A DNA stretch of 64,000 bases, from NCBI RefSeq assembly GCF_006345805.1, contig NC_043001.1, positions 30,008,001 through 30,072,000 of the forward strand, in the 5' to 3' direction. Made by a program: the position numbers and the translations under genes. Below are positions 1-64,000 of this stretch, piece after piece; within the stretch, counting starts at the first letter, position 1; every line of letters begins with the position of its first letter. Under the pieces are notes generated by a model, which was given only the letters and a program-made list of their open reading frames with translations, was not told the origin of the DNA and made no database searches. This DNA comes from Octopus sinensis (lineage: Eukaryota).

Positions 1-839
1 TTAATTTCCTCAAAAGTGAAGCATAATAGGCTCCTGCAATTGTGGTACCCTTTGCCAGGAAATCTGTCATCACTACTCCGTCCTGGTCCCAGAAGACTGT
101 GAGCATGACCTTGCCTTCTTTGGAGGGGGTGAGTCATGGTGCTTCCACTGCATTGACTGGGCTTTGGTCTCTGGATCATCATGATGGACCCAGGTTTCAT
201 CCTGTGTAATCAGTCTTTTGAAAAATTTTGACTCATCTTCTTGGCACATCTCCAAATTCACCCCGAGCACTCGACGCGTTCTTGCTTCTGGAAAGGTATG
301 AGCAACCTGGGAATCCATCTGGCAGACACCTTTTGCATATGCAAATGGTCATGAATGATAGTTTCCACAGACCCGGTACTAATCTTAACCTCATGGGCTA
401 TTTGGCGAATAATTATGCGTCGATCTTCCAAAATGGCAGCCTCAACTTGACGAACAGATGCCTCATCAATGGCAGAAGGGGGCGACCAGATCTGGGAGCT
501 GTTTCCACAGAGTTCCGACCATGTTTGAATTCACGATGCCAGCGTTTTACAAGGTCATATGATGGGGCATCATCACCATAAGTTACTTTCATTTCATCAA
601 AAGTCTCCCGTGGTGTGCGTCCTTTCAAATACAAAAACCGGATCACTGCTCGACACTCAACAGGCTCCATTTCACACTTGACTCTGTTCAAACACCTGTA
701 AATCAGAAACCACAATTAATTCAGAGCTGTAATTTGCCACTTACTCTATAGAGATATAAATGATTGCACATGCAAAATTTCAGCTAGATCAAACAACTGC
801 AAGTGGGTCAGAGGCATTACTTATTGAACGTCCCTCGTA
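1..839 (-). mobile_element. mariner DNA transposon with frameshifted transposase; 3' part is outside the window
   Basis: Minus strand begins TACGAGGG (839). ATG at 670: MEPVECRAVIRFLYLKG...RSGRP, then WIPRLL, LITQDETWVHH.DPETK.QSMQW and VMLTVFWD in shifting frames. Confidence 0.92.
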
Positions 840-1061
840 GCACCACTCCTTCATAATCTGTCTGTGAATCTTTTCACACACCCTTCATAAAAGAATGGGG
901 AATGCAAAATATGACAATATATACTGTAACATTTTTTTGTTTTGTTCTTTTTTATAAATGTTTTAAAGTTTAGTATAGTTTTCTTAGTTCAAACTAGAAT
1001 ACCTGAAAATACTAAGTACATATCACTGTGCTTTTTTTTTTCTTTGATTTTTATTTTTCAG

Positions 1062-1181
1062 ATTTTAGTACAACTGAAACAATACAAAGAAGAATTACTT
1101 GCTGCATGCCTGGCATTGGTATTGTCTCTTCCCACAGAACTTATTGTAGATCAAATCGATGACCTTTTGCCAGCTATTCAG
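1062..1181 (+). CDS. PRKDC: DNA-PKcs exon 1 in window (phase 0-0)
   Basis: ttttcag|ATT...CAG|gtaagt; ILVQLKQYKEELLAACLALVLSLPTELIVDQIDDLLPAIQ. Confidence 0.93.
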
Positions 1182-2779
1182 GTAAGTTTTGATTATTGAA
1201 AGAAAAATCCTATCCCAGCACTGATAAAAACTAGTGATAAAATTATGAAGAAATCAGTTACTATTTCATGAAGATTTGGGAAATGAAGAATTTTTCATTA
1301 TCTTTTTTTTTTAGTCATGCTCCATGCTTCTCTTCTCATCATTGATTTCATGTTCTTAAGCTTTTGCAAAATCAATGGAAGTGTTGCCTGACATCAGCAA
1401 AGTCTTTGGGCTTGTCTGGGAAGAGAACATCCAAACGAAATTACTCTTGTATTGGTTCTATGTTTTATTTCTTGGAATGGATGTTTCCTGTTGACTTTAC
1501 ACTGTCTCAGTATGTGTCAACACCCCTGCTTCTCTCTCTCTCTCTCTCTCTCCCTCTCTCTTTCTTTCTTTCTTCCACAATCTATCAACATTAATGTGCT
1601 TCAGCGATCATTATATTTTGCATATCCTACTTCTTTTTCATTAGAGATAGAGACTGGTCCTGATCCTTTACAATAGAGTGAATCCTACAAAAGATAGCCC
1701 TTTATTACAGATGCTGTCCTCATAACTCAGGCCTGGCCCACATTGCTTCCATCAACATTGTCTTTGAAAACATTCTTCAGTGGATGCATGGTGTTATAGT
1801 CTCCTGTATCACCAAAACACAATTATTACACATATCAAGGAAACAGCCTTGCACTACACTACCACCTCTAAACCACATAACAAACCCCTCAACACAGACT
1901 AAAACCCTTCAAAGGTGCTACAAAGGCTTCACAATCTCTGATATTCTCTCAAAGGAACTACATCTAAACAATACAAAGCTACACCTAAAACATCAGGTTT
2001 CCTGTTCAGAAACAGAAGATTTTCTATCTTAATCATTTGCAAGCTAACCTTATTCAAGTAGTGGAGGCACGTGGCTTAGTGGCTAGGGGTGTTGGACTCA
2101 TGATTGTAAGATTGTGGTTTCGATTACTGGACCGGGCAGCATGTTGTGTTCTTGAGTAAAACACGTCATTTCATGTTGCTCCAGTCCACTCAGCTGGCAG
2201 AAAGGAATAATCCTGTAATGGACTAATAGGGTGTGTCAATTTGTGGGAGTAAATAGGAAAATTCATAATCTACAATTTTGGTAATAATTTATTGTTACCT
2301 TTTAGAATCATCATCATCATTTAACGTCCATTTTCCATGCTAGCATGGGTTGGATGGTTCAATCGGAGTCTGGTAAGCCATGAAGGCTGCACCAGGCTCC
2401 AATCTTGATCTGGCAGAGTTTCTACAGCTGGATGCCCTTCCTAACGCCAACCACTAACGTGAGTGTAGTGAGTGTATTTTACATGCCACTGGCATAGGGC
2501 TAGAGGAGGCTGGCAAACGGCCACAATTGGTTGGTGCTTTTACGTGTCACCGACATGGACGCCAATCAGGTAGCGCTGGCATCTGCCACGTTCGGACGGT
2601 GCTTTTTACGTGTCACCGGAACAGGTGTCTTAACTACAATATAAAACAAAATTCTGGAAAGAAAAACAATTTTAAAAAACTCTTAACTACATGAATATGA
2701 ATTTGAAATTTATGTTTTGAGAATTTTGAACATAATTGGTTTTCTCCAGCATCTTTCTGTTCCAACTTTCATATAAATC

Positions 2780-3266
2780 ATATGAAGTATAATACATTCC
2801 AATATACTATTTGAAAGTAGTCAAAGCCTTCACATCCTTCTTGCTTTTGTTTCTTTACATCAGTTGCCAGCTGACTGCTTGTGCTTTGATGTAACCCTCT
2901 CGCTTACTTCTCGTGACTGTAAACATGACTCACAGCTTCAGTGACCATTTTAACACACCTCTCAACACTTTGTGTGTGTGATGGCCTTTTTGGTACTATC
3001 ATTGGTGTGTCTTTAAAGCTCTTGAGATTCTTGTTAGTTAAGGATGTTGTTGATGGTGGTTCCAATACATCAGAGCTCAAATCAACCAACTCAAACAGCT
3101 TTGTGGCATTGACATTTAATTGGGCAACTTTTCTTTGACTAAATGGGCTGTCTCCTAACTGGTCATCTTCAAATTGGGTACCACTAATTCTTAGAATGGT
3201 TTCTATAGCCTCAGTATGAAGATTTATGGTAGTGATGGGGTGCCAGAGCAAACCCTCAAGGTGCAA
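2780..3266 (-). pseudogene. C-terminal relic of a DNA transposase, possibly hAT-related (family uncertain)
   Basis: ORF 2904..3266 contains LNVNATKLFELVDL..EPP and PSHTQSVERCVKMVTEA, a pattern I recognise from invertebrate transposon-derived proteins. Confidence 0.55.
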
Positions 3267-3420
3267 GGTGAACAGAAGAGAGAATATTGACAGTGCATTA
3301 GGAGTAGTTTGTACTATTCTCCTTTGTCACTTTGTTTTTCTTTTCATTTTAGCATCTCCTTCACATCAAAAAATAGATGACATGATAAATACAATGTTTT
3401 ACTTATTTATGATTTCTTAG

Positions 3421-3577
3421 ATGTCACTTTCCATTGGTTCAACCTACCTTCCTCTTGCCAATGCTGCAATGGATACTTTGGAATACTGGAGTGAAACTTT
3501 ATCCCAAGATGCTTTGAAGACTGTTTATTCTCAAGTTTTGCCTCATTTAGATCCCTTCATTAAAACATCAGAAAGGG
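3421..3577 (+). CDS. PRKDC: DNA-PKcs exon 2 (0-1)
   Basis: ttcttag|ATG...AGG G|gtaag; MSLSIGSTYLPLANAAMDTLEYWSETLSQDALKTVYSQVLPHLDPFIKTSER. Confidence 0.92.
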
Positions 3578-3892
3578 GTAAGATAATGCTAACATATTTC
3601 ATTTGTACAATGGCATGCATTCATTCAGAAAGGAGTTACTTTATTCTACCACAATAACCTCCATCCGTTTCCATAATTTCTCAGTATATGTTTAAAAAGA
3701 CGATAGTCATCACATATCCCTAGACCAAGAAATTTTATCATGCTTTTTACTATTTAAGGCTTGGTGAGTACATTTTCACAATATATATGCAATTTTTCTA
3801 AAGAATCAAAATTTTTTGTCAATATTTCTTTCATAAATTTAAATATAAAAGTATATACTGTTTGCTATTCCTATCACTAAAACACAGCTACA

Positions 3893-4263
3893 TAGTTCTA
3901 TTTAGTTCTATATTTATGAGATGAGGAATTATGTACATTATTTACAATTGAAGAATATTTGTCCTCATCTTGTTTGTTGTTAACACAACATTTCGGTTGA
4001 TATACCCTCCAGCCTTTATCAGGTTTCTTGGGGAAATTTCGAACCTAGGTTCTCATCCCTAAGGTATTTTTTCAATGATTACGATGATGATGGTGATGGT
4101 CGTGATAGTGATGATGATGATGTTGTTGTTGCTACTGTTGTTGCTGCTGCTGTTGCTGTTGTTGTTGTTGATGTTCAGGCCACTGCCTGGAATCGAACTG
4201 GGTCATATGGTGTAGTGGTTAAGAGCGTGGGCTACCAGCCCCAAGATTCCGAGTTCGATTCCA
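3893..4263 (-). mobile_element. tRNA-headed element with a hammerhead-like tail; head segment locally inverted
   Basis: A box TGGTGTAGTGG 4208..4218, B box GAGTTCGATTCC 4251..4262, TGGAATCGAACT inverted-duplicated (4188..4199 and 4252..4263), microsatellite spacer, degenerate hammerhead core 3982..4028 (-). Confidence 0.55.
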
Positions 4264-4446
4264 TGGCCCCAGGCCAATGATTGTAATAAGTTAAAGAATA
4301 CAAGAATATATATAGTATTATATAGTATATTATAATATAATATGTATGATAATGTTATACAATATATAATAATGTAATATATAAGATGCGTTTGCTTCAT
4401 TATGATCTTATTTTCATGTGTCATTTTATGGTCCTTTGTATTCCAG

Positions 4447-4502
4447 ATTCTGATGATATTGACCTCACTAATATAGACCAAAAAAAGAAACGCTACTTCC
4501 TG
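4447..4502 (+). CDS. PRKDC: DNA-PKcs exon 3, short (1-0)
   Basis: ttccag|AT...CTG|gtatgt; (D)SDDIDLTNIDQKKKRYFL. Supplies the phase change needed between exons 2 and 4; weak protein similarity. Confidence 0.7.
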
Positions 4503-5714
4503 GTATGTCTGGTATTTAACTCCTTTAAAAATTATTCCTTGTTATTTATATGCTATCATTGACTGGAAATAGCTAAAAAGATAAAGCAAGCATGTCTTTA
4601 AGAATTTCATTCCGCAATCATATGGTTCCTGTTTTGGTCCCATTGCCGGACACTTCAGACAAGTGCCTTTTACCATAGAGTATAAACATTGATGAGAAAA
4701 CAACAAAAAAAAAACTGCTCTTCAAACGATGTCTTTTGTGACATTTGTTTCACGTTGTGTTGAAGATACTCCTAGTGTCATTCTCACCATCAAAACTGCA
4801 GTAAATCAGTGATTGGTCTATTGGTTTATGTCAACCAATTACTTTATAAAATAAACACTATCTTATAGATTGTAAGCTATAGTCCACTGAAAGCTGTGTC
4901 CCTGAGTAGGATACTGTATTCTACACATGCCTTTGCTTGAAAGTATCTGTGAAGAATGGGTACCAGTTCTTCTGAGAACAGTTACTTCTCTTAGATTAGC
5001 ATCCTTTTAGTAGTGGAGCAATTATGTTCTACACTTACATGCTCATCTTTTAATTGACAATAACAACTCCTCCACCACCTCCCCAAAACAGGACATCATC
5101 ATCATCATCGTTTAACGTCCGCTTTCCATGCTAGCATGGGTTGGACGATTTGAATGTGAGCTGGCGAACCAGATGGCTGCACCAGGCTCCAGTCTTGATC
5201 TGGCAGAGTTTCTACAGCTGGATGCCCTTCCTAATGCCAACCACTCCGAGAGTGTAGTGGGTGCTTTTACGTGCCACCAGTACGAGGGCCAGTCAGGCGG
5301 TACTGACAACGACCTCGCTCGAATTTTTTACACATGCCAATGGCACAGGTGCCAGTAAGGCGATGCTGGTAATGATAGTAAAGCGATGGGCATTCTAGAA
5401 ATAGTGTAACTAAAGGTGCATTATACAATTCACTGCCAATATTTTGTGTAAACACCTTACTAAATTCAATTAGTCTTTCTTTCTTAAATAACTACTTTTT
5501 TCTGGATGTGTTACCAGCATTAAACTTGTATTCTAGTAATTATTCCTCAGCCACTATAGAAGCTACAGCTCTTGGAGGTATTACTATTACACTAAATTTG
5601 AAAAGAAGCTGTAGGTTGGCAGAATAGAATGGTGGACTAAATGTTTTTTTGAGTTTTTACTTATAACCATTAATACTCTAAGTTAAAATCCAGTCAGCAT
5701 TTACCTTTCATTCA

Positions 5715-6112
5715 TCTTTATATATAAAAGTGAAGTTGTGTGTCTGTCTCCTACGATTTAGATTCCTAACTACTCCCACATTTTGCGGTGCAGTTTAACC
5801 AAAACCGGGTATCTTATAGTTGTGATTCATATCGAGCCCTTCTGGGTATTAGCTGGCGTCTGCGATGAGTCTATGATTTAAAAAAAAAATTACCATCATT
5901 TTTTTCCATTTTAATGCATTTTTTCGCTATTATATAAGGGAAGTAACTCTCTAAAAATGTCTACGATGAGTCAACGATTCAAAAAAAAATTTACCATCAT
6001 TTTTTTCCCATTTTTAATGCATTTTTTTGCTATTTTTTGGCTATAACTCTCTAAAAATGCTTATATAGTTATTTCCCTTACAAACCTGAGCAACGCCAGG
6101 CGATACTGCTAG
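5715..6112 (+). mobile_element. short non-autonomous Helitron-type element
   Basis: A|TC 5' end, subterminal hairpin CCTG..CAGG 6085..6100, CTAG|T 3' end, no TSD, internal ~100 bp tandem duplication. Confidence 0.7.
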
Positions 6113-6221
6113 TTTACTTACATAACCCTTTCACTTCCTTTTTTCCACTGTTTTCAACTCCAGGCTGTCTTCTGTCCTGGTTCTTGGTGGTTTTGAATTG
6201 TCATCAATGCTTCTGTAACTC

Positions 6222-6449
6222 GTTACTCTTTTACTCTTTTTACTCCTTTACTTGTTTCAGTCATTTGACTGTGGCCATGCTGGAGCACCGGCTTTAGTCG
6301 AGCAAGTCTACGCCAGGACTTATTCTTTGTAAGCCTAGTACTTATTCTGTCAGTCTCTTTTGCCGAACCGCTAAGTTACGGGGACGTAAACACACCACCA
6401 TCAGTTGTCAAGTGATGGTGGGGAGACAAACACAGACACACAAACATAT

Positions 6450-6496
<47 letters not shown>

Positions 6497-6664
6497 TACG
6501 ACGAGCTTCTTTCAGTTTCCATCTACCAAATCCACTCACAAGACTTTGGTCGGCCCAAGGCTATAGTAGAAGACACTTGCCCAAGGTGCCACACTGTAGG
6601 AATGAACCCAGAACCATGTGGTTGGTAAGCAAGCTACTTACCACACAGCCACTCCTGCGCCTAT
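6222..6664 (-). mobile_element. SINE family A (~400 bp, tRNA-like head, CORE-like CCTTGGGCAAGTGTCTT, internal (TA/TG)n)
   Basis: Same consensus recurs at 21975..22341(-), 40159..40546(+), 47278..47655(+), 52876..53283(-), 54720..55103(+), 56351..56975(+), 56985..57530(+, degenerate) and 62341..62920(-). Confidence 0.88.
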
Positions 6665-7383
6665 TTTTTTTTTTTCTTTCTAATATGGGTGTTGATATGC
6701 TAAGCCATTTTTAACATTTTTTTACCTTTGGGAGGAAGTGATTTGTATTAGTCTAGCCTCTATTCTTTGACCTGACCATCATGGGAAGCCTACCTGGAGC
6801 TTGTGCTATGCTGGCAACTCTCAGGATCATTGAACCATACAACTCATCATGCAAGGCCCAGCCACAAGGACTAGACCTTATGGCAGTTTCGTTCTTTTGC
6901 GGTTCATGAAAGAAAGACCAGTTAAGAACAGTCAATATAATCGAATATTCCCACTATCAAAATGTTAGGAATTAATCTTACATGTTAGGAATTAATCTTA
7001 CACTCTATTGTTTTTAAACTCTTTTTGAAAATATGAACATTGATGAATGGAAAGAAAAAAAAATCAGCATGAAAAATCATCATCATCATCATCATCATTT
7101 AGTGTCCATGTTCCATGTTGGCTTGGGTTGTACAGTTTGACAGGATCTGATGGGCCCAAGGACTACATCATACTCCAGTGATGTAGTTTTGACATGGCTT
7201 CTATGGCTGGATGCCCCTTCTAATACAAATCACTTTACAGTATGGACTAGTTGCATTTTTATTTTCATACCATCAGCACCATTGAGTTGCCAGAACATCT
7301 TGTCATAGTTTTATTACTGTTTATTTGTTGATATTCATATGTTTTGTTGGGGTTTTTTTTATCTCCTTTCTTTCTTTGAGCAG

Positions 7384-7576
7384 GATCCAGACTCTGAACT
7401 GAGTAAAATAAAATACAGAATTGCAAAATACCTAGGTAATATTGGTGGCAATTTTAATAAAGATTTATTAGCAAATTCTGACCAAGATGTCTTGAAGCAT
7501 GCTGTGGCCTGGGACACTAAGAAACACTTGAAATTTGACTTACCTTTTGCTGACATGAAACCAACCATTTATTTAG
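7384..7576 (+). CDS. PRKDC: DNA-PKcs exon 4 (0-1)
   Basis: gagcag|GAT...TTA G|gtac; DPDSELSKIKYRIAKYLGNIGGNFNKDLL...AWDTKKHLKFDLPFADMKPTIYL. Confidence 0.93.
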
Positions 7577-7999
7577 GTACTTTCAATCATTATATACTGA
7601 AATTTATCATTCACATACATATAGAAATATAGGGAAAAAATGTTGTTGTTACTGCTGTTGCTGCTCTTTTCATTCTCAGTTCAAATCTTACCAAAGTTAC
7701 TTTTGCCTTTTATCCTTCTAAGAGTCACAAAATAAAGTAACTGTGAAATACTATGGTTGAAATAACCAACTAATTCCTTCCTCTAAATTTCTGACTTTGC
7801 ACCTCTGGTTGACTGGCAAATTTGTTAGAGCAACAGACAAAATTCCTTTTGGTATTTTTTTCCAGCTCTTTATATTCTGAGTTCTTATCCAGGGGTCAAG
7901 TACTGGAGTTGATATAACTATACCTCCTCCCAAATTTGAGGTCATGCGTCCATGATAGAAACAATTATTATTGGATTGGTTGAGCATGAGACAAATCAT

Positions 8000-8545
8000 C
8001 ATCATTATCATCGTTTAACGTCCGCTTTCCATGCTAGCATGGGTTGGACGATTGACTGAGGGCTGGCAAACCAGATGGCTGCACCAGGTTTCAATCTTGA
8101 TCTGGCAGAGTTTCTACAGCTGGATGCCCTCCCTAACGCCAACCACTCCAAGAGTGTAGTGAGTGCTTTTACGTGCCACCGACACGGGGCCAGTCAGGCA
8201 ACGACCTCGCTCGAATCTTTTACACATGCCACCGGCACAGGTGCCACTAAGGCGATGCTGGTAACGATCACGCTCAGATGGTGTCTTTTATGTGCCACTG
8301 GCATGGACCCCAGATAGCCGCTCTGGCAATGATCATGCTCAGATGGTGCTCTTAATACCCTACTAGCACGGGGCTCGAGTGCCAGTAAGGCAATGCTGGT
8401 AACGATCACGCTCAAATGGTGCCTTTTAAGTGCCACTGGTACAGAAGCTGGTTAGCCGCTCTGTCAATGATCACACTCATATGGTGCTCTCTACACCCTG
8501 CTAGCACAGATGCCAGTCATCGATTTCGATTTCACTTGCCTCAGC
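8000..8545 (-). mobile_element. 5'-truncated RTE-clade LINE 3' UTR with (GAT)n tail
   Basis: catcatcatcgtttaacgtccgctttccatgctagcatggg... recurs about 30 times (e.g. 2307, 5094, 17218, 18555, 26605+, 27385+, 28670+, 35612, 38797, 46442, 50144, 53812, 57800+, 58294, 61583). Linked to the RTE ORF2 end by the copy at 20295. Confidence 0.85.
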
Positions 8546-9511
8546 AATATTAGATTACATTCTAAGACAGCAAGCTGGCAGAATCATTAGAACGTCAGAC
8601 AAAATGCCTCGTGGCATTTCATTCATCTTTATGTTCTAAGTTCAAATTCTGCCAAGATTCATTTTTAGAATCAGTAAAATAAGTACCAGTCAAGCACTAA
8701 GGTCAATGTAACTGACTTGCCCCCACTCCCAAAATTGCTGGTTTGTGCCAAAATTTGAAACCAATATTAGGTTACATTCTGAGTTCAACTTTTGTCGAGG
8801 TAAACTTTGCTTTCCACTTTCCTCGGTGATATAAAATATTACCAGTCATAAACTGGTGTTGATAAAATTAACTTAGCCTTCCCCCACAAAATTGTAGCCT
8901 TATGGCAAATTATAGAATCACAAGGATTATTTTTGTCTTTGGATGTCAGAATCAGTATAGCGATAGGGAAAATGCCTTGTTGTATCTCATTGCACTGTTT
9001 TATATCCTGACTTCAAATTTACCCTAGGTTTGATGTTGTCTTTCATCCTTCCAAGGTTAATAAAAATGCCAGTCCAAGTTCTAGGATCGATTTATTTGAC
9101 CAACCTTCCCCAGAAAATGTGTAATTTTATATCTATGTTAGAAATCATATATTTCTTCTTTCAATATGACTTTTACTACTGGAACACCAGGTTGAGGGCC
9201 ATGTAGTTCAGATATATGCTGTGGTTTTTATGCTTTCAGTTTATAAAAAGAACCTTATGTAAATAATGTGCTGTGCTCTTCAACTGCTATTTTGCTACTG
9301 TATGTGACTATGATCTTTTCTCTGCATATATCTTCATTACTTTCAATGCTTATTATGGGGAGAACAGTTTTTCTATTGCATTCTGTACTTATATTTTTGC
9401 TTCAAGCTTTTCATAAGTAAAGAATTATTCAGAGGATAATATTCCGAAAAAAAATGACTCCCTTAACTTTATTTCTTTCATTTGTAATTTTTATTTTATT
9501 TTTCCCCCCAG

Positions 9512-9729
9512 ATCCTTTCTTACCTCCTATTCTCGAGCTAGCTACTAAATCAAGTGACCGTCAGACCAAAGTTGCTGCCTGTGAATTCTTGCACTCTGCG
9601 GTACTGTATTCTCTTGGAAAAAGTGTGCAGAAGGGATCATCACCTGAAGGCAATTATTGTTTCTCATTTGAAGCGATATATAAAAATGTCTTTCCGGTAT
9701 TACTCCAATTGGCATGTGATTTGGATCAG
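9512..9729 (+). CDS. PRKDC: DNA-PKcs exon 5 (1-0)
   Basis: ccccag|AT...CAG|gtatgt; (D)PFLPPILELATKSSDRQTKVAACEFLHS...FPVLLQLACDLDQ. Confidence 0.95.
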
Positions 9730-10643
9730 GTATGTTTTTTTTAAGTTTCAGTCTCCTGGCCAAGATACTAAACTTTCATTATTCCATTTTCCTATTGGTA
9801 TTTAACTAATCTTTTATTCATTTGACTTTTCTTCTTTTATATCATCATCATCATCATTGTTTTAACATCCACTTTTCCATGCTTGCATGGATCAAACAAA
9901 ATTTATTAAGGCAGATTTTCTACAGCTGTCACCAATCTTTTTCTATTTCCAAGCAAGGTGATATTTCCCCATGGCCAAACATGTTTTTGCTGAGTATTGG
10001 AAATGAATGGCATTTATTTACAACAATCACATGATGTCATGACTCAGAGAGAGAGACAGACAGACACACACACACATATGAACAAACAAAGAAACAACAG
10101 GCTTCTTTCAATTTCTATCCATGAAAACTAATTAAATATTATACAGTAAAGACAACAGGGAGGGCCATTAGGCCAGCCAAGGTAAGGTAGCAAATGTGGA
10201 GGATAACTGTCTATGTGACAGACTGAAGGAAAAAAAAGATTATAATGTGAGGAAAAGCAAGATGGACGATGGTCACATGTGAGCAACAAGAGATAGTAAA
10301 GGAAGATAGTAAGGAGATAATAAAGGAGGGTAATAAAGGAGAGACAGAGATAGGCAGATAGAAACCGGTGAAGGGGAGAATAAAAAGAATTAGAGAAAGG
10401 ATGAGAGAGAAAAAGCAGAAGAGGTGAAAAAAAGAGTTAGAGAAAAGAGAGAAAATGAAAGGTGCAGATAGAGAACAGTACAGGGTAGAGTCGCATCAAA
10501 ATTATAAGGATAAACTTACTTGGAAATAGGTGCGTGGCATTCAATCATATAATAATAATATAAATAATATATATATAGATAGATAGATAGATAGATAGAT
10601 ATGCATATATACATACATATATATACATACTTACAAAGGACCA

Positions 10644-10680
10644 CTGATGTGGTCACAGGAGTGTGACGAAAGAACTCTGG
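10644..10680 (+). ncRNA. degenerate type I hammerhead-like motif (A9U)
   Basis: acca-CTGATGT-G-GTCACA ggag TGTGAC-GAAA-GAA-CTC-tgg: 6-bp stem II, short stems I and III, core A9 changed to U. Confidence 0.45.
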
Positions 10681-10804
10681 CTGAAATAAGATTAAGATTA
10701 ATGTAAAAGATAAATAACACTGAAGCAAAATAACACCAAATATATAGTGCGTGTGTTTTTATTGGCTAAACTGGCAAAATGACCATTCCGAAATATAACA
10801 ATAT

Positions 10805-10850
<46 letters not shown>

Positions 10851-11599
10851 AATATATATGCATATATGGGTACAGGACATCACAAAACATAAACAACATG
10901 AATTCCAAATTACAAAAACAACAATACTCTTCTCTATCTGCACCTTTCATTTTCTTTTTTCCCCTTCTGCCCCTTTCATTTTTTCTCTCTCGTCCTTTCT
11001 CTAATACTTTTTTTCTACTCTTCCCCATTTTCTATCTGTCTCTCTCTCTCTCTCCCTCTTCCTCCTTTACTCTATCTCATTGCTCACACATGACCATCAT
11101 CCATCTTTCTTTTCATTCAGTCTGCCACACAGACCAGACACATTCTTACCTGTCTCCTCTCCTATCCTTTCCCTTGTCAAAGACAATATTCCTCTGCATT
11201 CACTACCTTACTTCATCTGGCCTAACACCCCCCCCCCCCGTTTTTGTTTCATTTGGTTTATTGTATATCTTTACTGTCCTGTTTTTGTTACCAACTTTGA
11301 CCCTCCACAAAATCCCAAACTTTGTTTTGGTTTGCGGGTGCAACTGTTCTTCAAAGCCTCATATTGTCATGAATTGTTCAAAATGTGGAGTAGATGAGCA
11401 GCTGACAACCGATGAAGGGTCGTTCTTTATGTTACTTGTCTTGTGTTCCAATTGTTTCTCTTGTTGTTTTCATACATAATTTTGCCTGGTATTTTGTGCT
11501 GTTTTCATAATTCAGAATTCATGTTGTTTTCATATTTCATGTTGTTTACATTTCATGACATCCTGTACCCATATATGCACATACATATAAATATATATG

Positions 11600-11627
11600 T
11601 AAGTATATATGCATATATATATATATA

Positions 11628-11704
<77 letters not shown>
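11600..11704. repeat. (AT)n microsatellite, ~100 bp
   Basis: Direct reading; similar tracts at ~6460, ~10800, ~12480 and ~48955. Confidence 0.95.
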
Positions 11705-11705
<1 letters not shown>

Positions 11706-11710
<5 letters not shown>

Positions 11711-11980
11711 ACCGACCAGACCATCAGATGTTGCTACATATCACTGGTCACAATACGTTCGCATTGTTTTAGCCTTTGAATGACGCCACTCCACTGGCTA
11801 AGCGAGCAGGCCAACAGAAGAAAGAGTGAGAGAAAGAGTGGTGAAAAAGTACAGCAGGGATCACCTCGCCCTGCTGGAGCCTCGTGGAGCTTTTAGGTGT
11901 TTTTGCTCAATAAACACTCGAAACCGCGATCCTACGACCGCGAGTCCGCTGCCCTAACCACTGGGCCATTGTGCCTCCAC
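11706..11980 (-). mobile_element. SINE family D (head GTGGAGGC..TGGCCCAGTGGTTAG)
   Basis: Related copies at 2061..2228(+), 22718..25562(-, interrupted by a LINE), 33362..33630(-), 41612..41866(-) and 49503..49830(+). Confidence 0.75.
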
Positions 11981-12347
11981 ATATATGCATATATATATAT
12001 ATAAGGTATTGGTATCTAGAAGACCCAAAGAGTGGCAGGTAATGCTAAGTAAGTACTGAGGACAGACCATAGTCAAATTCTTGGTTCGATCGTGATACGA
12101 GTGAGAAGTTTAATGTGGGTCATGTATTAGCCTGCATATATATATATTAGACAAGAACAGATAACAAAGCCAAGGCTGTGAGCAGTTTTCAAGACATTTA
12201 TAATATCTCGAATAATACAATTGCAACAACAATATTTTATATGCTATTTCTACTTCCATTCTTTTATTTCTCTCTATTTTCCCTATCTCTCCCTTTTCCA
12301 TAATAATTTCCTTATTTCGAACTCTAACATTCACCTTTCTCACATCA

Positions 12348-12393
12348 TCTCTGATGAAGAGCTATTCATAATATCCCAGAAACAGCTGTAAGG
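12348..12393 (+). ncRNA. type I hammerhead-like motif with intact core
   Basis: tct-CTGATGA-A-GAGCTATT cat AATATCCC-A-GAAAC-AGCT-GTA-agg: stem II 6/8 pairs, palindromic stem III ACAGCTGT, GUA triplet at 12388..12390. Confidence 0.55.
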
Positions 12394-12533
12394 CTATATC
12401 TCTTCCCTTATAAATGTCATGAAAACTCCTCACAACCTTGGGTTTGTTATCTGTTCTTGTCTAATATACAAACATACATATATATATATTTATATATATA
12501 TATATATAAATGAGTTTATTAATAATTTTCTAG

Positions 12534-12641
12534 GTGCCCAAACAGCTGTTTGAAACCCTGGTATTTCAATTAATACATTGGTTTACAAGTAACAAGAAGT
12601 TTGAAAATGCAGAATCCATGGCCCTTTTGGATGCTATTTAT
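12534..12641 (+). CDS. PRKDC: DNA-PKcs exon 6 (0-0)
   Basis: ttctag|GTG...TAT|gtaagt; [36 protein letters not shown]. Confidence 0.94.
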
Positions 12642-13293
12642 GTAAGTAAGAATTTTAATTTTTGCTTTTGTTAGACAAACCCCTACCTTTGTAAATCGTT
12701 ACTACCATACTTTTGTATGAGGAAGGCCCATGTGGAGAGAGAGGTACTGCCTGCCAATGAATTTACTGAAAGACAGATGTGAGTAATGAGAAACTACAGC
12801 TATAATGGCAAACTTGACTTGGCATTTGGTTTAACACTAAAATCCAATCCTTACAAGTAACTTTGCCTTTTGCAGATACCATTCTGTGACAAGCATTCTG
12901 GCCATATTCCCGATCTGAGGATAACTTCCTTTATTATCCCAAGTTCCAGGAGCCTTATAATGAGTCATAGCCGTTATTCTTCCTCCTTTGGCATGTTATC
13001 TTTACTTAACATTCTCTTTTCCATGCTTTCATGGGTTAGATGGAATTTGTTGGGGCAGATTTTCTACAGCTAGATGCCTTTCCTTTTGCCAATTCTCACC
13101 TGTTTCCAAGCTAGGTAATATTTTCCCATAACTAGATATGCTTTTCACAGAAAACTGGAAATGAACAACCCCACTTGTATGACAATCATGCTCGTTTACA
13201 ACCATCATGTGATATCTTGACACAGTTACACACAAATACATACACAAGAATAAAATATGATTTTAAGACTAGTTGTGGTCTTCTTTCATTTAG

Positions 13294-13392
13294 GATGGTA
13301 TTATCCAGTCTGAAGATACAGGCCTTCGAGATTTTTGTGCAAAATGCATTGCAGAATTTTTTAAATGGTCTCTGAAAAGAAAAAGTAGTGAG
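13294..13392 (+). CDS. PRKDC: DNA-PKcs exon 7 (0-0)
   Basis: atttag|GAT...GAG|gtaagt; DGIIQSEDTGLRDFCAKCIAEFFKWSLKRKSSE. Confidence 0.94.
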
Positions 13393-13660
13393 GTAAGTAT
13401 ATATTCTTTCATCCTATTATTATTTTCAGTGAATGGACTCCAGCCATGCTGTAACTTATATAAATACATTTATATGCTATAAAAATTCTTTTGTAAGCCA
13501 TTGCCTAACCCTAAAGTAAACAGAAAATGGAGAAATATTGATCAACAACAATTGACTAACATTGATTATTACTTTTTAATACAAATAGACTTTATCCTGT
13601 CTAACAGCTGTTTCTGCATCCAATGTTCCACAGTATTGCCATTGAAAATTATGAAAATAA

Positions 13661-14223
13661 TATTGGGCTGTCCGGAAAGTTTGTGCTGATTTATAGTAGC
13701 TTACCTTTCGATTTATTTTAGAACATGGTTGAGTCCATAAAATAGGATTTGATTACACCTCCATTTAGAGCACAGTTTAAGCTATCTTTTCATGGAAGAA
13801 GGTTTATGTCCCTATAACCTGTGTTACTTCTGTAACCCTTTAAAATGGAAGATAAGAAAGTTCATTTTCGGCACTTGATGCTTTGGGAACCAGACAAAAA
13901 TTGCTGCAGTTCGGCTGGGATGTGTTACCCCACCCTCCATATTCACCAGATATTGCTCCTTTGGATTTCCACTTATTCAGGTCTCTGCAGAATAGTCTTA
14001 ATGGTAAAATTTCAATTCCTTGGATAACATAAAAAGATACCTTGATGAATTCTTTGTCATGAAACCACCTCAATTCTGGGAAGAGGGTATTTTCAAGTTA
14101 AAGGAAAGATGGAGACGCATTGTGCATGGTTCATACTTGGTTGATTAAAAATGTAATGGCAATTATTTATTGACCTTTTGCTTTCCTTTAAAAATCGGCA
14201 CAAACTTTCCAGATAACCCAATA
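13661..14223 (+). mobile_element. internally deleted mariner with both TIRs
   Basis: TIRs tattgggctgtccggaaagtttgtgctgattt / aaatcggcacaaactttccagataacccaata, TA termini. MEDKKVHFRHLMLWE is joined to HPPYSPDIAPLDFHLFRSLQN. Confidence 0.9.
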
Positions 14224-14231
14224 TTTTAATG

Positions 14232-14263
<32 letters not shown>

Positions 14264-14513
14264 GCATCACATTTGCATACATCCATGCTATAGAAACAGA
14301 CAGACAGATATCAATAGTTTCTTTCAGTTTCCGTCTACTACATCCATTCACTAGGTTTTGGTCAACCCAGAGTTATAGTAGAAGACACTTGCCCAAGATG
14401 TCAAACTGTGGGATTGAACCCAAAACACATGGTTGGGAAGCAACCTTCTTAATCACACAGCCATGCCTGCACCTATATTTTTACTCTCTATCAAATATTT
14501 TCATTTTTTGCAG

Positions 14514-14632
14514 AAAAACCCAGTAAATGTGATATCAGTCTTAACTCGACTGTACAGCTATACTCTTCATCCTGACCCATTTAAGAGGCTTGGAGCTGCT
14601 TTAGCTTTCAACAATTTTTATACCATATTTAG
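14514..14632 (+). CDS. PRKDC: DNA-PKcs exon 8 (0-2)
   Basis: ttgcag|AAA...AG|gtttgt; [39 protein letters not shown](R). Confidence 0.95.
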
Positions 14633-15479
14633 GTTTGTAATCCAATGATTCTATTTCTCTGTTACATCCAAGATCAGTTATTACTTCTGTGTAACAAATT
14701 GAGCAGAATATTGACTTTTTTCTTTATTTTGTCTGCTTTTCTTTTTTTTTCTTTTTCTTTATCTATGCTACATATCAATCAGTGTGTTCCTTAAATACTT
14801 GAGCCGATATTAGTTCATATTTTGGCACAAGGCCAGCAGTTTTGGGAGAGGGGTAAAGTTAATTACATCAACCTCAGTACTTATTTTATCGATCCAGAAA
14901 GGACGAAAGACAAAGTCAGCCTCAGCAGAACTTGAACTCAGAGTACAAAGACAGACAAAATGCCGCTAAGCATCTTCCCTGGTATGCTAACAACTCTGCC
15001 AGCTCACTGCCTTCAATCTTTATTGAAACATGCAGTGTTTAAAATTTCTTGTCCATTACATTTCTGCCCTTCTCTCAGATATTGTAAGGTACAACAAATG
15101 TTCAAGGACTTGGGAAAGGACAAAAAGTAAAAAATAATGGTTGGATCAGTTCATTCTATGCTAGTAATTTGATAACATTTTGGTGAATTATACATATTTA
15201 TTTCACCTAAGCATTGATATAAAGAGCTGAAAGTGCTAAAAATCTTGCTGTGGTCAAATTCATCTTCCATGAAGCATTATGTTCAGAAGACAAAGAAAAT
15301 TTGTTGAGTGTAGCGTGGTATTATTGGATATAAGATTGAGCATTATGTGTTGAGTGTTATTACACATAAAAATAAGCATACTAAAAAGTACAAGTAGCTG
15401 TCCCTCATGAGTGAGTATGGTTAAGCAACATAAGTGGGTGTGGTTTGTTAATCATTTAAGGTACCTTTGTAGTTATGAG

Positions 15480-15665
15480 CACCCAATCCAGAGCTGCATC
15501 TAATCCAGAGCTTCACCCAATCCAAAGCTGCACTCAATCCAAAGCTTCACCCAATCCAGAGCTTCACCCAATCCAGAGCTGCACCCAATCCAAAGCTTCA
15601 CCCAATCCAAAACACACTCCATCCAAAATTGCACCTCATCCATAGCTGCACCCAATCCAAAGCTG
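15480..15665. repeat. 17-bp minisatellite (CACCCAATCCA[G/A]AGCT[G/T]), ~11 units
   Basis: Direct reading. Confidence 0.9.
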
Positions 15666-16590
15666 TAGTCAGTCATGTTATTCTGATATTATATCTAGTT
15701 GCTCCTACTCATATAAAATTTCATATGTAAATACTCAGTATGGAAATTAGGATGGAAAAACAGTGAAAATATTCTGCAAAAATTTTATAACAGATGAATT
15801 GTGGAATCTCCTCATGCTAATGCAAGTTTTGAAAATCCTTCAGGCCATATTAATCAGAAAGTTGTAAAAGAAATTAAGTGGATATCAGTAGGATTCGAAC
15901 TCAGAATATAAGTGACGTAGCAAAGTATCACAAGTTATTGGTAATATTTAGGTGGTGAGCTGGCAGAATCGTTAGCACGCCAGGTGAAATGCTTAGTGGT
16001 ATTTCGTCTGCCGCTACATTCTGAGTTCAAATTCCACTGAGGTCAACTTTGCCTTTCATCATTTCAGGGTCGATAAATTAAATGCCAGTTATGTACTGGG
16101 GGCAATCTGATCGACTGGACCTCTCCCACGAAATTTCAGGCCTTGTGCTTATTACAGAAAGGAATATTTTGGTTAATATCAAGGTTTTGTATTCATCCCT
16201 TAATAATGCCACTAATTTAGGAAAAACACTCTTGGTTATCTTGTAGAACAAACAGTTATCTTCAGAATGTGTGTAAAAAGTATGATACCTTATGATTATA
16301 GAAGATTTAGTACCTATTTCTAGTAACTCAGTGAATAAAGTCAAGTGTTCTGTCCCCAAATCCAAAATACAACAGAATAAACTCTTTTGTAACCAAACTT
16401 TTTTTAAATTTAATTTCTTTATGTTAATTAATTTCAAATATAGAATTAATTAAAATAAATTTGTTACTATTAAGCCAGTGTTTAGAAGTAAAATGACCAT
16501 GAAGTCTTGATGTGAAATTTAGATTTGATCCATTTTAAAACAAAGTATATACCATAGAACAAAGAGCGGTCCTGGGCAGATTGGTATCAA

Positions 16591-16822
16591 GGCGGCGAGC
16601 TGGCAGAATCGTTAGCACGCCAGGCGAAATGCTTAGCAGTATTTCGTCTGCCGTTACGTTCTGAGTTCAAATTCCGCCGAGGTCGACTTTGCCTTTCATC
16701 CTTTCGGGGGTCGATAAATTAAGTACCAGTTATGCACTGGGGTCGATGTAATCGACTTAATCCGTTTGTCTGTCCTTGTTTGTCCCCTCTGTGTTTAGCC
16801 CCTTGTGGGTAATAAAGAAATA
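16591..16822 (+). mobile_element. SINE family B (~230 bp, tail AAAGAAATA), 8-bp TSD
   Basis: TSD GGTATCAA at 16583..16590 and 16823..16830; central TTTGCCTTTCATCCTTTCGGGGTCGATAAA domain. Confidence 0.9.
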
Positions 16823-17002
16823 GGTATCAAAAGGGTCAATCAACTGGTAATAAAAACACCTGATCCACTGGACTGTTTTACCTCTTTAGTACAAAACTAA
16901 AAGATTGATGGGAAAATATAACCTTACACTTTAACCATTCTATATCATTTTTATTTTGTCTTATGTTACTATTTATTTTTATTCTATTTTGTTATATTTT
17001 AG

Positions 17003-17097
17003 AGAACATGATATACTGATTGATCAGTTTGTATTTAACCTTTTGGTACATTTTGTGAAAAGCTTAGCTTTATGTCACAAGGATGACCAATCTTTAG
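17003..17097 (+). CDS. PRKDC: DNA-PKcs exon 9 (2-1)
   Basis: ttttag|A...G|gtaag; EHDILIDQFVFNLLVHFVKSLALCHKDDQSL(G). Confidence 0.93.
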
Positions 17098-18324
17098 GTA
17101 AGTTCTACATTACCATTTTGTTTTGTTATTATTTTTTCTCTGCCATAATCATTAATTTTATTTTCACCTATTGTCATTGTTAAGCAACCACAGTTGTTTT
17201 TAATGCAGCAGTTAGGTTCATCATCATCATCATCACCATCATCATCGTTTAACGTCCGTTTTCCATGCTAGCATCGGTTGGATGGTTCAACCGGGGTCTG
17301 GGAAGCCAGGAGCCTGCACCAGGCTCCAGTCTGATCTGGCAGTGTTTCTACAGCTGGATGCCCTTCCTAACGCCAACCACTTCATGAGTGTAGTGGGTGC
17401 TTTTTACGTGCCACCGGCACAGGTGCCAGTGGGGGCTGGCAACGGCCACGATCAGTTGGAGCTTTTTACATGTCACCGGCATGGAAGCCAGTCGAGGCGG
17501 CGCTGGCAACGGCCACGTTCGGATGGTGCTTTTTACATGCCACCAGCCCTGGTATCACAACTACAATTTCCATTAATTTTTTGATCGGTTTCGATTACCT
17601 CAACAGGTCCTCGCAAGCAGAGGTCAACCTTACTATTTCATAGTTCTTCCTACTTAGTCCACCGCTTCTGTGAATTAACATCTACTATCAACCATGGCAT
17701 TTCTTTACCAAACATGCATTATCCAGAGTTGAAAACTCCACTCAGTCTTTAAAAACCTTAAGCTAAAACTCTGACACTTCCTACAAATGACTGAACCTCT
17801 TAATTCTGGTGATCAGCAGTGATAACCAATGTCTACCAAAGCTATGGCTGTATAACAATAAACAGGCTTTTTTTTTCAGAACCAAAAAGTAGCTCTGCCT
17901 TGAATATAGTTTGAGTTTATACTAGGTACAAGTATTTCCCCTCTGTTAGGAAAACTGCTTGCACTTTTAGAGTGATGTAATCCTAGACTTGATCCCTAAA
18001 AAACTGCCCAGCCAGCTAAGTAAGTCTTTACTCACCAATGCAGTTAAACAAATTTCCCAAGCCAAGCTGTATTTCCTCCGCCTCACCCTGTTGTTGTTGT
18101 TGCTGCTGCTACAGCTACTACTACTACAACTAATTATAATAATCCTTTCTACTGAAGGTACAAGGCCTAAAATTTTGGGGAGGGGACCCCAGTGTTTCAC
18201 TGGTACTTATTTTATTAATCCTGAAAGGATGAAAGGCAAAGTCAACCTCGGCAAAATTTGAACTCTGAACATAAGGACAGACAAAATGCCAGTAAGCATT
18301 TGCCTAGCATGCTAACAATCCTGA

Positions 18325-18415
18325 CTACTACTACTAATAATGATAATAATAATAATAATAATAATAGTAGTAGTAGTAGCAGTAGTAGTAGTAGCAGTAG
18401 CAGCAGCAGCAGCAG
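18325..18415. repeat. compound trinucleotide microsatellite (CTA/TAA/TAG/CAG)
   Basis: Direct reading; similar tract at 4080..4172. Confidence 0.9.
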
Positions 18416-19635
18416 TCTCTTAGGGACAGGAAAGATTATCAGGAGGGTTTTAAGCACATGAAAGACTATTGAAAGATTGCAGATACCTAAAGTATTCAAA
18501 AACTTTCAGTGGTCACATAAATTCTATCAGAAATAAAAACAAACCTAAGTGAGATCATCATCATCATCATCATCGTTTAACGTCCGCTTTCCATGCTAGC
18601 ATGGGTTGGATGAATGACTGAGGGCTGGCAAACCAGATGGCTGCACCAGGCTTCAATTTTGATCTGGCAGAGTTTCTACAGCTGGATGCCCTTCCTAATG
18701 CCAACCACTCCAAGAGTGTAATGGTTGCTTTTACGTGCCACCAGCGCGGAGCCAGTCAGGCAGTACTGGCAACGACCTCGCTCGAATCTTTTACACATGC
18801 CACCGGCACAGGTGCCAGTAAGGTGATGCTGGTAACGATCACGCTCGAATGGTGTCTTTTACGTTCCACTAGCATGGAGGCCAGATAGCCGCTCTGGCAA
18901 CGATCACATTCGGATGGTGCTCTTAATACCCTACTAACACGGGGCTCAAGTGCCAGTAAGGCAATGCTGGTAACGATCACGCTCGAATGATGCCTTTTAA
19001 GTGTCACTGGCACTGAAGCTGGTTAGCCACTCTGTCAATGATCACACTCATATGGTGCTCTTTGCACCCTGCTAGCATGGACGCCAGTCATCGAATTTGA
19101 TTTTGATTTCACTTGCCTCTGATTTTGATTTCGATAATAATAATGATGATGATGATGATGATGATAATATTATGGTCCCTACTATTCTAAGCTTGCAAGC
19201 TGACTATAAACCATCTCAATCTAAATCACCTCACCGCAACTTCTAAAGGAAGAAGGTTTTGGAAAAGCTCTGTGATATGGGATCTATCTCACAGTAAAAA
19301 TTTTTTCAAAAACCTTCCAGTTTTAGAATTGGACTCTCCTTCTGACAACTCTAGAAATTCACACTGAACATTATCCTTTCATGTCGTCATCTCTTGATCG
19401 AGTATGTCTTGGAAAGGTCTACAGATGCAAACCCTACTTTTCCTACCTCCTTATTCTGTTGACAAGATATTTCAAAAATCAACCTTTGATAAAAGAAAGA
19501 AAATAAATACTGCTAAGTGACTGAAATAGTGCAACCTATTAGAAATAGCAGCAAAATTCTTCCTCAAGTCAAATCCAATTGTCTTAAAAAAGAGATGGGA
19601 TACATTGAATGATATGTTTCTAGGTATACTATGTC

Positions 19636-19862
19636 AGCGAGCTGGCAGAATCATTAGCACGACGGGTGAAATGCTTAGCAGTATTTCATCTGCCACTACG
19701 TTCTGAGTTCAAGTTCCGCCAAGGTCAACTTTGCCTTTCATCCTTTCGGGGTCGATTAAATAAGTACCAGTTACGCACTGGGGTCGATATAATCAACTTA
19801 ATCCATTTGTCTGTCCTTGTTTGTCCCTTCTGTGTTTAGCCCCTTGTAGGTAGTAAAGGAAA
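19636..19862 (+). mobile_element. SINE family B, 15-bp TSD
   Basis: TSD TAGGTATACTATGTC at 19621..19635 and 19863..19877. Confidence 0.92.
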
Positions 19863-20131
19863 TAGGTATACTATGTCTCAAGAAAAGAGAAGGTGACCAT
19901 GGCTGGTATGCCTTCGATTGTAGATCTGCTTAATCAGAACTGTTTAACTGCATTGGTGAGTAAAGACTGACCATAACAAACTAAATTTCCAATGCAAAAT
20001 TTTCATTTTTCATGTTGTAAGAAAGATATTAATTCTATTTCATATTCTATAATGCATTGCTTTTTGTTAATATTATCTCTGATTTTCTAACTTATTTTCC
20101 TATTTTTTATTTTTTTGTCTTTAATAATTAG

Positions 20132-20234
20132 GTGTCAATTCACAGTGTTGTAAAGCTTTGGACCACTTAGAAAGAATTATCTTGAAGAAAGCCGATATGT
20201 TAAAAGAAGTTAGCTCAGCTCGTAAACAGCCAAG
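20132..20234 (+). CDS. PRKDC: DNA-PKcs exon 10 (1-2)
   Basis: aattag|GT...AG|gtac; VNSQCCKALDHLERIILKKADMLKEVSSARKQP. Confidence 0.92.
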
Positions 20235-20294
20235 GTACTTATCATATCTTTCAGTAACTGAATTGGTTTCTTTTTATTAAGCACAAGGCTAATT

Positions 20295-21016
20295 CATCAT
20301 CCTCATCGTCGTCATTTAACATCCTCTTTCCATGCTGACATGGGTTGGACGATTTTACTGAGGGCTGCTGAGCCAGAAGGCTGCACCAAGCTCCAATCCA
20401 ATCTCACAATGTTTCTACAGCTGGATGCCCTTCCTAACACCAACCACTCCGAGAGTGTAGTGGCTGCTTTTTATGTGCCACCAAACACAAGGGCCAGTTA
20501 GGCTGTACTGGCATTGACTACACTTGAATGGTGCATTTTACGTGCCACTGGCATGGGACCAGCCAGCTGGCACTGGCATCGACCACGCTTAAATGGTGCT
20601 TTTTACGTGCCACTGGCACAGGTGCCAATCAGGCGGTACTGTCATCGGTCACGACAACAACTTCACTTGCCTCAGCAGGTCTTTGCAAGTGCAGTTTATG
20701 GCCTAGTGATTCAAGGGTACTCTTAAATGGGCATGGTTATGCTGCACTGACATAGGCACAGTTACAGTCTCACGTGGCTTGCCGGATCTTCTCAAGCACA
20801 GCATATCTTCAAAGGTCTCGGTCACTTGTGATTGCCTTGGTGAGGCCCAACGTTCGAAGGTCATGCCTCACCACCTCATTCCAGGTCTTCTTGGGTCTAC
20901 CTCTTCCTCAGGTTCCCTCACTGCTAGGGTGTGACACCTTTTCACCCAGCTGTCCTCATCTATACACAACACATGGCCACACCAGTGCAGTTGTCTCTCC
21001 TGAACACCACATCTGA
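20295..21016 (-). mobile_element. RTE-clade LINE 3' fragment including the degraded ORF2 C-terminus
   Basis: Minus strand reads ..QLHWCGHVLCIDEDSWVKRC..GRGRPKKTWNEVVRHDLRTLGL..DRDL*RYAVLEK, then the UTR and (GAT)n tail. Similar ORF2 ends on + at 31815..32232 and 41045..41526. Confidence 0.85.
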
Positions 21017-22516
21017 TGGGAAAGGAAACTTTAAGACTGAGAATGATAGTAATGCATGATTTTGTGTCTCTTTGTCTTAACATTGCATGAGTGTCGCAAG
21101 TCTCACTGTCGTACAAGCGCTGCCATTTATTTCCAACATTTTCCATATACATTTTTGAACATGAAGAAAGATTATCTTGCTTAGCAACAAGTGAGAGTTG
21201 ACAACTGGAAATCTGCTTCCAACCCATGCAAGCATAGAAAAGTGAATGTTAAAACAATGAGAATGATGATGTGGTTGATGACTTAAAAATCATTAATTAA
21301 AAATTACTTTTTCAGCACTGGAATAAGAAGGAAAAGATTTTTTTATTTTTTATTCAAATTTTGATTGCTATAGAAATGTTTTGTCAGAAATTTTCAGGGA
21401 CAAGATTTTAACACAAACAACTCAAATATTTGTTCCATTGTCAGCAATGATAATTTGAAGCAGTAGAAATGAAAGGGTTTTTTTTTTTCCATTTGGATAT
21501 TCCTGTTCATGCCTTAATTCATGAATACTTTCATTCTTTATATGAGGGAGTGCTGAAAAGTTCCTAGCTTTGAGTAAAATAAAATACAGGAGAATCAGTT
21601 AAATATGATTTTATTTAGAATATTCCAAAAGTGACCTCGCTTGTGCTGGTGCCACTTAAAAAGCACTCAGTCCATTCTCCAGAGTGGTTGATCTTAGGAA
21701 AGGTATTCAGCTGTTAAAACCATGTGAAAACAGAGACAGAAGTCTGGTGTAGTCTTCTACCTGACCAGCTCCTATAAAACTGTCCAACCCATGCCAGCAT
21801 GGAAGACGGATGATAATGATGATATCAAAATTCAGAATCTAAACAAAGGCATACAAATTATACATTTGTTTGATTTAAAAAGCAATTTTCAGGCTTACTT
21901 AAGGTTATATTTCAGCATGTATTTTCAAAAGGTTATGATATACACTGTACTTCTTACTATACACTTACACTTTACACACACTTTTACTTGTTTCAGTCAT
22001 TTGACTGTGGCCATGCTGGAGCACCATCTTTTAGTCGAGCAAATCGACCCCAGGACTTATTCTTTGTAAGCCTAGTACATATTCTATCGGTCTCTTTTGC
22101 TGAAACACTAAGTTACAGGGACGTAAACACAACAGCATCGGACAAACACGCACACACATATATATACATATATACGACGGGCTTCTTTCAGTTTCCGTCT
22201 ACCAAATCCACTCACAAGGCTTTGGTCGACCCGAGGCTATAGTAGAAGACACTTGCTCAAGGTACCACGCAGTGGGAATGAACCTGGAACCATGTGGTTG
22301 GTAAGCATTCTACTTACCACACAGCCACTCCTATGCCTATATAATACTAATGCTTTATAACTTATAACCTATTATAATACTAATGCTTTATAACTTTTTG
22401 TGTGACATATTTTGTATGATTGGATCCTTCTGACTAATAGAAACATAATCATTATTTATATCATAGTTATCATTCTTGTCACTGTAAATAATCCTTTATT
22501 TCTATCCTTATTGTAG

Positions 22517-22641
22517 TCAATGGAACCAAATAACCCTTCTGTATGCGATCCGTTGGCTAGTTCGACAATGCGGTCGTCCCCAAACAAGTTGTCGTCATGC
22601 TTGTATGAAACTTGTTTATAATTTAGCTCCTCAAATTCAAG
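22517..22641 (+). CDS. PRKDC: DNA-PKcs exon 11 (2-1)
   Basis: ttgtag|T...G|gtaag; QWNQITLLYAIRWLVRQCGRPQTSCRHACMKLVYNLAPQIQ(G). Confidence 0.94.
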
Positions 22642-22939
22642 GTAAGAAAAGTATGTGTTTGTGTATTTGGTATTGTTAATTCTTCCCATAATTAGTGGTA
22701 AAGACCCCCTTTGGTCATGAATGACCGTGAGATTGCACCTAGAAAGTTCCTCTCTGAGGCACAAGTCAGGGCAAGGTTGTTTATGGAAGACCAGCAGTCG
22801 CCCATACATACCAGTTCCCCTCTCCACATCACTGATGGTGTCCAAGGGAAAGGCAAAGGCCGAAACAGCTTGGCCCTAGTGATGTCACAACTCATTTCTA
22901 CAGCTGAGTGAACTGGAGCAACATGAAATAAAGTGTCTT

Positions 22940-25483
22940 AGTTAGTTAGTTAGTTAGTTAATTTGGCTCAAAAGCAAATAGCAAGGCCATGTAGGGGGAC
23001 ATGGAGTTAAGTACAGGGTGGTGTTCATGTAAAGAGTTCAGGCCACTTGAGGTCCAGGGAGGCTTTGAACAAAGCGGTCGTCGGCATCTTCACCATCTCG
23101 TCTGGCAGCTTGTTCCACGGATCCGCAACCCGGACGGAGAAAGCTCCTCTCCTTCGATTGAGATGAAATCGTCGCAGGTAGAGCTTTTCGGAATGACCCC
23201 ACAGCCGACGCTCTAGAGCAGGAGTGAAGAACAGCTCTTTCGAGAGGTTACACTTCCCGCTTATGATGTTGTGGGCGAGAATGAGATCACCACGGCGGCG
23301 GCGTTTTTCAAGAGAATAAAGGTCGAGCGTCCTCAGCCTTTCTTCGTAGGACAAATTTTTGAGACCATGAACCATGCGGGTAGCCAGCCTCTGGACTCTT
23401 TCGAGGTGCTGTATGTCTTTGAGGAGATAAGGAGAAGAGGCTTGAATCCCATACTCCAATATGGGTCTCACCAGCATGACATAGAGTGGCAGGAATATGG
23501 CTGCTGTGAGCATTCCGAATGACCGTCGAATCAAAAACAGAATTCCGCGCGCTTTGTTGGCAGCATGGACGCACTGGGCCGAAGGCGAAAAGGAGGAATC
23601 CACCAAGATACCCAGGTCCTTTACCTGATCGGTCCTCTCCAGCAGCAGACGACCCGGCTCGAAATCAAGTTGAGTTGCAGGAGTAGAGCCGACAGGCAGA
23701 TGACAGCACTTTGACACGTTCAGACACAGGTCCCAATCGTTAGACCACTTCCAAATTTGGTGGAGGCATCGACGAAGATCCTCTATACTACCGCGAGGAG
23801 CGACCAGTTTGATATCGTCGGCAAATAGAAGGGTGTGTTGCGTGAGGTCGTCGGGCAAGTCATTTATGAAGACTAAGAACAACAAGGGCCCAAGCACTGA
23901 ACCTTGAGGCACGCCACTGCTCGCACTGGAGACGTCGGACCGCGAACCATTAACTTGAACTTGGAAGGAGCGATCTGAGAGGAAGGCACCAACCCATCGT
24001 ACAATATCCGGATGGAAACTATATGCTTGAAGCTTGACAAGTAGTAGGCGGTGGTTTACCGAGTCAAAAGCTTTGGCAAAGTCCAATAAAACGATGTCAA
24101 CAGCATCACTATCATCGAGGATGCGCGTCACCAATTCTTCCATTACTAGTAAGTTGGTCAAGCATGATCTCTTCGGCACAAAGCCGTGTTGGGAATCAGT
24201 GATCGAGGCTGTGTTTAGGAGGTGGAGCATCATACTTTTCTTAAGGATGGTTTCGAACATCTTGCTGATTATTGATGTAAGGGAAACCGGTCGGTAGTTA
24301 AGCGGGTCTTCGCGGCTCCCTTTCTTGAAAATTGGGCAGATTATCGCTGTTCTCCAGTCTGCAGGTATAACACCCGTCGCCAATGACATATTGAATAGTC
24401 GTGTTAAGGGCTCGCAGATGACCGGAGCCAACGCTTTGATAACCCGTGGGTGTATGCCGTCAGGGCTGTGACCCTTGTTGACATCGAGGCCTTGAATAAC
24501 ACGTTTGACTTCGTCCCGCGTGATGATCAATCGAAGCATTGGAGGTACCGATCTATCAAATGGAGGGGGTTCACGACCATCATCTTGTTTGAAAATAGTT
24601 GAAAAAGCCTCGGCAAATAATTGACTCTGTTGGTAAGGGTCCTCAATCGATACGCCTGTTGAGTCTACCAACGTTGCAATCTGGTTGTTCAAGCGGGAAT
24701 TCCGCTGGACATGGGCAAAGAAGGTTTTTGGATTGCTACTGGCATTTGCCGCGATTTTTTATTCATAACTGAAGCGTTCTTTCTTTTCAATTTTCACGGC
24801 TCGGTCTCGTTGAGTTTTGTACACCTCAAAAGCTGCAGTCGAATCCAGATTTTTGAATTCAGCCCAAGCAATATCTCTGAGTCGACGTTCTCGTTTAACC
24901 TTCTTCGTCACCCAGGGCTTGTGTTTCTTCCTCTTGGGAAGCCCAACGGGAACTGCCTGGTCAGTCAAACAGATTACATATGCTTTGAGGGATGACCATA
25001 GTTCGTCAACTGAGGACAACGTCATCAGGGAACGCCAGTCCAGAAGCGCGGAAGCCTCGGTTAGAATTTCAAGATTAATTGCAGAGAAGACTCTACGTAG
25101 CAGCGAAGTAATCGTGGGCGTGGAAAAAGTTGTGTGCATGACGAACTTCAGGACCACATGATCACTCTTGGCAAGAGGGGCGCACACAGATACGTCTGAC
25201 ACTGATCTTGGATAGCGGGAGAATACCAGATCTAGCATAGATGGCTGCTGCCCAGACCGATGCCTTGTCGGATATTCAACATGTTGCGATAGAAAACAAT
25301 CTTCAGCCACGTCAAGAAGGGCCTGGCCGAACCGGGAAGATGTTGTACAAATTGATGCGGGCCAATCGATCGTGGGAGCGTTGAAGTCGCCTAGTACCAA
25401 GCAGTCATGCGAAGCTGAAACGAATCTTATCGCTTCGAGTAGATGAGCATCGTCCTGGGGGTCGGCTAGGTCGGCTAGAGGCG
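22940..25483 (-). mobile_element. young 5'-truncated CR1-clade LINE inserted in a family D SINE
   Basis: APE C-terminal half (GDFN, LDLVFS, SDH) and RT (QHGF, LLDFAKAFDSV, GVPQGSVLGP, FADD) lie in one frame; CR1-type end RRGAFSVRVADPWNKLP; (AACT)n tail; GTCTT duplicated at 22935..22939 and 25484..25488. Confidence 0.93.
23025..25400 (-). pseudogene. LINE ORF2 (endonuclease + reverse transcriptase) with a single premature TAA at 24761..24759
   Basis: ORFs 24759..25400 and 23025..24692 share a frame; read-through gives YE*KIAANASSNPKTFFAHVQRNSRLNNQ. Confidence 0.92.
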
Positions 25484-26145
25484 GTCTTGCTCAAGAACAC
25501 AACACACTGCCCAGTTCAGGAATTGAACTCACTACCTCTAATCACTGAGCCATGTGCCTTCAAAAAAGTACTTAGGGACTAGTATTTTCATAACTATTTT
25601 ATCATTTCTGTTATTGTAATATTTTGTACTGGAAATTATTGTAGTGTTCTGAAATTTATTTAAATTTTTAAGGTAAAATAACACCTCTACATTTGGAATA
25701 AGTTGTCAATCTATTGCAAGCTGAGTAGAAAGGAAATTACTAAGTGGATAAAGTGTTTGCCTTGGCTTTCCTTGAAGCCTCAATTCTTTATAGAATCATG
25801 GAAGTATCATCATGGTATACAGCATGATGAGAATTCACCCCTCCCTCCAGGTTTAATCACAACAGATTTTTTCCAGAGGTAAAAAAAAAAAAAGTGAGAT
25901 GAAACAACCTCTATACTGAACTGATACTTAATTGATAATAAAAAGATAAACAATTGATTTAGGTGGGATTTGAAGTACAAAGAGCCAGAGCAAATACTGT
26001 ATGGTATTTTTGATGCTCTAATGACTCTGCCACTTTATCACCTTAAGGTATTTGATTCTATACTCATGGTTCATTAGTTCAAATCTTATAATAGCATTTT
26101 GTCAGTCACTTTCACCACCACAACCAGTATAACCACTACAATACC

Positions 26146-26362
26146 TATTTCTTTACTACCCACAAGGGGCTAAACACAGAGGGGACAAACAAGGACAGAC
26201 AAAGGGATTAAGTCGATTACATCGACCCCAGTGCATAACTGGTACCTAATTTATCGACCCCCGAAAGGATGAAAGGCAAAGTCAACCTTGGCGGAATTTG
26301 AACTCAGAATTAATGGCAGACGAAATATGGCTACACATTTCACCCGGCGTGCTAACGGTTCT
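26146..26362 (-). mobile_element. SINE family B
   Basis: Reverse complement of the family B consensus; partial copy also at 31058..31224(-). Confidence 0.85.
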
Positions 26363-27229
26363 AAGGCAGTGAGCTGGCAGAATTGTGAACATATCAGGCA
26401 AAATGCTTAGTGGCATTCCATCCATCTTTACACTCTAAGTTCAAATTCCGCTGAGGCCATCTTTGCCTTTCATCCCTTTAAGGATCAATAAAGTAAGTAC
26501 CAGTTGAACATTGGGGTCAATATAATCAGCATATCCTCTCCCTGAAATCACTGATCTTGTGCCAAAATTTCAAACCAATATAATACAAATACATATATAA
26601 ACTCTGTTTCCACTGGCACTTGTGCCCATGCTAGTAGGGTGCCAAGAGCACCATCCAAGCGTGATCGTTGCCAGAAAAGCCAACTGGCTTCCGTGCCGGT
26701 GGCACATAAAAGGGCACCATTCGAGCGTGATCGTTACCAACGTCGCCTTACAAGCACTTGTGCTGGTGGAATGTGTAAAAAGATTTGAGTGAGGTTATTG
26801 CCAGTACCTCTTGACAGGCCCCCGTGCCGGTGGCACGTACAAAGCACCCACTACACTCTCGGAGTGGTTGGCATTAGGAAGGGCATCCAGCTGTAGAAAC
26901 TCTGCCAAATCAAGATTGGAGCCTGGTGCAGCCATCTGGCTCGCCAGCCCTCAGTCAAAATCGTCCAACCCATGCTAGCATAGAAAGTGAACGTTAGATG
27001 ATGATGATGATTTTATTTAATGTTTTACTAGCTCTTCTCATAGCTAAAACCTCTGAGCACCAGATTAGATGCTTTGCATTACTTAGTTTCATTCCTCACT
27101 ATTCTTAGTTCAAATCCCACTTAATTAACATTTGCTATTTATTTTATTTATTTGTGGTGAGGAGGATTCAAGTTCTCTTAATTCATTCACTTTTAATCAA
27201 AGATAAAACTGAATTATTTATTTGTCCAG

Positions 27230-27299
27230 GCATAAAACAATCTGAAGAATTTTTTCAAATTTTCTATGAGAAGGAAGGTCACAATTATTTTATTGAGAG
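27230..27299 (+). CDS. PRKDC: DNA-PKcs exon 12 (1-2)
   Basis: gtccag|GC...AG|gtaag; IKQSEEFFQIFYEKEGHNYFIE(R); fits the phases on both sides. Confidence 0.85.
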
Positions 27300-28036
27300 G
27301 TAAGCATCCATTACACATGTTTTATTTTATTAACTTTTCTGTTAATTAAGGTACTATTTTGTATTATGATAAAACAAAATGGTGCGTGAGAAGATCCGGC
27401 AGGACAAGTGAGACCATAACCCGTGGCCTTTACCTGCGATGTAGCCAGTCCACTTATGCATACCTTTCCTTCTTGAGACACAAAACTCTGCTTGCGATGA
27501 CCTGTTGAGGCAAGTGAAATCGAACTCGATCAAAATTTAATGGAAATTGTAGTTGTGATACCAGTGCCGGTGGCACGTAAAAGAACCATCCAAACGTGGC
27601 CATTGCCAGCGCCACCTCAACTGGCCTCCGTGCCGGTGGCACGTAAAAAGCACCAACCAATCGTGGCCGTTGCCAGCCTCCCCTGGCACATTAATAGCAC
27701 CCACTACACTCACGGAGTGGTTGGCATTAGGAAGGGTATCCAGCTGTAGAAACGCTGCCATATCAGACTGGGCCTGGTGCAGCCTCCTGGCTTCCCAGAC
27801 CCCAGTCGAACCGTCCAACCCATGCTAACATGGAAAGCAGATGTTAAATGATGATGATGATGTGTCAAAGATACTTCTGGAATTACATCCTCATCATCAC
27901 ATTGGCATATTCAAACACAAGGCATCACAGAAAGGGAAAACAACTATTATATATTTGTCTTACCTAAATTATATGATTTAAGTTTTGAATAATAAAACCT
28001 GTCCAAGGCATTGTTAAAATATATTTTGTTAAAGTA

Positions 28037-28273
28037 GGCGGTGACCTGGCAGAAACGTTAGCACGCCAGGTGATATTCGTAGCCGTATTTCATCTGCCGT
28101 TATGTTCTGAGTTCAAATTCCGCCAAGGTCGGCTTTGCCTTTCATCCTTTCGGGATCGATAAATTAAATGAATAAAGTACCAGTTATGCACTGGGGTCGA
28201 TGTAATCGACTTAATCCCTTTGTCTGTCCTTGTTTGTCCCCTCTGTTTAGCCCCTTGTGGGCAATAAAGAAAT
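28037..28273 (+). mobile_element. SINE family B, 18-bp TSD
   Basis: TSD ATATATTTTGTTAAAGTA at 28019..28036 and 28274..28291. Confidence 0.92.
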
Positions 28274-28447
28274 ATATATTTTGTTAAAGTAAAGAGCTTT
28301 TTTTTTCCCTCTCTTTTTTTGCATGCTGTACTCATTAATTCATCAACATTATTCCAAAGTTCTTGTTTAGGATATCACTTATTTTTCTGAAACGTCTTGA
28401 ACAATTAATATGGTTTATGATTCTATCTCCTTTTTCTTTCTCTCTAG

Positions 28448-28632
28448 ATTTGAAGGTGGTGGAGAAGGCTCTGATGTTTCCAATTCAATTATGCGTTGTC
28501 CACAATTAGAAATAAGGGAGCATTTCTCTCTTCAGAAAACTTGTCAATGGTTTGATTATTTCTTAGCTGGGTTAGATTGCTACATTTGGGTTTTTGAGAA
28601 TAATCTATTGAGCCCAGAGCAAATGCTTCAAG
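28448..28632 (+). CDS. PRKDC: DNA-PKcs exon 13 (2-1)
   Basis: ctctag|A...G|gtaatt; FEGGGEGSDVSNSIMRCPQLEIREHFSLQKTCQWFDYFLAGLDCYIWVFENNLLSPEQMLQ. Confidence 0.93.
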
Positions 28633-29309
28633 GTAATTAAATTTATTTTATTTATTTTATTTATACAGATTCCAGCACCGCCTTGACTGGCTTCCATGCC
28701 GGTGGCACGTAAAAAGCACCAACCAATTGTGGCCGTTGCCAGCCTCCCCTGGCACATAAAAAACACCCACTACACTCACGGAGTGGTTGGTGTTAGGAAG
28801 GGCATCCAGCTGTAGAAACACTGCCAGATCAGACTGGAGCCTGGTGCAGCCTCCTGGCTTCCCAGACCCCGGTCGAACCGTCCAACCCATGCTAGCATCG
28901 AAAACGGACGTTAAACGATGATGATGATTTTATTATGTTACTGTTTTTAGGTCATTAAACAAAGTAGAAAGTCAAAGTGAAGCTTATAAGCTACATAAAA
29001 TAATTGTAAATAAGACAATCTTCATCAAGAATATGATAATATGATAGTTGAGATTAATTTTGAAACTAAATTATTTGGTTACTTACTGGTGTTGGTGAAT
29101 CTAGAGAAATAGTTGGTAAAATAGGCATGAATGACCAATTTGGAAACCTAGTGGTATAACAAAGAACTTTGCTGGTATTGAAATGTCCTAACTTGAAATG
29201 ATTTATTGCAAGGAAATACATGAACCTGGTACTTAATGAATTTTTCAAATACATTTTTAAAATGCACCAGATACTTAATGGTATTAGTAGAAAATATAAA
29301 TACTTTAAA

Positions 29310-29630
29310 TAATAATAATAATAGTAATAATGAAATTATTGTATACAGTGCTCAGGTGTACCACAACTTGTCAAAAGTGCATATAAAGTATATGCAGTAA
29401 TGTACAAATGTCTGGAAAGTGAACAGTGTATGAGTCAGATACATGTTTGCATGTGTATGGAGGGGAGAAAATCAGGTGTAGTGTTGGCGAATCTCAGGAA
29501 GCATGGAAGTTTTGAAGGATGCAGTGCTCCGACAACTAACAACTGATGCCGGCAGTCTGTTCCATGCTTCAGCAACTCTTAGCATGAAAAAATGTTTCCG
29601 AACGTCAGGGGAGCTGTGCTGTTTTCTGAC
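29310..29630 (-). mobile_element. CR1-like LINE 3' relic
   Basis: Minus strand reads VRKHFFMLRVAEAWNRLPASVV, followed by a UTR and an (ATT)n-like tail. Confidence 0.7.
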
Positions 29631-30273
29631 ATTAGTTTTCCTAGCTTACACATATGATGAGTTTTTAAATATCAGATGTGAATATATTGTCAGAGCAAAT
29701 TTCTTTTAGACTGCTGGGTGACCTTCTATTGTTAGCCAGTCAGTTGCCAAACAGAAGATGTCTGTTGTAAGAGAGGCTTACTGAAAGAAGCAGAATAGGG
29801 TTATTTGCTTAAAAACACAAAACAAAGCTTGAACTATGCAATCAATAGTCAAGTATGTTGACTTGATAGCTACAGTACCCTTATATATGTATGCCACTAA
29901 GTCTCATGCACTTTCTTATGACTAGTTGGTTGCAAACATTTGATACAGTCATTAATTAGAACAAGTCATTATTCAAACTAGCTATCAATGTGAATCAGAA
30001 ATATAAAAATGACATCTCTTTGATAAGAGTTAGATATTGTACTTTGTTGCCTACAATCAAAAGTGAAGTTGTATCCACAAAGGAAGATGCTATAACAATT
30101 CATGTTGTATAACTTTGCAGATCCTTTCAACTCATTTTAACAAATGTACAACTTTGCAGATCCTTTCAACCCATTTTAACAAATGGATGAAAAGATAGTT
30201 CAAAAATCTAATTACAAAATTACAAACTTTCTTTAATTGCAAACTAATGACAAAACATTTTTTTTTTTGTTAG

Positions 30274-30409
30274 TTGCTGAATCTAATTCTCAAATCATCA
30301 AAGCTGTATGCTATTTTTTGGAGTATATTGCACTATCTGATTTGAAAACTCTGACAAAGAATGCTGATTATCTTCCTTTCACTCCTAAAGAAGAAGAAGT
30401 GTTCAACAG
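30274..30409 (+). CDS. PRKDC: DNA-PKcs exon 14 (1-2)
   Basis: tgttag|TT...AG|gtatgt; AESNSQIIKAVCYFLEYIALSDLKTLTKNADYLPFTPKEEEVFN(R). Confidence 0.93.
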
Positions 30410-30648
30410 GTATGTTACTTGCCATTATTGAGGAATTTATTTTCCATCAATGACATTTTTAAAATACCTTCTAATTGTTAAAATACATGATGTCTATGCA
30501 AATATACTTTGTTCTACTGTGGAGATTGACTTGGCCTTAAAATCCAACATGGTATCTGGAACCATATATTGTAAACTTAAGTCTTTTTAGATTCAGTCAC
30601 CCTACTAAAGCCTTTACATCATCTGAGATTTCACTTGCTTCTTTGCAG

Positions 30649-30730
30649 GAACAAATGTACTGTCATTATCAGGATTTTCAGTTTTTTAACCACTGTTCTT
30701 AAGAAATGCAAAGATGCTGAAAATTCTTCT
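30649..30730 (+). CDS. PRKDC: DNA-PKcs exon 15 (2-0)
   Basis: ttgcag|G...TCT|gtgagt; NKCTVIIRIFSFLTTVLKKCKDAENSS. Confidence 0.92.
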
Positions 30731-32539
30731 GTGAGTTTAATTTTTTTGTTCATATATTTACAACAATCAAAGTAATTCCAAATCAAAGAATCCATCCAGC
30801 CAGCCAGCTTCACCACTTACTATTCCTGGAAGGGTTTTAGGGGATAGAGTACTCATGCTCCTTTTCCATTGGGTCCTATCAGAAGTAGCCATCATTACAC
30901 TTTTTAGCTGGATTCTCAAGCATGTCTGAGACTATACATATTATCCAACTATCTTGTTTTAGTCTACCTCCAGGTCTCTTGCTAATTAGATTGGCTTGAA
31001 GAATATGTATTGCAACGTTTTCCTGCAACACTCTAATTACATGGCTGTAATAATATTTATTTCTTTACTACCCACAAGGGGCTAAACACAGAGGGGACAA
31101 ACAAGGACAGACAAATGGATTAAGTCAATTACATCGACCCCAGTGCGTAACTGGTACTTAATTTATCGACCCCGAAAGGATGAAAGGCAAAGTCGACCTC
31201 GGCGGAATTTGAACCCAGAACGTAATATTGGAGTTGTGACCTCTCAGTGTGGGGAAGTTGCAGGTCAACTTAGAGAGACTCAGATCTCTGAGCCATGCAT
31301 CCTGTTGAGTAACATTACTCCAGAGATCCTACGAAGGGAACTCAATTCAACCTCTTGCATCCATGATTGTACCCTTTTGAGTAGTAGTGTGGATAGATTA
31401 ATTATCAAGACAATAACACTGCAAAAACCTTTGAATTTTAAATAGCTTCTTGAGAAACAAAATGTCTAGTTACACATAAGTTGACATCAAATGCTGGTTC
31501 ACTGGGAGAAAAAAAAAACAACACATTGAATTCATCATCGTTATCATCATCATCAGGAATTTTAAAAATTGTGAATAAATTACTGCAGTTATTCAACAAT
31601 TTGTCAATTTATTGCAACAGTTCACTGGTTTTTTTTTCTGTGAGATCTTTGTTTTGTTTAGCTTTTTGCTCTTTTTTCCCCTCAAAGAGACAGCATTTAA
31701 TGATGACCCGTGCAAGTTTATCAAGATGTTATTTAATCTTCCTAGTTCTTCCATTGTATACCTTGTATGTTGTGTTATTCATCTCAACACTTCATTTGTT
31801 AATGAATTTCAGTCAGTGATATGCGCAAGATTTTGAGAATTTGGAGGGAACCTGTGGAAGAGGTAGACCCAGGAAGACATTGGACTAAGTGGTGAAGCAT
31901 GGTCTTTAAATGTTGGGTCTCACAGAGGCATTGACAAGTGATGAAGACCTTTGGCAATTTGCTGTGCTTGAGAAGACTTGTCAAGCCAAGTGAAATCACA
32001 CTTGTAGCTGGTGCTGGTGACATGTAAAAGGCACCCATGCCAGTGATACATAAAAGACACCCACTACACTCTTGGAGTGGTTGGCGTTAGGAAGAGCATC
32101 CAGCTGTAGAAACCAAGCCAAATCTGATTGGAACCTGGTGCAGCTCTCTGGCTTACCAGTTCCAGTCAAACCATCCAACCCATGCCAGCATAGAAAGTTG
32201 ATGCCGAATGATGATGATGATGATGATGATGTTGCTTGGTTTATTAAATGTTGTTGTTAGTCTTCACTATGCAAGCGTATAATCAAAGGTATTCTGTCAC
32301 TGCTTTATCTTTTATTTAAGTATAATGGATCTTGAACTGTCTTCTTCCTCTTTTAAGACAGTTGGTGGAATTTGAGGAGGAATTTAACTGCTGTTTCTTG
32401 TTGAGCAAATAACCACATAGAGGCTCCTTCTCTTAGCATCTGACAACTGCATTAATTTTTAAAATATTTTTTTTATTTGTAAAATGTTTGTAAAATGTTT
32501 TATTAACTTGTTCTGTTTTAATATTTTGGCATGTTTTAG

Positions 32540-32662
32540 GTGATCCCTAATGAGGTGTGGACCCCACATCTATGGAGATTAATTTGTGAGTGTGTTCTGC
32601 AACCTGAGTATGTTGGATTCAACCTGACAGATTTAGAAGTTGTCAATAAACTACCTGACGAG
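32540..32662 (+). CDS. PRKDC: DNA-PKcs exon 16 (0-0)
   Basis: ttttag|GTG...GAG|gtgact; VIPNEVWTPHLWRLICECVLQPEYVGFNLTDLEVVNKLPDE. Confidence 0.92.
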
Positions 32663-32869
32663 GTGACTATATTTTTTTAATCATTATTATCAGGTATCCA
32701 AAGTTTTTACCGATTCTCATTACTCTCACATTCTGCGACCTTAGTTAATTACCTTTGCCTTTGACATGTCCTGTTTTCTTCTGACTCCTTACCCAGTGTA
32801 ACCAAGTACCACAACAATATCTTAAGACAGTGAACATCATTTTGTATCTCTTCTATCTGCCCTTAACAT

Positions 32870-33361
32870 GGCTGACAGAAAACTGATAATACGTGTATGT
32901 TTGTTGTATGAGTTTAAATTTGGCACAAATGCATCCAGTTCCTCTCCACAGATTTGTACAGCATGTTGGGAAGATGCAGTAAAGGAATGAACTGATTGAA
33001 ATGGCTTTTTATAGTATTGTTCCAGTGACGAGTCTTTTGAAAATGCACCTCAATCTGGAAGACTAATTTCTTTAAATGTTGATGATTTAAGGAATGTAAT
33101 TGAGTTGAATTAACATGTCAAAACCTAGCTTTGTGATTTAATGTAAATGAAGATTACAGCTGGGAAAGAGATGGAAGTTGAGCAAATGGGTACCACATGA
33201 TTTGACAACAAAAAACTTCAGAGACTTTCCATATGCTCTTCTCATCTTAATCGGTTTAAAATAGAGCCATTTTTTGATTGAATTTTTACATGTGATGAAA
33301 AGTGGCTCATGTATTCAAATTCCAAGAGGACACATCATTGGTTATCTCCAGATGATCCTTT
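32870..33361 (+). pseudogene. degraded mariner transposase
   Basis: Fragments ENAPQSGR, KLSKWVPHDL and IFTCDEKWLMYSN, with stops and frameshifts. Confidence 0.8.
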
Positions 33362-33974
33362 GCCACAAGGTTATCCATAGAAGACCAGCAGTCACCCATG
33401 CATAGCAGCCTCTCCTTTCCATGCCATCACTGTTATCCAAGGGGAAGGCAAAAGCCAATACAGCTTGGCACCATTGACATCGCAACTCATATCTACAGCT
33501 GAATGAACTGGATCAACATGAAATAAAGTGTCATGCTCAAGAGCACAACACACAGCCCTGTCTGGGAATCGAACTCACTACCTCATGATTGTGCGCCTGA
33601 TGCTCTAACCACTGAGTCATGTGCCTTTACACAACTGTGTGGGTAGAGTTAATATGTTATTCATTTTAAGGTGGAGAGCTGGCAGAATCGTTATCATGCT
33701 GGGCAATATGCTTAGCAGCATTTTATCTGTCATTACATTCATCATTGTCATTTAACATCCATGCTAGCATGGATTGGACTGTTTAACAAGGGCTGGTAAG
33801 CTGAAGGGCAGCACCAGGTTCCAATCTGATTTGGCATGGTTTCTGCATGCAACCTACATGGGTACCAGTTGCATGACACCAGTATCTGCCACAACTACGA
33901 TTTCACTTGGCTTGATGGGTCTTCTTCTAAAGCATGGCATATTGCCAAAGGTCTCGGTTATTTGTCATTACCAC

Positions 33975-35585
33975 TGTGAGGCCCAACACTCAAAAGGTGC
34001 TTTTCACATGCCCCCAGCTCAGAAGCCAGTTATGCAAAACTAGCATCAGCCATATTGCCTCCATGAGGCCCAACACTCAAAAGGTGCTTTTCACATGCCA
34101 CCAGCTCAGAAGCCAGTTATGCAAAACTAGCATCAGCCATATTGCCTCCATGAGGCCCAACACTCAAAAGGTGCTTTTCACATGCCCCCAGCTCAGAAGC
34201 CAGTTATGCAACACCAGCATCAGCCATATTGCCTCCATGAGGCCCAACACCCAAAAGGTGCTTTTCACATGCCACCAGCTCAGAAGCCAGTTATGCAACA
34301 CCAGCATCAGCCATATTGCCTCCATGAGGCCCAACACTCAAAAGGTGCTTTTCACATGCCACCAGCTCAGAAGCCAGTTATGCAACACCAGCATCAGCCA
34401 TATTACCTCCATGAGGCCCAATGCTCGAAAGGTGCTTTTCACATGCCACCAGCTCAGAAGCCAGTTATGCAACACCAGCATCAGCCATATTGCCTCCATG
34501 AGGCCCAACACTCAAAAGGTGCTTTTCACATGCCACCAGCTCAGAAGCCAGTTATGCAACACCAGCATCAGCCATATTGCCTCCATGAGGCCCAACACTC
34601 AAAAGGTGCTTTTCACATGCCACCAGCTCAGAAGCCAGTATGCAACACCAGCATCAGCCATATTACCTCCATGAGGCCAATGCTCGAAAGGTGCTTTTCA
34701 CATGCCACCCAGCCTCAGCCATATTGCCTCCATGAGGCCCAACACTCAAAAGGTGCTTTTCACATGCCACCAGCTCAGAAGCCAGTTATGCAACACCAGC
34801 ATCAGCCATATTGCCTCCATGAGGCCCAACACTCAAAAGGTGCTTTTCACATGCCACCAGCTCAGAAGCCAGTTATGCAACACCACCATTAGCCATATTG
34901 CCTCCATGAGGCCCAACACTCAAAAGGTGCTTTTCACATGCCACCAGCTCAGAAGCCAGTTATGCAACACCACCATTAGCCATATTGCCTCCATGAGGCC
35001 CAACACTCAAAAGGTGCTTTTCACATGCCCCCAGCTCAGAAGCCAGTTATGCAACACCACCATTAGCCATATTGCCTCCATGAGGCCCAACACTCAAATG
35101 GTGCTTTTCACATGCCCCCAGCTCAGAGGCCAGTTATGCAACACCAGCATCAGCCATATTGCCTCCATGAGGCCCAACACTCAAAAGGTGCTTTTCACAT
35201 GCCCCCAGCTCAGAGGCCAGTTATGCAACACCAGCATCAGCCATATTGCCTCCATGAGGCCCAACACTCAAAAGGTGCTTTTCACATGCCCCCAGCTCAG
35301 AAGCCAGTTATGCAACACCAGCATCCGCCATATTGCCTCCATGAGGCCCAACACTCAAAAGGTGCCTATCACATGCCCCCAGCTCTGAAGCCAGTTATGC
35401 AACACCATATCGGCCATATTGCCTCCATGAGGCCCAACACTCAAAAGGTGCTTTTCACATGCCCCCAGCTCAGAAGCCAGTTATGCAACACCAGCATCGG
35501 CCATATTGCCTCCATGAGGCCCAACACTCAAAAGGTGCTTTTCACATGCCACCGGCACAGGTACCAATTGCATGACACCAGCATT
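33975..35585. repeat. 87-bp tandem array (19 unit starts) built from RTE-element sequence
   Basis: Unit catgaggcccaacactcaaaaggtgcttttcacatgccaccagctcagaagccagttatgcaacaccagcatcagccatattgcctc; one 86-nt and one ~62-nt unit cause the frame switches in the ORF track. Confidence 0.95.
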
Positions 35586-36620
35586 GGCCATGACTACAAT
35601 TTCACTTGGCTTCATCATCATCGTTTAACATCCGTTTTCCATGCTAGCATGGGTTGGACGATTCGACCAGGGTTTGGGAAGCCAGGAGGCTGCACCAGAC
35701 TCCAGTCTGATCTGGTAGTGTTTCTACAGCTGGATGCCCATCCTAATGCCAACCACTCCGTGAGTGTAGTGGGTGCTTTTCACATGCCACCGGCACAGGT
35801 GCCAGGCAAGGCAGCGCTGGCAACAGCCACGATCGGTTGGTGCTTTTTATGTGCCACTGGCATGGAAGCCAGTCAGGGCAGTGCTGGCATCGGCCATGTT
35901 CGGATGATGCTTTTTATGTGCCACCGGCACAGGTATCACAACTGCAATTTCCATTTGATTTTTTGATGTTGATGTACTTGACTCAATAGGTCTCTGAGTT
36001 CAAATTCCACTGTGGTCAACTTTGCCTTTCAGGGTCAGTAAAATAAGTACCAGTTGAACTCTGGGGTTGATGTAATCATCTTATCCCTCCCATAAAGTTG
36101 CTGGCCTTGTACCAAAATTTTAAATCAATATATGTTATTCATTTCAAATTTCTGATGGTTAGTGATTGTGAGGAAAACATAGATAAAGAGTAAATTTCGG
36201 ACGATAAAAAACTAGGGAGAGTGTTTGATGTGCTAATGGGGTGAGAGAAGGGTTATGATGAGTGGGTGTAGGTGAAGATGTTATGCAAGTGGCATTACCT
36301 GAAGAGCTGAAGCCATTGTGTGACAGTTGCAGAAACATTATGAGGGGATACTGATAAGTTATGTGCAAAAGTTTTCCTCTGAAGTCAGTAGCCTTGACTG
36401 TGTTTGTATATGAGGCAATATTTCCCTGAGGGAAATATTGCTTCATAAACACTTGATTTGATGAAGAAATACTAGACATATAAAATTATTACTTTGAAAT
36501 ATTATTATTTATATAAATAGAAATTAATTTTTTGTATGAAAGTATTGTAGTTCACTTGAAGCATTGTAATATCGAAGAAGGTAAAAAGAGAGAAAATAGC
36601 AAGCTTTTTACATGCGGAAG

Positions 36621-36777
36621 GTTTTATAAAACCTTTATATTTCAGGCTCAAAGGCCCATCTTCAGAAAACATATAAATGTTTTATAAAACTTTCTGCATT
36701 GTCAGGAGCATTCTATTTTCTTTCATTTTCTTCTGAAGATGGGCCTTTACACCTGAAATATAAAGGTTTTATAAAAC
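36621..36777. repeat. 47-bp inverted repeat pair, each arm a minimal hammerhead-like motif
   Basis: 36621..36667 vs 36731..36777 (44/47). Arm reads CTGAAGA-T-GGGC cttt(ga/ac) (G/A)CCT-GAAATATA. Confidence 0.6.
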
Positions 36778-37047
36778 TTCATTGTCAGAAGCTTTCTATT
36801 TTCTGTTTTTTTACCTATTTTTTTTACATATTTAAATTAAATTATCTTTAAATTATTAAAAAGTTCTGACGTATCTCAGGAGGGTTGGTCATTACGTTAA
36901 TAATAAACACACACACTGGTTCTGTTTCACTTCTTTTATTAATTTACTGCTTGATTAACTTTTTAGTCACTCAGCTAGGTTTGTTAAAGTTCTTTTGTTG
37001 CCATTCACAACTTCGTCAACATGCCTGCTCATTATTTTTTTTTTTAG

Positions 37048-37142
37048 TTACAGAACTTATTGAATATTTTTCTGAAAAAATTACCTGCAGAATTCAAGCA
37101 ACAAATGAGAGAATCAATCAAGAACCAACTTGTTAATCAAAG
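37048..37142 (+). CDS. PRKDC: DNA-PKcs exon 17 (0-2)
   Basis: tttttag|TTA CAG...AG|gtaaaa; LQNLLNIFLKKLPAEFKQQMRESIKNQLVNQ(R); a second in-frame acceptor would start the exon at 37054. Confidence 0.85.
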
Positions 37143-37193
37143 GTAAAATGCACGGTCTTTACATACTAAATATGGTTCATCAGATGTGCTGTG

Positions 37194-37418
37194 CGAGCTG
37201 GCAGAATCGTTAGCATGCCAGGCGAAATGCTTAGCGGTATTTCGTCTGCCTTTACGTTGTGAGTTCAAATTCCACCGAGATCGACTTTGCCTTTCATCCT
37301 TTTGGGGTCGATAAATTAAGTACCAGTTACGCACTGGGGTCAATGTAATTGACTTAATACCTATGTCTGTCCTTGTTTGTCCCTTCTGTGTTTAGCCCCT
37401 TGTGGGTAATAAAGAAAT
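37194..37418 (+). mobile_element. SINE family B, 12-bp TSD with 1 mismatch
   Basis: AGATGTGCTGTG 37182..37193 and AGATGTACTGTG 37419..37430. Confidence 0.9.
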
Positions 37419-38051
37419 AGATGTACTGTGTTTATTTACAGGAAAGTTTGAGGCAGAGCTCTGTAGTAAACAAGCTTGCACCCCAACCATGTTGCTATAG
37501 GTTCAGTCCCACTATGTGGCACCTTACACCTGTATCTTCTAAAGTCCCAGGCTAAACAAAGCCTGTATGTGGTTTTGGTTGATGGAAGCTGAAAGAAGCC
37601 TGCTGTGTGTGCGCATATATCCACTTGTCTTGAAATTGTGTGATGGCTGTAAACTGACATCACCATCATGCAAGCGGTGTCCTGTGTCCTTAATTTCCAA
37701 CTGCCCATGAAAACAACATGTCTGGTCATGCAGAAATATTGTCTAGCTTAGAAACTAGTGAGAGTTGATGACAGGAAGGTCATCTGGTTATAGAAAATCT
37801 TTCTTGATGAATTAAGTCTGATCTGTGCAAGCAAGGGAAAGGGACATTAAAACAGTGCTGACAGTTGTAGTAGTAGTAGTAGTAGTAGTAGTAGCAGCAG
37901 CAGCAGCATTGGTCGTCTTGTTTTGTTGTAGTCAAGGGCTCTTCGTTGGCTCCCGACACCACTTGGCATAAATACAAAAGTATCTCTCAGACAAGCACAT
38001 ATATTTTATGTTTCAGCTGTATATAACAAAATTTACTTTTGTATTTTACAG

Positions 38052-38214
38052 GGATCTTTTGACAGTCCTTCCAATTCATCTGAAATCTCCAAACACCAAT
38101 TACTTCAAACTTCAGCAACTGTTGACTGGTTACCGTATCTTAAATAAAGTGAAGTTGCTGGGTGATATGAATCTTGAAAGTTTAGCTGCAAAACTGTTCC
38201 ATAACGTTTCCCAG
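38052..38214 (+). CDS. PRKDC: DNA-PKcs exon 18 (2-0)
   Basis: ttacag|G...CAG|gtagag; DLLTVLPIHLKSPNTNYFKLQQLLTGYRILNKVKLLGDMNLESLAAKLFHNVSQ. Confidence 0.88.
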
Positions 38215-39275
38215 GTAGAGATTGCAATACTTCTTTTAGTTATGAGTGCTGGCATGATTGCATGGTTAAGAAATTTACTTCATGAGTACAAGGTATCAAA
38301 ATTCCATCTTTTACATCTGTTACATCTTGAGCAAGTGTCCAATTCAGTAACCTTAGATTGACCAGTACTTCAACAATTGGAATTTGCTTCAGGAAACTGT
38401 GCAAAATCCCAACATGCAGACACACACACACACACACACATAGAGTATACAAGGAGTTTTCATCAACTGACATTAATAGGTATGTATTATGACTGCTCAG
38501 ATTGGTTTTTACCTCTGAAAGTACAACTGAAAAGTGTGGTGTAGAGGCTGCCCATCAAAGACAGTTACAAGTGGTTTCTCCTTGAGAAGATTGATATAGA
38601 TTAAAATAAAAAAAATAAAAAAGCAAAACGTCTGGCATCATTTGAAAACATATGTTTATATTCTTTCATCCTCATCATCATCATCATCACCTTTATCTAA
38701 ATTAGATGTTTTTGGATGATGCGAAATGTTCGTTTTTTTTTAAATCTTAATCTCTCATTTTTTAAATCTTAATCTCTCTCTCTCTCTCTCTCTCTTCATC
38801 ATCATCATCATCGTTTAACGTCTGCTTTCCATGCTAGCATGGGTTGGATAATTTGACTGGGGTCTGGCGAACCAGATGGCTGCACCAGACTCCAATCTGA
38901 TCTGGCAGAGTTTCTACAGCTGGATGCCCTTCCTAATGCCAACCACTCCGAGAGTGTAGTGGGTGCTTTTACGTGCCACTTGCATGAGGGCCAGTCAGGC
39001 AGTACTGGCAATGGCAATGCTCAAATGGTGTTTTTTATGTGCCACCGGCACATATATATTTCTTTTGCTGATGTTGACAAAGGATGCAAACATCAGCAAG
39101 AAAATTGAAAAGAAAACAATACTTTTCAAATTAAGTCTCAAATATCTATTCTTCATGGATCTTCACTCTAAGGATAATTTCTCTTACCGATTTTAGAAAT
39201 CCTGAAATTGACCATGAGGGTTGTCTTTGTTCTTTGACTAATCAATTAAAAAAAAATAGTGATTGTCAGTTCTAT

Positions 39276-39432
39276 TATGGGCAGTAATTTTAACCAATGG
39301 GATACCAGTAATTATGCTTGTTCAGGCAAACTTTTGTCAAAGAAATCTTTCACGAAATAAAGTTCTTAGAATTCGTATATGGGCAGTAATTTTAACCAAT
39401 GAGATACCAACACTTATGCTTGTTCAGGCAAA
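39276..39432. repeat. 55-bp direct repeat, period 102
   Basis: tatgggcagtaattttaaccaatg..cttgttcaggcaaa at 39276..39330 and 39378..39432. Confidence 0.8.
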
Positions 39433-39927
39433 TGAACATTACGTCATATTGCTGCCTTTTATGACTTGCTACACTATGAACAAATTAGTATTAACATATT
39501 TACAAACAATATTCTTCTTTGTTGATTGTTTTCAGTGCCAAAGTAGTTATGAGCAGACATAGACATAGATACCTTCTTAGACCTATTCACCCAGCAGAAC
39601 ATCATGTGTTACAGTTGGTGGGAGCAAGGGTTGCACCAACACCCAGCTAGTACTCATCACTGGCTGAGGAGACTGAAGCAATGTGAAATGAAGTGCCACC
39701 CATCCCAGGAATTGAACCCTGAATCTTATGATCACAAGCCAAGTATCAAACCACTAAGCCAGAAACATTGCCAGATCAGACTGGGCCTGGTGCAGCCTTC
39801 TGGCTTCCCAGACCCCAGTTGAACCATCCAACCCATGCCAGCATGGAAAGCAGATGCTAAACGATGATGATGATATATATATTTGTGTGTTCTGAATCAC
39901 AGTAATGATTCTTCATATTGGTGAAAA

Positions 39928-40094
39928 CAAGGCCGTGGAGTCAAAACAAAAAGCTTGGACTCTGACTCCTCTACCATTGGTACCTCCGACTCTGACTCCT
40001 CTATGTAATTAAGTGATTGTGGTCTATTTTACCGACTCCGACTCCAGTTACCCCTTAATTGTTTCACAACTCTGACTCCAACTCCACAGCCTTG
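39928..40094. mobile_element. MITE with CAAGGC(C/T)GTGGAGT TIRs and GACTC(C/T) subterminal repeats
   Basis: 14-bp TIR with 1 mismatch; no clear TSD. Confidence 0.6.
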
Positions 40095-42039
40095 ATAAAA
40101 GCCAACAAATTTATAGAAGAGGTGTATTATTGATTGAAATAACTTCAGCATATTCAATATAGGCGCAGGAGTGGCTGTGTGGTAAGGAGCTTGCTTACCA
40201 ACCACATGGTTCCAAGTTCAGTCCCACTGCGTGGCACCTTGGGCAAGTGCCTGCTACTATAGCCTCGGACCGACCAAAGCCTTGTGAGTGGATTTGGTTG
40301 ATGGAAACTCAATGAAGCCTGTCGTATATATGTATATATATGTGTGTGTCTGTGTTTGTCCCCCAACATCGCTTGACAACCAATGCTGGTGTGTTTATGT
40401 CCCTGTAACTTAGCGGTTCAGCAAAAGAGACCGATAGAAAAAGTACTAGGCTTACAAAGAATAAGTCCTTGGGTCGATTTCTTCAACTAAAGGGTGGTGC
40501 TCCAGCATGGCCACAGTCAAATGACTGAAACAAGTAAAAGAGTAATATGTCTGGTGTTATTTGATTAACCTTAACATTCAATGCCAAGTTGAAATTAAAA
40601 CTCAAAGACAAATGTGCTCCATCCTGAAACATCAGGTTCCTCTTCTCCTGTAGCTTCTAAACTTATCCAGTCTCACAAACTTCTTTATATATCAAACAGT
40701 TAGATGATGTACAGGGATTCCTCGACTTGTGTGAGTAATTGGGGGACGTGCAAGTCGAGTACCAGATATTGTTTTCTATAAATATTTTCCGGGATAACTG
40801 CTAAATATTGTTATATTAAAGAAACACTTGGAGAAAGTATTGAATGAACTTTCTTTCTACCTGAAACCAAAAAACTTTTATTGGTGACTGCTTTGTACGA
40901 ATACAAATTACAAGCGCAAGTCGAGAATACAACTCGTGCAACCTGAACACTCGGTATCAAAAGTTGGCTCGCGCAAGTCAAGGAATCCCTGTATTTTGCA
41001 TTACTTGCTACTGAATTTGAAACTGCTACCCATTAGTTGATACCTGATGCACTTTGTCGTTCAGTATACTAAATTTTTGGAGGGCAGGTGCATAAAAGAG
41101 TGCTTAGCTGTAATTGTAGAGGTAACCTGTGGAAGGGGTAGACCCAGGAAGATGTGGTACAAAGTGGTGAGAAAGGATCTTTGGATGCTGGGCCTCTCTG
41201 AAGAAATTACAAGGGACCGGGAATTATGGTGATTTGCTGTACTTGAGAAAATGTGCCAAGCTAAGTGAAATCACTGTCGTTCATGCATACAGACATGTCC
41301 TTTACCGGTGCCAGTGTCACACAAAATGCACTCATGCTGGTACTGTGTAAACTCACCCATGCTGGTGGCATATAATAGGCACCCAGTACACTCTGTTAAG
41401 TGGTTGGTGTTAGGAAGGGCATCCAGCCACAGAAACCATGCCACCATAAACAACAGGAGTCAGGACATCTACATGTCAAATTGTCCAACCCATGCCAGCA
41501 TGGAAAACAGACATTGATGATGATGACTAAGTTCAATAAAATAAAGGTTGATAAGACTGATGTGTTTATTGCATTAATCTACCTAGTTTCTAATTGACTG
41601 TGAATAATAAATAGATAAATGCACCTTTTTAAAGCCTAGCCAGGCTCATGGACCCGGTTTCCTGGTTTCTATGGCATATGTGTTCCCCAGCTGGACGGGA
41701 CGCCTGTCCATCACAGCGTTACTCATTTTTGCCAGCTGAGTGGACTGGAACAATGTGAAATGAAGTGTTTTGCTCAAGAACACAACGCGTCACTCGGTCC
41801 AGGAATCGAAACCACAATCTTGCGATCATGGTGCTGACACCCTAACCACTAAGCCACGCGCCTCCAGTAATTGACTGTGAATATTATAGTAAATTGCAAA
41901 TGGACTTGCCACTACCATTGGGTTTTAGTAATTATGGTAATTGTAAGCAAAATGCTTTATCATCCTTTCACACCACCCAATATTGAAAACTTTAAATATT
42001 TGATGATTTGACATTTTATGAATTCATTTTTCTTTACAG

Positions 42040-42150
42040 AATATTGTTACTCATTCAGATGATAATCAACTCACATCCAGAACATTAACACCAACTGAAT
42101 TATCTTTGACCCAAACATTATTAGAGCTTGCAATACAACTGTCAATGCCT
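42040..42150 (+). CDS. PRKDC: DNA-PKcs exon 19 (0-0)
   Basis: ttacag|AAT...CCT|gtatgt; NIVTHSDDNQLTSRTLTPTELSLTQTLLELAIQLSMP. Confidence 0.87.
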
Positions 42151-42577
42151 GTATGTAATTATATCAGACTTTTTTTTTTTCTTAAATTAACTACATTTCT
42201 ATCGTGTTATTTTTTGTGTGTGTATGTGTGTGTTTCTTTTCTTCTTTCCTCCTCATGTTTTCATAAAATACTTTTGGTAAAAAAAAAAAAAAACCCTATT
42301 TGAAAGTTTCACTTCTTTAAAACATTATTTTTTTAAACATTTTCTTGATTCCTTACAAATGTACCAAATATTTTGGGTGAAAGATTTCTACTTTTTTGTT
42401 TTATGTTGGCTTTATATTCTGAAATTATTTGTTCTCATCTCAAATTTACTGAATTATTTGACAGTAAAATAAAAAATGGCAAAAGGAGAAAATTTATGAG
42501 ATCTTTCATTAAAATGACTTACATCAAAATTTTACATTAAGATATTTTCTCTATATTTATTTCTTTCTGTTGCACAG

Positions 42578-42810
42578 ATCAACGAATTTATGGCAGTTAT
42601 GTTTACTGAAGAAGCCCATCAACAGAATACAAGTTGTGGAAAGATTTTATTGTGCATTTTCAAACAAGAAGTGTCAGGTTACATCATTGAGCATGCAGCA
42701 GAATTAATTCCTTTAATAATGGCTAAATCTGACAGCAATTCTCAAATTGTTGGTCATATATTGATATCAGTACTTGATATCTTGAAGCACAAAAGTTTTA
42801 GATGGAAACA
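42578..42810 (+). CDS. PRKDC: DNA-PKcs exon 20 (0-2)
   Basis: gcacag|ATC...CA|gtaagt; INEFMAVMFTEEAHQQNTSCGKILLCIFKQEVSGYIIEHAAELIPLIMAKSDSNSQIVGHILISVLDILKHKSFRWK. Confidence 0.88.
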
Positions 42811-43030
42811 GTAAGTTTCACAGTAACTTCTAATTATACATCGTTAAGAAAAAGAATAGGAAAAGATCAATTCAACCCATTCCATCTAATCTAAACATTA
42901 TATCAACTAATGCAATATAATATCTAAGAAAATGCTTTTGGACAAAAACTCTAGGGTGACTTAAAAAAAGATCATTTTATTAAAATATGTTTATCACTTA
43001 AAAACCATCACAGTTTGATTTATCATCTAA

Positions 43031-43447
43031 CTAGCAGTATCGCCCAGCATTGCTCGGGTTTGTTTCGACCCTTTAAGATTAGAATTTTTGAAAAGTAAAA
43101 ATTTTGCATTATGTAGCTTGTTATTCTCTTTAAGTGAACATTTTTCTCGTTGAAATACACCGAAAAATGGTGACACAGCAGTAAAAAAATCGTTAAAAAT
43201 AGGAATTTTCATAGAAAAAAAAGCACTTTTTTGATGTAAATAATTTTTGATGTAAATAATTTTTGGTGTTAACATGGTCTGATTTGAATTTTATCTCCTA
43301 TGAAATGAAGAGCAAGCCTTCTTCTATCATAATCTCAATTTTTATCAACTTGCGCCGCTGGGTCTCGGAGGAGATAGTGTTAGTTGAAGGCTACCAAACC
43401 TGCCATACACACACACACACAGACAACTTCAGCTTTATATATATAGA
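43031..43447 (-). mobile_element. short non-autonomous Helitron-type element
   Basis: Minus strand A|TCTATATAT...CAAACCCGAGCAATGCTGGGCGATACTGCTAG|T; 3' end nearly the same as 5715..6112. Weaker relatives at 45538..45805(-), ~60023..60392(-) and ~60600(+). Confidence 0.72.
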
Positions 43448-44378
43448 TTCTTCAAACACAATATGTAACCACTTGCCACCAGTGTACTAATGCAGTTAAT
43501 AGTTACCATGGGATATATTTGCTATGCATTTTGTATTTCATAAGTCTCAGGCAATGAAGTGTATACAACAGTTGGTTGATATCTCAGGGTTATTTCCTTC
43601 AGTATCTTCATTTTCACAGGTTTGTTGGTGTTGATATGTTAACTTATTTTATACTCAAGTATAATGCTATCTATCAGTTTTGACCCTGTTTTTATTGTTT
43701 TGATTTTTATGTATTGCAAATTCTTTGCAATGTACATGAGTAGATAAGGTAAGCTTTATTCTCTCTGTTGTTATCTCCTATATAGTTGTTTAGATTTTTT
43801 TCATTTGATGATATCATTTTGAATCTGAAGGATATCACACAGCTACAGCAATCATGGAGATTACTGCTTACATCAAAGAGAGTGTATGTAGTAACAAGGA
43901 CTATTACTCAGTCATTGCCATTTTAGTTAAGAAGTTTGCATTGCAATCATGTGGTGCTGAGTTAGCTCAGCTCTTTCAGTATCTTTTATCATAAGCCTCT
44001 AGTTGGCTGAAACCATGTAAGTGAAACTGGTTGGAAGAAACTCTACAGAAGCCTGTGGAATGTACTATACTCTTTGAAAGTGGTGCGCTCTAACCTGTTG
44101 TCTAACTTAACAACACTACCTGGTTTTTGAGTACTTTTAGTGAAGTCCACTCTGCTGTATACATTCAGATCAAGTCTCAGTTATCTGAAGATAACTGCCC
44201 CCCTTCTTCCTATCAATTATGGGGGCCCTGTAAGGAGTCATGGCATTGCATTTCTTTATCTGATTAAACCATATAAAAAAAAATTGAATTGAAAGTAAAA
44301 GTTTAGAATGTCTGATGCAAGTAACAGAGAAATTAGGATTCTTGTTTAAGTGAGATATCTATATGTTCCGTTTAACAG

Positions 44379-44511
44379 TGCTTCACAAGTTTGTGACATT
44401 ATTTTAAAAAATTTGAATATGATTGAAAATTGGTGGAGAGATGACGCATCAGAAGATACACAGAGAATCACTTTTGATATCTTACTTGGAATCCTTCGTC
44501 TAGACTCAAAG
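44379..44511 (+). CDS. PRKDC: DNA-PKcs exon 21 (2-0)
   Basis: taacag|T...AAG|gtaagc; ASQVCDIILKNLNMIENWWRDDASEDTQRITFDILLGILRLDSK. Confidence 0.92.
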
Positions 44512-45974
44512 GTAAGCTCACACAGTTGTTGTTTCAGAATCTGTTGAAGCTATGTTGGGTTTAAATCTTAAAAAGAAAAATCTTGTGTAGATAGGAGGGT
44601 GGGTTGTGAATAGAGAAACAAAAGCAACTTCTGCAGATTAACACTTTTAAGAAAACCATTCATTTTGTACAAAGCTAATATTGTAATAGCTGCTTGAACT
44701 ATTTAATATTCTATTCCGTGGCTGATTCACAAATACTTTCATTTTGATTTGTAGAAAATGAAATTTTGCTAAAATAAAATTGATTGTCAAGCCTGTTTTA
44801 ACCCTTTAACGTTCAAATTTCTCTGTCAAATATAATGCTTATTTATTCCCATTGATATAAATTAGTAATACATTGCCTTGTAGCTTTGAGGTTTCAGTGA
44901 CATGATTATCTATTTTCAGAATAATATTGAAAGGTAAGTGTGAGAGTCTGATCAATTTGAAGATAAAACAGATTTATTTTAGCTGGACATGACCAGTTTA
45001 AAATGCTAAAGGGTTAATGTGAGAAATAAGCATATAACTGAAAAATATGTTTCTCTTTTACTTACACAGTTATGTTAACAAGCCTGAACATACATATCAG
45101 TTCTGTGTATTCTGGATTGCAACAGCAGAATATACTTACCTTACTTAGCTTCACCGTACAATATAACATTCTATTTGTCATTAACAGACAGGCAGGGTTT
45201 ACTCGCTCTGTGTATAGATCAAACAAAATCTAAGTGCAAAAGCATGACCTGAGTTGCCTACACTCTCGGTCTACCATTAGTGCTGCATCATTTGCATAAA
45301 GAAACTCCCAGAAGTTTCTCTTCAAAAATTTTCGTAATTTTTTTTTAACTCTTTAGCATTTAAATATCTGGACAAAATATTCTACCTGTTTTAGTTTCAA
45401 AATAGCTAAATCCGGCCTCTCCTACACTTACTATATACAATGTCATTCTAAATATAAATAACAAGCAACCCCACCCCACCCTGTCCAATGGATGGTGCTG
45501 AGTTGTCAAACATTTAAACCAAATTTTCTCAAAACAACTAGGCCTCCCCTTTGAGAAACACTGATTTAACCTAAATTTGAGACACCAGCAAAAGAAGGAA
45601 TAAAAATAGACTTTTTTCTATTCCAAAGAATGCTTTATCGATCGCATTCCCACCTGGAATCGATTTTTGCAATATTTTCGAGACTTATACACGCCCTGAT
45701 ACCGTCGCTATCTACATATTCAAATTTGAGCGCAATCAGATGGAGGATGCCCGAGATCCTAGAAGACACACACACACACAGACAGAATGGATTTTATATA
45801 ATAGATAATATCATTGAAATCCAGGAGCTGTAACATAATGCATGATTAATTCAAAACAGTATGAATAAATAGGCATTGCTTTCTCAGAGTAACACGAATG
45901 TTAAAAAGGGTTGATATTAAATTACTTAAATGCATCTTTTTCAGGAGTATAATCTTCCTTTTTAATTTTTTCAG

Positions 45975-46067
45975 GTTCTTTCCGATGGTCAAAATCCTAC
46001 TTGTGAGTTGCTGCACAAGTTCTTTTATATACTTTTGTCGAAAAAAACTGTAGCATCTTCCTTCAAG
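45975..46067 (+). CDS. PRKDC: DNA-PKcs exon 22 (0-0)
   Basis: tttcag|GTT...AAG|gtaag; VLSDGQNPTCELLHKFFYILLSKKTVASSFK. Confidence 0.85.
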
Positions 46068-46924
46068 GTAAGAATTTAAAATAAATAAAACATGCATTAT
46101 TAAATAATCTTATTAATTATGTATATATCTATGTGTGTCTTTGTGTTTGTATCTGTTCCCCACCCCAACTGCTTGACAACCAGTTTTGGTGTGTTTACAT
46201 GCCCATAACTTGACGGTTTAGCAAAAGAAACTTATAAAATAAGTACCAGGCTTTAAAGAGAAGTAAGTCCTGGGATACTATGTTTATCTAAAACTCATCA
46301 AGGCAGTACCCCAGAATAGCCACAGTCATATGACTGAAAACTCGGGTAAGTTCCAGCCTCGTGAATGTGCAAACCAAACACATTTTTAGGTAGGGAATTC
46401 TATCAACTTTACATACAACCATGGAGATTTATGTCCTTGTACATCATCATCATCATTTAACGTCCGTTTTCCATGCTAGCATGGGCTGGACGGTTCAACT
46501 GGGGTCTGGGAAGCCAGAAGGCTGCACCAGGCTCCACTCTGATCTGGCAGTGTTTGTACGGCTGGATGCCCTTCCTAACGCCAACCACTCCGTGAGTGTA
46601 GTGGGTGCTTTTTACGTGCCACCTGCACAGGTGCCAGACGAGGCTGCCAAACGGCCACGATCGGATGGTGCTTTTTACGTGCCACCAGCACAGAGGCCAG
46701 TCACGGTGGCACTGGCAACGGCCACATTTGGAAGGTTCTCTTACGTGCCATCGGCACTGGTATCACAGTAGGAAATCATTTTTTTAGCCAAGCTCCTCCT
46801 GGATCAGTTATTACTGATGTGTTCACTAGTTATGATTCTAGTTCTACAGAATTCCATACATTAAATAATTTAGGTAATTGTTTAGTTTAGTTATATAAAA
46901 AAGTAAATAAAAATTACGCGGGAG

Positions 46925-47278
46925 ATAAGTAGTGAAAGAAGCAAAGGGACATTGGGTATTCGTTGGCATAGAGAGATTCTCAAGAAAGTGTTTTTTGATT
47001 GAAGTACCTGACCACACAGAAGAAACTTTAACTAAACTGATACAAAGGTGGATTTTACCTGGGTCTCACATAGTCAGCAATGGATGGCAAGCATATATAA
47101 TAACATCAGTATCCTCAATGGTGGTGCCTACATGCATGAGGTAATTATACATCAACAACATTTTGTTGATCCACATGATTCAGATGTCCACACACAAAAT
47201 GTGAAAAATATGTGGATGTAGGTAAAACAGAAGTTGAGACGACAATTTGGGACATTGGACAAATTGTTTGTTTCATAT
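46925..47278 (+). pseudogene. Merlin / ISXO2 (IS1595-like) DDE transposase relic
   Basis: WVFVGIERFSRKCFLIEV..TLTKLIQRWILPGSHIVSNGWQAY, frameshift, then HQQHFVDPH..VHTQNVKNMW. Confidence 0.78.
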
Positions 47279-47673
47279 AGGCGCAGGAGTGGCTGTGTGG
47301 TAAGTAGCTTGCTTACCAACCACATGGTTCTGGGTTCAGTCCCACTGCATAGCAACTTGGGCAAGTGTCTTCTATTATAGCCTTGGGCCAACCAAAGCCT
47401 TGTGAGTGGATTTGGTAGACGGAAACTGAAAGAAGCCTGTCGTATATATGTATATATATGTGTATGTGTGTGTATATGTTGTGTATCTGTGTTTTATACC
47501 CACATCACTTGACAACAGATGCTGGTGTGTTTAGGTCCCCGTAACTTAGCAGTTTGGCAAAAGAGACCGAAAGAATAAGTCCTGGGGTCGATTTGATTTG
47601 ACTAAATGTGGTGCTCCAGCATGGCTGCAGTCAAATGACTGAAACAAGTAAAAGGGTAAAGATTATCTGCATG

Positions 47674-47909
47674 TCGGCAAGCTGGCAGAAACGTTAGCAC
47701 ACTGGGCGAAATGTGTAGCCGTATTTCGTCTGCCGTTACGTTCTGAGTTCAAATTCTGCCGAGGTCGACTTTGCCTTTCATCCTTTCGAGATCGATTAAA
47801 TAAGTACCAGTTACGCACTGGGGTCGATATAATCGACTTAATCCGTTTGTCTGTCCTTGTTTGTCCCCTCCCCCTCTGTGTTTAGCCCCTTGTGGGTAGT
47901 AAAGAAATA
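47674..47909 (+). mobile_element. SINE family B, 19-bp TSD
   Basis: GGTAAAGATTATCTGCATG at 47655..47673 and 47910..47928. Confidence 0.93.
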
Positions 47910-48156
47910 GGTAAAGATTATCTGCATGAGTTTCTCTGATGTAATTCCACTGAGAAAAAGAAGACATTTGTTCACTTTCTGGCAGCAATCGCCAGTCTTA
48001 ACGACTGTATAAAAAGTAAGCTGTTTCTTTTTCTACTTATCTCTCCTTAATTTTATTTACTTTTATTTACTGAACAATTACCAATAATTTATATATATAT
48101 CGCCATGATAAATCGTTAGCCACTACACACATTTCTTCTCTCCTTGTTTTTTCTGT

Positions 48157-48198
48157 GTCCCTTTCTGTAGAAGAGCGTAGGCTCGAAACGTAAAAGAC
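48157..48198 (+). ncRNA. degenerate minimal type I hammerhead-like motif (A6U)
   Basis: gtcccttt-CTGTAGA-A-GAGC gtag GCTC-GAAAC-GTA-aaagac; lies in a pLTR-like segment (~48075..48300) bounded by (TA)n. Confidence 0.5.
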
Positions 48199-48328
48199 TT
48201 TTTTCTGTTCCTGAGCATTATACTAATACATCTGTTTGTTTTGTACACCACCTGTCTTCGTCTTTTGTTTTTTTCGTAAACTCTCCCTATATATATATAT
48301 ACTTTATTTTAAGCAGCAGAAAATTCAA

Positions 48329-48378
48329 CAAAATCTGTTACTCTGAGTTTCTCGTTGCCGTTCATCAGACAGTTTTTG
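48329..48378 (-). ncRNA. type I hammerhead-like motif, antisense arm of the palindrome
   Basis: CAAAAACTGT-CTGATGA-A CG gcaa CG A-GAAAC-TCAGA-GTA-ACAGATTTTG; stem I 9/10 bp. Confidence 0.6.
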
Positions 48379-48808
48379 CTAGAATGGAACTTATATATCA
48401 ATTCAATCTATACTCTTACAAACGCTACACCTTTAAAAAGAAATGGACTTGTTTGATTGGCCCTTTAGAAAAAACGGTCAATCTTCGAGCGATAAACAAA
48501 AAGGTCAAAAATATATGTATATATATATAAAAAAACTTATAAAAATTATAAAATCCGAGGAAAAAACCGAGGGAAAAAACCTATTGCCGTTAATGAAGAC
48601 AGGCAATAGGTTTTTTCCCTCGGTTTTTTCCTCGGATTTTATAATTTTTATAAGTTTTTTTATATATATACATATATTTTTGACCTTTTTGTTTATCGCT
48701 CGAAGATTGACCGTTTTTTCTAAAGGGCCAATCAAACAAGTCCATTTCTTTTTAAGGTGTAGCGTTTGTAAGAGTATAGATTGAATTGATATATAAGTTC
48801 CATTCTAG

Positions 48809-48858
48809 CAAAAACTGTCTGATGAACGGCAACAAGAAACTCAGAGTAACAGATTTTG
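48809..48858 (+). ncRNA. type I hammerhead-like motif, sense arm (stem II weakened)
   Basis: Same motif but stem II reads A CG gcaa CA A; predicted cut after A48848. Confidence 0.55.
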
Positions 48859-48953
48859 TTGAATTTTCTGCTGCTTAAAATAAAGCATATTACTCTACCA
48901 CTGGTATTTGAGTACTCTTTTTTCCACCTTGTTTCACATTTATGTGTTTACTC

Positions 48954-48992
<39 letters not shown>

Positions 48993-49002
48993 CTTTTACT
49001 AG

Positions 49003-49067
49003 GTCTCTCTCTTGGATCTGCTTCCTTTCCTGTCTGTTTCACCTGAGCCACACAACTCTCGACTAAG
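49003..49067 (+). CDS. PRKDC: DNA-PKcs exon 23 (0-2)
   Basis: tactag|GTC...AG|gtatag; VSLLDLLPFLSVSPEPHNSRL(R); supplies the needed phase. Confidence 0.82.
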
Positions 49068-50589
49068 GTATAGTTCTCTTTTTTTATCATCAATACTAAC
49101 CTCACATTGTTATATGCTTTTCTTTGTTTGAAACCATATAGACTTTCCACTGGTGATAGTCGTGGCAAAATGCAAGACACACGAAGAAACAATATTTTTT
49201 TAGTGCCTCTTTTGACAGCAATAAACACATGCACTGGTTCTATTTCACTTCATTTATTTTTATTTAGTCATCTAAATCGGCAAGTTGGCTGAATCGTTAG
49301 TACATCGGACACAATGCACAGCAGAATTTCTTTCAACACTTAATCTTCTGAGATCAAATCCTACTGGGTTTGACTGTGTCTTTCAACATCTCAAAGTTGA
49401 TAAAATATCACTTGAGCACTGGAGTTGATGTAATTTACTTAACCCCTCCCACTAAAATTGTTGACCATGTGCTAAAATTTGAAACCATTATTATTAGTCA
49501 ACAGTGGAGGCGCAATGGCCCAGTGGTTAGGGCAGCAGACTCGTGGTCAGAGGATCGCGGTTTCAATTCCCAGACCAGGCGTTGTGTGTGTTTATTGAGC
49601 GAAAACATCTAAAGCTCCATGAGGCTCCGGCAGGGGGTGGTGGCGACCCTTGTTGTACTCTTTCACCCCAACTTTCTCTCACTCTTTCTTCCTGTTTCTT
49701 GAGTAACGCTGCGATGGACTGGCGCCCCGTCCAGCTGGGGGGAACACATACGCCATAGAAACCGGGAAACCAGGCCCATGAGCCTGGCTAGGCTTGAAAA
49801 GGGCACATAAATAAAAAACAAATAAAATTATTAGTCAACTAGTTTACCATTTCACCAATTAACTAATCAATTGTTTGATTAGCAGTTTTGATCAGATGTA
49901 AACATTAGAAATCACAGTCTCAAAATTTATGGTTTCTATAATCTTTTATTCCTATAAATAATTTATAGCATCGCCATCGTTACCAGCATCGCCCTACTGG
50001 CAATTGTGCTGGTGGCCCAAGAAAAAATTTGAACAAAAACAAAGCAAAAAAAAAAACCAAATATAATTAACTTCATAGTTGCTTTTTACTACTCAAATTA
50101 GGTGGAATGTTGTATACATATATAAAAAATAGATAAATGCAAGATCATCATCATCGTCATCGTTTAACGTTTGCTTTCCATGCTAGCATGGGTTGGACGA
50201 TTTGACTGAGGACTGGCGAGCCAGGTGGCTGCACCAGGCTCCAATCTTGATCTAGCAGAGTTTCTACAGCTGGATGCCCTTCCTAACGCTAACCACTCTG
50301 GCATGAGGGCCAGTCAGGCGGTACTGGCAACGGCCACACCCAAATGGTGTTTTTTTTTGTTTTTTTTTATATGCCACCTACACACTGGCACAAGTGCCAG
50401 TAAGGCAATGTATATAAAAATATGTTTATGTATTTGTTTTGCCAGATTCCTGATGTGGAATCATATGTTGAAACATATATTGTTATATTTCAGGATGGTT
50501 TTTTTCCCCCCTCCCCACAAATAAACACAAGCACTAGATTCTTGTTCATCGCTTTTGATTTATTCTTATTCTTACTTAAGTGTCCTTTA

Positions 50590-50707
50590 TCTGAAATCTT
50601 TCATCGCACATCTTGTGACCTCTTCAGTGACTCTCCATTCCATGTGTCTTCTCCTGTTCTGGAGAGTCACTGAAAAGGTTGAAGGATGTGTGATGAAAGA
50701 TTTCAGA
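50590..50707. repeat. 48-bp inverted repeat pair with hammerhead-like arms
   Basis: 50590..50637 vs 50660..50707 (42/48). Minus arm CTGAAGA-GGTCACAAGATGTGCGAT-GAAAGATTTC; plus arm CTGAAAA-GGTTGAAGGATGTGTGAT-GAAAGATTTC. Confidence 0.7.
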
Positions 50708-50887
50708 ACATTAAAATGAGAACAATAATAAAGTTGAAATGAAGAACAATTTATGCAGTACATGAGGCTGTCTGGTAAAAAAAACAAAAATAAGCAGCCC
50801 AGAATATAACAATATAAAAAATATTATAAGAATTATGAAAAATTCAAGCAAATTTTATGAGCTAAATGTATGACTTTTTTTTTTCAG

Positions 50888-50969
50888 AACCAATTTAAAG
50901 AAATTTTTAATGGATAAATCTCAACCAGGAACTCTTCTCTATGATACCTATATCAGTTTGCTAGACAAG
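50888..50969 (+). CDS. PRKDC: DNA-PKcs exon 24 (2-0)
   Basis: tttcag|A...AAG|gtttgt; TNLKKFLMDKSQPGTLLYDTYISLLDK. Confidence 0.85.
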
Positions 50970-51399
50970 GTTTGTTATCACTCCTAATACCTCTTGATAT
51001 TACACTGGGCTTACAGCAGCAATCTAACAGAATTATAAACATGCTGGGCAAAATGCTTAGCAGCATTTTTGTCCATCTTTATGTTCTGAGTTCAAATGCT
51101 GCCAGGGTTGTCTTCGCTTTTCATCTTTTTAGTGTCAATAAAATTAGTACCAGTTGAAGACTGGGTTTGATCTAATTGACTTACACCCTCCCCCAAAATT
51201 GCTGGCCTTGTGCCAGAATTTGAAACCAATCCCTATTATTCTATCATTATTAATCTGCTTCATTTATCGTCCACTTTTATCATCAGTGTTTGGGTGGTCT
51301 TCATTACAAAATTGTTGAAAGCATTTTATTTTGTATTTGGGAAGTAAATTCCTGCTTTTGGAAATAGGAATCAGAACATTTAGGAATGTTACATTAGAT

Positions 51400-52477
51400 C
51401 AGTGGTTTTCAACTAGGGTTTCGTGGAACCTTAGGGTTCCGCCAGTACAGTCCAGGGGTTCCGCAAGAAGTTACAAAACTGCTAATATCGGCAGTAATTT
51501 TTAATTTTCCTGTGCAGATATGTGTGCATCATCATCATCATCATCATTTAGCGTCCGTTTTCCATGCTAGCATGGGTTGGACGGTTCAACTGGGGTCTGG
51601 GGAGCCCGAAGGCTGCACCAGGCCAGTCAGATCTGGCAGTGTTTCTACAGCTGGATGCCCTTCCTAACGCCAACCACTCCGAGAGTGTAGTGGGTGATTT
51701 TTGTGCCACCGACACAGGTGCCAGACGAGGCTGGCGAACGGCCACGCTCGGATGGTGTTTTTATGTGCCACCGACACAGGTGCAGACGAGGCTGGCAGAC
51801 GGCCACGCTCGGATGGTGTTTTTATGTGCCACGACACAGGTGCCAGATGAGGCTGGCAGGTGCCAGCGAGGCTGGCAGACGGCCACGCTCGGATGGTGTT
51901 TTTATGTGCCACCGACACAGGTGCCAGATGAGGCTGGCGGACGGCCACGATCGGATGGTGTTTGTTACGTCCCCAAAGCACGGAGGCCAGTCTATGCGGT
52001 ACTGGCTACGGCCACTTCGGATGATTTTTTGTGTGCCACCGGCACTGGTACCACAAGATACAAATTCCATTTATGCTATCTTATTTTGATTTGTTTTGAT
52101 TTGATTTGATTTGATTTGATTTTCACTTCCTCAACAGGTCTTCACAAGTGTCACTTGCCTCAACAGGTCTTCAAGTGTCACAAGAAGGAAGGTATGCACA
52201 GGTGGACTGTCTACGTCGCCGGGTCTTCGGATGGTGTCTTTATGTGCCACCGACAGGTGCCAGATGTGGCTGGCGAACGGCCACGATCGGATGGTTTTCT
52301 TGTGTTGCCACCGGTACTGGAACCACAAAGATACAACTTCCATTGATGTCATCTATTTTGATTTGGTTTGATTTGATTTGATTTGCATAAGACTATTAAA
52401 TTATTGCACAGGGGTTCCTTGAGCCAGTGGAATGTTTCCTTGGGGTTCCGCTCCAGCAAAAAGTTTGAAAAGCACTG
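51400..52477. mobile_element. non-autonomous hAT element carrying a nested RTE-derived insertion (51528..52383)
   Basis: TIRs CAGTGGTTTTCAA / TTGAAAAGCACTG; 8-bp TSD CATTAGAT / CATTAGAC. The insert contains ~60-bp tandem units and (GATTT)n. Confidence 0.85.
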
Positions 52478-53640
52478 CATTAGACGGATTTCAGTATTAC
52501 ATATTCTAAAATTAAATACGATACATAAAAGTCTTCCTCAAGAGCAACATACAAATTTGTATTTCACTGTTTTAGGGGTTGTCACAGCTGAAGCCTATTA
52601 TCCAAAGGGTTTGATGGTTTGCATCCCATCATTTGTTCTGTGCTGTGTTACCAGAAGACTTAAATATCCTCTGACTTGGTTAACACAGCTTTCAATTTTG
52701 AATCCAAATCCACCCATTGGTTGAGTTTAGAATGAATTGTATTCTACTAGGCTGACAACCTTTAGAAACATTACATGAGAGCAGGGTTCAGTAATTCCCA
52801 ACAGCTCAATTAGGGAACATCCTAGACATCTTTAATTTCAGTTTTACCTTAAAATTATGAAAATGCTACAACTTTTACTTTTTTACTTGCTTCAGTCATT
52901 TGACTGTGACTATGCTGGAGTACCGCCTTTAGTCAAGCAAATCGACCCCAGGACTTATTCTTTGTAAGCCTAGTACTTATTCTATCGGTCTCTTTTGCCG
53001 AACTGCTAAGTTATGGGGATGTAAACACACCAGCATCGGTTGTCAAGCGATGTTGGGGGGAGGGACAAACAGGACACACAAACATATACACACACATATA
53101 TATATATACACATATATACGACAGGCTTCTTTCAGTTTCCATCTACCAAATCGACTCACAAGGCTTTGATCAGCCCGAGGCTATAGTGGAAGACACTTGC
53201 CCAAGGTGCCATGCAGTGGGACTGAACCCAGAACCATGTGGTTGGTAAAGAAGCTACTTACCACACAGCTACTCCTGCGCCTTTACAGAAGTTTGACTTC
53301 TAAACTTATCCACAAAGGAAAAAATAAAGCATTCAGTTAGTAAATGATTGTTAACTCTTAAGCCCTATAATACAAGTAAGCACCAAGTTCTGAGTCACAC
53401 AACCACAATTCAAACAGTGTTGTTGTTAGGGGCTGAAAAACAAAAATTCAAAATTCAAGAGTTTAGGGAAGTAGATTTGTATGAAAAAAAATATATAGTT
53501 TATAAGGAATATTTTTTCATCTGAAGGAATATTTTTTCATCTACAGCAATTTTATTTTATTTCTTTTGTCGAAATTTTCAATTTCTAACCTTGCAAAATT
53601 TGTGCTGAAACTGTTGGTAGCTTGATATTATTATTTTCAG

Positions 53641-53768
53641 ATTTTATTTGCATTGAAAAAAAGTAAAAGTAAAATGTTGCTTGAACTTGTAATTGAAATT
53701 TACTGTCAAGAAGAGAAACACTGCCATGAAAAAGATATTCATAACTGTTTAGAGACTTTCATCAAAAG
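53641..53768 (+). CDS. PRKDC: DNA-PKcs exon 25 (0-2)
   Basis: tttcag|ATT...AG|gtaaat; ILFALKKSKSKMLLELVIEIYCQEEKHCHEKDIHNCLETFIK(R). Confidence 0.92.
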
Positions 53769-54199
53769 GTAAATATAATCTACATTTGTGACAATTTTGA
53801 TTACCTTGTGTAATCATCATCATTATCATCATCATCATCGTTTAACGTCCACTTTCCATGCTAGCATGGGTTAGACGATTTGACTGAGGGCTGGCGAACC
53901 AGATGGCTGCACCAGGCTTCAATCTTGATCTGGCAGAGTTTCTACAGCTGGATGCCCTTCCTAACGCCAACCACTCTGAGAGTGTAGTGGGTGCTTTTAC
54001 CTACCCACCGACACGGGGCCAGTCAGGTGCCAGTAAGGTGATGCTGGTAACGATCACGCTCGAATGGTGTCTTTTACGTGCCACTGGCACGGAGGCCAGA
54101 TAGTCGCTCTGGCAATGATCATGCTTGGATGGTGCTCTTAACACCCCTACTAGCATGGGGCTTTACTCAGTCACCTAATTTAACGTAACCACCTGGTCC

Positions 54200-54480
54200 T
54201 TGCATGCCTTTGAGAGAGTCCATTCTGTTGCATGCATTCACATTTGATCCCTGATGTGAGAAAGCCTTCCTTTTTCCTCTCTCCGGTCTTTGATGCCTTG
54301 AAAATGGTTATGGGCACTGTTCAAATACTGGGAGAGAGAGAAAGAGAGAGAGATTTTGAACCAGAGTAATGAGAAGTCATTATTGCTAAAATCCAGGTGA
54401 GAAAAGTGAGTAACAGGATAAGTGGAGCCAACATATGCACAAACACCACCTTTTACAGTTAATTTGCTTTCATTAATCAA
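54200..54480 (-). pseudogene. degraded LINE endonuclease fragment
   Basis: KGGVCAYV...LLWFKISL followed by a frameshifted GD.NV..EW-like stretch. Confidence 0.45.
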
Positions 54481-56082
54481 AATGTACAAATATATACCTC
54501 TATGAATCCTGGTTGATTCTACATTAAGTTGGATTTAAAATTACTGGTAAAATTACTGTATTTTCTGGCATGCAAATTGAATCTTTCAGACCAAAATTTA
54601 TGACCAAAAAAGGTAGTCAATTTATATACCAAGAATTCTTTGGAGAACCAAAAATTTCATGTGAAATGCAGCAGGATTTGGAAAGATAGTGACAATGTTT
54701 GTATGCTTACATTATATATAGGCTGTGTGGTAAGTAGCTTGCTTACCAACTGCATGGTTCCGGGTTCAGTCCCACTGCGTGGCATCTTGGGCAAGTGTCT
54801 TCTACTATAGCTTTGGGCCGACCAAAGCCTTGTGAGTGGATTTGGTAGGTGGAAACTGAAAGAAGCCCGTCGTATATATGTATGTATATATGTGTATGTA
54901 TATGTGTGTGTATGTTTGTGTGTCTGTGTTTGTCCGACCAACACCACTTGACAACCGATGCTGGTGTGTTTATGTCCCCGTAACTTAGCGGTTCAGTAAA
55001 AGTGACCGATAGAATAAGTCCTGGGGTCGATATGATCGACTAAAGGCGGTGCTCCAGCATGGCCGCAATCAAATGACTGAAACAAGTAAAAGAGTAAGAG
55101 TAATACATCAGCTTGTAAGCCAGAAATGTCAGTATTGTTCTTGAGTCTTCTCTCTAGTTAGCTGTTGAAACACTGATATACAATTCACAGGTGTTGTATG
55201 ACTTAAATCATCTACATTTGTATACATTTTAAATGTTTGACCAGCTAATTCTTGAACATCTAGAACATGGTAATGTTTCTTTAAGTCATCCTGCACCACT
55301 CTGCTCTTTCATTTTGTATCACAAAAATTTTCGTCTATTTGGTTGTCAGATTAATATTGCAGGTACTAAATTTATTTTCTAGTTTCATCTCATTTACAGT
55401 TAAGTTAGGACTTATGCGCGCACACACACACACACACCACACACACACACATGGCTTCTAAGAGCCATACAAGCAATGTACAGAGGGAGGGGATTATCAG
55501 TAAGGTGAGAATTAGTTGCAACAAATTCAGTGTGCAAGTAGGAGTTCACCAGGACTCAGTTCTCAGTCCCCTTCTATTCATCATAGTCAGCCAGGCTATA
55601 ACAGAGTAATTTTAGACCAGTTGGGGAGAACACATACGCCACAGAAACCGGGAAACCGGGCCCATGAGCCTGGCTAGGCTTGAAAAGGGCGACATTTTAT
55701 TGTATGTATATGTATGTATCATCATCATCATCATCATTTAACATGTTTTCCATGCTGGCATGGGTTGGGCAGTTTGACAGGAGCTGGCCAGTCAGAAGAC
55801 TGCACCAGACTTCTGTGTCTGATTTAGCGTGGTTTTTACAGCTGGATGCCCTTCAAAATGCCAACCACTTTACAGAGTGGATTGGGGGCTTTTTATATAA
55901 CACCAACAGGTTAAATGAAACTTTTAGAGGTAGTGCTGCATAGAAGGATACCCTTCCTGGCACAAACCCTTTTAGTTGCCTCTTACAATATGCAGGCATA
56001 TGGTATATGCATGCTAAAATCCTTACAAGTTAATTTCAAAATTCAAAATTAAAATCCTATCAATATTTTTTTCCTATTTCAG

Positions 56083-56290
56083 GGTTTCTTTGCTTGATCA
56101 AAAGTCATATGTTCAAATACCATTTGATTTGTTCCTGAAGACTCAGAGTTGTACCAACAATTTCCGTAAATTCGTTATCAAGAAGGTCTGCTTACCCTTT
56201 CTAAGAAATATGTCGAAAATTCCATTTGTTGAATTTCTTAAATCAAATATTCCTGCCATTGTGAACATTGTTGAAGCTGAAATGTCACAA
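56083..56290 (+). CDS. PRKDC: DNA-PKcs exon 26 (2-0)
   Basis: tttcag|G...CAA|gtaagt; VSLLDQKSYVQIPFDLFLKTQSCTNNFRKFVIKKVCLPFLRNMSKIPFVEFLKSNIPAIVNIVEAEMSQ. Confidence 0.9.
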
Positions 56291-58768
56291 GTAAGTTCCT
56301 TTTATTAATATTTAAAAGTTAAACGTTTTAACTTTTAACATTTTAACTCCTAGGCGTAGTAGTGGCTGTGTGGTAAGTAACTTGCTTACCAACCACATGG
56401 TTCCGGGTTCAGTCCCACTGCGTGGCACCTTGGGCAAGTGTCTTCTACTATAGCCTCGGACTGACCAAAGTTTTGTGAGTGGATTTGGTAGACGGAAACT
56501 GAAAGAAGCCCATCGTATAGATGTATGTATATATATATATGTGTGTGTGTGTGTGTATATGTTTGTGTGTCTGTGTTTGTCCCCCCAACATCGCTTGACA
56601 ACCAATGCTGGTGTGTTTTTGTCCCCCGTAACTTAGTGGTTCGGCAAAAGAGACCGATAGAATAAGTACTAGGCTTACAAAGAATAAGTCCTGGGGTCAA
56701 TTTGCTCGACTAAAGGTGGTGCTCCAGCACGGCCACAGTCAAATGACTGAAAGAAATTAAAAGAATATATATATGTGTGTGTGTGTATGTTTGTGTGTCT
56801 GTGTTTGTCCCCACCAGCTGGTGTGTTTACGTCCCCCGTAACTTAGTGGTTCGGCAAAAGAGACCAATAGAATAAGTACTAGGCTTACAAAGAATAAGTC
56901 CTGGGGTCAATTTGCTCGACTAAAGGCGGTGCTCCAGCATGGCCACAGTCGAATGACTGAAACAAGTAAAAGAGATTTTACAGGCATAAGTATGGCTGTG
57001 TGATTAAGAAACTTGCTTTTCAAACACATGGTTTCAGGGTTCAGTTCTACCGTATGGCAAGTGTCTTCTACAATAGCATGGGCCAAATAAAGTAATCCAA
57101 TTTAGCAAATAATTGCTTAATGAGTCAAAAACAAAATTCTTTCATCTTTTACTATATACTGTAACTTCAGATGTTGATGTAGAATAAGATGCTTGCTTTC
57201 CAACCTCATGGCACCTTGGGCAAGAGTCTTCTATAACCCTGAGCTGACCTGGGCCTTGTGAGTAGATTTGTTTGATGGAAACTGAAAGAAGCCCATCAAA
57301 TATGTGGGGGTGGGTTCTTTGTTTGTGTTTTCCCACCACCACCACTTGACAACCAGGCATTTTGTCTGTTTGTTTACATCCCTGTAACGTAATGGTTCAG
57401 CAAAAGAGACTGATAGAATAAGTACCAGGCTTTAACTGCAGTTGATTCATTCGACTGAAACCCTTCAAAGTGGTGCCCCAGCATGAACACAATCCAGTAA
57501 CTGAAACAAGTAAAAGATAAAAGATAAAGGATTCATTTTAGTTTTTAACATTCAGATTATTCTGTGAAAGTTAATACTTATTAATTCCCATTGTTTTGAA
57601 TTAATCAAACATTATCTCGTAACTTTGAGATTTCAATGATGTCATAGTATATTCTTAGAATAATATTGTAAGGCAGATGTAAGAGGCCAGATTTTGACAG
57701 GTTGACTATAGAACAGGTAGAATATTTGGAGCCAGATATGGCCTGTTTAAATACTAAAGGGTTAAAACTGAGTGTCACATCTATATTGGGGTCAGTGTAT
57801 GCCAGCCTCGCCTTGCACCTGTGCCGGTGGCACGTAAAAAGCACCCACTACACTCACGGAGTGGTTGGCGTTAGGAAGGGCATCCAGCTGTAGAAACATT
57901 GCCAGATCAGACTGGGCCTGGTGCAACCTCCTGGCTTCTCAGACCCCGGTCAAACCGTCAACCCATGCTAGCATGGAAAGTGGGCATTAAACGATGATGA
58001 TGATGATATGACCCACTCCTTCCAGTGAGTGATTTTGTACCTTTCTTATAAATTACTATTAAGTCAAATAGAAAGGCAGTGAGCTGGTAGAATCATAAGA
58101 GTATCAGACAAAATGGTATTTCTGACAATTTTTTTTACATTATGAGTCCAAGTTCTGCTGCGGTGGAATTTGCCTTTCATTTTTTCAAGGTCAGTAAAAT
58201 AAAATACCAATCAAGTGTTGGGATCAATAGAACTAATTGGCCCTCTCTTCTCAAACTTGCTGGCATTGTGCACAAAAAGAAGTATTAAATCAAATCATCA
58301 TCATCATCATCATTTAACGTCCGTTTTCCATGCTAGCATGGGTTGGACGGTTCGACCGGAGTCTGCACCAGGCTCCAGTCTGATCTGGCAGTGTTTCTAC
58401 AACTGGATGCCCTTCCTAACGCCAGCCACTTCGTGAGTGTAGTGGGTGCTTTTTACGTGCCAGGGGAGGTTGGCAACGGCCATGATTGGTTGGTGCTTTT
58501 TACATGCCACCGGCACGGAAGCCAGTCATGGTGGCGCTGGCATCAGCCACATACGGATGGTGCTTTTTTAGGTGCCACCGGCACAGGTGCCAGGGCAGGC
58601 TGGCAACGGCCATAGAATTAAAAAAAAAGATAAGGACAATTAGGGTACAGCTGAGTACACAATTTATTGTAGGGTGTACTCCCTCCCCTTACCCCATCTT
58701 CTGCTTCTTAATCCCTTGCCCTCCTTTTTGTTTTTCTCTGTTTCCTTGTAATCAAATTGTGTTACGTT

Positions 58769-59225
58769 TGTAGTGACACTATTTTTGGAAGTTTTCAGCA
58801 TGCATGCGCAGAGTTAGATTACTTCCGGTAGGCTGCCAGAAGTTCCCTCATGTGCATGCACAGAGAACTGCAAACTGAAAGCGTTCCTGCTAAATCTGTC
58901 TTTTTGAATCAGCAACCCTACTGAGTGGACGTGACCAACCTTCTTTCAGGGAAAACCCTACATATAGAGAAGCTCTCTTCTAAGCAGGAACGGAGACGGT
59001 AATTTTGGCTCACGCAAGTGAACATTTATGAACAGTCTTGTGGACTTGGCTACCGGTTCGCCCTTAAGGAAAATATATATGTGCATATATATTTTTTTTG
59101 CAAAACCCGAAAAAAATAAAGTATTATTTATTGCTATTGAAGACAGTCGGATTTTGGTTCTCCCTTCAACAATTGTATGTGACAAGACACCCCTCAAGTG
59201 TTCCTGAGACCTTCATCTTGTTACA
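58769..59225 (+). mobile_element. solo LTR, probably Ty3/Gypsy
   Basis: TGTA...TACA termini, perfect 4-bp TSD CGTT (58765..58768 and 59226..59229), AATAAA at 59115, CpG-richer than the flanks. Confidence 0.68.
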
Positions 59226-59384
59226 CGTTCATATGTAAATTTTAGAAAAACTGTGTGTTGTTGACTCTGCATTGTAACTTCTTATAGAACTTTAAAGTTA
59301 TACATCAAATTCAGATTTAGTATAATGCAAAATGCATCATCATCTAAACTGTTTTTTCTGTATGAAACCCTCTATGTATTTCAG

Positions 59385-59575
59385 TTGCCAGACCTTATGG
59401 AACAGCATTTGACTGACAAAATGTGTTGCTTTCAAATTTTGGAAGTTATGTACAGAAGTATGGATGTGAAAGAACTGAATGGCCCAGGCTCTGAAATAAA
59501 CTCCGTCTACTGCAAAGCACGAAATATTGAAGCACAAATGATTGTTGGTAAAGAATTAACCAAAGTCATTACAAG
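59385..59575 (+). CDS. PRKDC: DNA-PKcs exon 27 (0-2)
   Basis: tttcag|TTG...AG|gtaaa; LPDLMEQHLTDKMCCFQILEVMYRSMDVKELNGPGSEINSVYCKARNIEAQMIVGKELTKVIT(R). Confidence 0.93.
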
Positions 59576-60983
59576 GTAAAAGCACATTCACAATTATTAT
59601 TTTAGTGCTTTAGAATTTTAATATCTTTGCTTTTATCTTTTTTGTTTTTTGTTGTTCTAAAATCACAATAAAACACCCACTTCTGTTTTATTGTCATTTT
59701 ACCAAACTGCCTTTAGTTACTTAGTTGTTTCAGTTAGATGCCCCTCCTGCTATTAACTACCAAACCATAAATTCACTCCTGCCAGTTAAGCACTTTGAAG
59801 CTCATAGAATATTTTGCTTTACCAGCTGAATTTTTGAGAAGTTCACTTTGCAACCAGGTAGTTTCAGGTTCAGCCCCTCTGCGTGGCACATTGAGCAAGT
59901 GTCTTCTACTGTAGCCCTGGTGTAACCAATGCCTTATAAGTGAATTTAGTAGATGAAAACTTCACAAAGCCCATATGCGTGGGGGCGGGGTCGCATGTGT
60001 GTCTGTATGTATATTATATAAGTATTAGCACTATGACCCGGCAACGCCAGGTTATAGTGCTAGTGCATGCATATACAGCTGCATGCATGTGCACATACAC
60101 ACGAGTACTGTCCAAATTTCCAACCAATCACATACAGCTAGCTGGCATTCAATTGGTGTATCAGGTTTCGGGCATTTTGATTGAGTTTTGGATAGAAAAT
60201 TCACAAAAAGTCACTTCTATTTATTTTTTAATGGCTTTGATGGGTGACTGGGGAAATGTAAAGATGTGCACGACCACCCTTGGACGGTTTTGAATGACCA
60301 TAGAAAGTGCAAACCCTCTAACTGAAAAATTGTGGATTTGTATAAAGGACACACACACAGACAGACATTTTGCCATTTATATATATAGAGATATACAGCT
60401 GGAGTCCAGACAGCTCCCCAGCTGGTTAACTCCTGTCAAACCATCCAAGCCATGCCAGCATGGAAAACAGATATTATACATATATCATCATCATCATTGT
60501 TTAACATCTGTCTGTTGTTTAACCCATGCTAGCATGGGTTTGAATGGTTTGACAGGATTTGGCCAGCTGGGGGGGGGGGCTGTCCAGACTCCACTTGTAT
60601 CTATATATATACATAAAAGTGAGAATGTGTGTGTGTCTGTCTGTTTCTTTGTGTATGTGTGCGTCACTAAAACTCGAGAACTACCTAACTGATTTCATTC
60701 AAATTTTCACATATCTTACTTACAGTCCATGGAGTGTCATGGGCCAAAAAGATTTTCAACTTCTTGCCTAATGCTAGCCTGGAGCAATTTCTTAGACTGT
60801 TTCAGTATTACATGTCAAAAGTGAAACAATAACATCTCTATTGTAATGTGATATATAATAGTTTCACTTTTATATGGTTTTACTTTCAATAGCTTCATTT
60901 CTATTAGTTTCACTATGTATCATCATCATCGTTGTTTAACGTCCGCTTTCCATGTTGGCATGGGTTGGACGGTTTGACTAAGG

Positions 60984-61211
60984 CGGCGAGCTGGCAGAAT
61001 CGTTAGCACGTCGGGCGAAATGCTTTGCGGTATTTCGGCTGCCGTTACGTTGTGAGTTCAAATTCCACCGAGGTTGACTTTGCCTTTCATCCTTTCGGGG
61101 TTGATAAATTAAGTACCAGTTACGCACTGGGGTCGATGTAATCGACTTAATCCGTTTGTCTGTCCTTGTTTGTCCCTTCTGTGTTTAGCCCCTTGTGGTA
61201 GTAAAGAAATA
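60984..61211 (+). mobile_element. SINE family B nested in an RTE 3' fragment, 13-bp TSD
   Basis: GGTTTGACTAAGG at 60971..60983 and 61212..61224; the host element resumes after it. Confidence 0.93.
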
Positions 61212-62128
61212 GGTTTGACTAAGGACCAGCGAGCTAGGAGGCTGCACCAACTCCAATTTGATTAGACAAAGTTCCTACAGCTGGATGCCTTTCCTAATGC
61301 CAACCACTCCAAGAGTGGTGTGGGTGCTTTTACGTACCACCTGCATGGGGGCCAGTCAGGTGGTTCTGGCAACGACCAGGCTCAAAAGGTATTTTTTATG
61401 TGCACCCTGCATGGGAGCCAGTCCAGCGGCACTGGCAACGACCACACTCGAATGTTGCTTTTGTTGTTGTTGTTGATGTGGTGGTGGTGGTGGTGGTGCA
61501 GGAGGAGCAGCAGCAGCAGCAACAACAACCACATGACTAATTCAAGACTTCTTGAATAATTAAACATTTGACAGAATGATGATGATCATCATCGTTTAAC
61601 GTCCGCTTTCCATGCTAGCATGAGTTGGACGATTTTGACTGAGGGCTGGCGAAACAGATGGCTGCACCAGGCTCCAATCTTGATCTGGCAGAGTTTCTAC
61701 AGCTGGATGCCCTTCCTAACACCAACCACTCCGAGAGTGTAGTGGGTGCTTTTTACATGCCACCGGCACGGGGGCCAGTCAGGCGGTACTGGCAACGACC
61801 TCGCTCGAATCTTTTTACACATGCCACCGGCACAGGTGCCAGTAAAGCGATGTTGGTAACGATCACGCTCAGATCTGTATGCTAAAGAGTTGAATAGCTT
61901 GCAATAGTGAGCTCAAATCCTTTTATGGGATACAAGAGTGAAAGGAAGTATTAGGAGTATAGTAATATAATTGATTATCTGAGTCATGCAAAAAAAAATT
62001 GAGTGTTTCACTGATTCTTCTTGAATTTTTGGTATTCAGAAATCAACTATTATGATATACATCTATTGCTTCAAATACTGTTATTTGCTGATATATAATA
62101 TGCTGATAATCATTAATCTATTTTTCAG

Positions 62129-62297
62129 GATTGCTCATCAAACAAAAAAAGAAGACGTGCACGGAGAAACTTTATTTTTGGAACTTCGTCGACAAGTACA
62201 TTGTGCAGCCTATAACTTGCTTATAGCTATCATTTCTTGTACTCAAACGGATCTCAAGTTTTACAATGTCTTTCTGTTTGCTGAAAATGAAGAGAAA
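62129..62297 (+). CDS. PRKDC: DNA-PKcs exon 28 (2-0)
   Basis: tttcag|G...AAA|gtaaat; IAHQTKKEDVHGETLFLELRRQVHCAAYNLLIAIISCTQTDLKFYNVFLFAENEEK. Confidence 0.95.
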
Positions 62298-62552
62298 GTA
62301 AATATTAGTATTTATCTATAGCTAATACCAATAAAAGATTACTCTTTACTCTCTTTTCCTTTTTGACTGTGGCCATGCTGGAGCACCGCCTTTAGTCGAG
62401 CAAATCGACCCCAGGTTTTATGCTTTGTAAGCCGAGTACTTATTCTATCGGTCTCTTTTGCCGAACCACTAAGTTACAGAGATGTAAACACACCAGCATC
62501 GGCTGTCAAGCGATGTTGGGGGGGACAAACACAGATACACAAACACACACAT

Positions 62553-62745
62553 TTATTTAATTTAATTTAATTTAATTTTTATTGGCTCAAAAGTAGAAGC
62601 AAGGCCCATGTAGGGGGACAGGGAGTTATGTACAAGTCATACAAAGAGTTCAGGCCATTTCCGGTCAAGAGAGACTTTGAACCGAGCGGTCATCGGCATC
62701 TTCACTATCTCGTCCGGCAGCTTATTCCACGGATCCGCAACCCGG
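62553..62745 (-). mobile_element. short 3' end of a related CR1 LINE nested in a family A SINE
   Basis: Aligns with 22960..23130 but diverged; tail is (TTAAA)n; ACAT flanks both sides. Confidence 0.82.
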
Positions 62746-63775
62746 ACATATATACGACGGGCTTCTTTCAGTTTCTGTCTACCAAATTTACTCACAAGGC
62801 TTTGGTCGACCGGAGGCTATAGTAGAAGACACTTGCCCAAGATGCGACACAGTGGGACTGAACCCGGAACCATGTGGTTGGTAAGCAAGTTACTTGCCAC
62901 ACAGCCACTCCTATGCCTAGTTATTTTACCTTCTCTGTGAGTTGTTAGGAGTTGAAAGTTTAAGCAGCTCAGTTTGCATTTTTTCACGAGTTATATGACT
63001 TTCTTCTTGTTGTTGCCTTCATCTTCATCACACATTTGTTTTTTCCATACTCGCATGGTTTAGATGGGTCTTGCTACTTCTCTTAGTATTTATCATCTAG
63101 CACACATCAGCAGAGAAAGACTTATTGCAATCATCATTATTTTTTAGATTAACTATTTCTAGACTAGTAAGCGTTGATCATACTTATGGTTTTATTTGCA
63201 CTGACATCCAGAATATAAAGATGGAAGGAATGCCTCTAAGCATTTGGCTAATGATTCTGCCTGCTCACTACTTTAAAGTCAACCTTGGTGGCATTTGAAC
63301 TCAGAACATAAAAACAGAAGAGATATCATTAAACATTTTGCCAAGTGCGCTTATGGTTCTACCAGCTCGCTAATAAAGCCAATGTTGAATGCAGAAAGCT
63401 CTGTGCTCTGAAAAACACCTGTCCCATGTTCACATACCTGCCTAATAATTCGAACTGATCTAGGATAAAGAAAGCTCAAATCTACCATCTTGCTTTGTTG
63501 TAGCAGTTAATAAAGGTGCAGGAAGCCTGTTCTAAAAGAGAAATTTACCATAATCTTATGAAATAAAGTGAATATAATCAGTTCATGTGAAAGATTTGCA
63601 TTCTAGACCCATCCAAACCATGGTGAAATGGCACCAAGTGATGTTGAAAATATTAATAGTATAAAAGTTATAATTTTCTTTATGGAAAACATTAAACCTA
63701 TATAGAATTTAAGAATTTCTCTTGAACCATTTATATTGATGAAAATATGCTTGTTTTCTTTCTTTTTCTTTTTAG

Positions 63776-63841
63776 AAAGAATTTCTATTGGACAATATCA
63801 TTGATAAAGAAAAAAAATATTCATTTCCTATTGTATTTGAG
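63776..63841 (+). CDS. PRKDC: DNA-PKcs exon 29 (0-0)
   Basis: ttttag|AAA...GAG|gtaaat; KEFLLDNIIDKEKKYSFPIVFE. Confidence 0.9.
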
Positions 63842-63892
63842 GTAAATGTTTATAACTTGCAGTTTTTAATCATTTGTGATAACAGTCTAGAA

Positions 63893-64000
63893 TATTGGGT
63901 TGTCCAGAAAGTTCATGCCGATTTTTAAAGGAGATAAAAAGGTCAATAAATACCTACCTTTACTTTTTTAATCAACCAAATATGAACCATTTTGTTGCAC
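63893..64000 (-). mobile_element. mariner 3' end, same family as 13661..14223, running out of the window
   Basis: tattgggttgtccagaaagttcatgccgatttttaaagg matches the reverse complement of the 14160..14223 end. Confidence 0.8.

Follow-up and report, generated by a model that had tools for sequence, protein, structure and literature searches.

A recent near-perfect palindrome with outward-facing hammerhead-like motifs in a DNA-PKcs intron, possibly derived from the 3' end of a Penelope-like or retrozyme-type element

The locus described here raises the question of how a palindrome of nearly 600 bp, with a ribozyme-like motif in each of its arms, came to lie just upstream of a small exon in an intron of a DNA-PKcs gene, and whether it does anything there. 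We addressed this within a 64-kb stretch of DNA, which we refer to as the window. Repeat finding and a gapped alignment of the two halves defined a near-perfect inverted repeat of 584 bp at positions 48302-48885, which is made up of the following parts.

48302-48588 (287 nt), element sense on the minus strand, which carries the motif: left arm, with its 3' end at 48302, from the alignment
48589-48601 (13 nt, GTTAATGAAGACA): unpaired centre or loop, taken as the meeting point of both 5'-truncated ends
48602-48885 (284 nt), element sense on the plus strand, which is also the sense of the host gene: right arm, with its 3' end at 48885, from the alignment

The gapped alignment contains exactly three differences between the arms. 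One is a substitution, the only one (n = 1), with C48353 in the left arm vs. A48834 in the right arm, and the other two are indels, namely 1 nt in a T run and 2 nt (one TA unit) in a (TA) run. Past a mismatch between A48301 and C48886, 4 further bp pair into the TA-rich flanks (as far as 48297/48890), and an AATAAA hexamer is found at 48879-48884, just before the 3' end of the right arm. Because the divergence between the arms amounts to just ~0.35% plus two microsatellite-type indels, the event that gave rise to the palindrome appears to be recent. The lone substitution is a transition that converts CpG to CpA, in a window whose CpG observed/expected ratio is 0.44; it is ordinary decay by the commonest kind of mutation, and no selective story is needed for it. 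When one arm was compared to the window with blastn, the other arm was retrieved at E = 1e-143, and no further arm copies were found within the 64 kb, the remaining hits being (TA)n noise. Read as RNA, a 594-nt stretch spanning the palindrome is predicted to fold into a single hairpin of -469 kcal/mol (z = -51).

The plus strand of the window encodes DNA-PKcs, with the window beginning inside the gene, and the best protein matches of the DNA-PKcs exons are 50-69% identical. The features that place the palindrome within this gene are as follows.

42590-42811, plus strand: DNA-PKcs exon, which together with 44383-44511 aligns to human residues ~1554-1661
44383-44511, plus strand: 3' portion of the DNA-PKcs exon that precedes the intron (..SQVCDIILKNLNMIENWW..LRLDSK), from the alignment to human DNA-PKcs
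44512-49002, plus strand: intron of ~4.5 kb with the palindrome near its 3' end, also containing SINE-like repeats and a DDE transposase fragment
49003-49067, plus strand: putative DNA-PKcs exon of 65 nt (VSLLDLLPFLSVSPEPHNSRL.), which keeps the phase of the exon that ends at 44511; the human alignment reaches its first residues
56117 onwards, plus strand: DNA-PKcs exons aligning to human residues 1802-1973

The upstream exon ends with the donor AAG/GTAAGC at 44511/44512. The putative 65-nt exon is preceded by a good acceptor (tttcttttactag/G), is followed by a weak donor (AAG/gtatag), and joins the next exon, at 49142, without a shift of frame; taken alone, its 21 codons retrieved no significant protein match. 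The last base of the palindrome lies 118 nt upstream of this exon (117 intervening bases). The first-pass annotation of this DNA, which had been made by reading the letters, had described a 584-bp palindrome with arms of 287 and 284 bp, a 13-nt loop, and three differences between the arms, located 118 nt upstream of a weak 65-nt exon. The alignment matches the first part of this description exactly, and for the second part we likewise found the distance, the in-phase exon, and the weak donor. Both the window and the intron are rich in repeats, including a CR1-like LINE, whose reverse transcriptase has a best protein match of 54% identity, remnants of mariner and IS1595-like transposases, and SINE-like units. 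No tRNA-like parts were found.

In each arm, a hammerhead-like motif is placed ~37 nt from the outer end and points outward.

48806-48861, plus strand: gene-sense copy of the motif, in the right arm, by direct reading
48326-48381, minus strand: copy of the motif with an intact 2-bp helix II (CG/GCAA/CG), in the left arm, the sole descriptor match

The motif is laid out as 5'-UAGCAAAAACUGU CUGAUGA A CG GCAA CG A GAAA CU CAG AGU A / ACAGAUUUUGUUG, with the slash at the predicted cleavage site. In the plus copy, the CUGAUGA box occupies 48819-48825, the GAAA box 48836-48839, and the GUA triplet 48846-48848, and in the minus copy the predicted cleavage site falls between 48339 and 48338. Stem I consists of 4 bp, an A.A mismatch, and 5 bp (9/10 pairs), with 3 extra pairs beyond; helix II consists of an A.A apposition plus a C-G and a G-C pair (2 bp) capped by GCAA; and helix III consists of A-U, C-G, and U-A pairs (3 bp) with the loop CAG, followed by the cleavage triplet GUA. 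The type I core is complete and in the right order in both arms (C3 U4 G5 A6 N7 G8 A9, then G12 A13 A14), and both also have the A15.1-U16.1 pair and a non-G cleavage nucleotide at H17. All three helices can be drawn, with helix I left open and the other two, which are minimal, each capped by a loop. The sequence ACUCAGAGU is palindromic apart from its central base. In the minimal hammerheads of Penelope-like elements (PLEs), an additional nucleotide is left unpaired between A9 and 10.1, helix II is long, helix I is short, and 15.2-16.2/loop 3 is palindromic. The motif here has the unpaired A after A9, it has a second unpaired A before G12, and its helix II is short and its helix I long.

A descriptor of the type I hammerhead, run over both strands of the window (128 kb), matched the minus copy and nothing else; the plus copy is missed because the descriptor demands 2 bp in helix II, where this copy has a single pair. 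When the window was shuffled 300 times with its dinucleotides preserved, such a descriptor yielded 0.007 matches per window when 8/10 stem I pairs were required and 0 when 9/10 were required. Since shuffled sequences almost never yield such a motif, chance does not explain its presence. A looser descriptor of minimal hammerheads gave a single weak match over the window, at 36631-36670, which we judged to be a chance match.

Whether the motif could act as a ribozyme is a separate matter. We searched the whole window against 4227 Rfam families, hammerhead models included, at the gathering score, and additionally searched a 701-nt region and ~100-nt slices of both arms at E<=10. No hammerhead family was detected in the window at the gathering score or in either arm at E<=10. 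Matches to long-hairpin miRNA precursor models reached 105 bits vs. a gathering score of 211, and the matches to MIR8562, mir-1277, and FasX were rejected as generic hairpin matches far under threshold. The G10.1-C11.1 pair at the base of helix II, which Cervera and de la Pena ranked as highly conserved (PMC4209133), is missing from the motif, and both arms have A.A in its place. A mismatch at this position is also found in the axolotl HHR_Amex2, in which ~60,000 motifs have U.U at the base of helix II (PMC7229834).

Predicted RNA folds of the monomer and the dimer give different pictures. The minimum-energy fold of a 69-nt monomer pairs the core CUGA with UCAG, at -13.0 kcal/mol vs. -7.5 kcal/mol for the hammerhead fold. 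When two sense copies are co-folded, the minimum-energy structure is the classical double hammerhead, at -28.2 vs. -26.0 kcal/mol for two monomers, with a predicted intermolecular helix III of 4+4 bp around A.A, a stem I formed in trans, and cores left unpaired. Dependence on a dimer is the stated norm for metazoan type I hammerheads and for those of PLEs (PMC4209133). At this locus, a transcript would carry the other copy in antisense, and that copy cannot act as the dimer partner.

The first-pass annotation had read each arm as a type I hammerhead, with the caveats that an A.A mismatch closes stem II and that the long hairpin would compete with the ribozyme fold, and it had placed the only substitution between the arms in stem II of the sense-strand copy. 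The last of these points is confirmed, as A48834 stands in place of a G, so that in the plus copy one of the helix II pairs, a C-G, becomes C.A and a single G-C pair is left. The caveats hold as well, the A.A being seen directly and the competing hairpin being supported by its predicted -469 kcal/mol. The type I reading itself stands in part: the full core and the three helices speak for it, and the silence of Rfam, the lack of G10.1-C11.1, and the differing monomer fold speak against it. Judged by its sequence, there is a good probability that the motif is hammerhead-derived or hammerhead-like. We refer to it as a non-canonical, putative ribozyme, a candidate for catalytic competence.

The boundaries of the palindrome bear on how it arrived. 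Three features flank it.

48288-48301: (TA)7 microsatellite abutting the left end of the palindrome, the presumed target tract
48886-48955: unique 70-nt stretch between the palindrome and the second microsatellite
48956-48990: (TA)17.5 microsatellite, 70 nt past the right end and just upstream of the polypyrimidine tract and acceptor

Given that there are just 12 (TA) runs of at least six units in the 64 kb, the exact abutment of (TA)7 is unlikely to be due to chance. The 70-nt stretch on the right resembles neither the arms nor the left flank; it is either original flanking sequence or a 'tail' that the insertion carries on one side only. Among ~200 boundary combinations tried, none yielded a significant target-site duplication; the candidates (ATA, ATAT, and TACT) are 3-4 bp long and TA-rich.

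We also looked for a parent element and for relatives of the arms. Scanning 10 ORFs of the window, the largest ones included, against Pfam revealed no Penelope ORF and no GIY-YIG domain, in agreement with the earlier reading that the window has no Penelope ORF; the only reverse transcriptase among these ORFs is that of the CR1-like LINE, which has an APE endonuclease and lies 23 kb away. A 113-aa ORF running across the loop was rejected as a gene, having no homologue in 5.8 billion proteins and no Pfam match. Searches of viral contigs and prokaryotic genomes for relatives by DNA pattern found none, and a search of the literature for strings of the arm sequence returned no match. One metagenome match (L001) was rejected as a relative: it is bacterial coding sequence, rich in GC, and the 23 nt in common are a chance match. 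Within the window, the arm unit does not form a direct tandem array; its two copies are inverted.

The best explanation for these observations, to which we give about an even chance, is that the palindrome is a recent and probably neutral fold-back insertion, at a (TA)n tract, of the 3' end of a PLE or a retrozyme-type element. The first-pass proposal of a very recent, PLE-like fold-back insertion is supported in that the palindrome is young, its element 3' ends face outward, and (TA)7 abuts it; no related copy was found in the collections searched. The source would be a PLE pseudo-LTR or a non-autonomous 'retrozyme'-type derivative mobilised by such elements, and each arm would correspond to the 3'-terminal ~285 nt of the element with its type I hammerhead-like motif. 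We read the arms as element 3' ends, with the 5'-truncated ends in the middle, because the strand that carries the motif is directed away from the centre and the motif is located ~37 nt from the outer end. Two copies would thus be joined head to head, with both 3' ends facing the target DNA, in this case the (TA)n tract within the DNA-PKcs intron.

Under this explanation, reverse transcription would be primed from nicked target DNA, and after ~300 nt the nascent cDNA may snap back on itself or switch strand. Such a snap-back would leave arms of equal length around a 13-nt turn, and ligation and replication would then fix the duplex palindrome. As the motifs point outward near the outer ends, each antisense (cDNA) strand would be continuous with a target 3' end, which is expected if both target strands, or one target strand plus a fold-back, primed synthesis. 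A purified PLE protein has been described that nicks and extends both target strands, unlike LINE proteins (PMC11167929). The snap-back step has to be assumed because arms of equal length are not expected from two independent truncated insertions; the equal arms and the 13-nt centre would be better explained by a turn-back of the cDNA, or by fold-back priming at the level of DNA, than by truncations that occurred separately. The analysis shows the anatomy and orientation of the arms, the abutting (TA)n tract, the full core, and how improbable the motif is by chance, and from there we infer that the palindrome stems from a retroelement, formed by snap-back, and is neutral.

Several other explanations account for part of the evidence. 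The palindrome could be a DNA transposon of the fold-back or MITE type, made up almost wholly of its terminal inverted repeats, that a transposase placed at a TA-rich site; the hammerhead-like motif would then be a chance resemblance or a captured fragment that plays no part in mobility. Many invertebrate MITEs are perfect hairpins with a short loop, as is the case here, the flanks are TA-rich with short direct repeats (ATA, ATAT, and TACT) that can be drawn at the boundaries, the window contains remnants of mariner and IS1595-like DDE transposases, including one within the intron of the palindrome, and Rfam recognises no ribozyme. We nevertheless consider this origin unlikely, as none of the candidate target-site duplications is significant across the ~200 boundary combinations, no transposase-related sequence or second copy can be linked to the element, and a full core that has its three helices and is predicted to dimerise as a double hammerhead would be very unlikely to arise by chance. 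The motif is also sited exactly as PLE and retrozyme hammerheads are, near the 3' end and facing outward. Somewhat harder still to credit is an inverted duplication, at the level of DNA, of an intronic copy that was already in place, through repair of a double-strand break by fold-back, or template switching during replication, beside the fragile (TA)n tract, and not through transposition. Such tracts are sites of fork stalling and breakage, equal arms around a short asymmetric centre are the signature of fold-back priming, pairing runs a few bases into the (TA) flank past one mismatch, and there is no clear target-site duplication. However, two events, an insertion and then a duplication, would be needed where one suffices, and the block ends within ~5 bp of the boundary between the element and (TA)n, which is not expected of a random fold-back. 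An inverted duplication is compatible with a retroelement origin of the arm sequence.

That the palindrome might be absent from the animal's genome, and be a fold-back chimera of assembly or reads, is suggested by the fact that 2/3 of the arm differences are length changes in a homopolymer or a dinucleotide run, which are typical consensus errors. We hold this to be very unlikely, given that the palindrome is internal, with unique flanks on both sides that continue a coherent intron-exon structure, that its 13-nt centre is distinct and its arms differ by a genuine base substitution, and that fold-back read chimeras usually hit the ends of contigs. The palindrome might instead be a functional hairpin, whose 284 bp of intronic dsRNA would serve as a source of small RNAs, a substrate for editing, or a modulator of the weak exon. 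In its favour are the extreme predicted stability of the RNA (-469 kcal/mol), the location 118 nt from the acceptor of an exon with a weak donor, and the fact that the sole Rfam matches are to long-hairpin miRNA precursor models, though these are far below thresholds. Yet these matches reflect nothing but the shape of a hairpin, the branch point and polypyrimidine tract lie outside of it, and with arms so nearly identical the palindrome is too young to have been shaped by selection, all of which leaves a functional role highly improbable.

The palindrome probably does nothing in its host gene, and the hammerhead motifs at the locus would be passengers. Self-cleavage of the DNA-PKcs pre-mRNA is unlikely because helix II is damaged in the sense copy, the monomer fold is disfavoured, the potential partner is antisense, and the hairpin is dominant; according to the folding models, the 284-bp hairpin would outcompete the ribozyme fold in any transcript. 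Long dsRNA from an intron could undergo editing or dicing, and DNA palindromes of this length could be unstable; any effects here on exon inclusion, on ADAR or Dicer processing, or through cruciform breakage are purely conjectural. We give very little credence to a more far-reaching idea, in which a 'hairpin retrozyme', a hitherto undescribed mode of propagation or persistence of retroelements with hammerheads, would insert its snap-back cDNA as a perfect palindrome and would produce long dsRNA transcripts rather than circles. Located beside a weak exon, such an element could couple small RNAs or editing to the splicing of DNA-PKcs, a core DNA-repair gene.

The arrangement is probably of an already known kind and opens no long-standing question. 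If our reading is true, it adds another case of PLE or retrozyme-type elements leaving inverted, hammerhead-tagged fragments in genes, and it would be an unusually clean and young example, with near-identical arms, a precise turn-around point, and an exact junction with (TA)n. As such, the palindrome could help to show how inverted structures of this sort originate, be it through a snap-back, priming of both strands of the target, or otherwise. The host gene is most likely unaffected, although it is plausible that the 284-bp intronic hairpin might be edited or diced and might make the site fragile.

Among known systems, the foldback elements and hairpin MITEs of invertebrates are like the palindrome in consisting almost entirely of an inverted repeat with a short loop, and in being small, non-coding, and inserted at TA-rich targets. 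Such transposons combine terminal inverted repeats with target-site duplications of fixed length and many dispersed copies. The palindrome differs from them in having no significant target-site duplication and no second copy in the window, and foldback and MITE families are not known to carry a ribozyme core. The intronic hammerheads of protein-coding genes resemble it in that a motif lies on the sense strand of the gene. Unlike those hammerheads, which are single, canonical, and deeply conserved, the motif here is young and duplicated, with a non-canonical helix II and a damaged sense copy.

The metazoan retrozymes (bioRxiv 10.64898/2026.07.22.740005) are closer, as they share with the arms a unit like the ~285 nt seen here, a low GC content, a type I-like motif, and a weak helix III, and the axolotl HHR_Amex2 likewise has a mismatch at the base of helix II. 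Metazoan non-LTR retrozymes form direct tandem units of 170-400 bp, every one of which contains a type I hammerhead, so that the size of the unit fits, but the two copies here are inverted. In addition, the arm does not begin at the predicted cleavage site, and vertebrate retrozymes are reported to be depleted from introns whereas the palindrome is intronic. Retrozymes are themselves thought to derive from PLE pseudo-LTRs.

Copies of PLEs tend to be heavily truncated at the 5' end and to lie in partial tandems, frequently together with a truncated copy in opposite orientation, which gives rise to inverted repeats, and they carry hammerheads in the pseudo-LTR, have a bias for (TA)n targets, and optionally have a one-sided tail (Craig et al. 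2021, PMC8557442). Their target-site duplications are often indiscernible. PLEs encode a telomerase-like reverse transcriptase and a GIY-YIG endonuclease; in contrast to these elements, no RT/GIY-YIG ORF was found nearby among the 10 ORFs scanned, and the two arms are equally long, a feature not required by published descriptions of PLEs. In the minimal hammerheads of PLEs, helix II is usually long, at 6-8 bp, and helix I short, at 4-5 bp (PMC4209133), whereas the motif here has a helix II of 2 bp and a helix I of 9-12 bp, lacks G10.1-C11.1, and has an unpaired A on each side of helix II (the A.A) rather than a single unpaired base 5' of it. On the other hand, helix III is weak and near-palindromic, as in PLE hammerheads, which would imply activity as a dimer. 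The likeness extends to the arrangement as a whole, with the core near the 3' end of the element, an inverted 5'-truncated configuration, and insertion at (TA)n all being as in PLE pseudo-LTRs. In Schistosoma, pairs of minimal hammerheads on opposite strands and 100-700 bp apart have been described and presumed to be truncated PLEs (Cervera and de la Pena 2014, PMC4209133), and the opposite-strand motifs of the present palindrome, ~480-535 bp apart, fall inside that range.

Run over the window, the relaxed form of our hammerhead descriptor gave a second, weak match, which combines CUGAAGA, a 4-bp helix II, GAAA and a 5-bp helix I that includes G-U pairs, and which is probably due to chance. 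When metagenome sequences were searched with the pattern of the hammerhead boxes found in the arms of the 584-bp palindrome, the sole match was a 23-nt identity at positions 1225-1247 of one sequence (L001), and this was rejected as a relative of the palindrome element: it is a chance identity in a GC-rich bacterial coding region. The match in the window and other features of the window are as follows:

76-715, minus strand: Mos1/mariner-type transposase remnant at the very beginning of the window, carrying an HTH_48 domain
23028-25490, minus strand: CR1-like LINE in which an AP-endonuclease ORF comes before the RVT_1 reverse transcriptase ORF
~33770-35990, plus strand: long tandem array in which several reading frames stay open
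36631-36670, minus strand: weak match to the relaxed minimal-hammerhead descriptor
46932-47144, plus strand: short ORF matching an ISXO2/IS1595-like DDE transposase domain, in the same intron as the palindrome
49068-49141: very short intron (74 nt) between the putative 65-nt exon and the next exon
5116-5355, 8060-8314, 17216-17581, 18622-18885, 46394-46768, 50210-50521, 51552-52106, 58337-58612 and 61643-61882: example sites of a SINE-like repeat found on both strands

The ISXO2/IS1595-like ORF is probably a decayed DNA transposon. The putative 65-nt exon (49003-49067) has a weak donor, AAG|gtatag.

The SINE-like repeat, with the marker peptide ...LQLDALPNANHS..., is very abundant in the window, and a second family there yields the translated peptide ...RRHLPKVPRSGTEPGTMWLVSKLLTTQPLLRL...; no tRNA-like part was detected in the window by ARAGORN. 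Translation of the tandem array yields recurring peptides, e.g., ISHIASMRPNTQKVLFTCHQLRSQLCNTS, and given these, the array is a large minisatellite inside an intron.

The window has a GC content of 38.8% and is depleted in CpG (observed/expected 0.44), with TG and CA dinucleotides in excess, which suggests germline DNA methylation in Octopus sinensis.

The reverse transcriptase ORF of the CR1-like LINE is open over 577 aa; its closest database relatives reach just 54% identity, and many of the best are bird or turtle CR1 copies.
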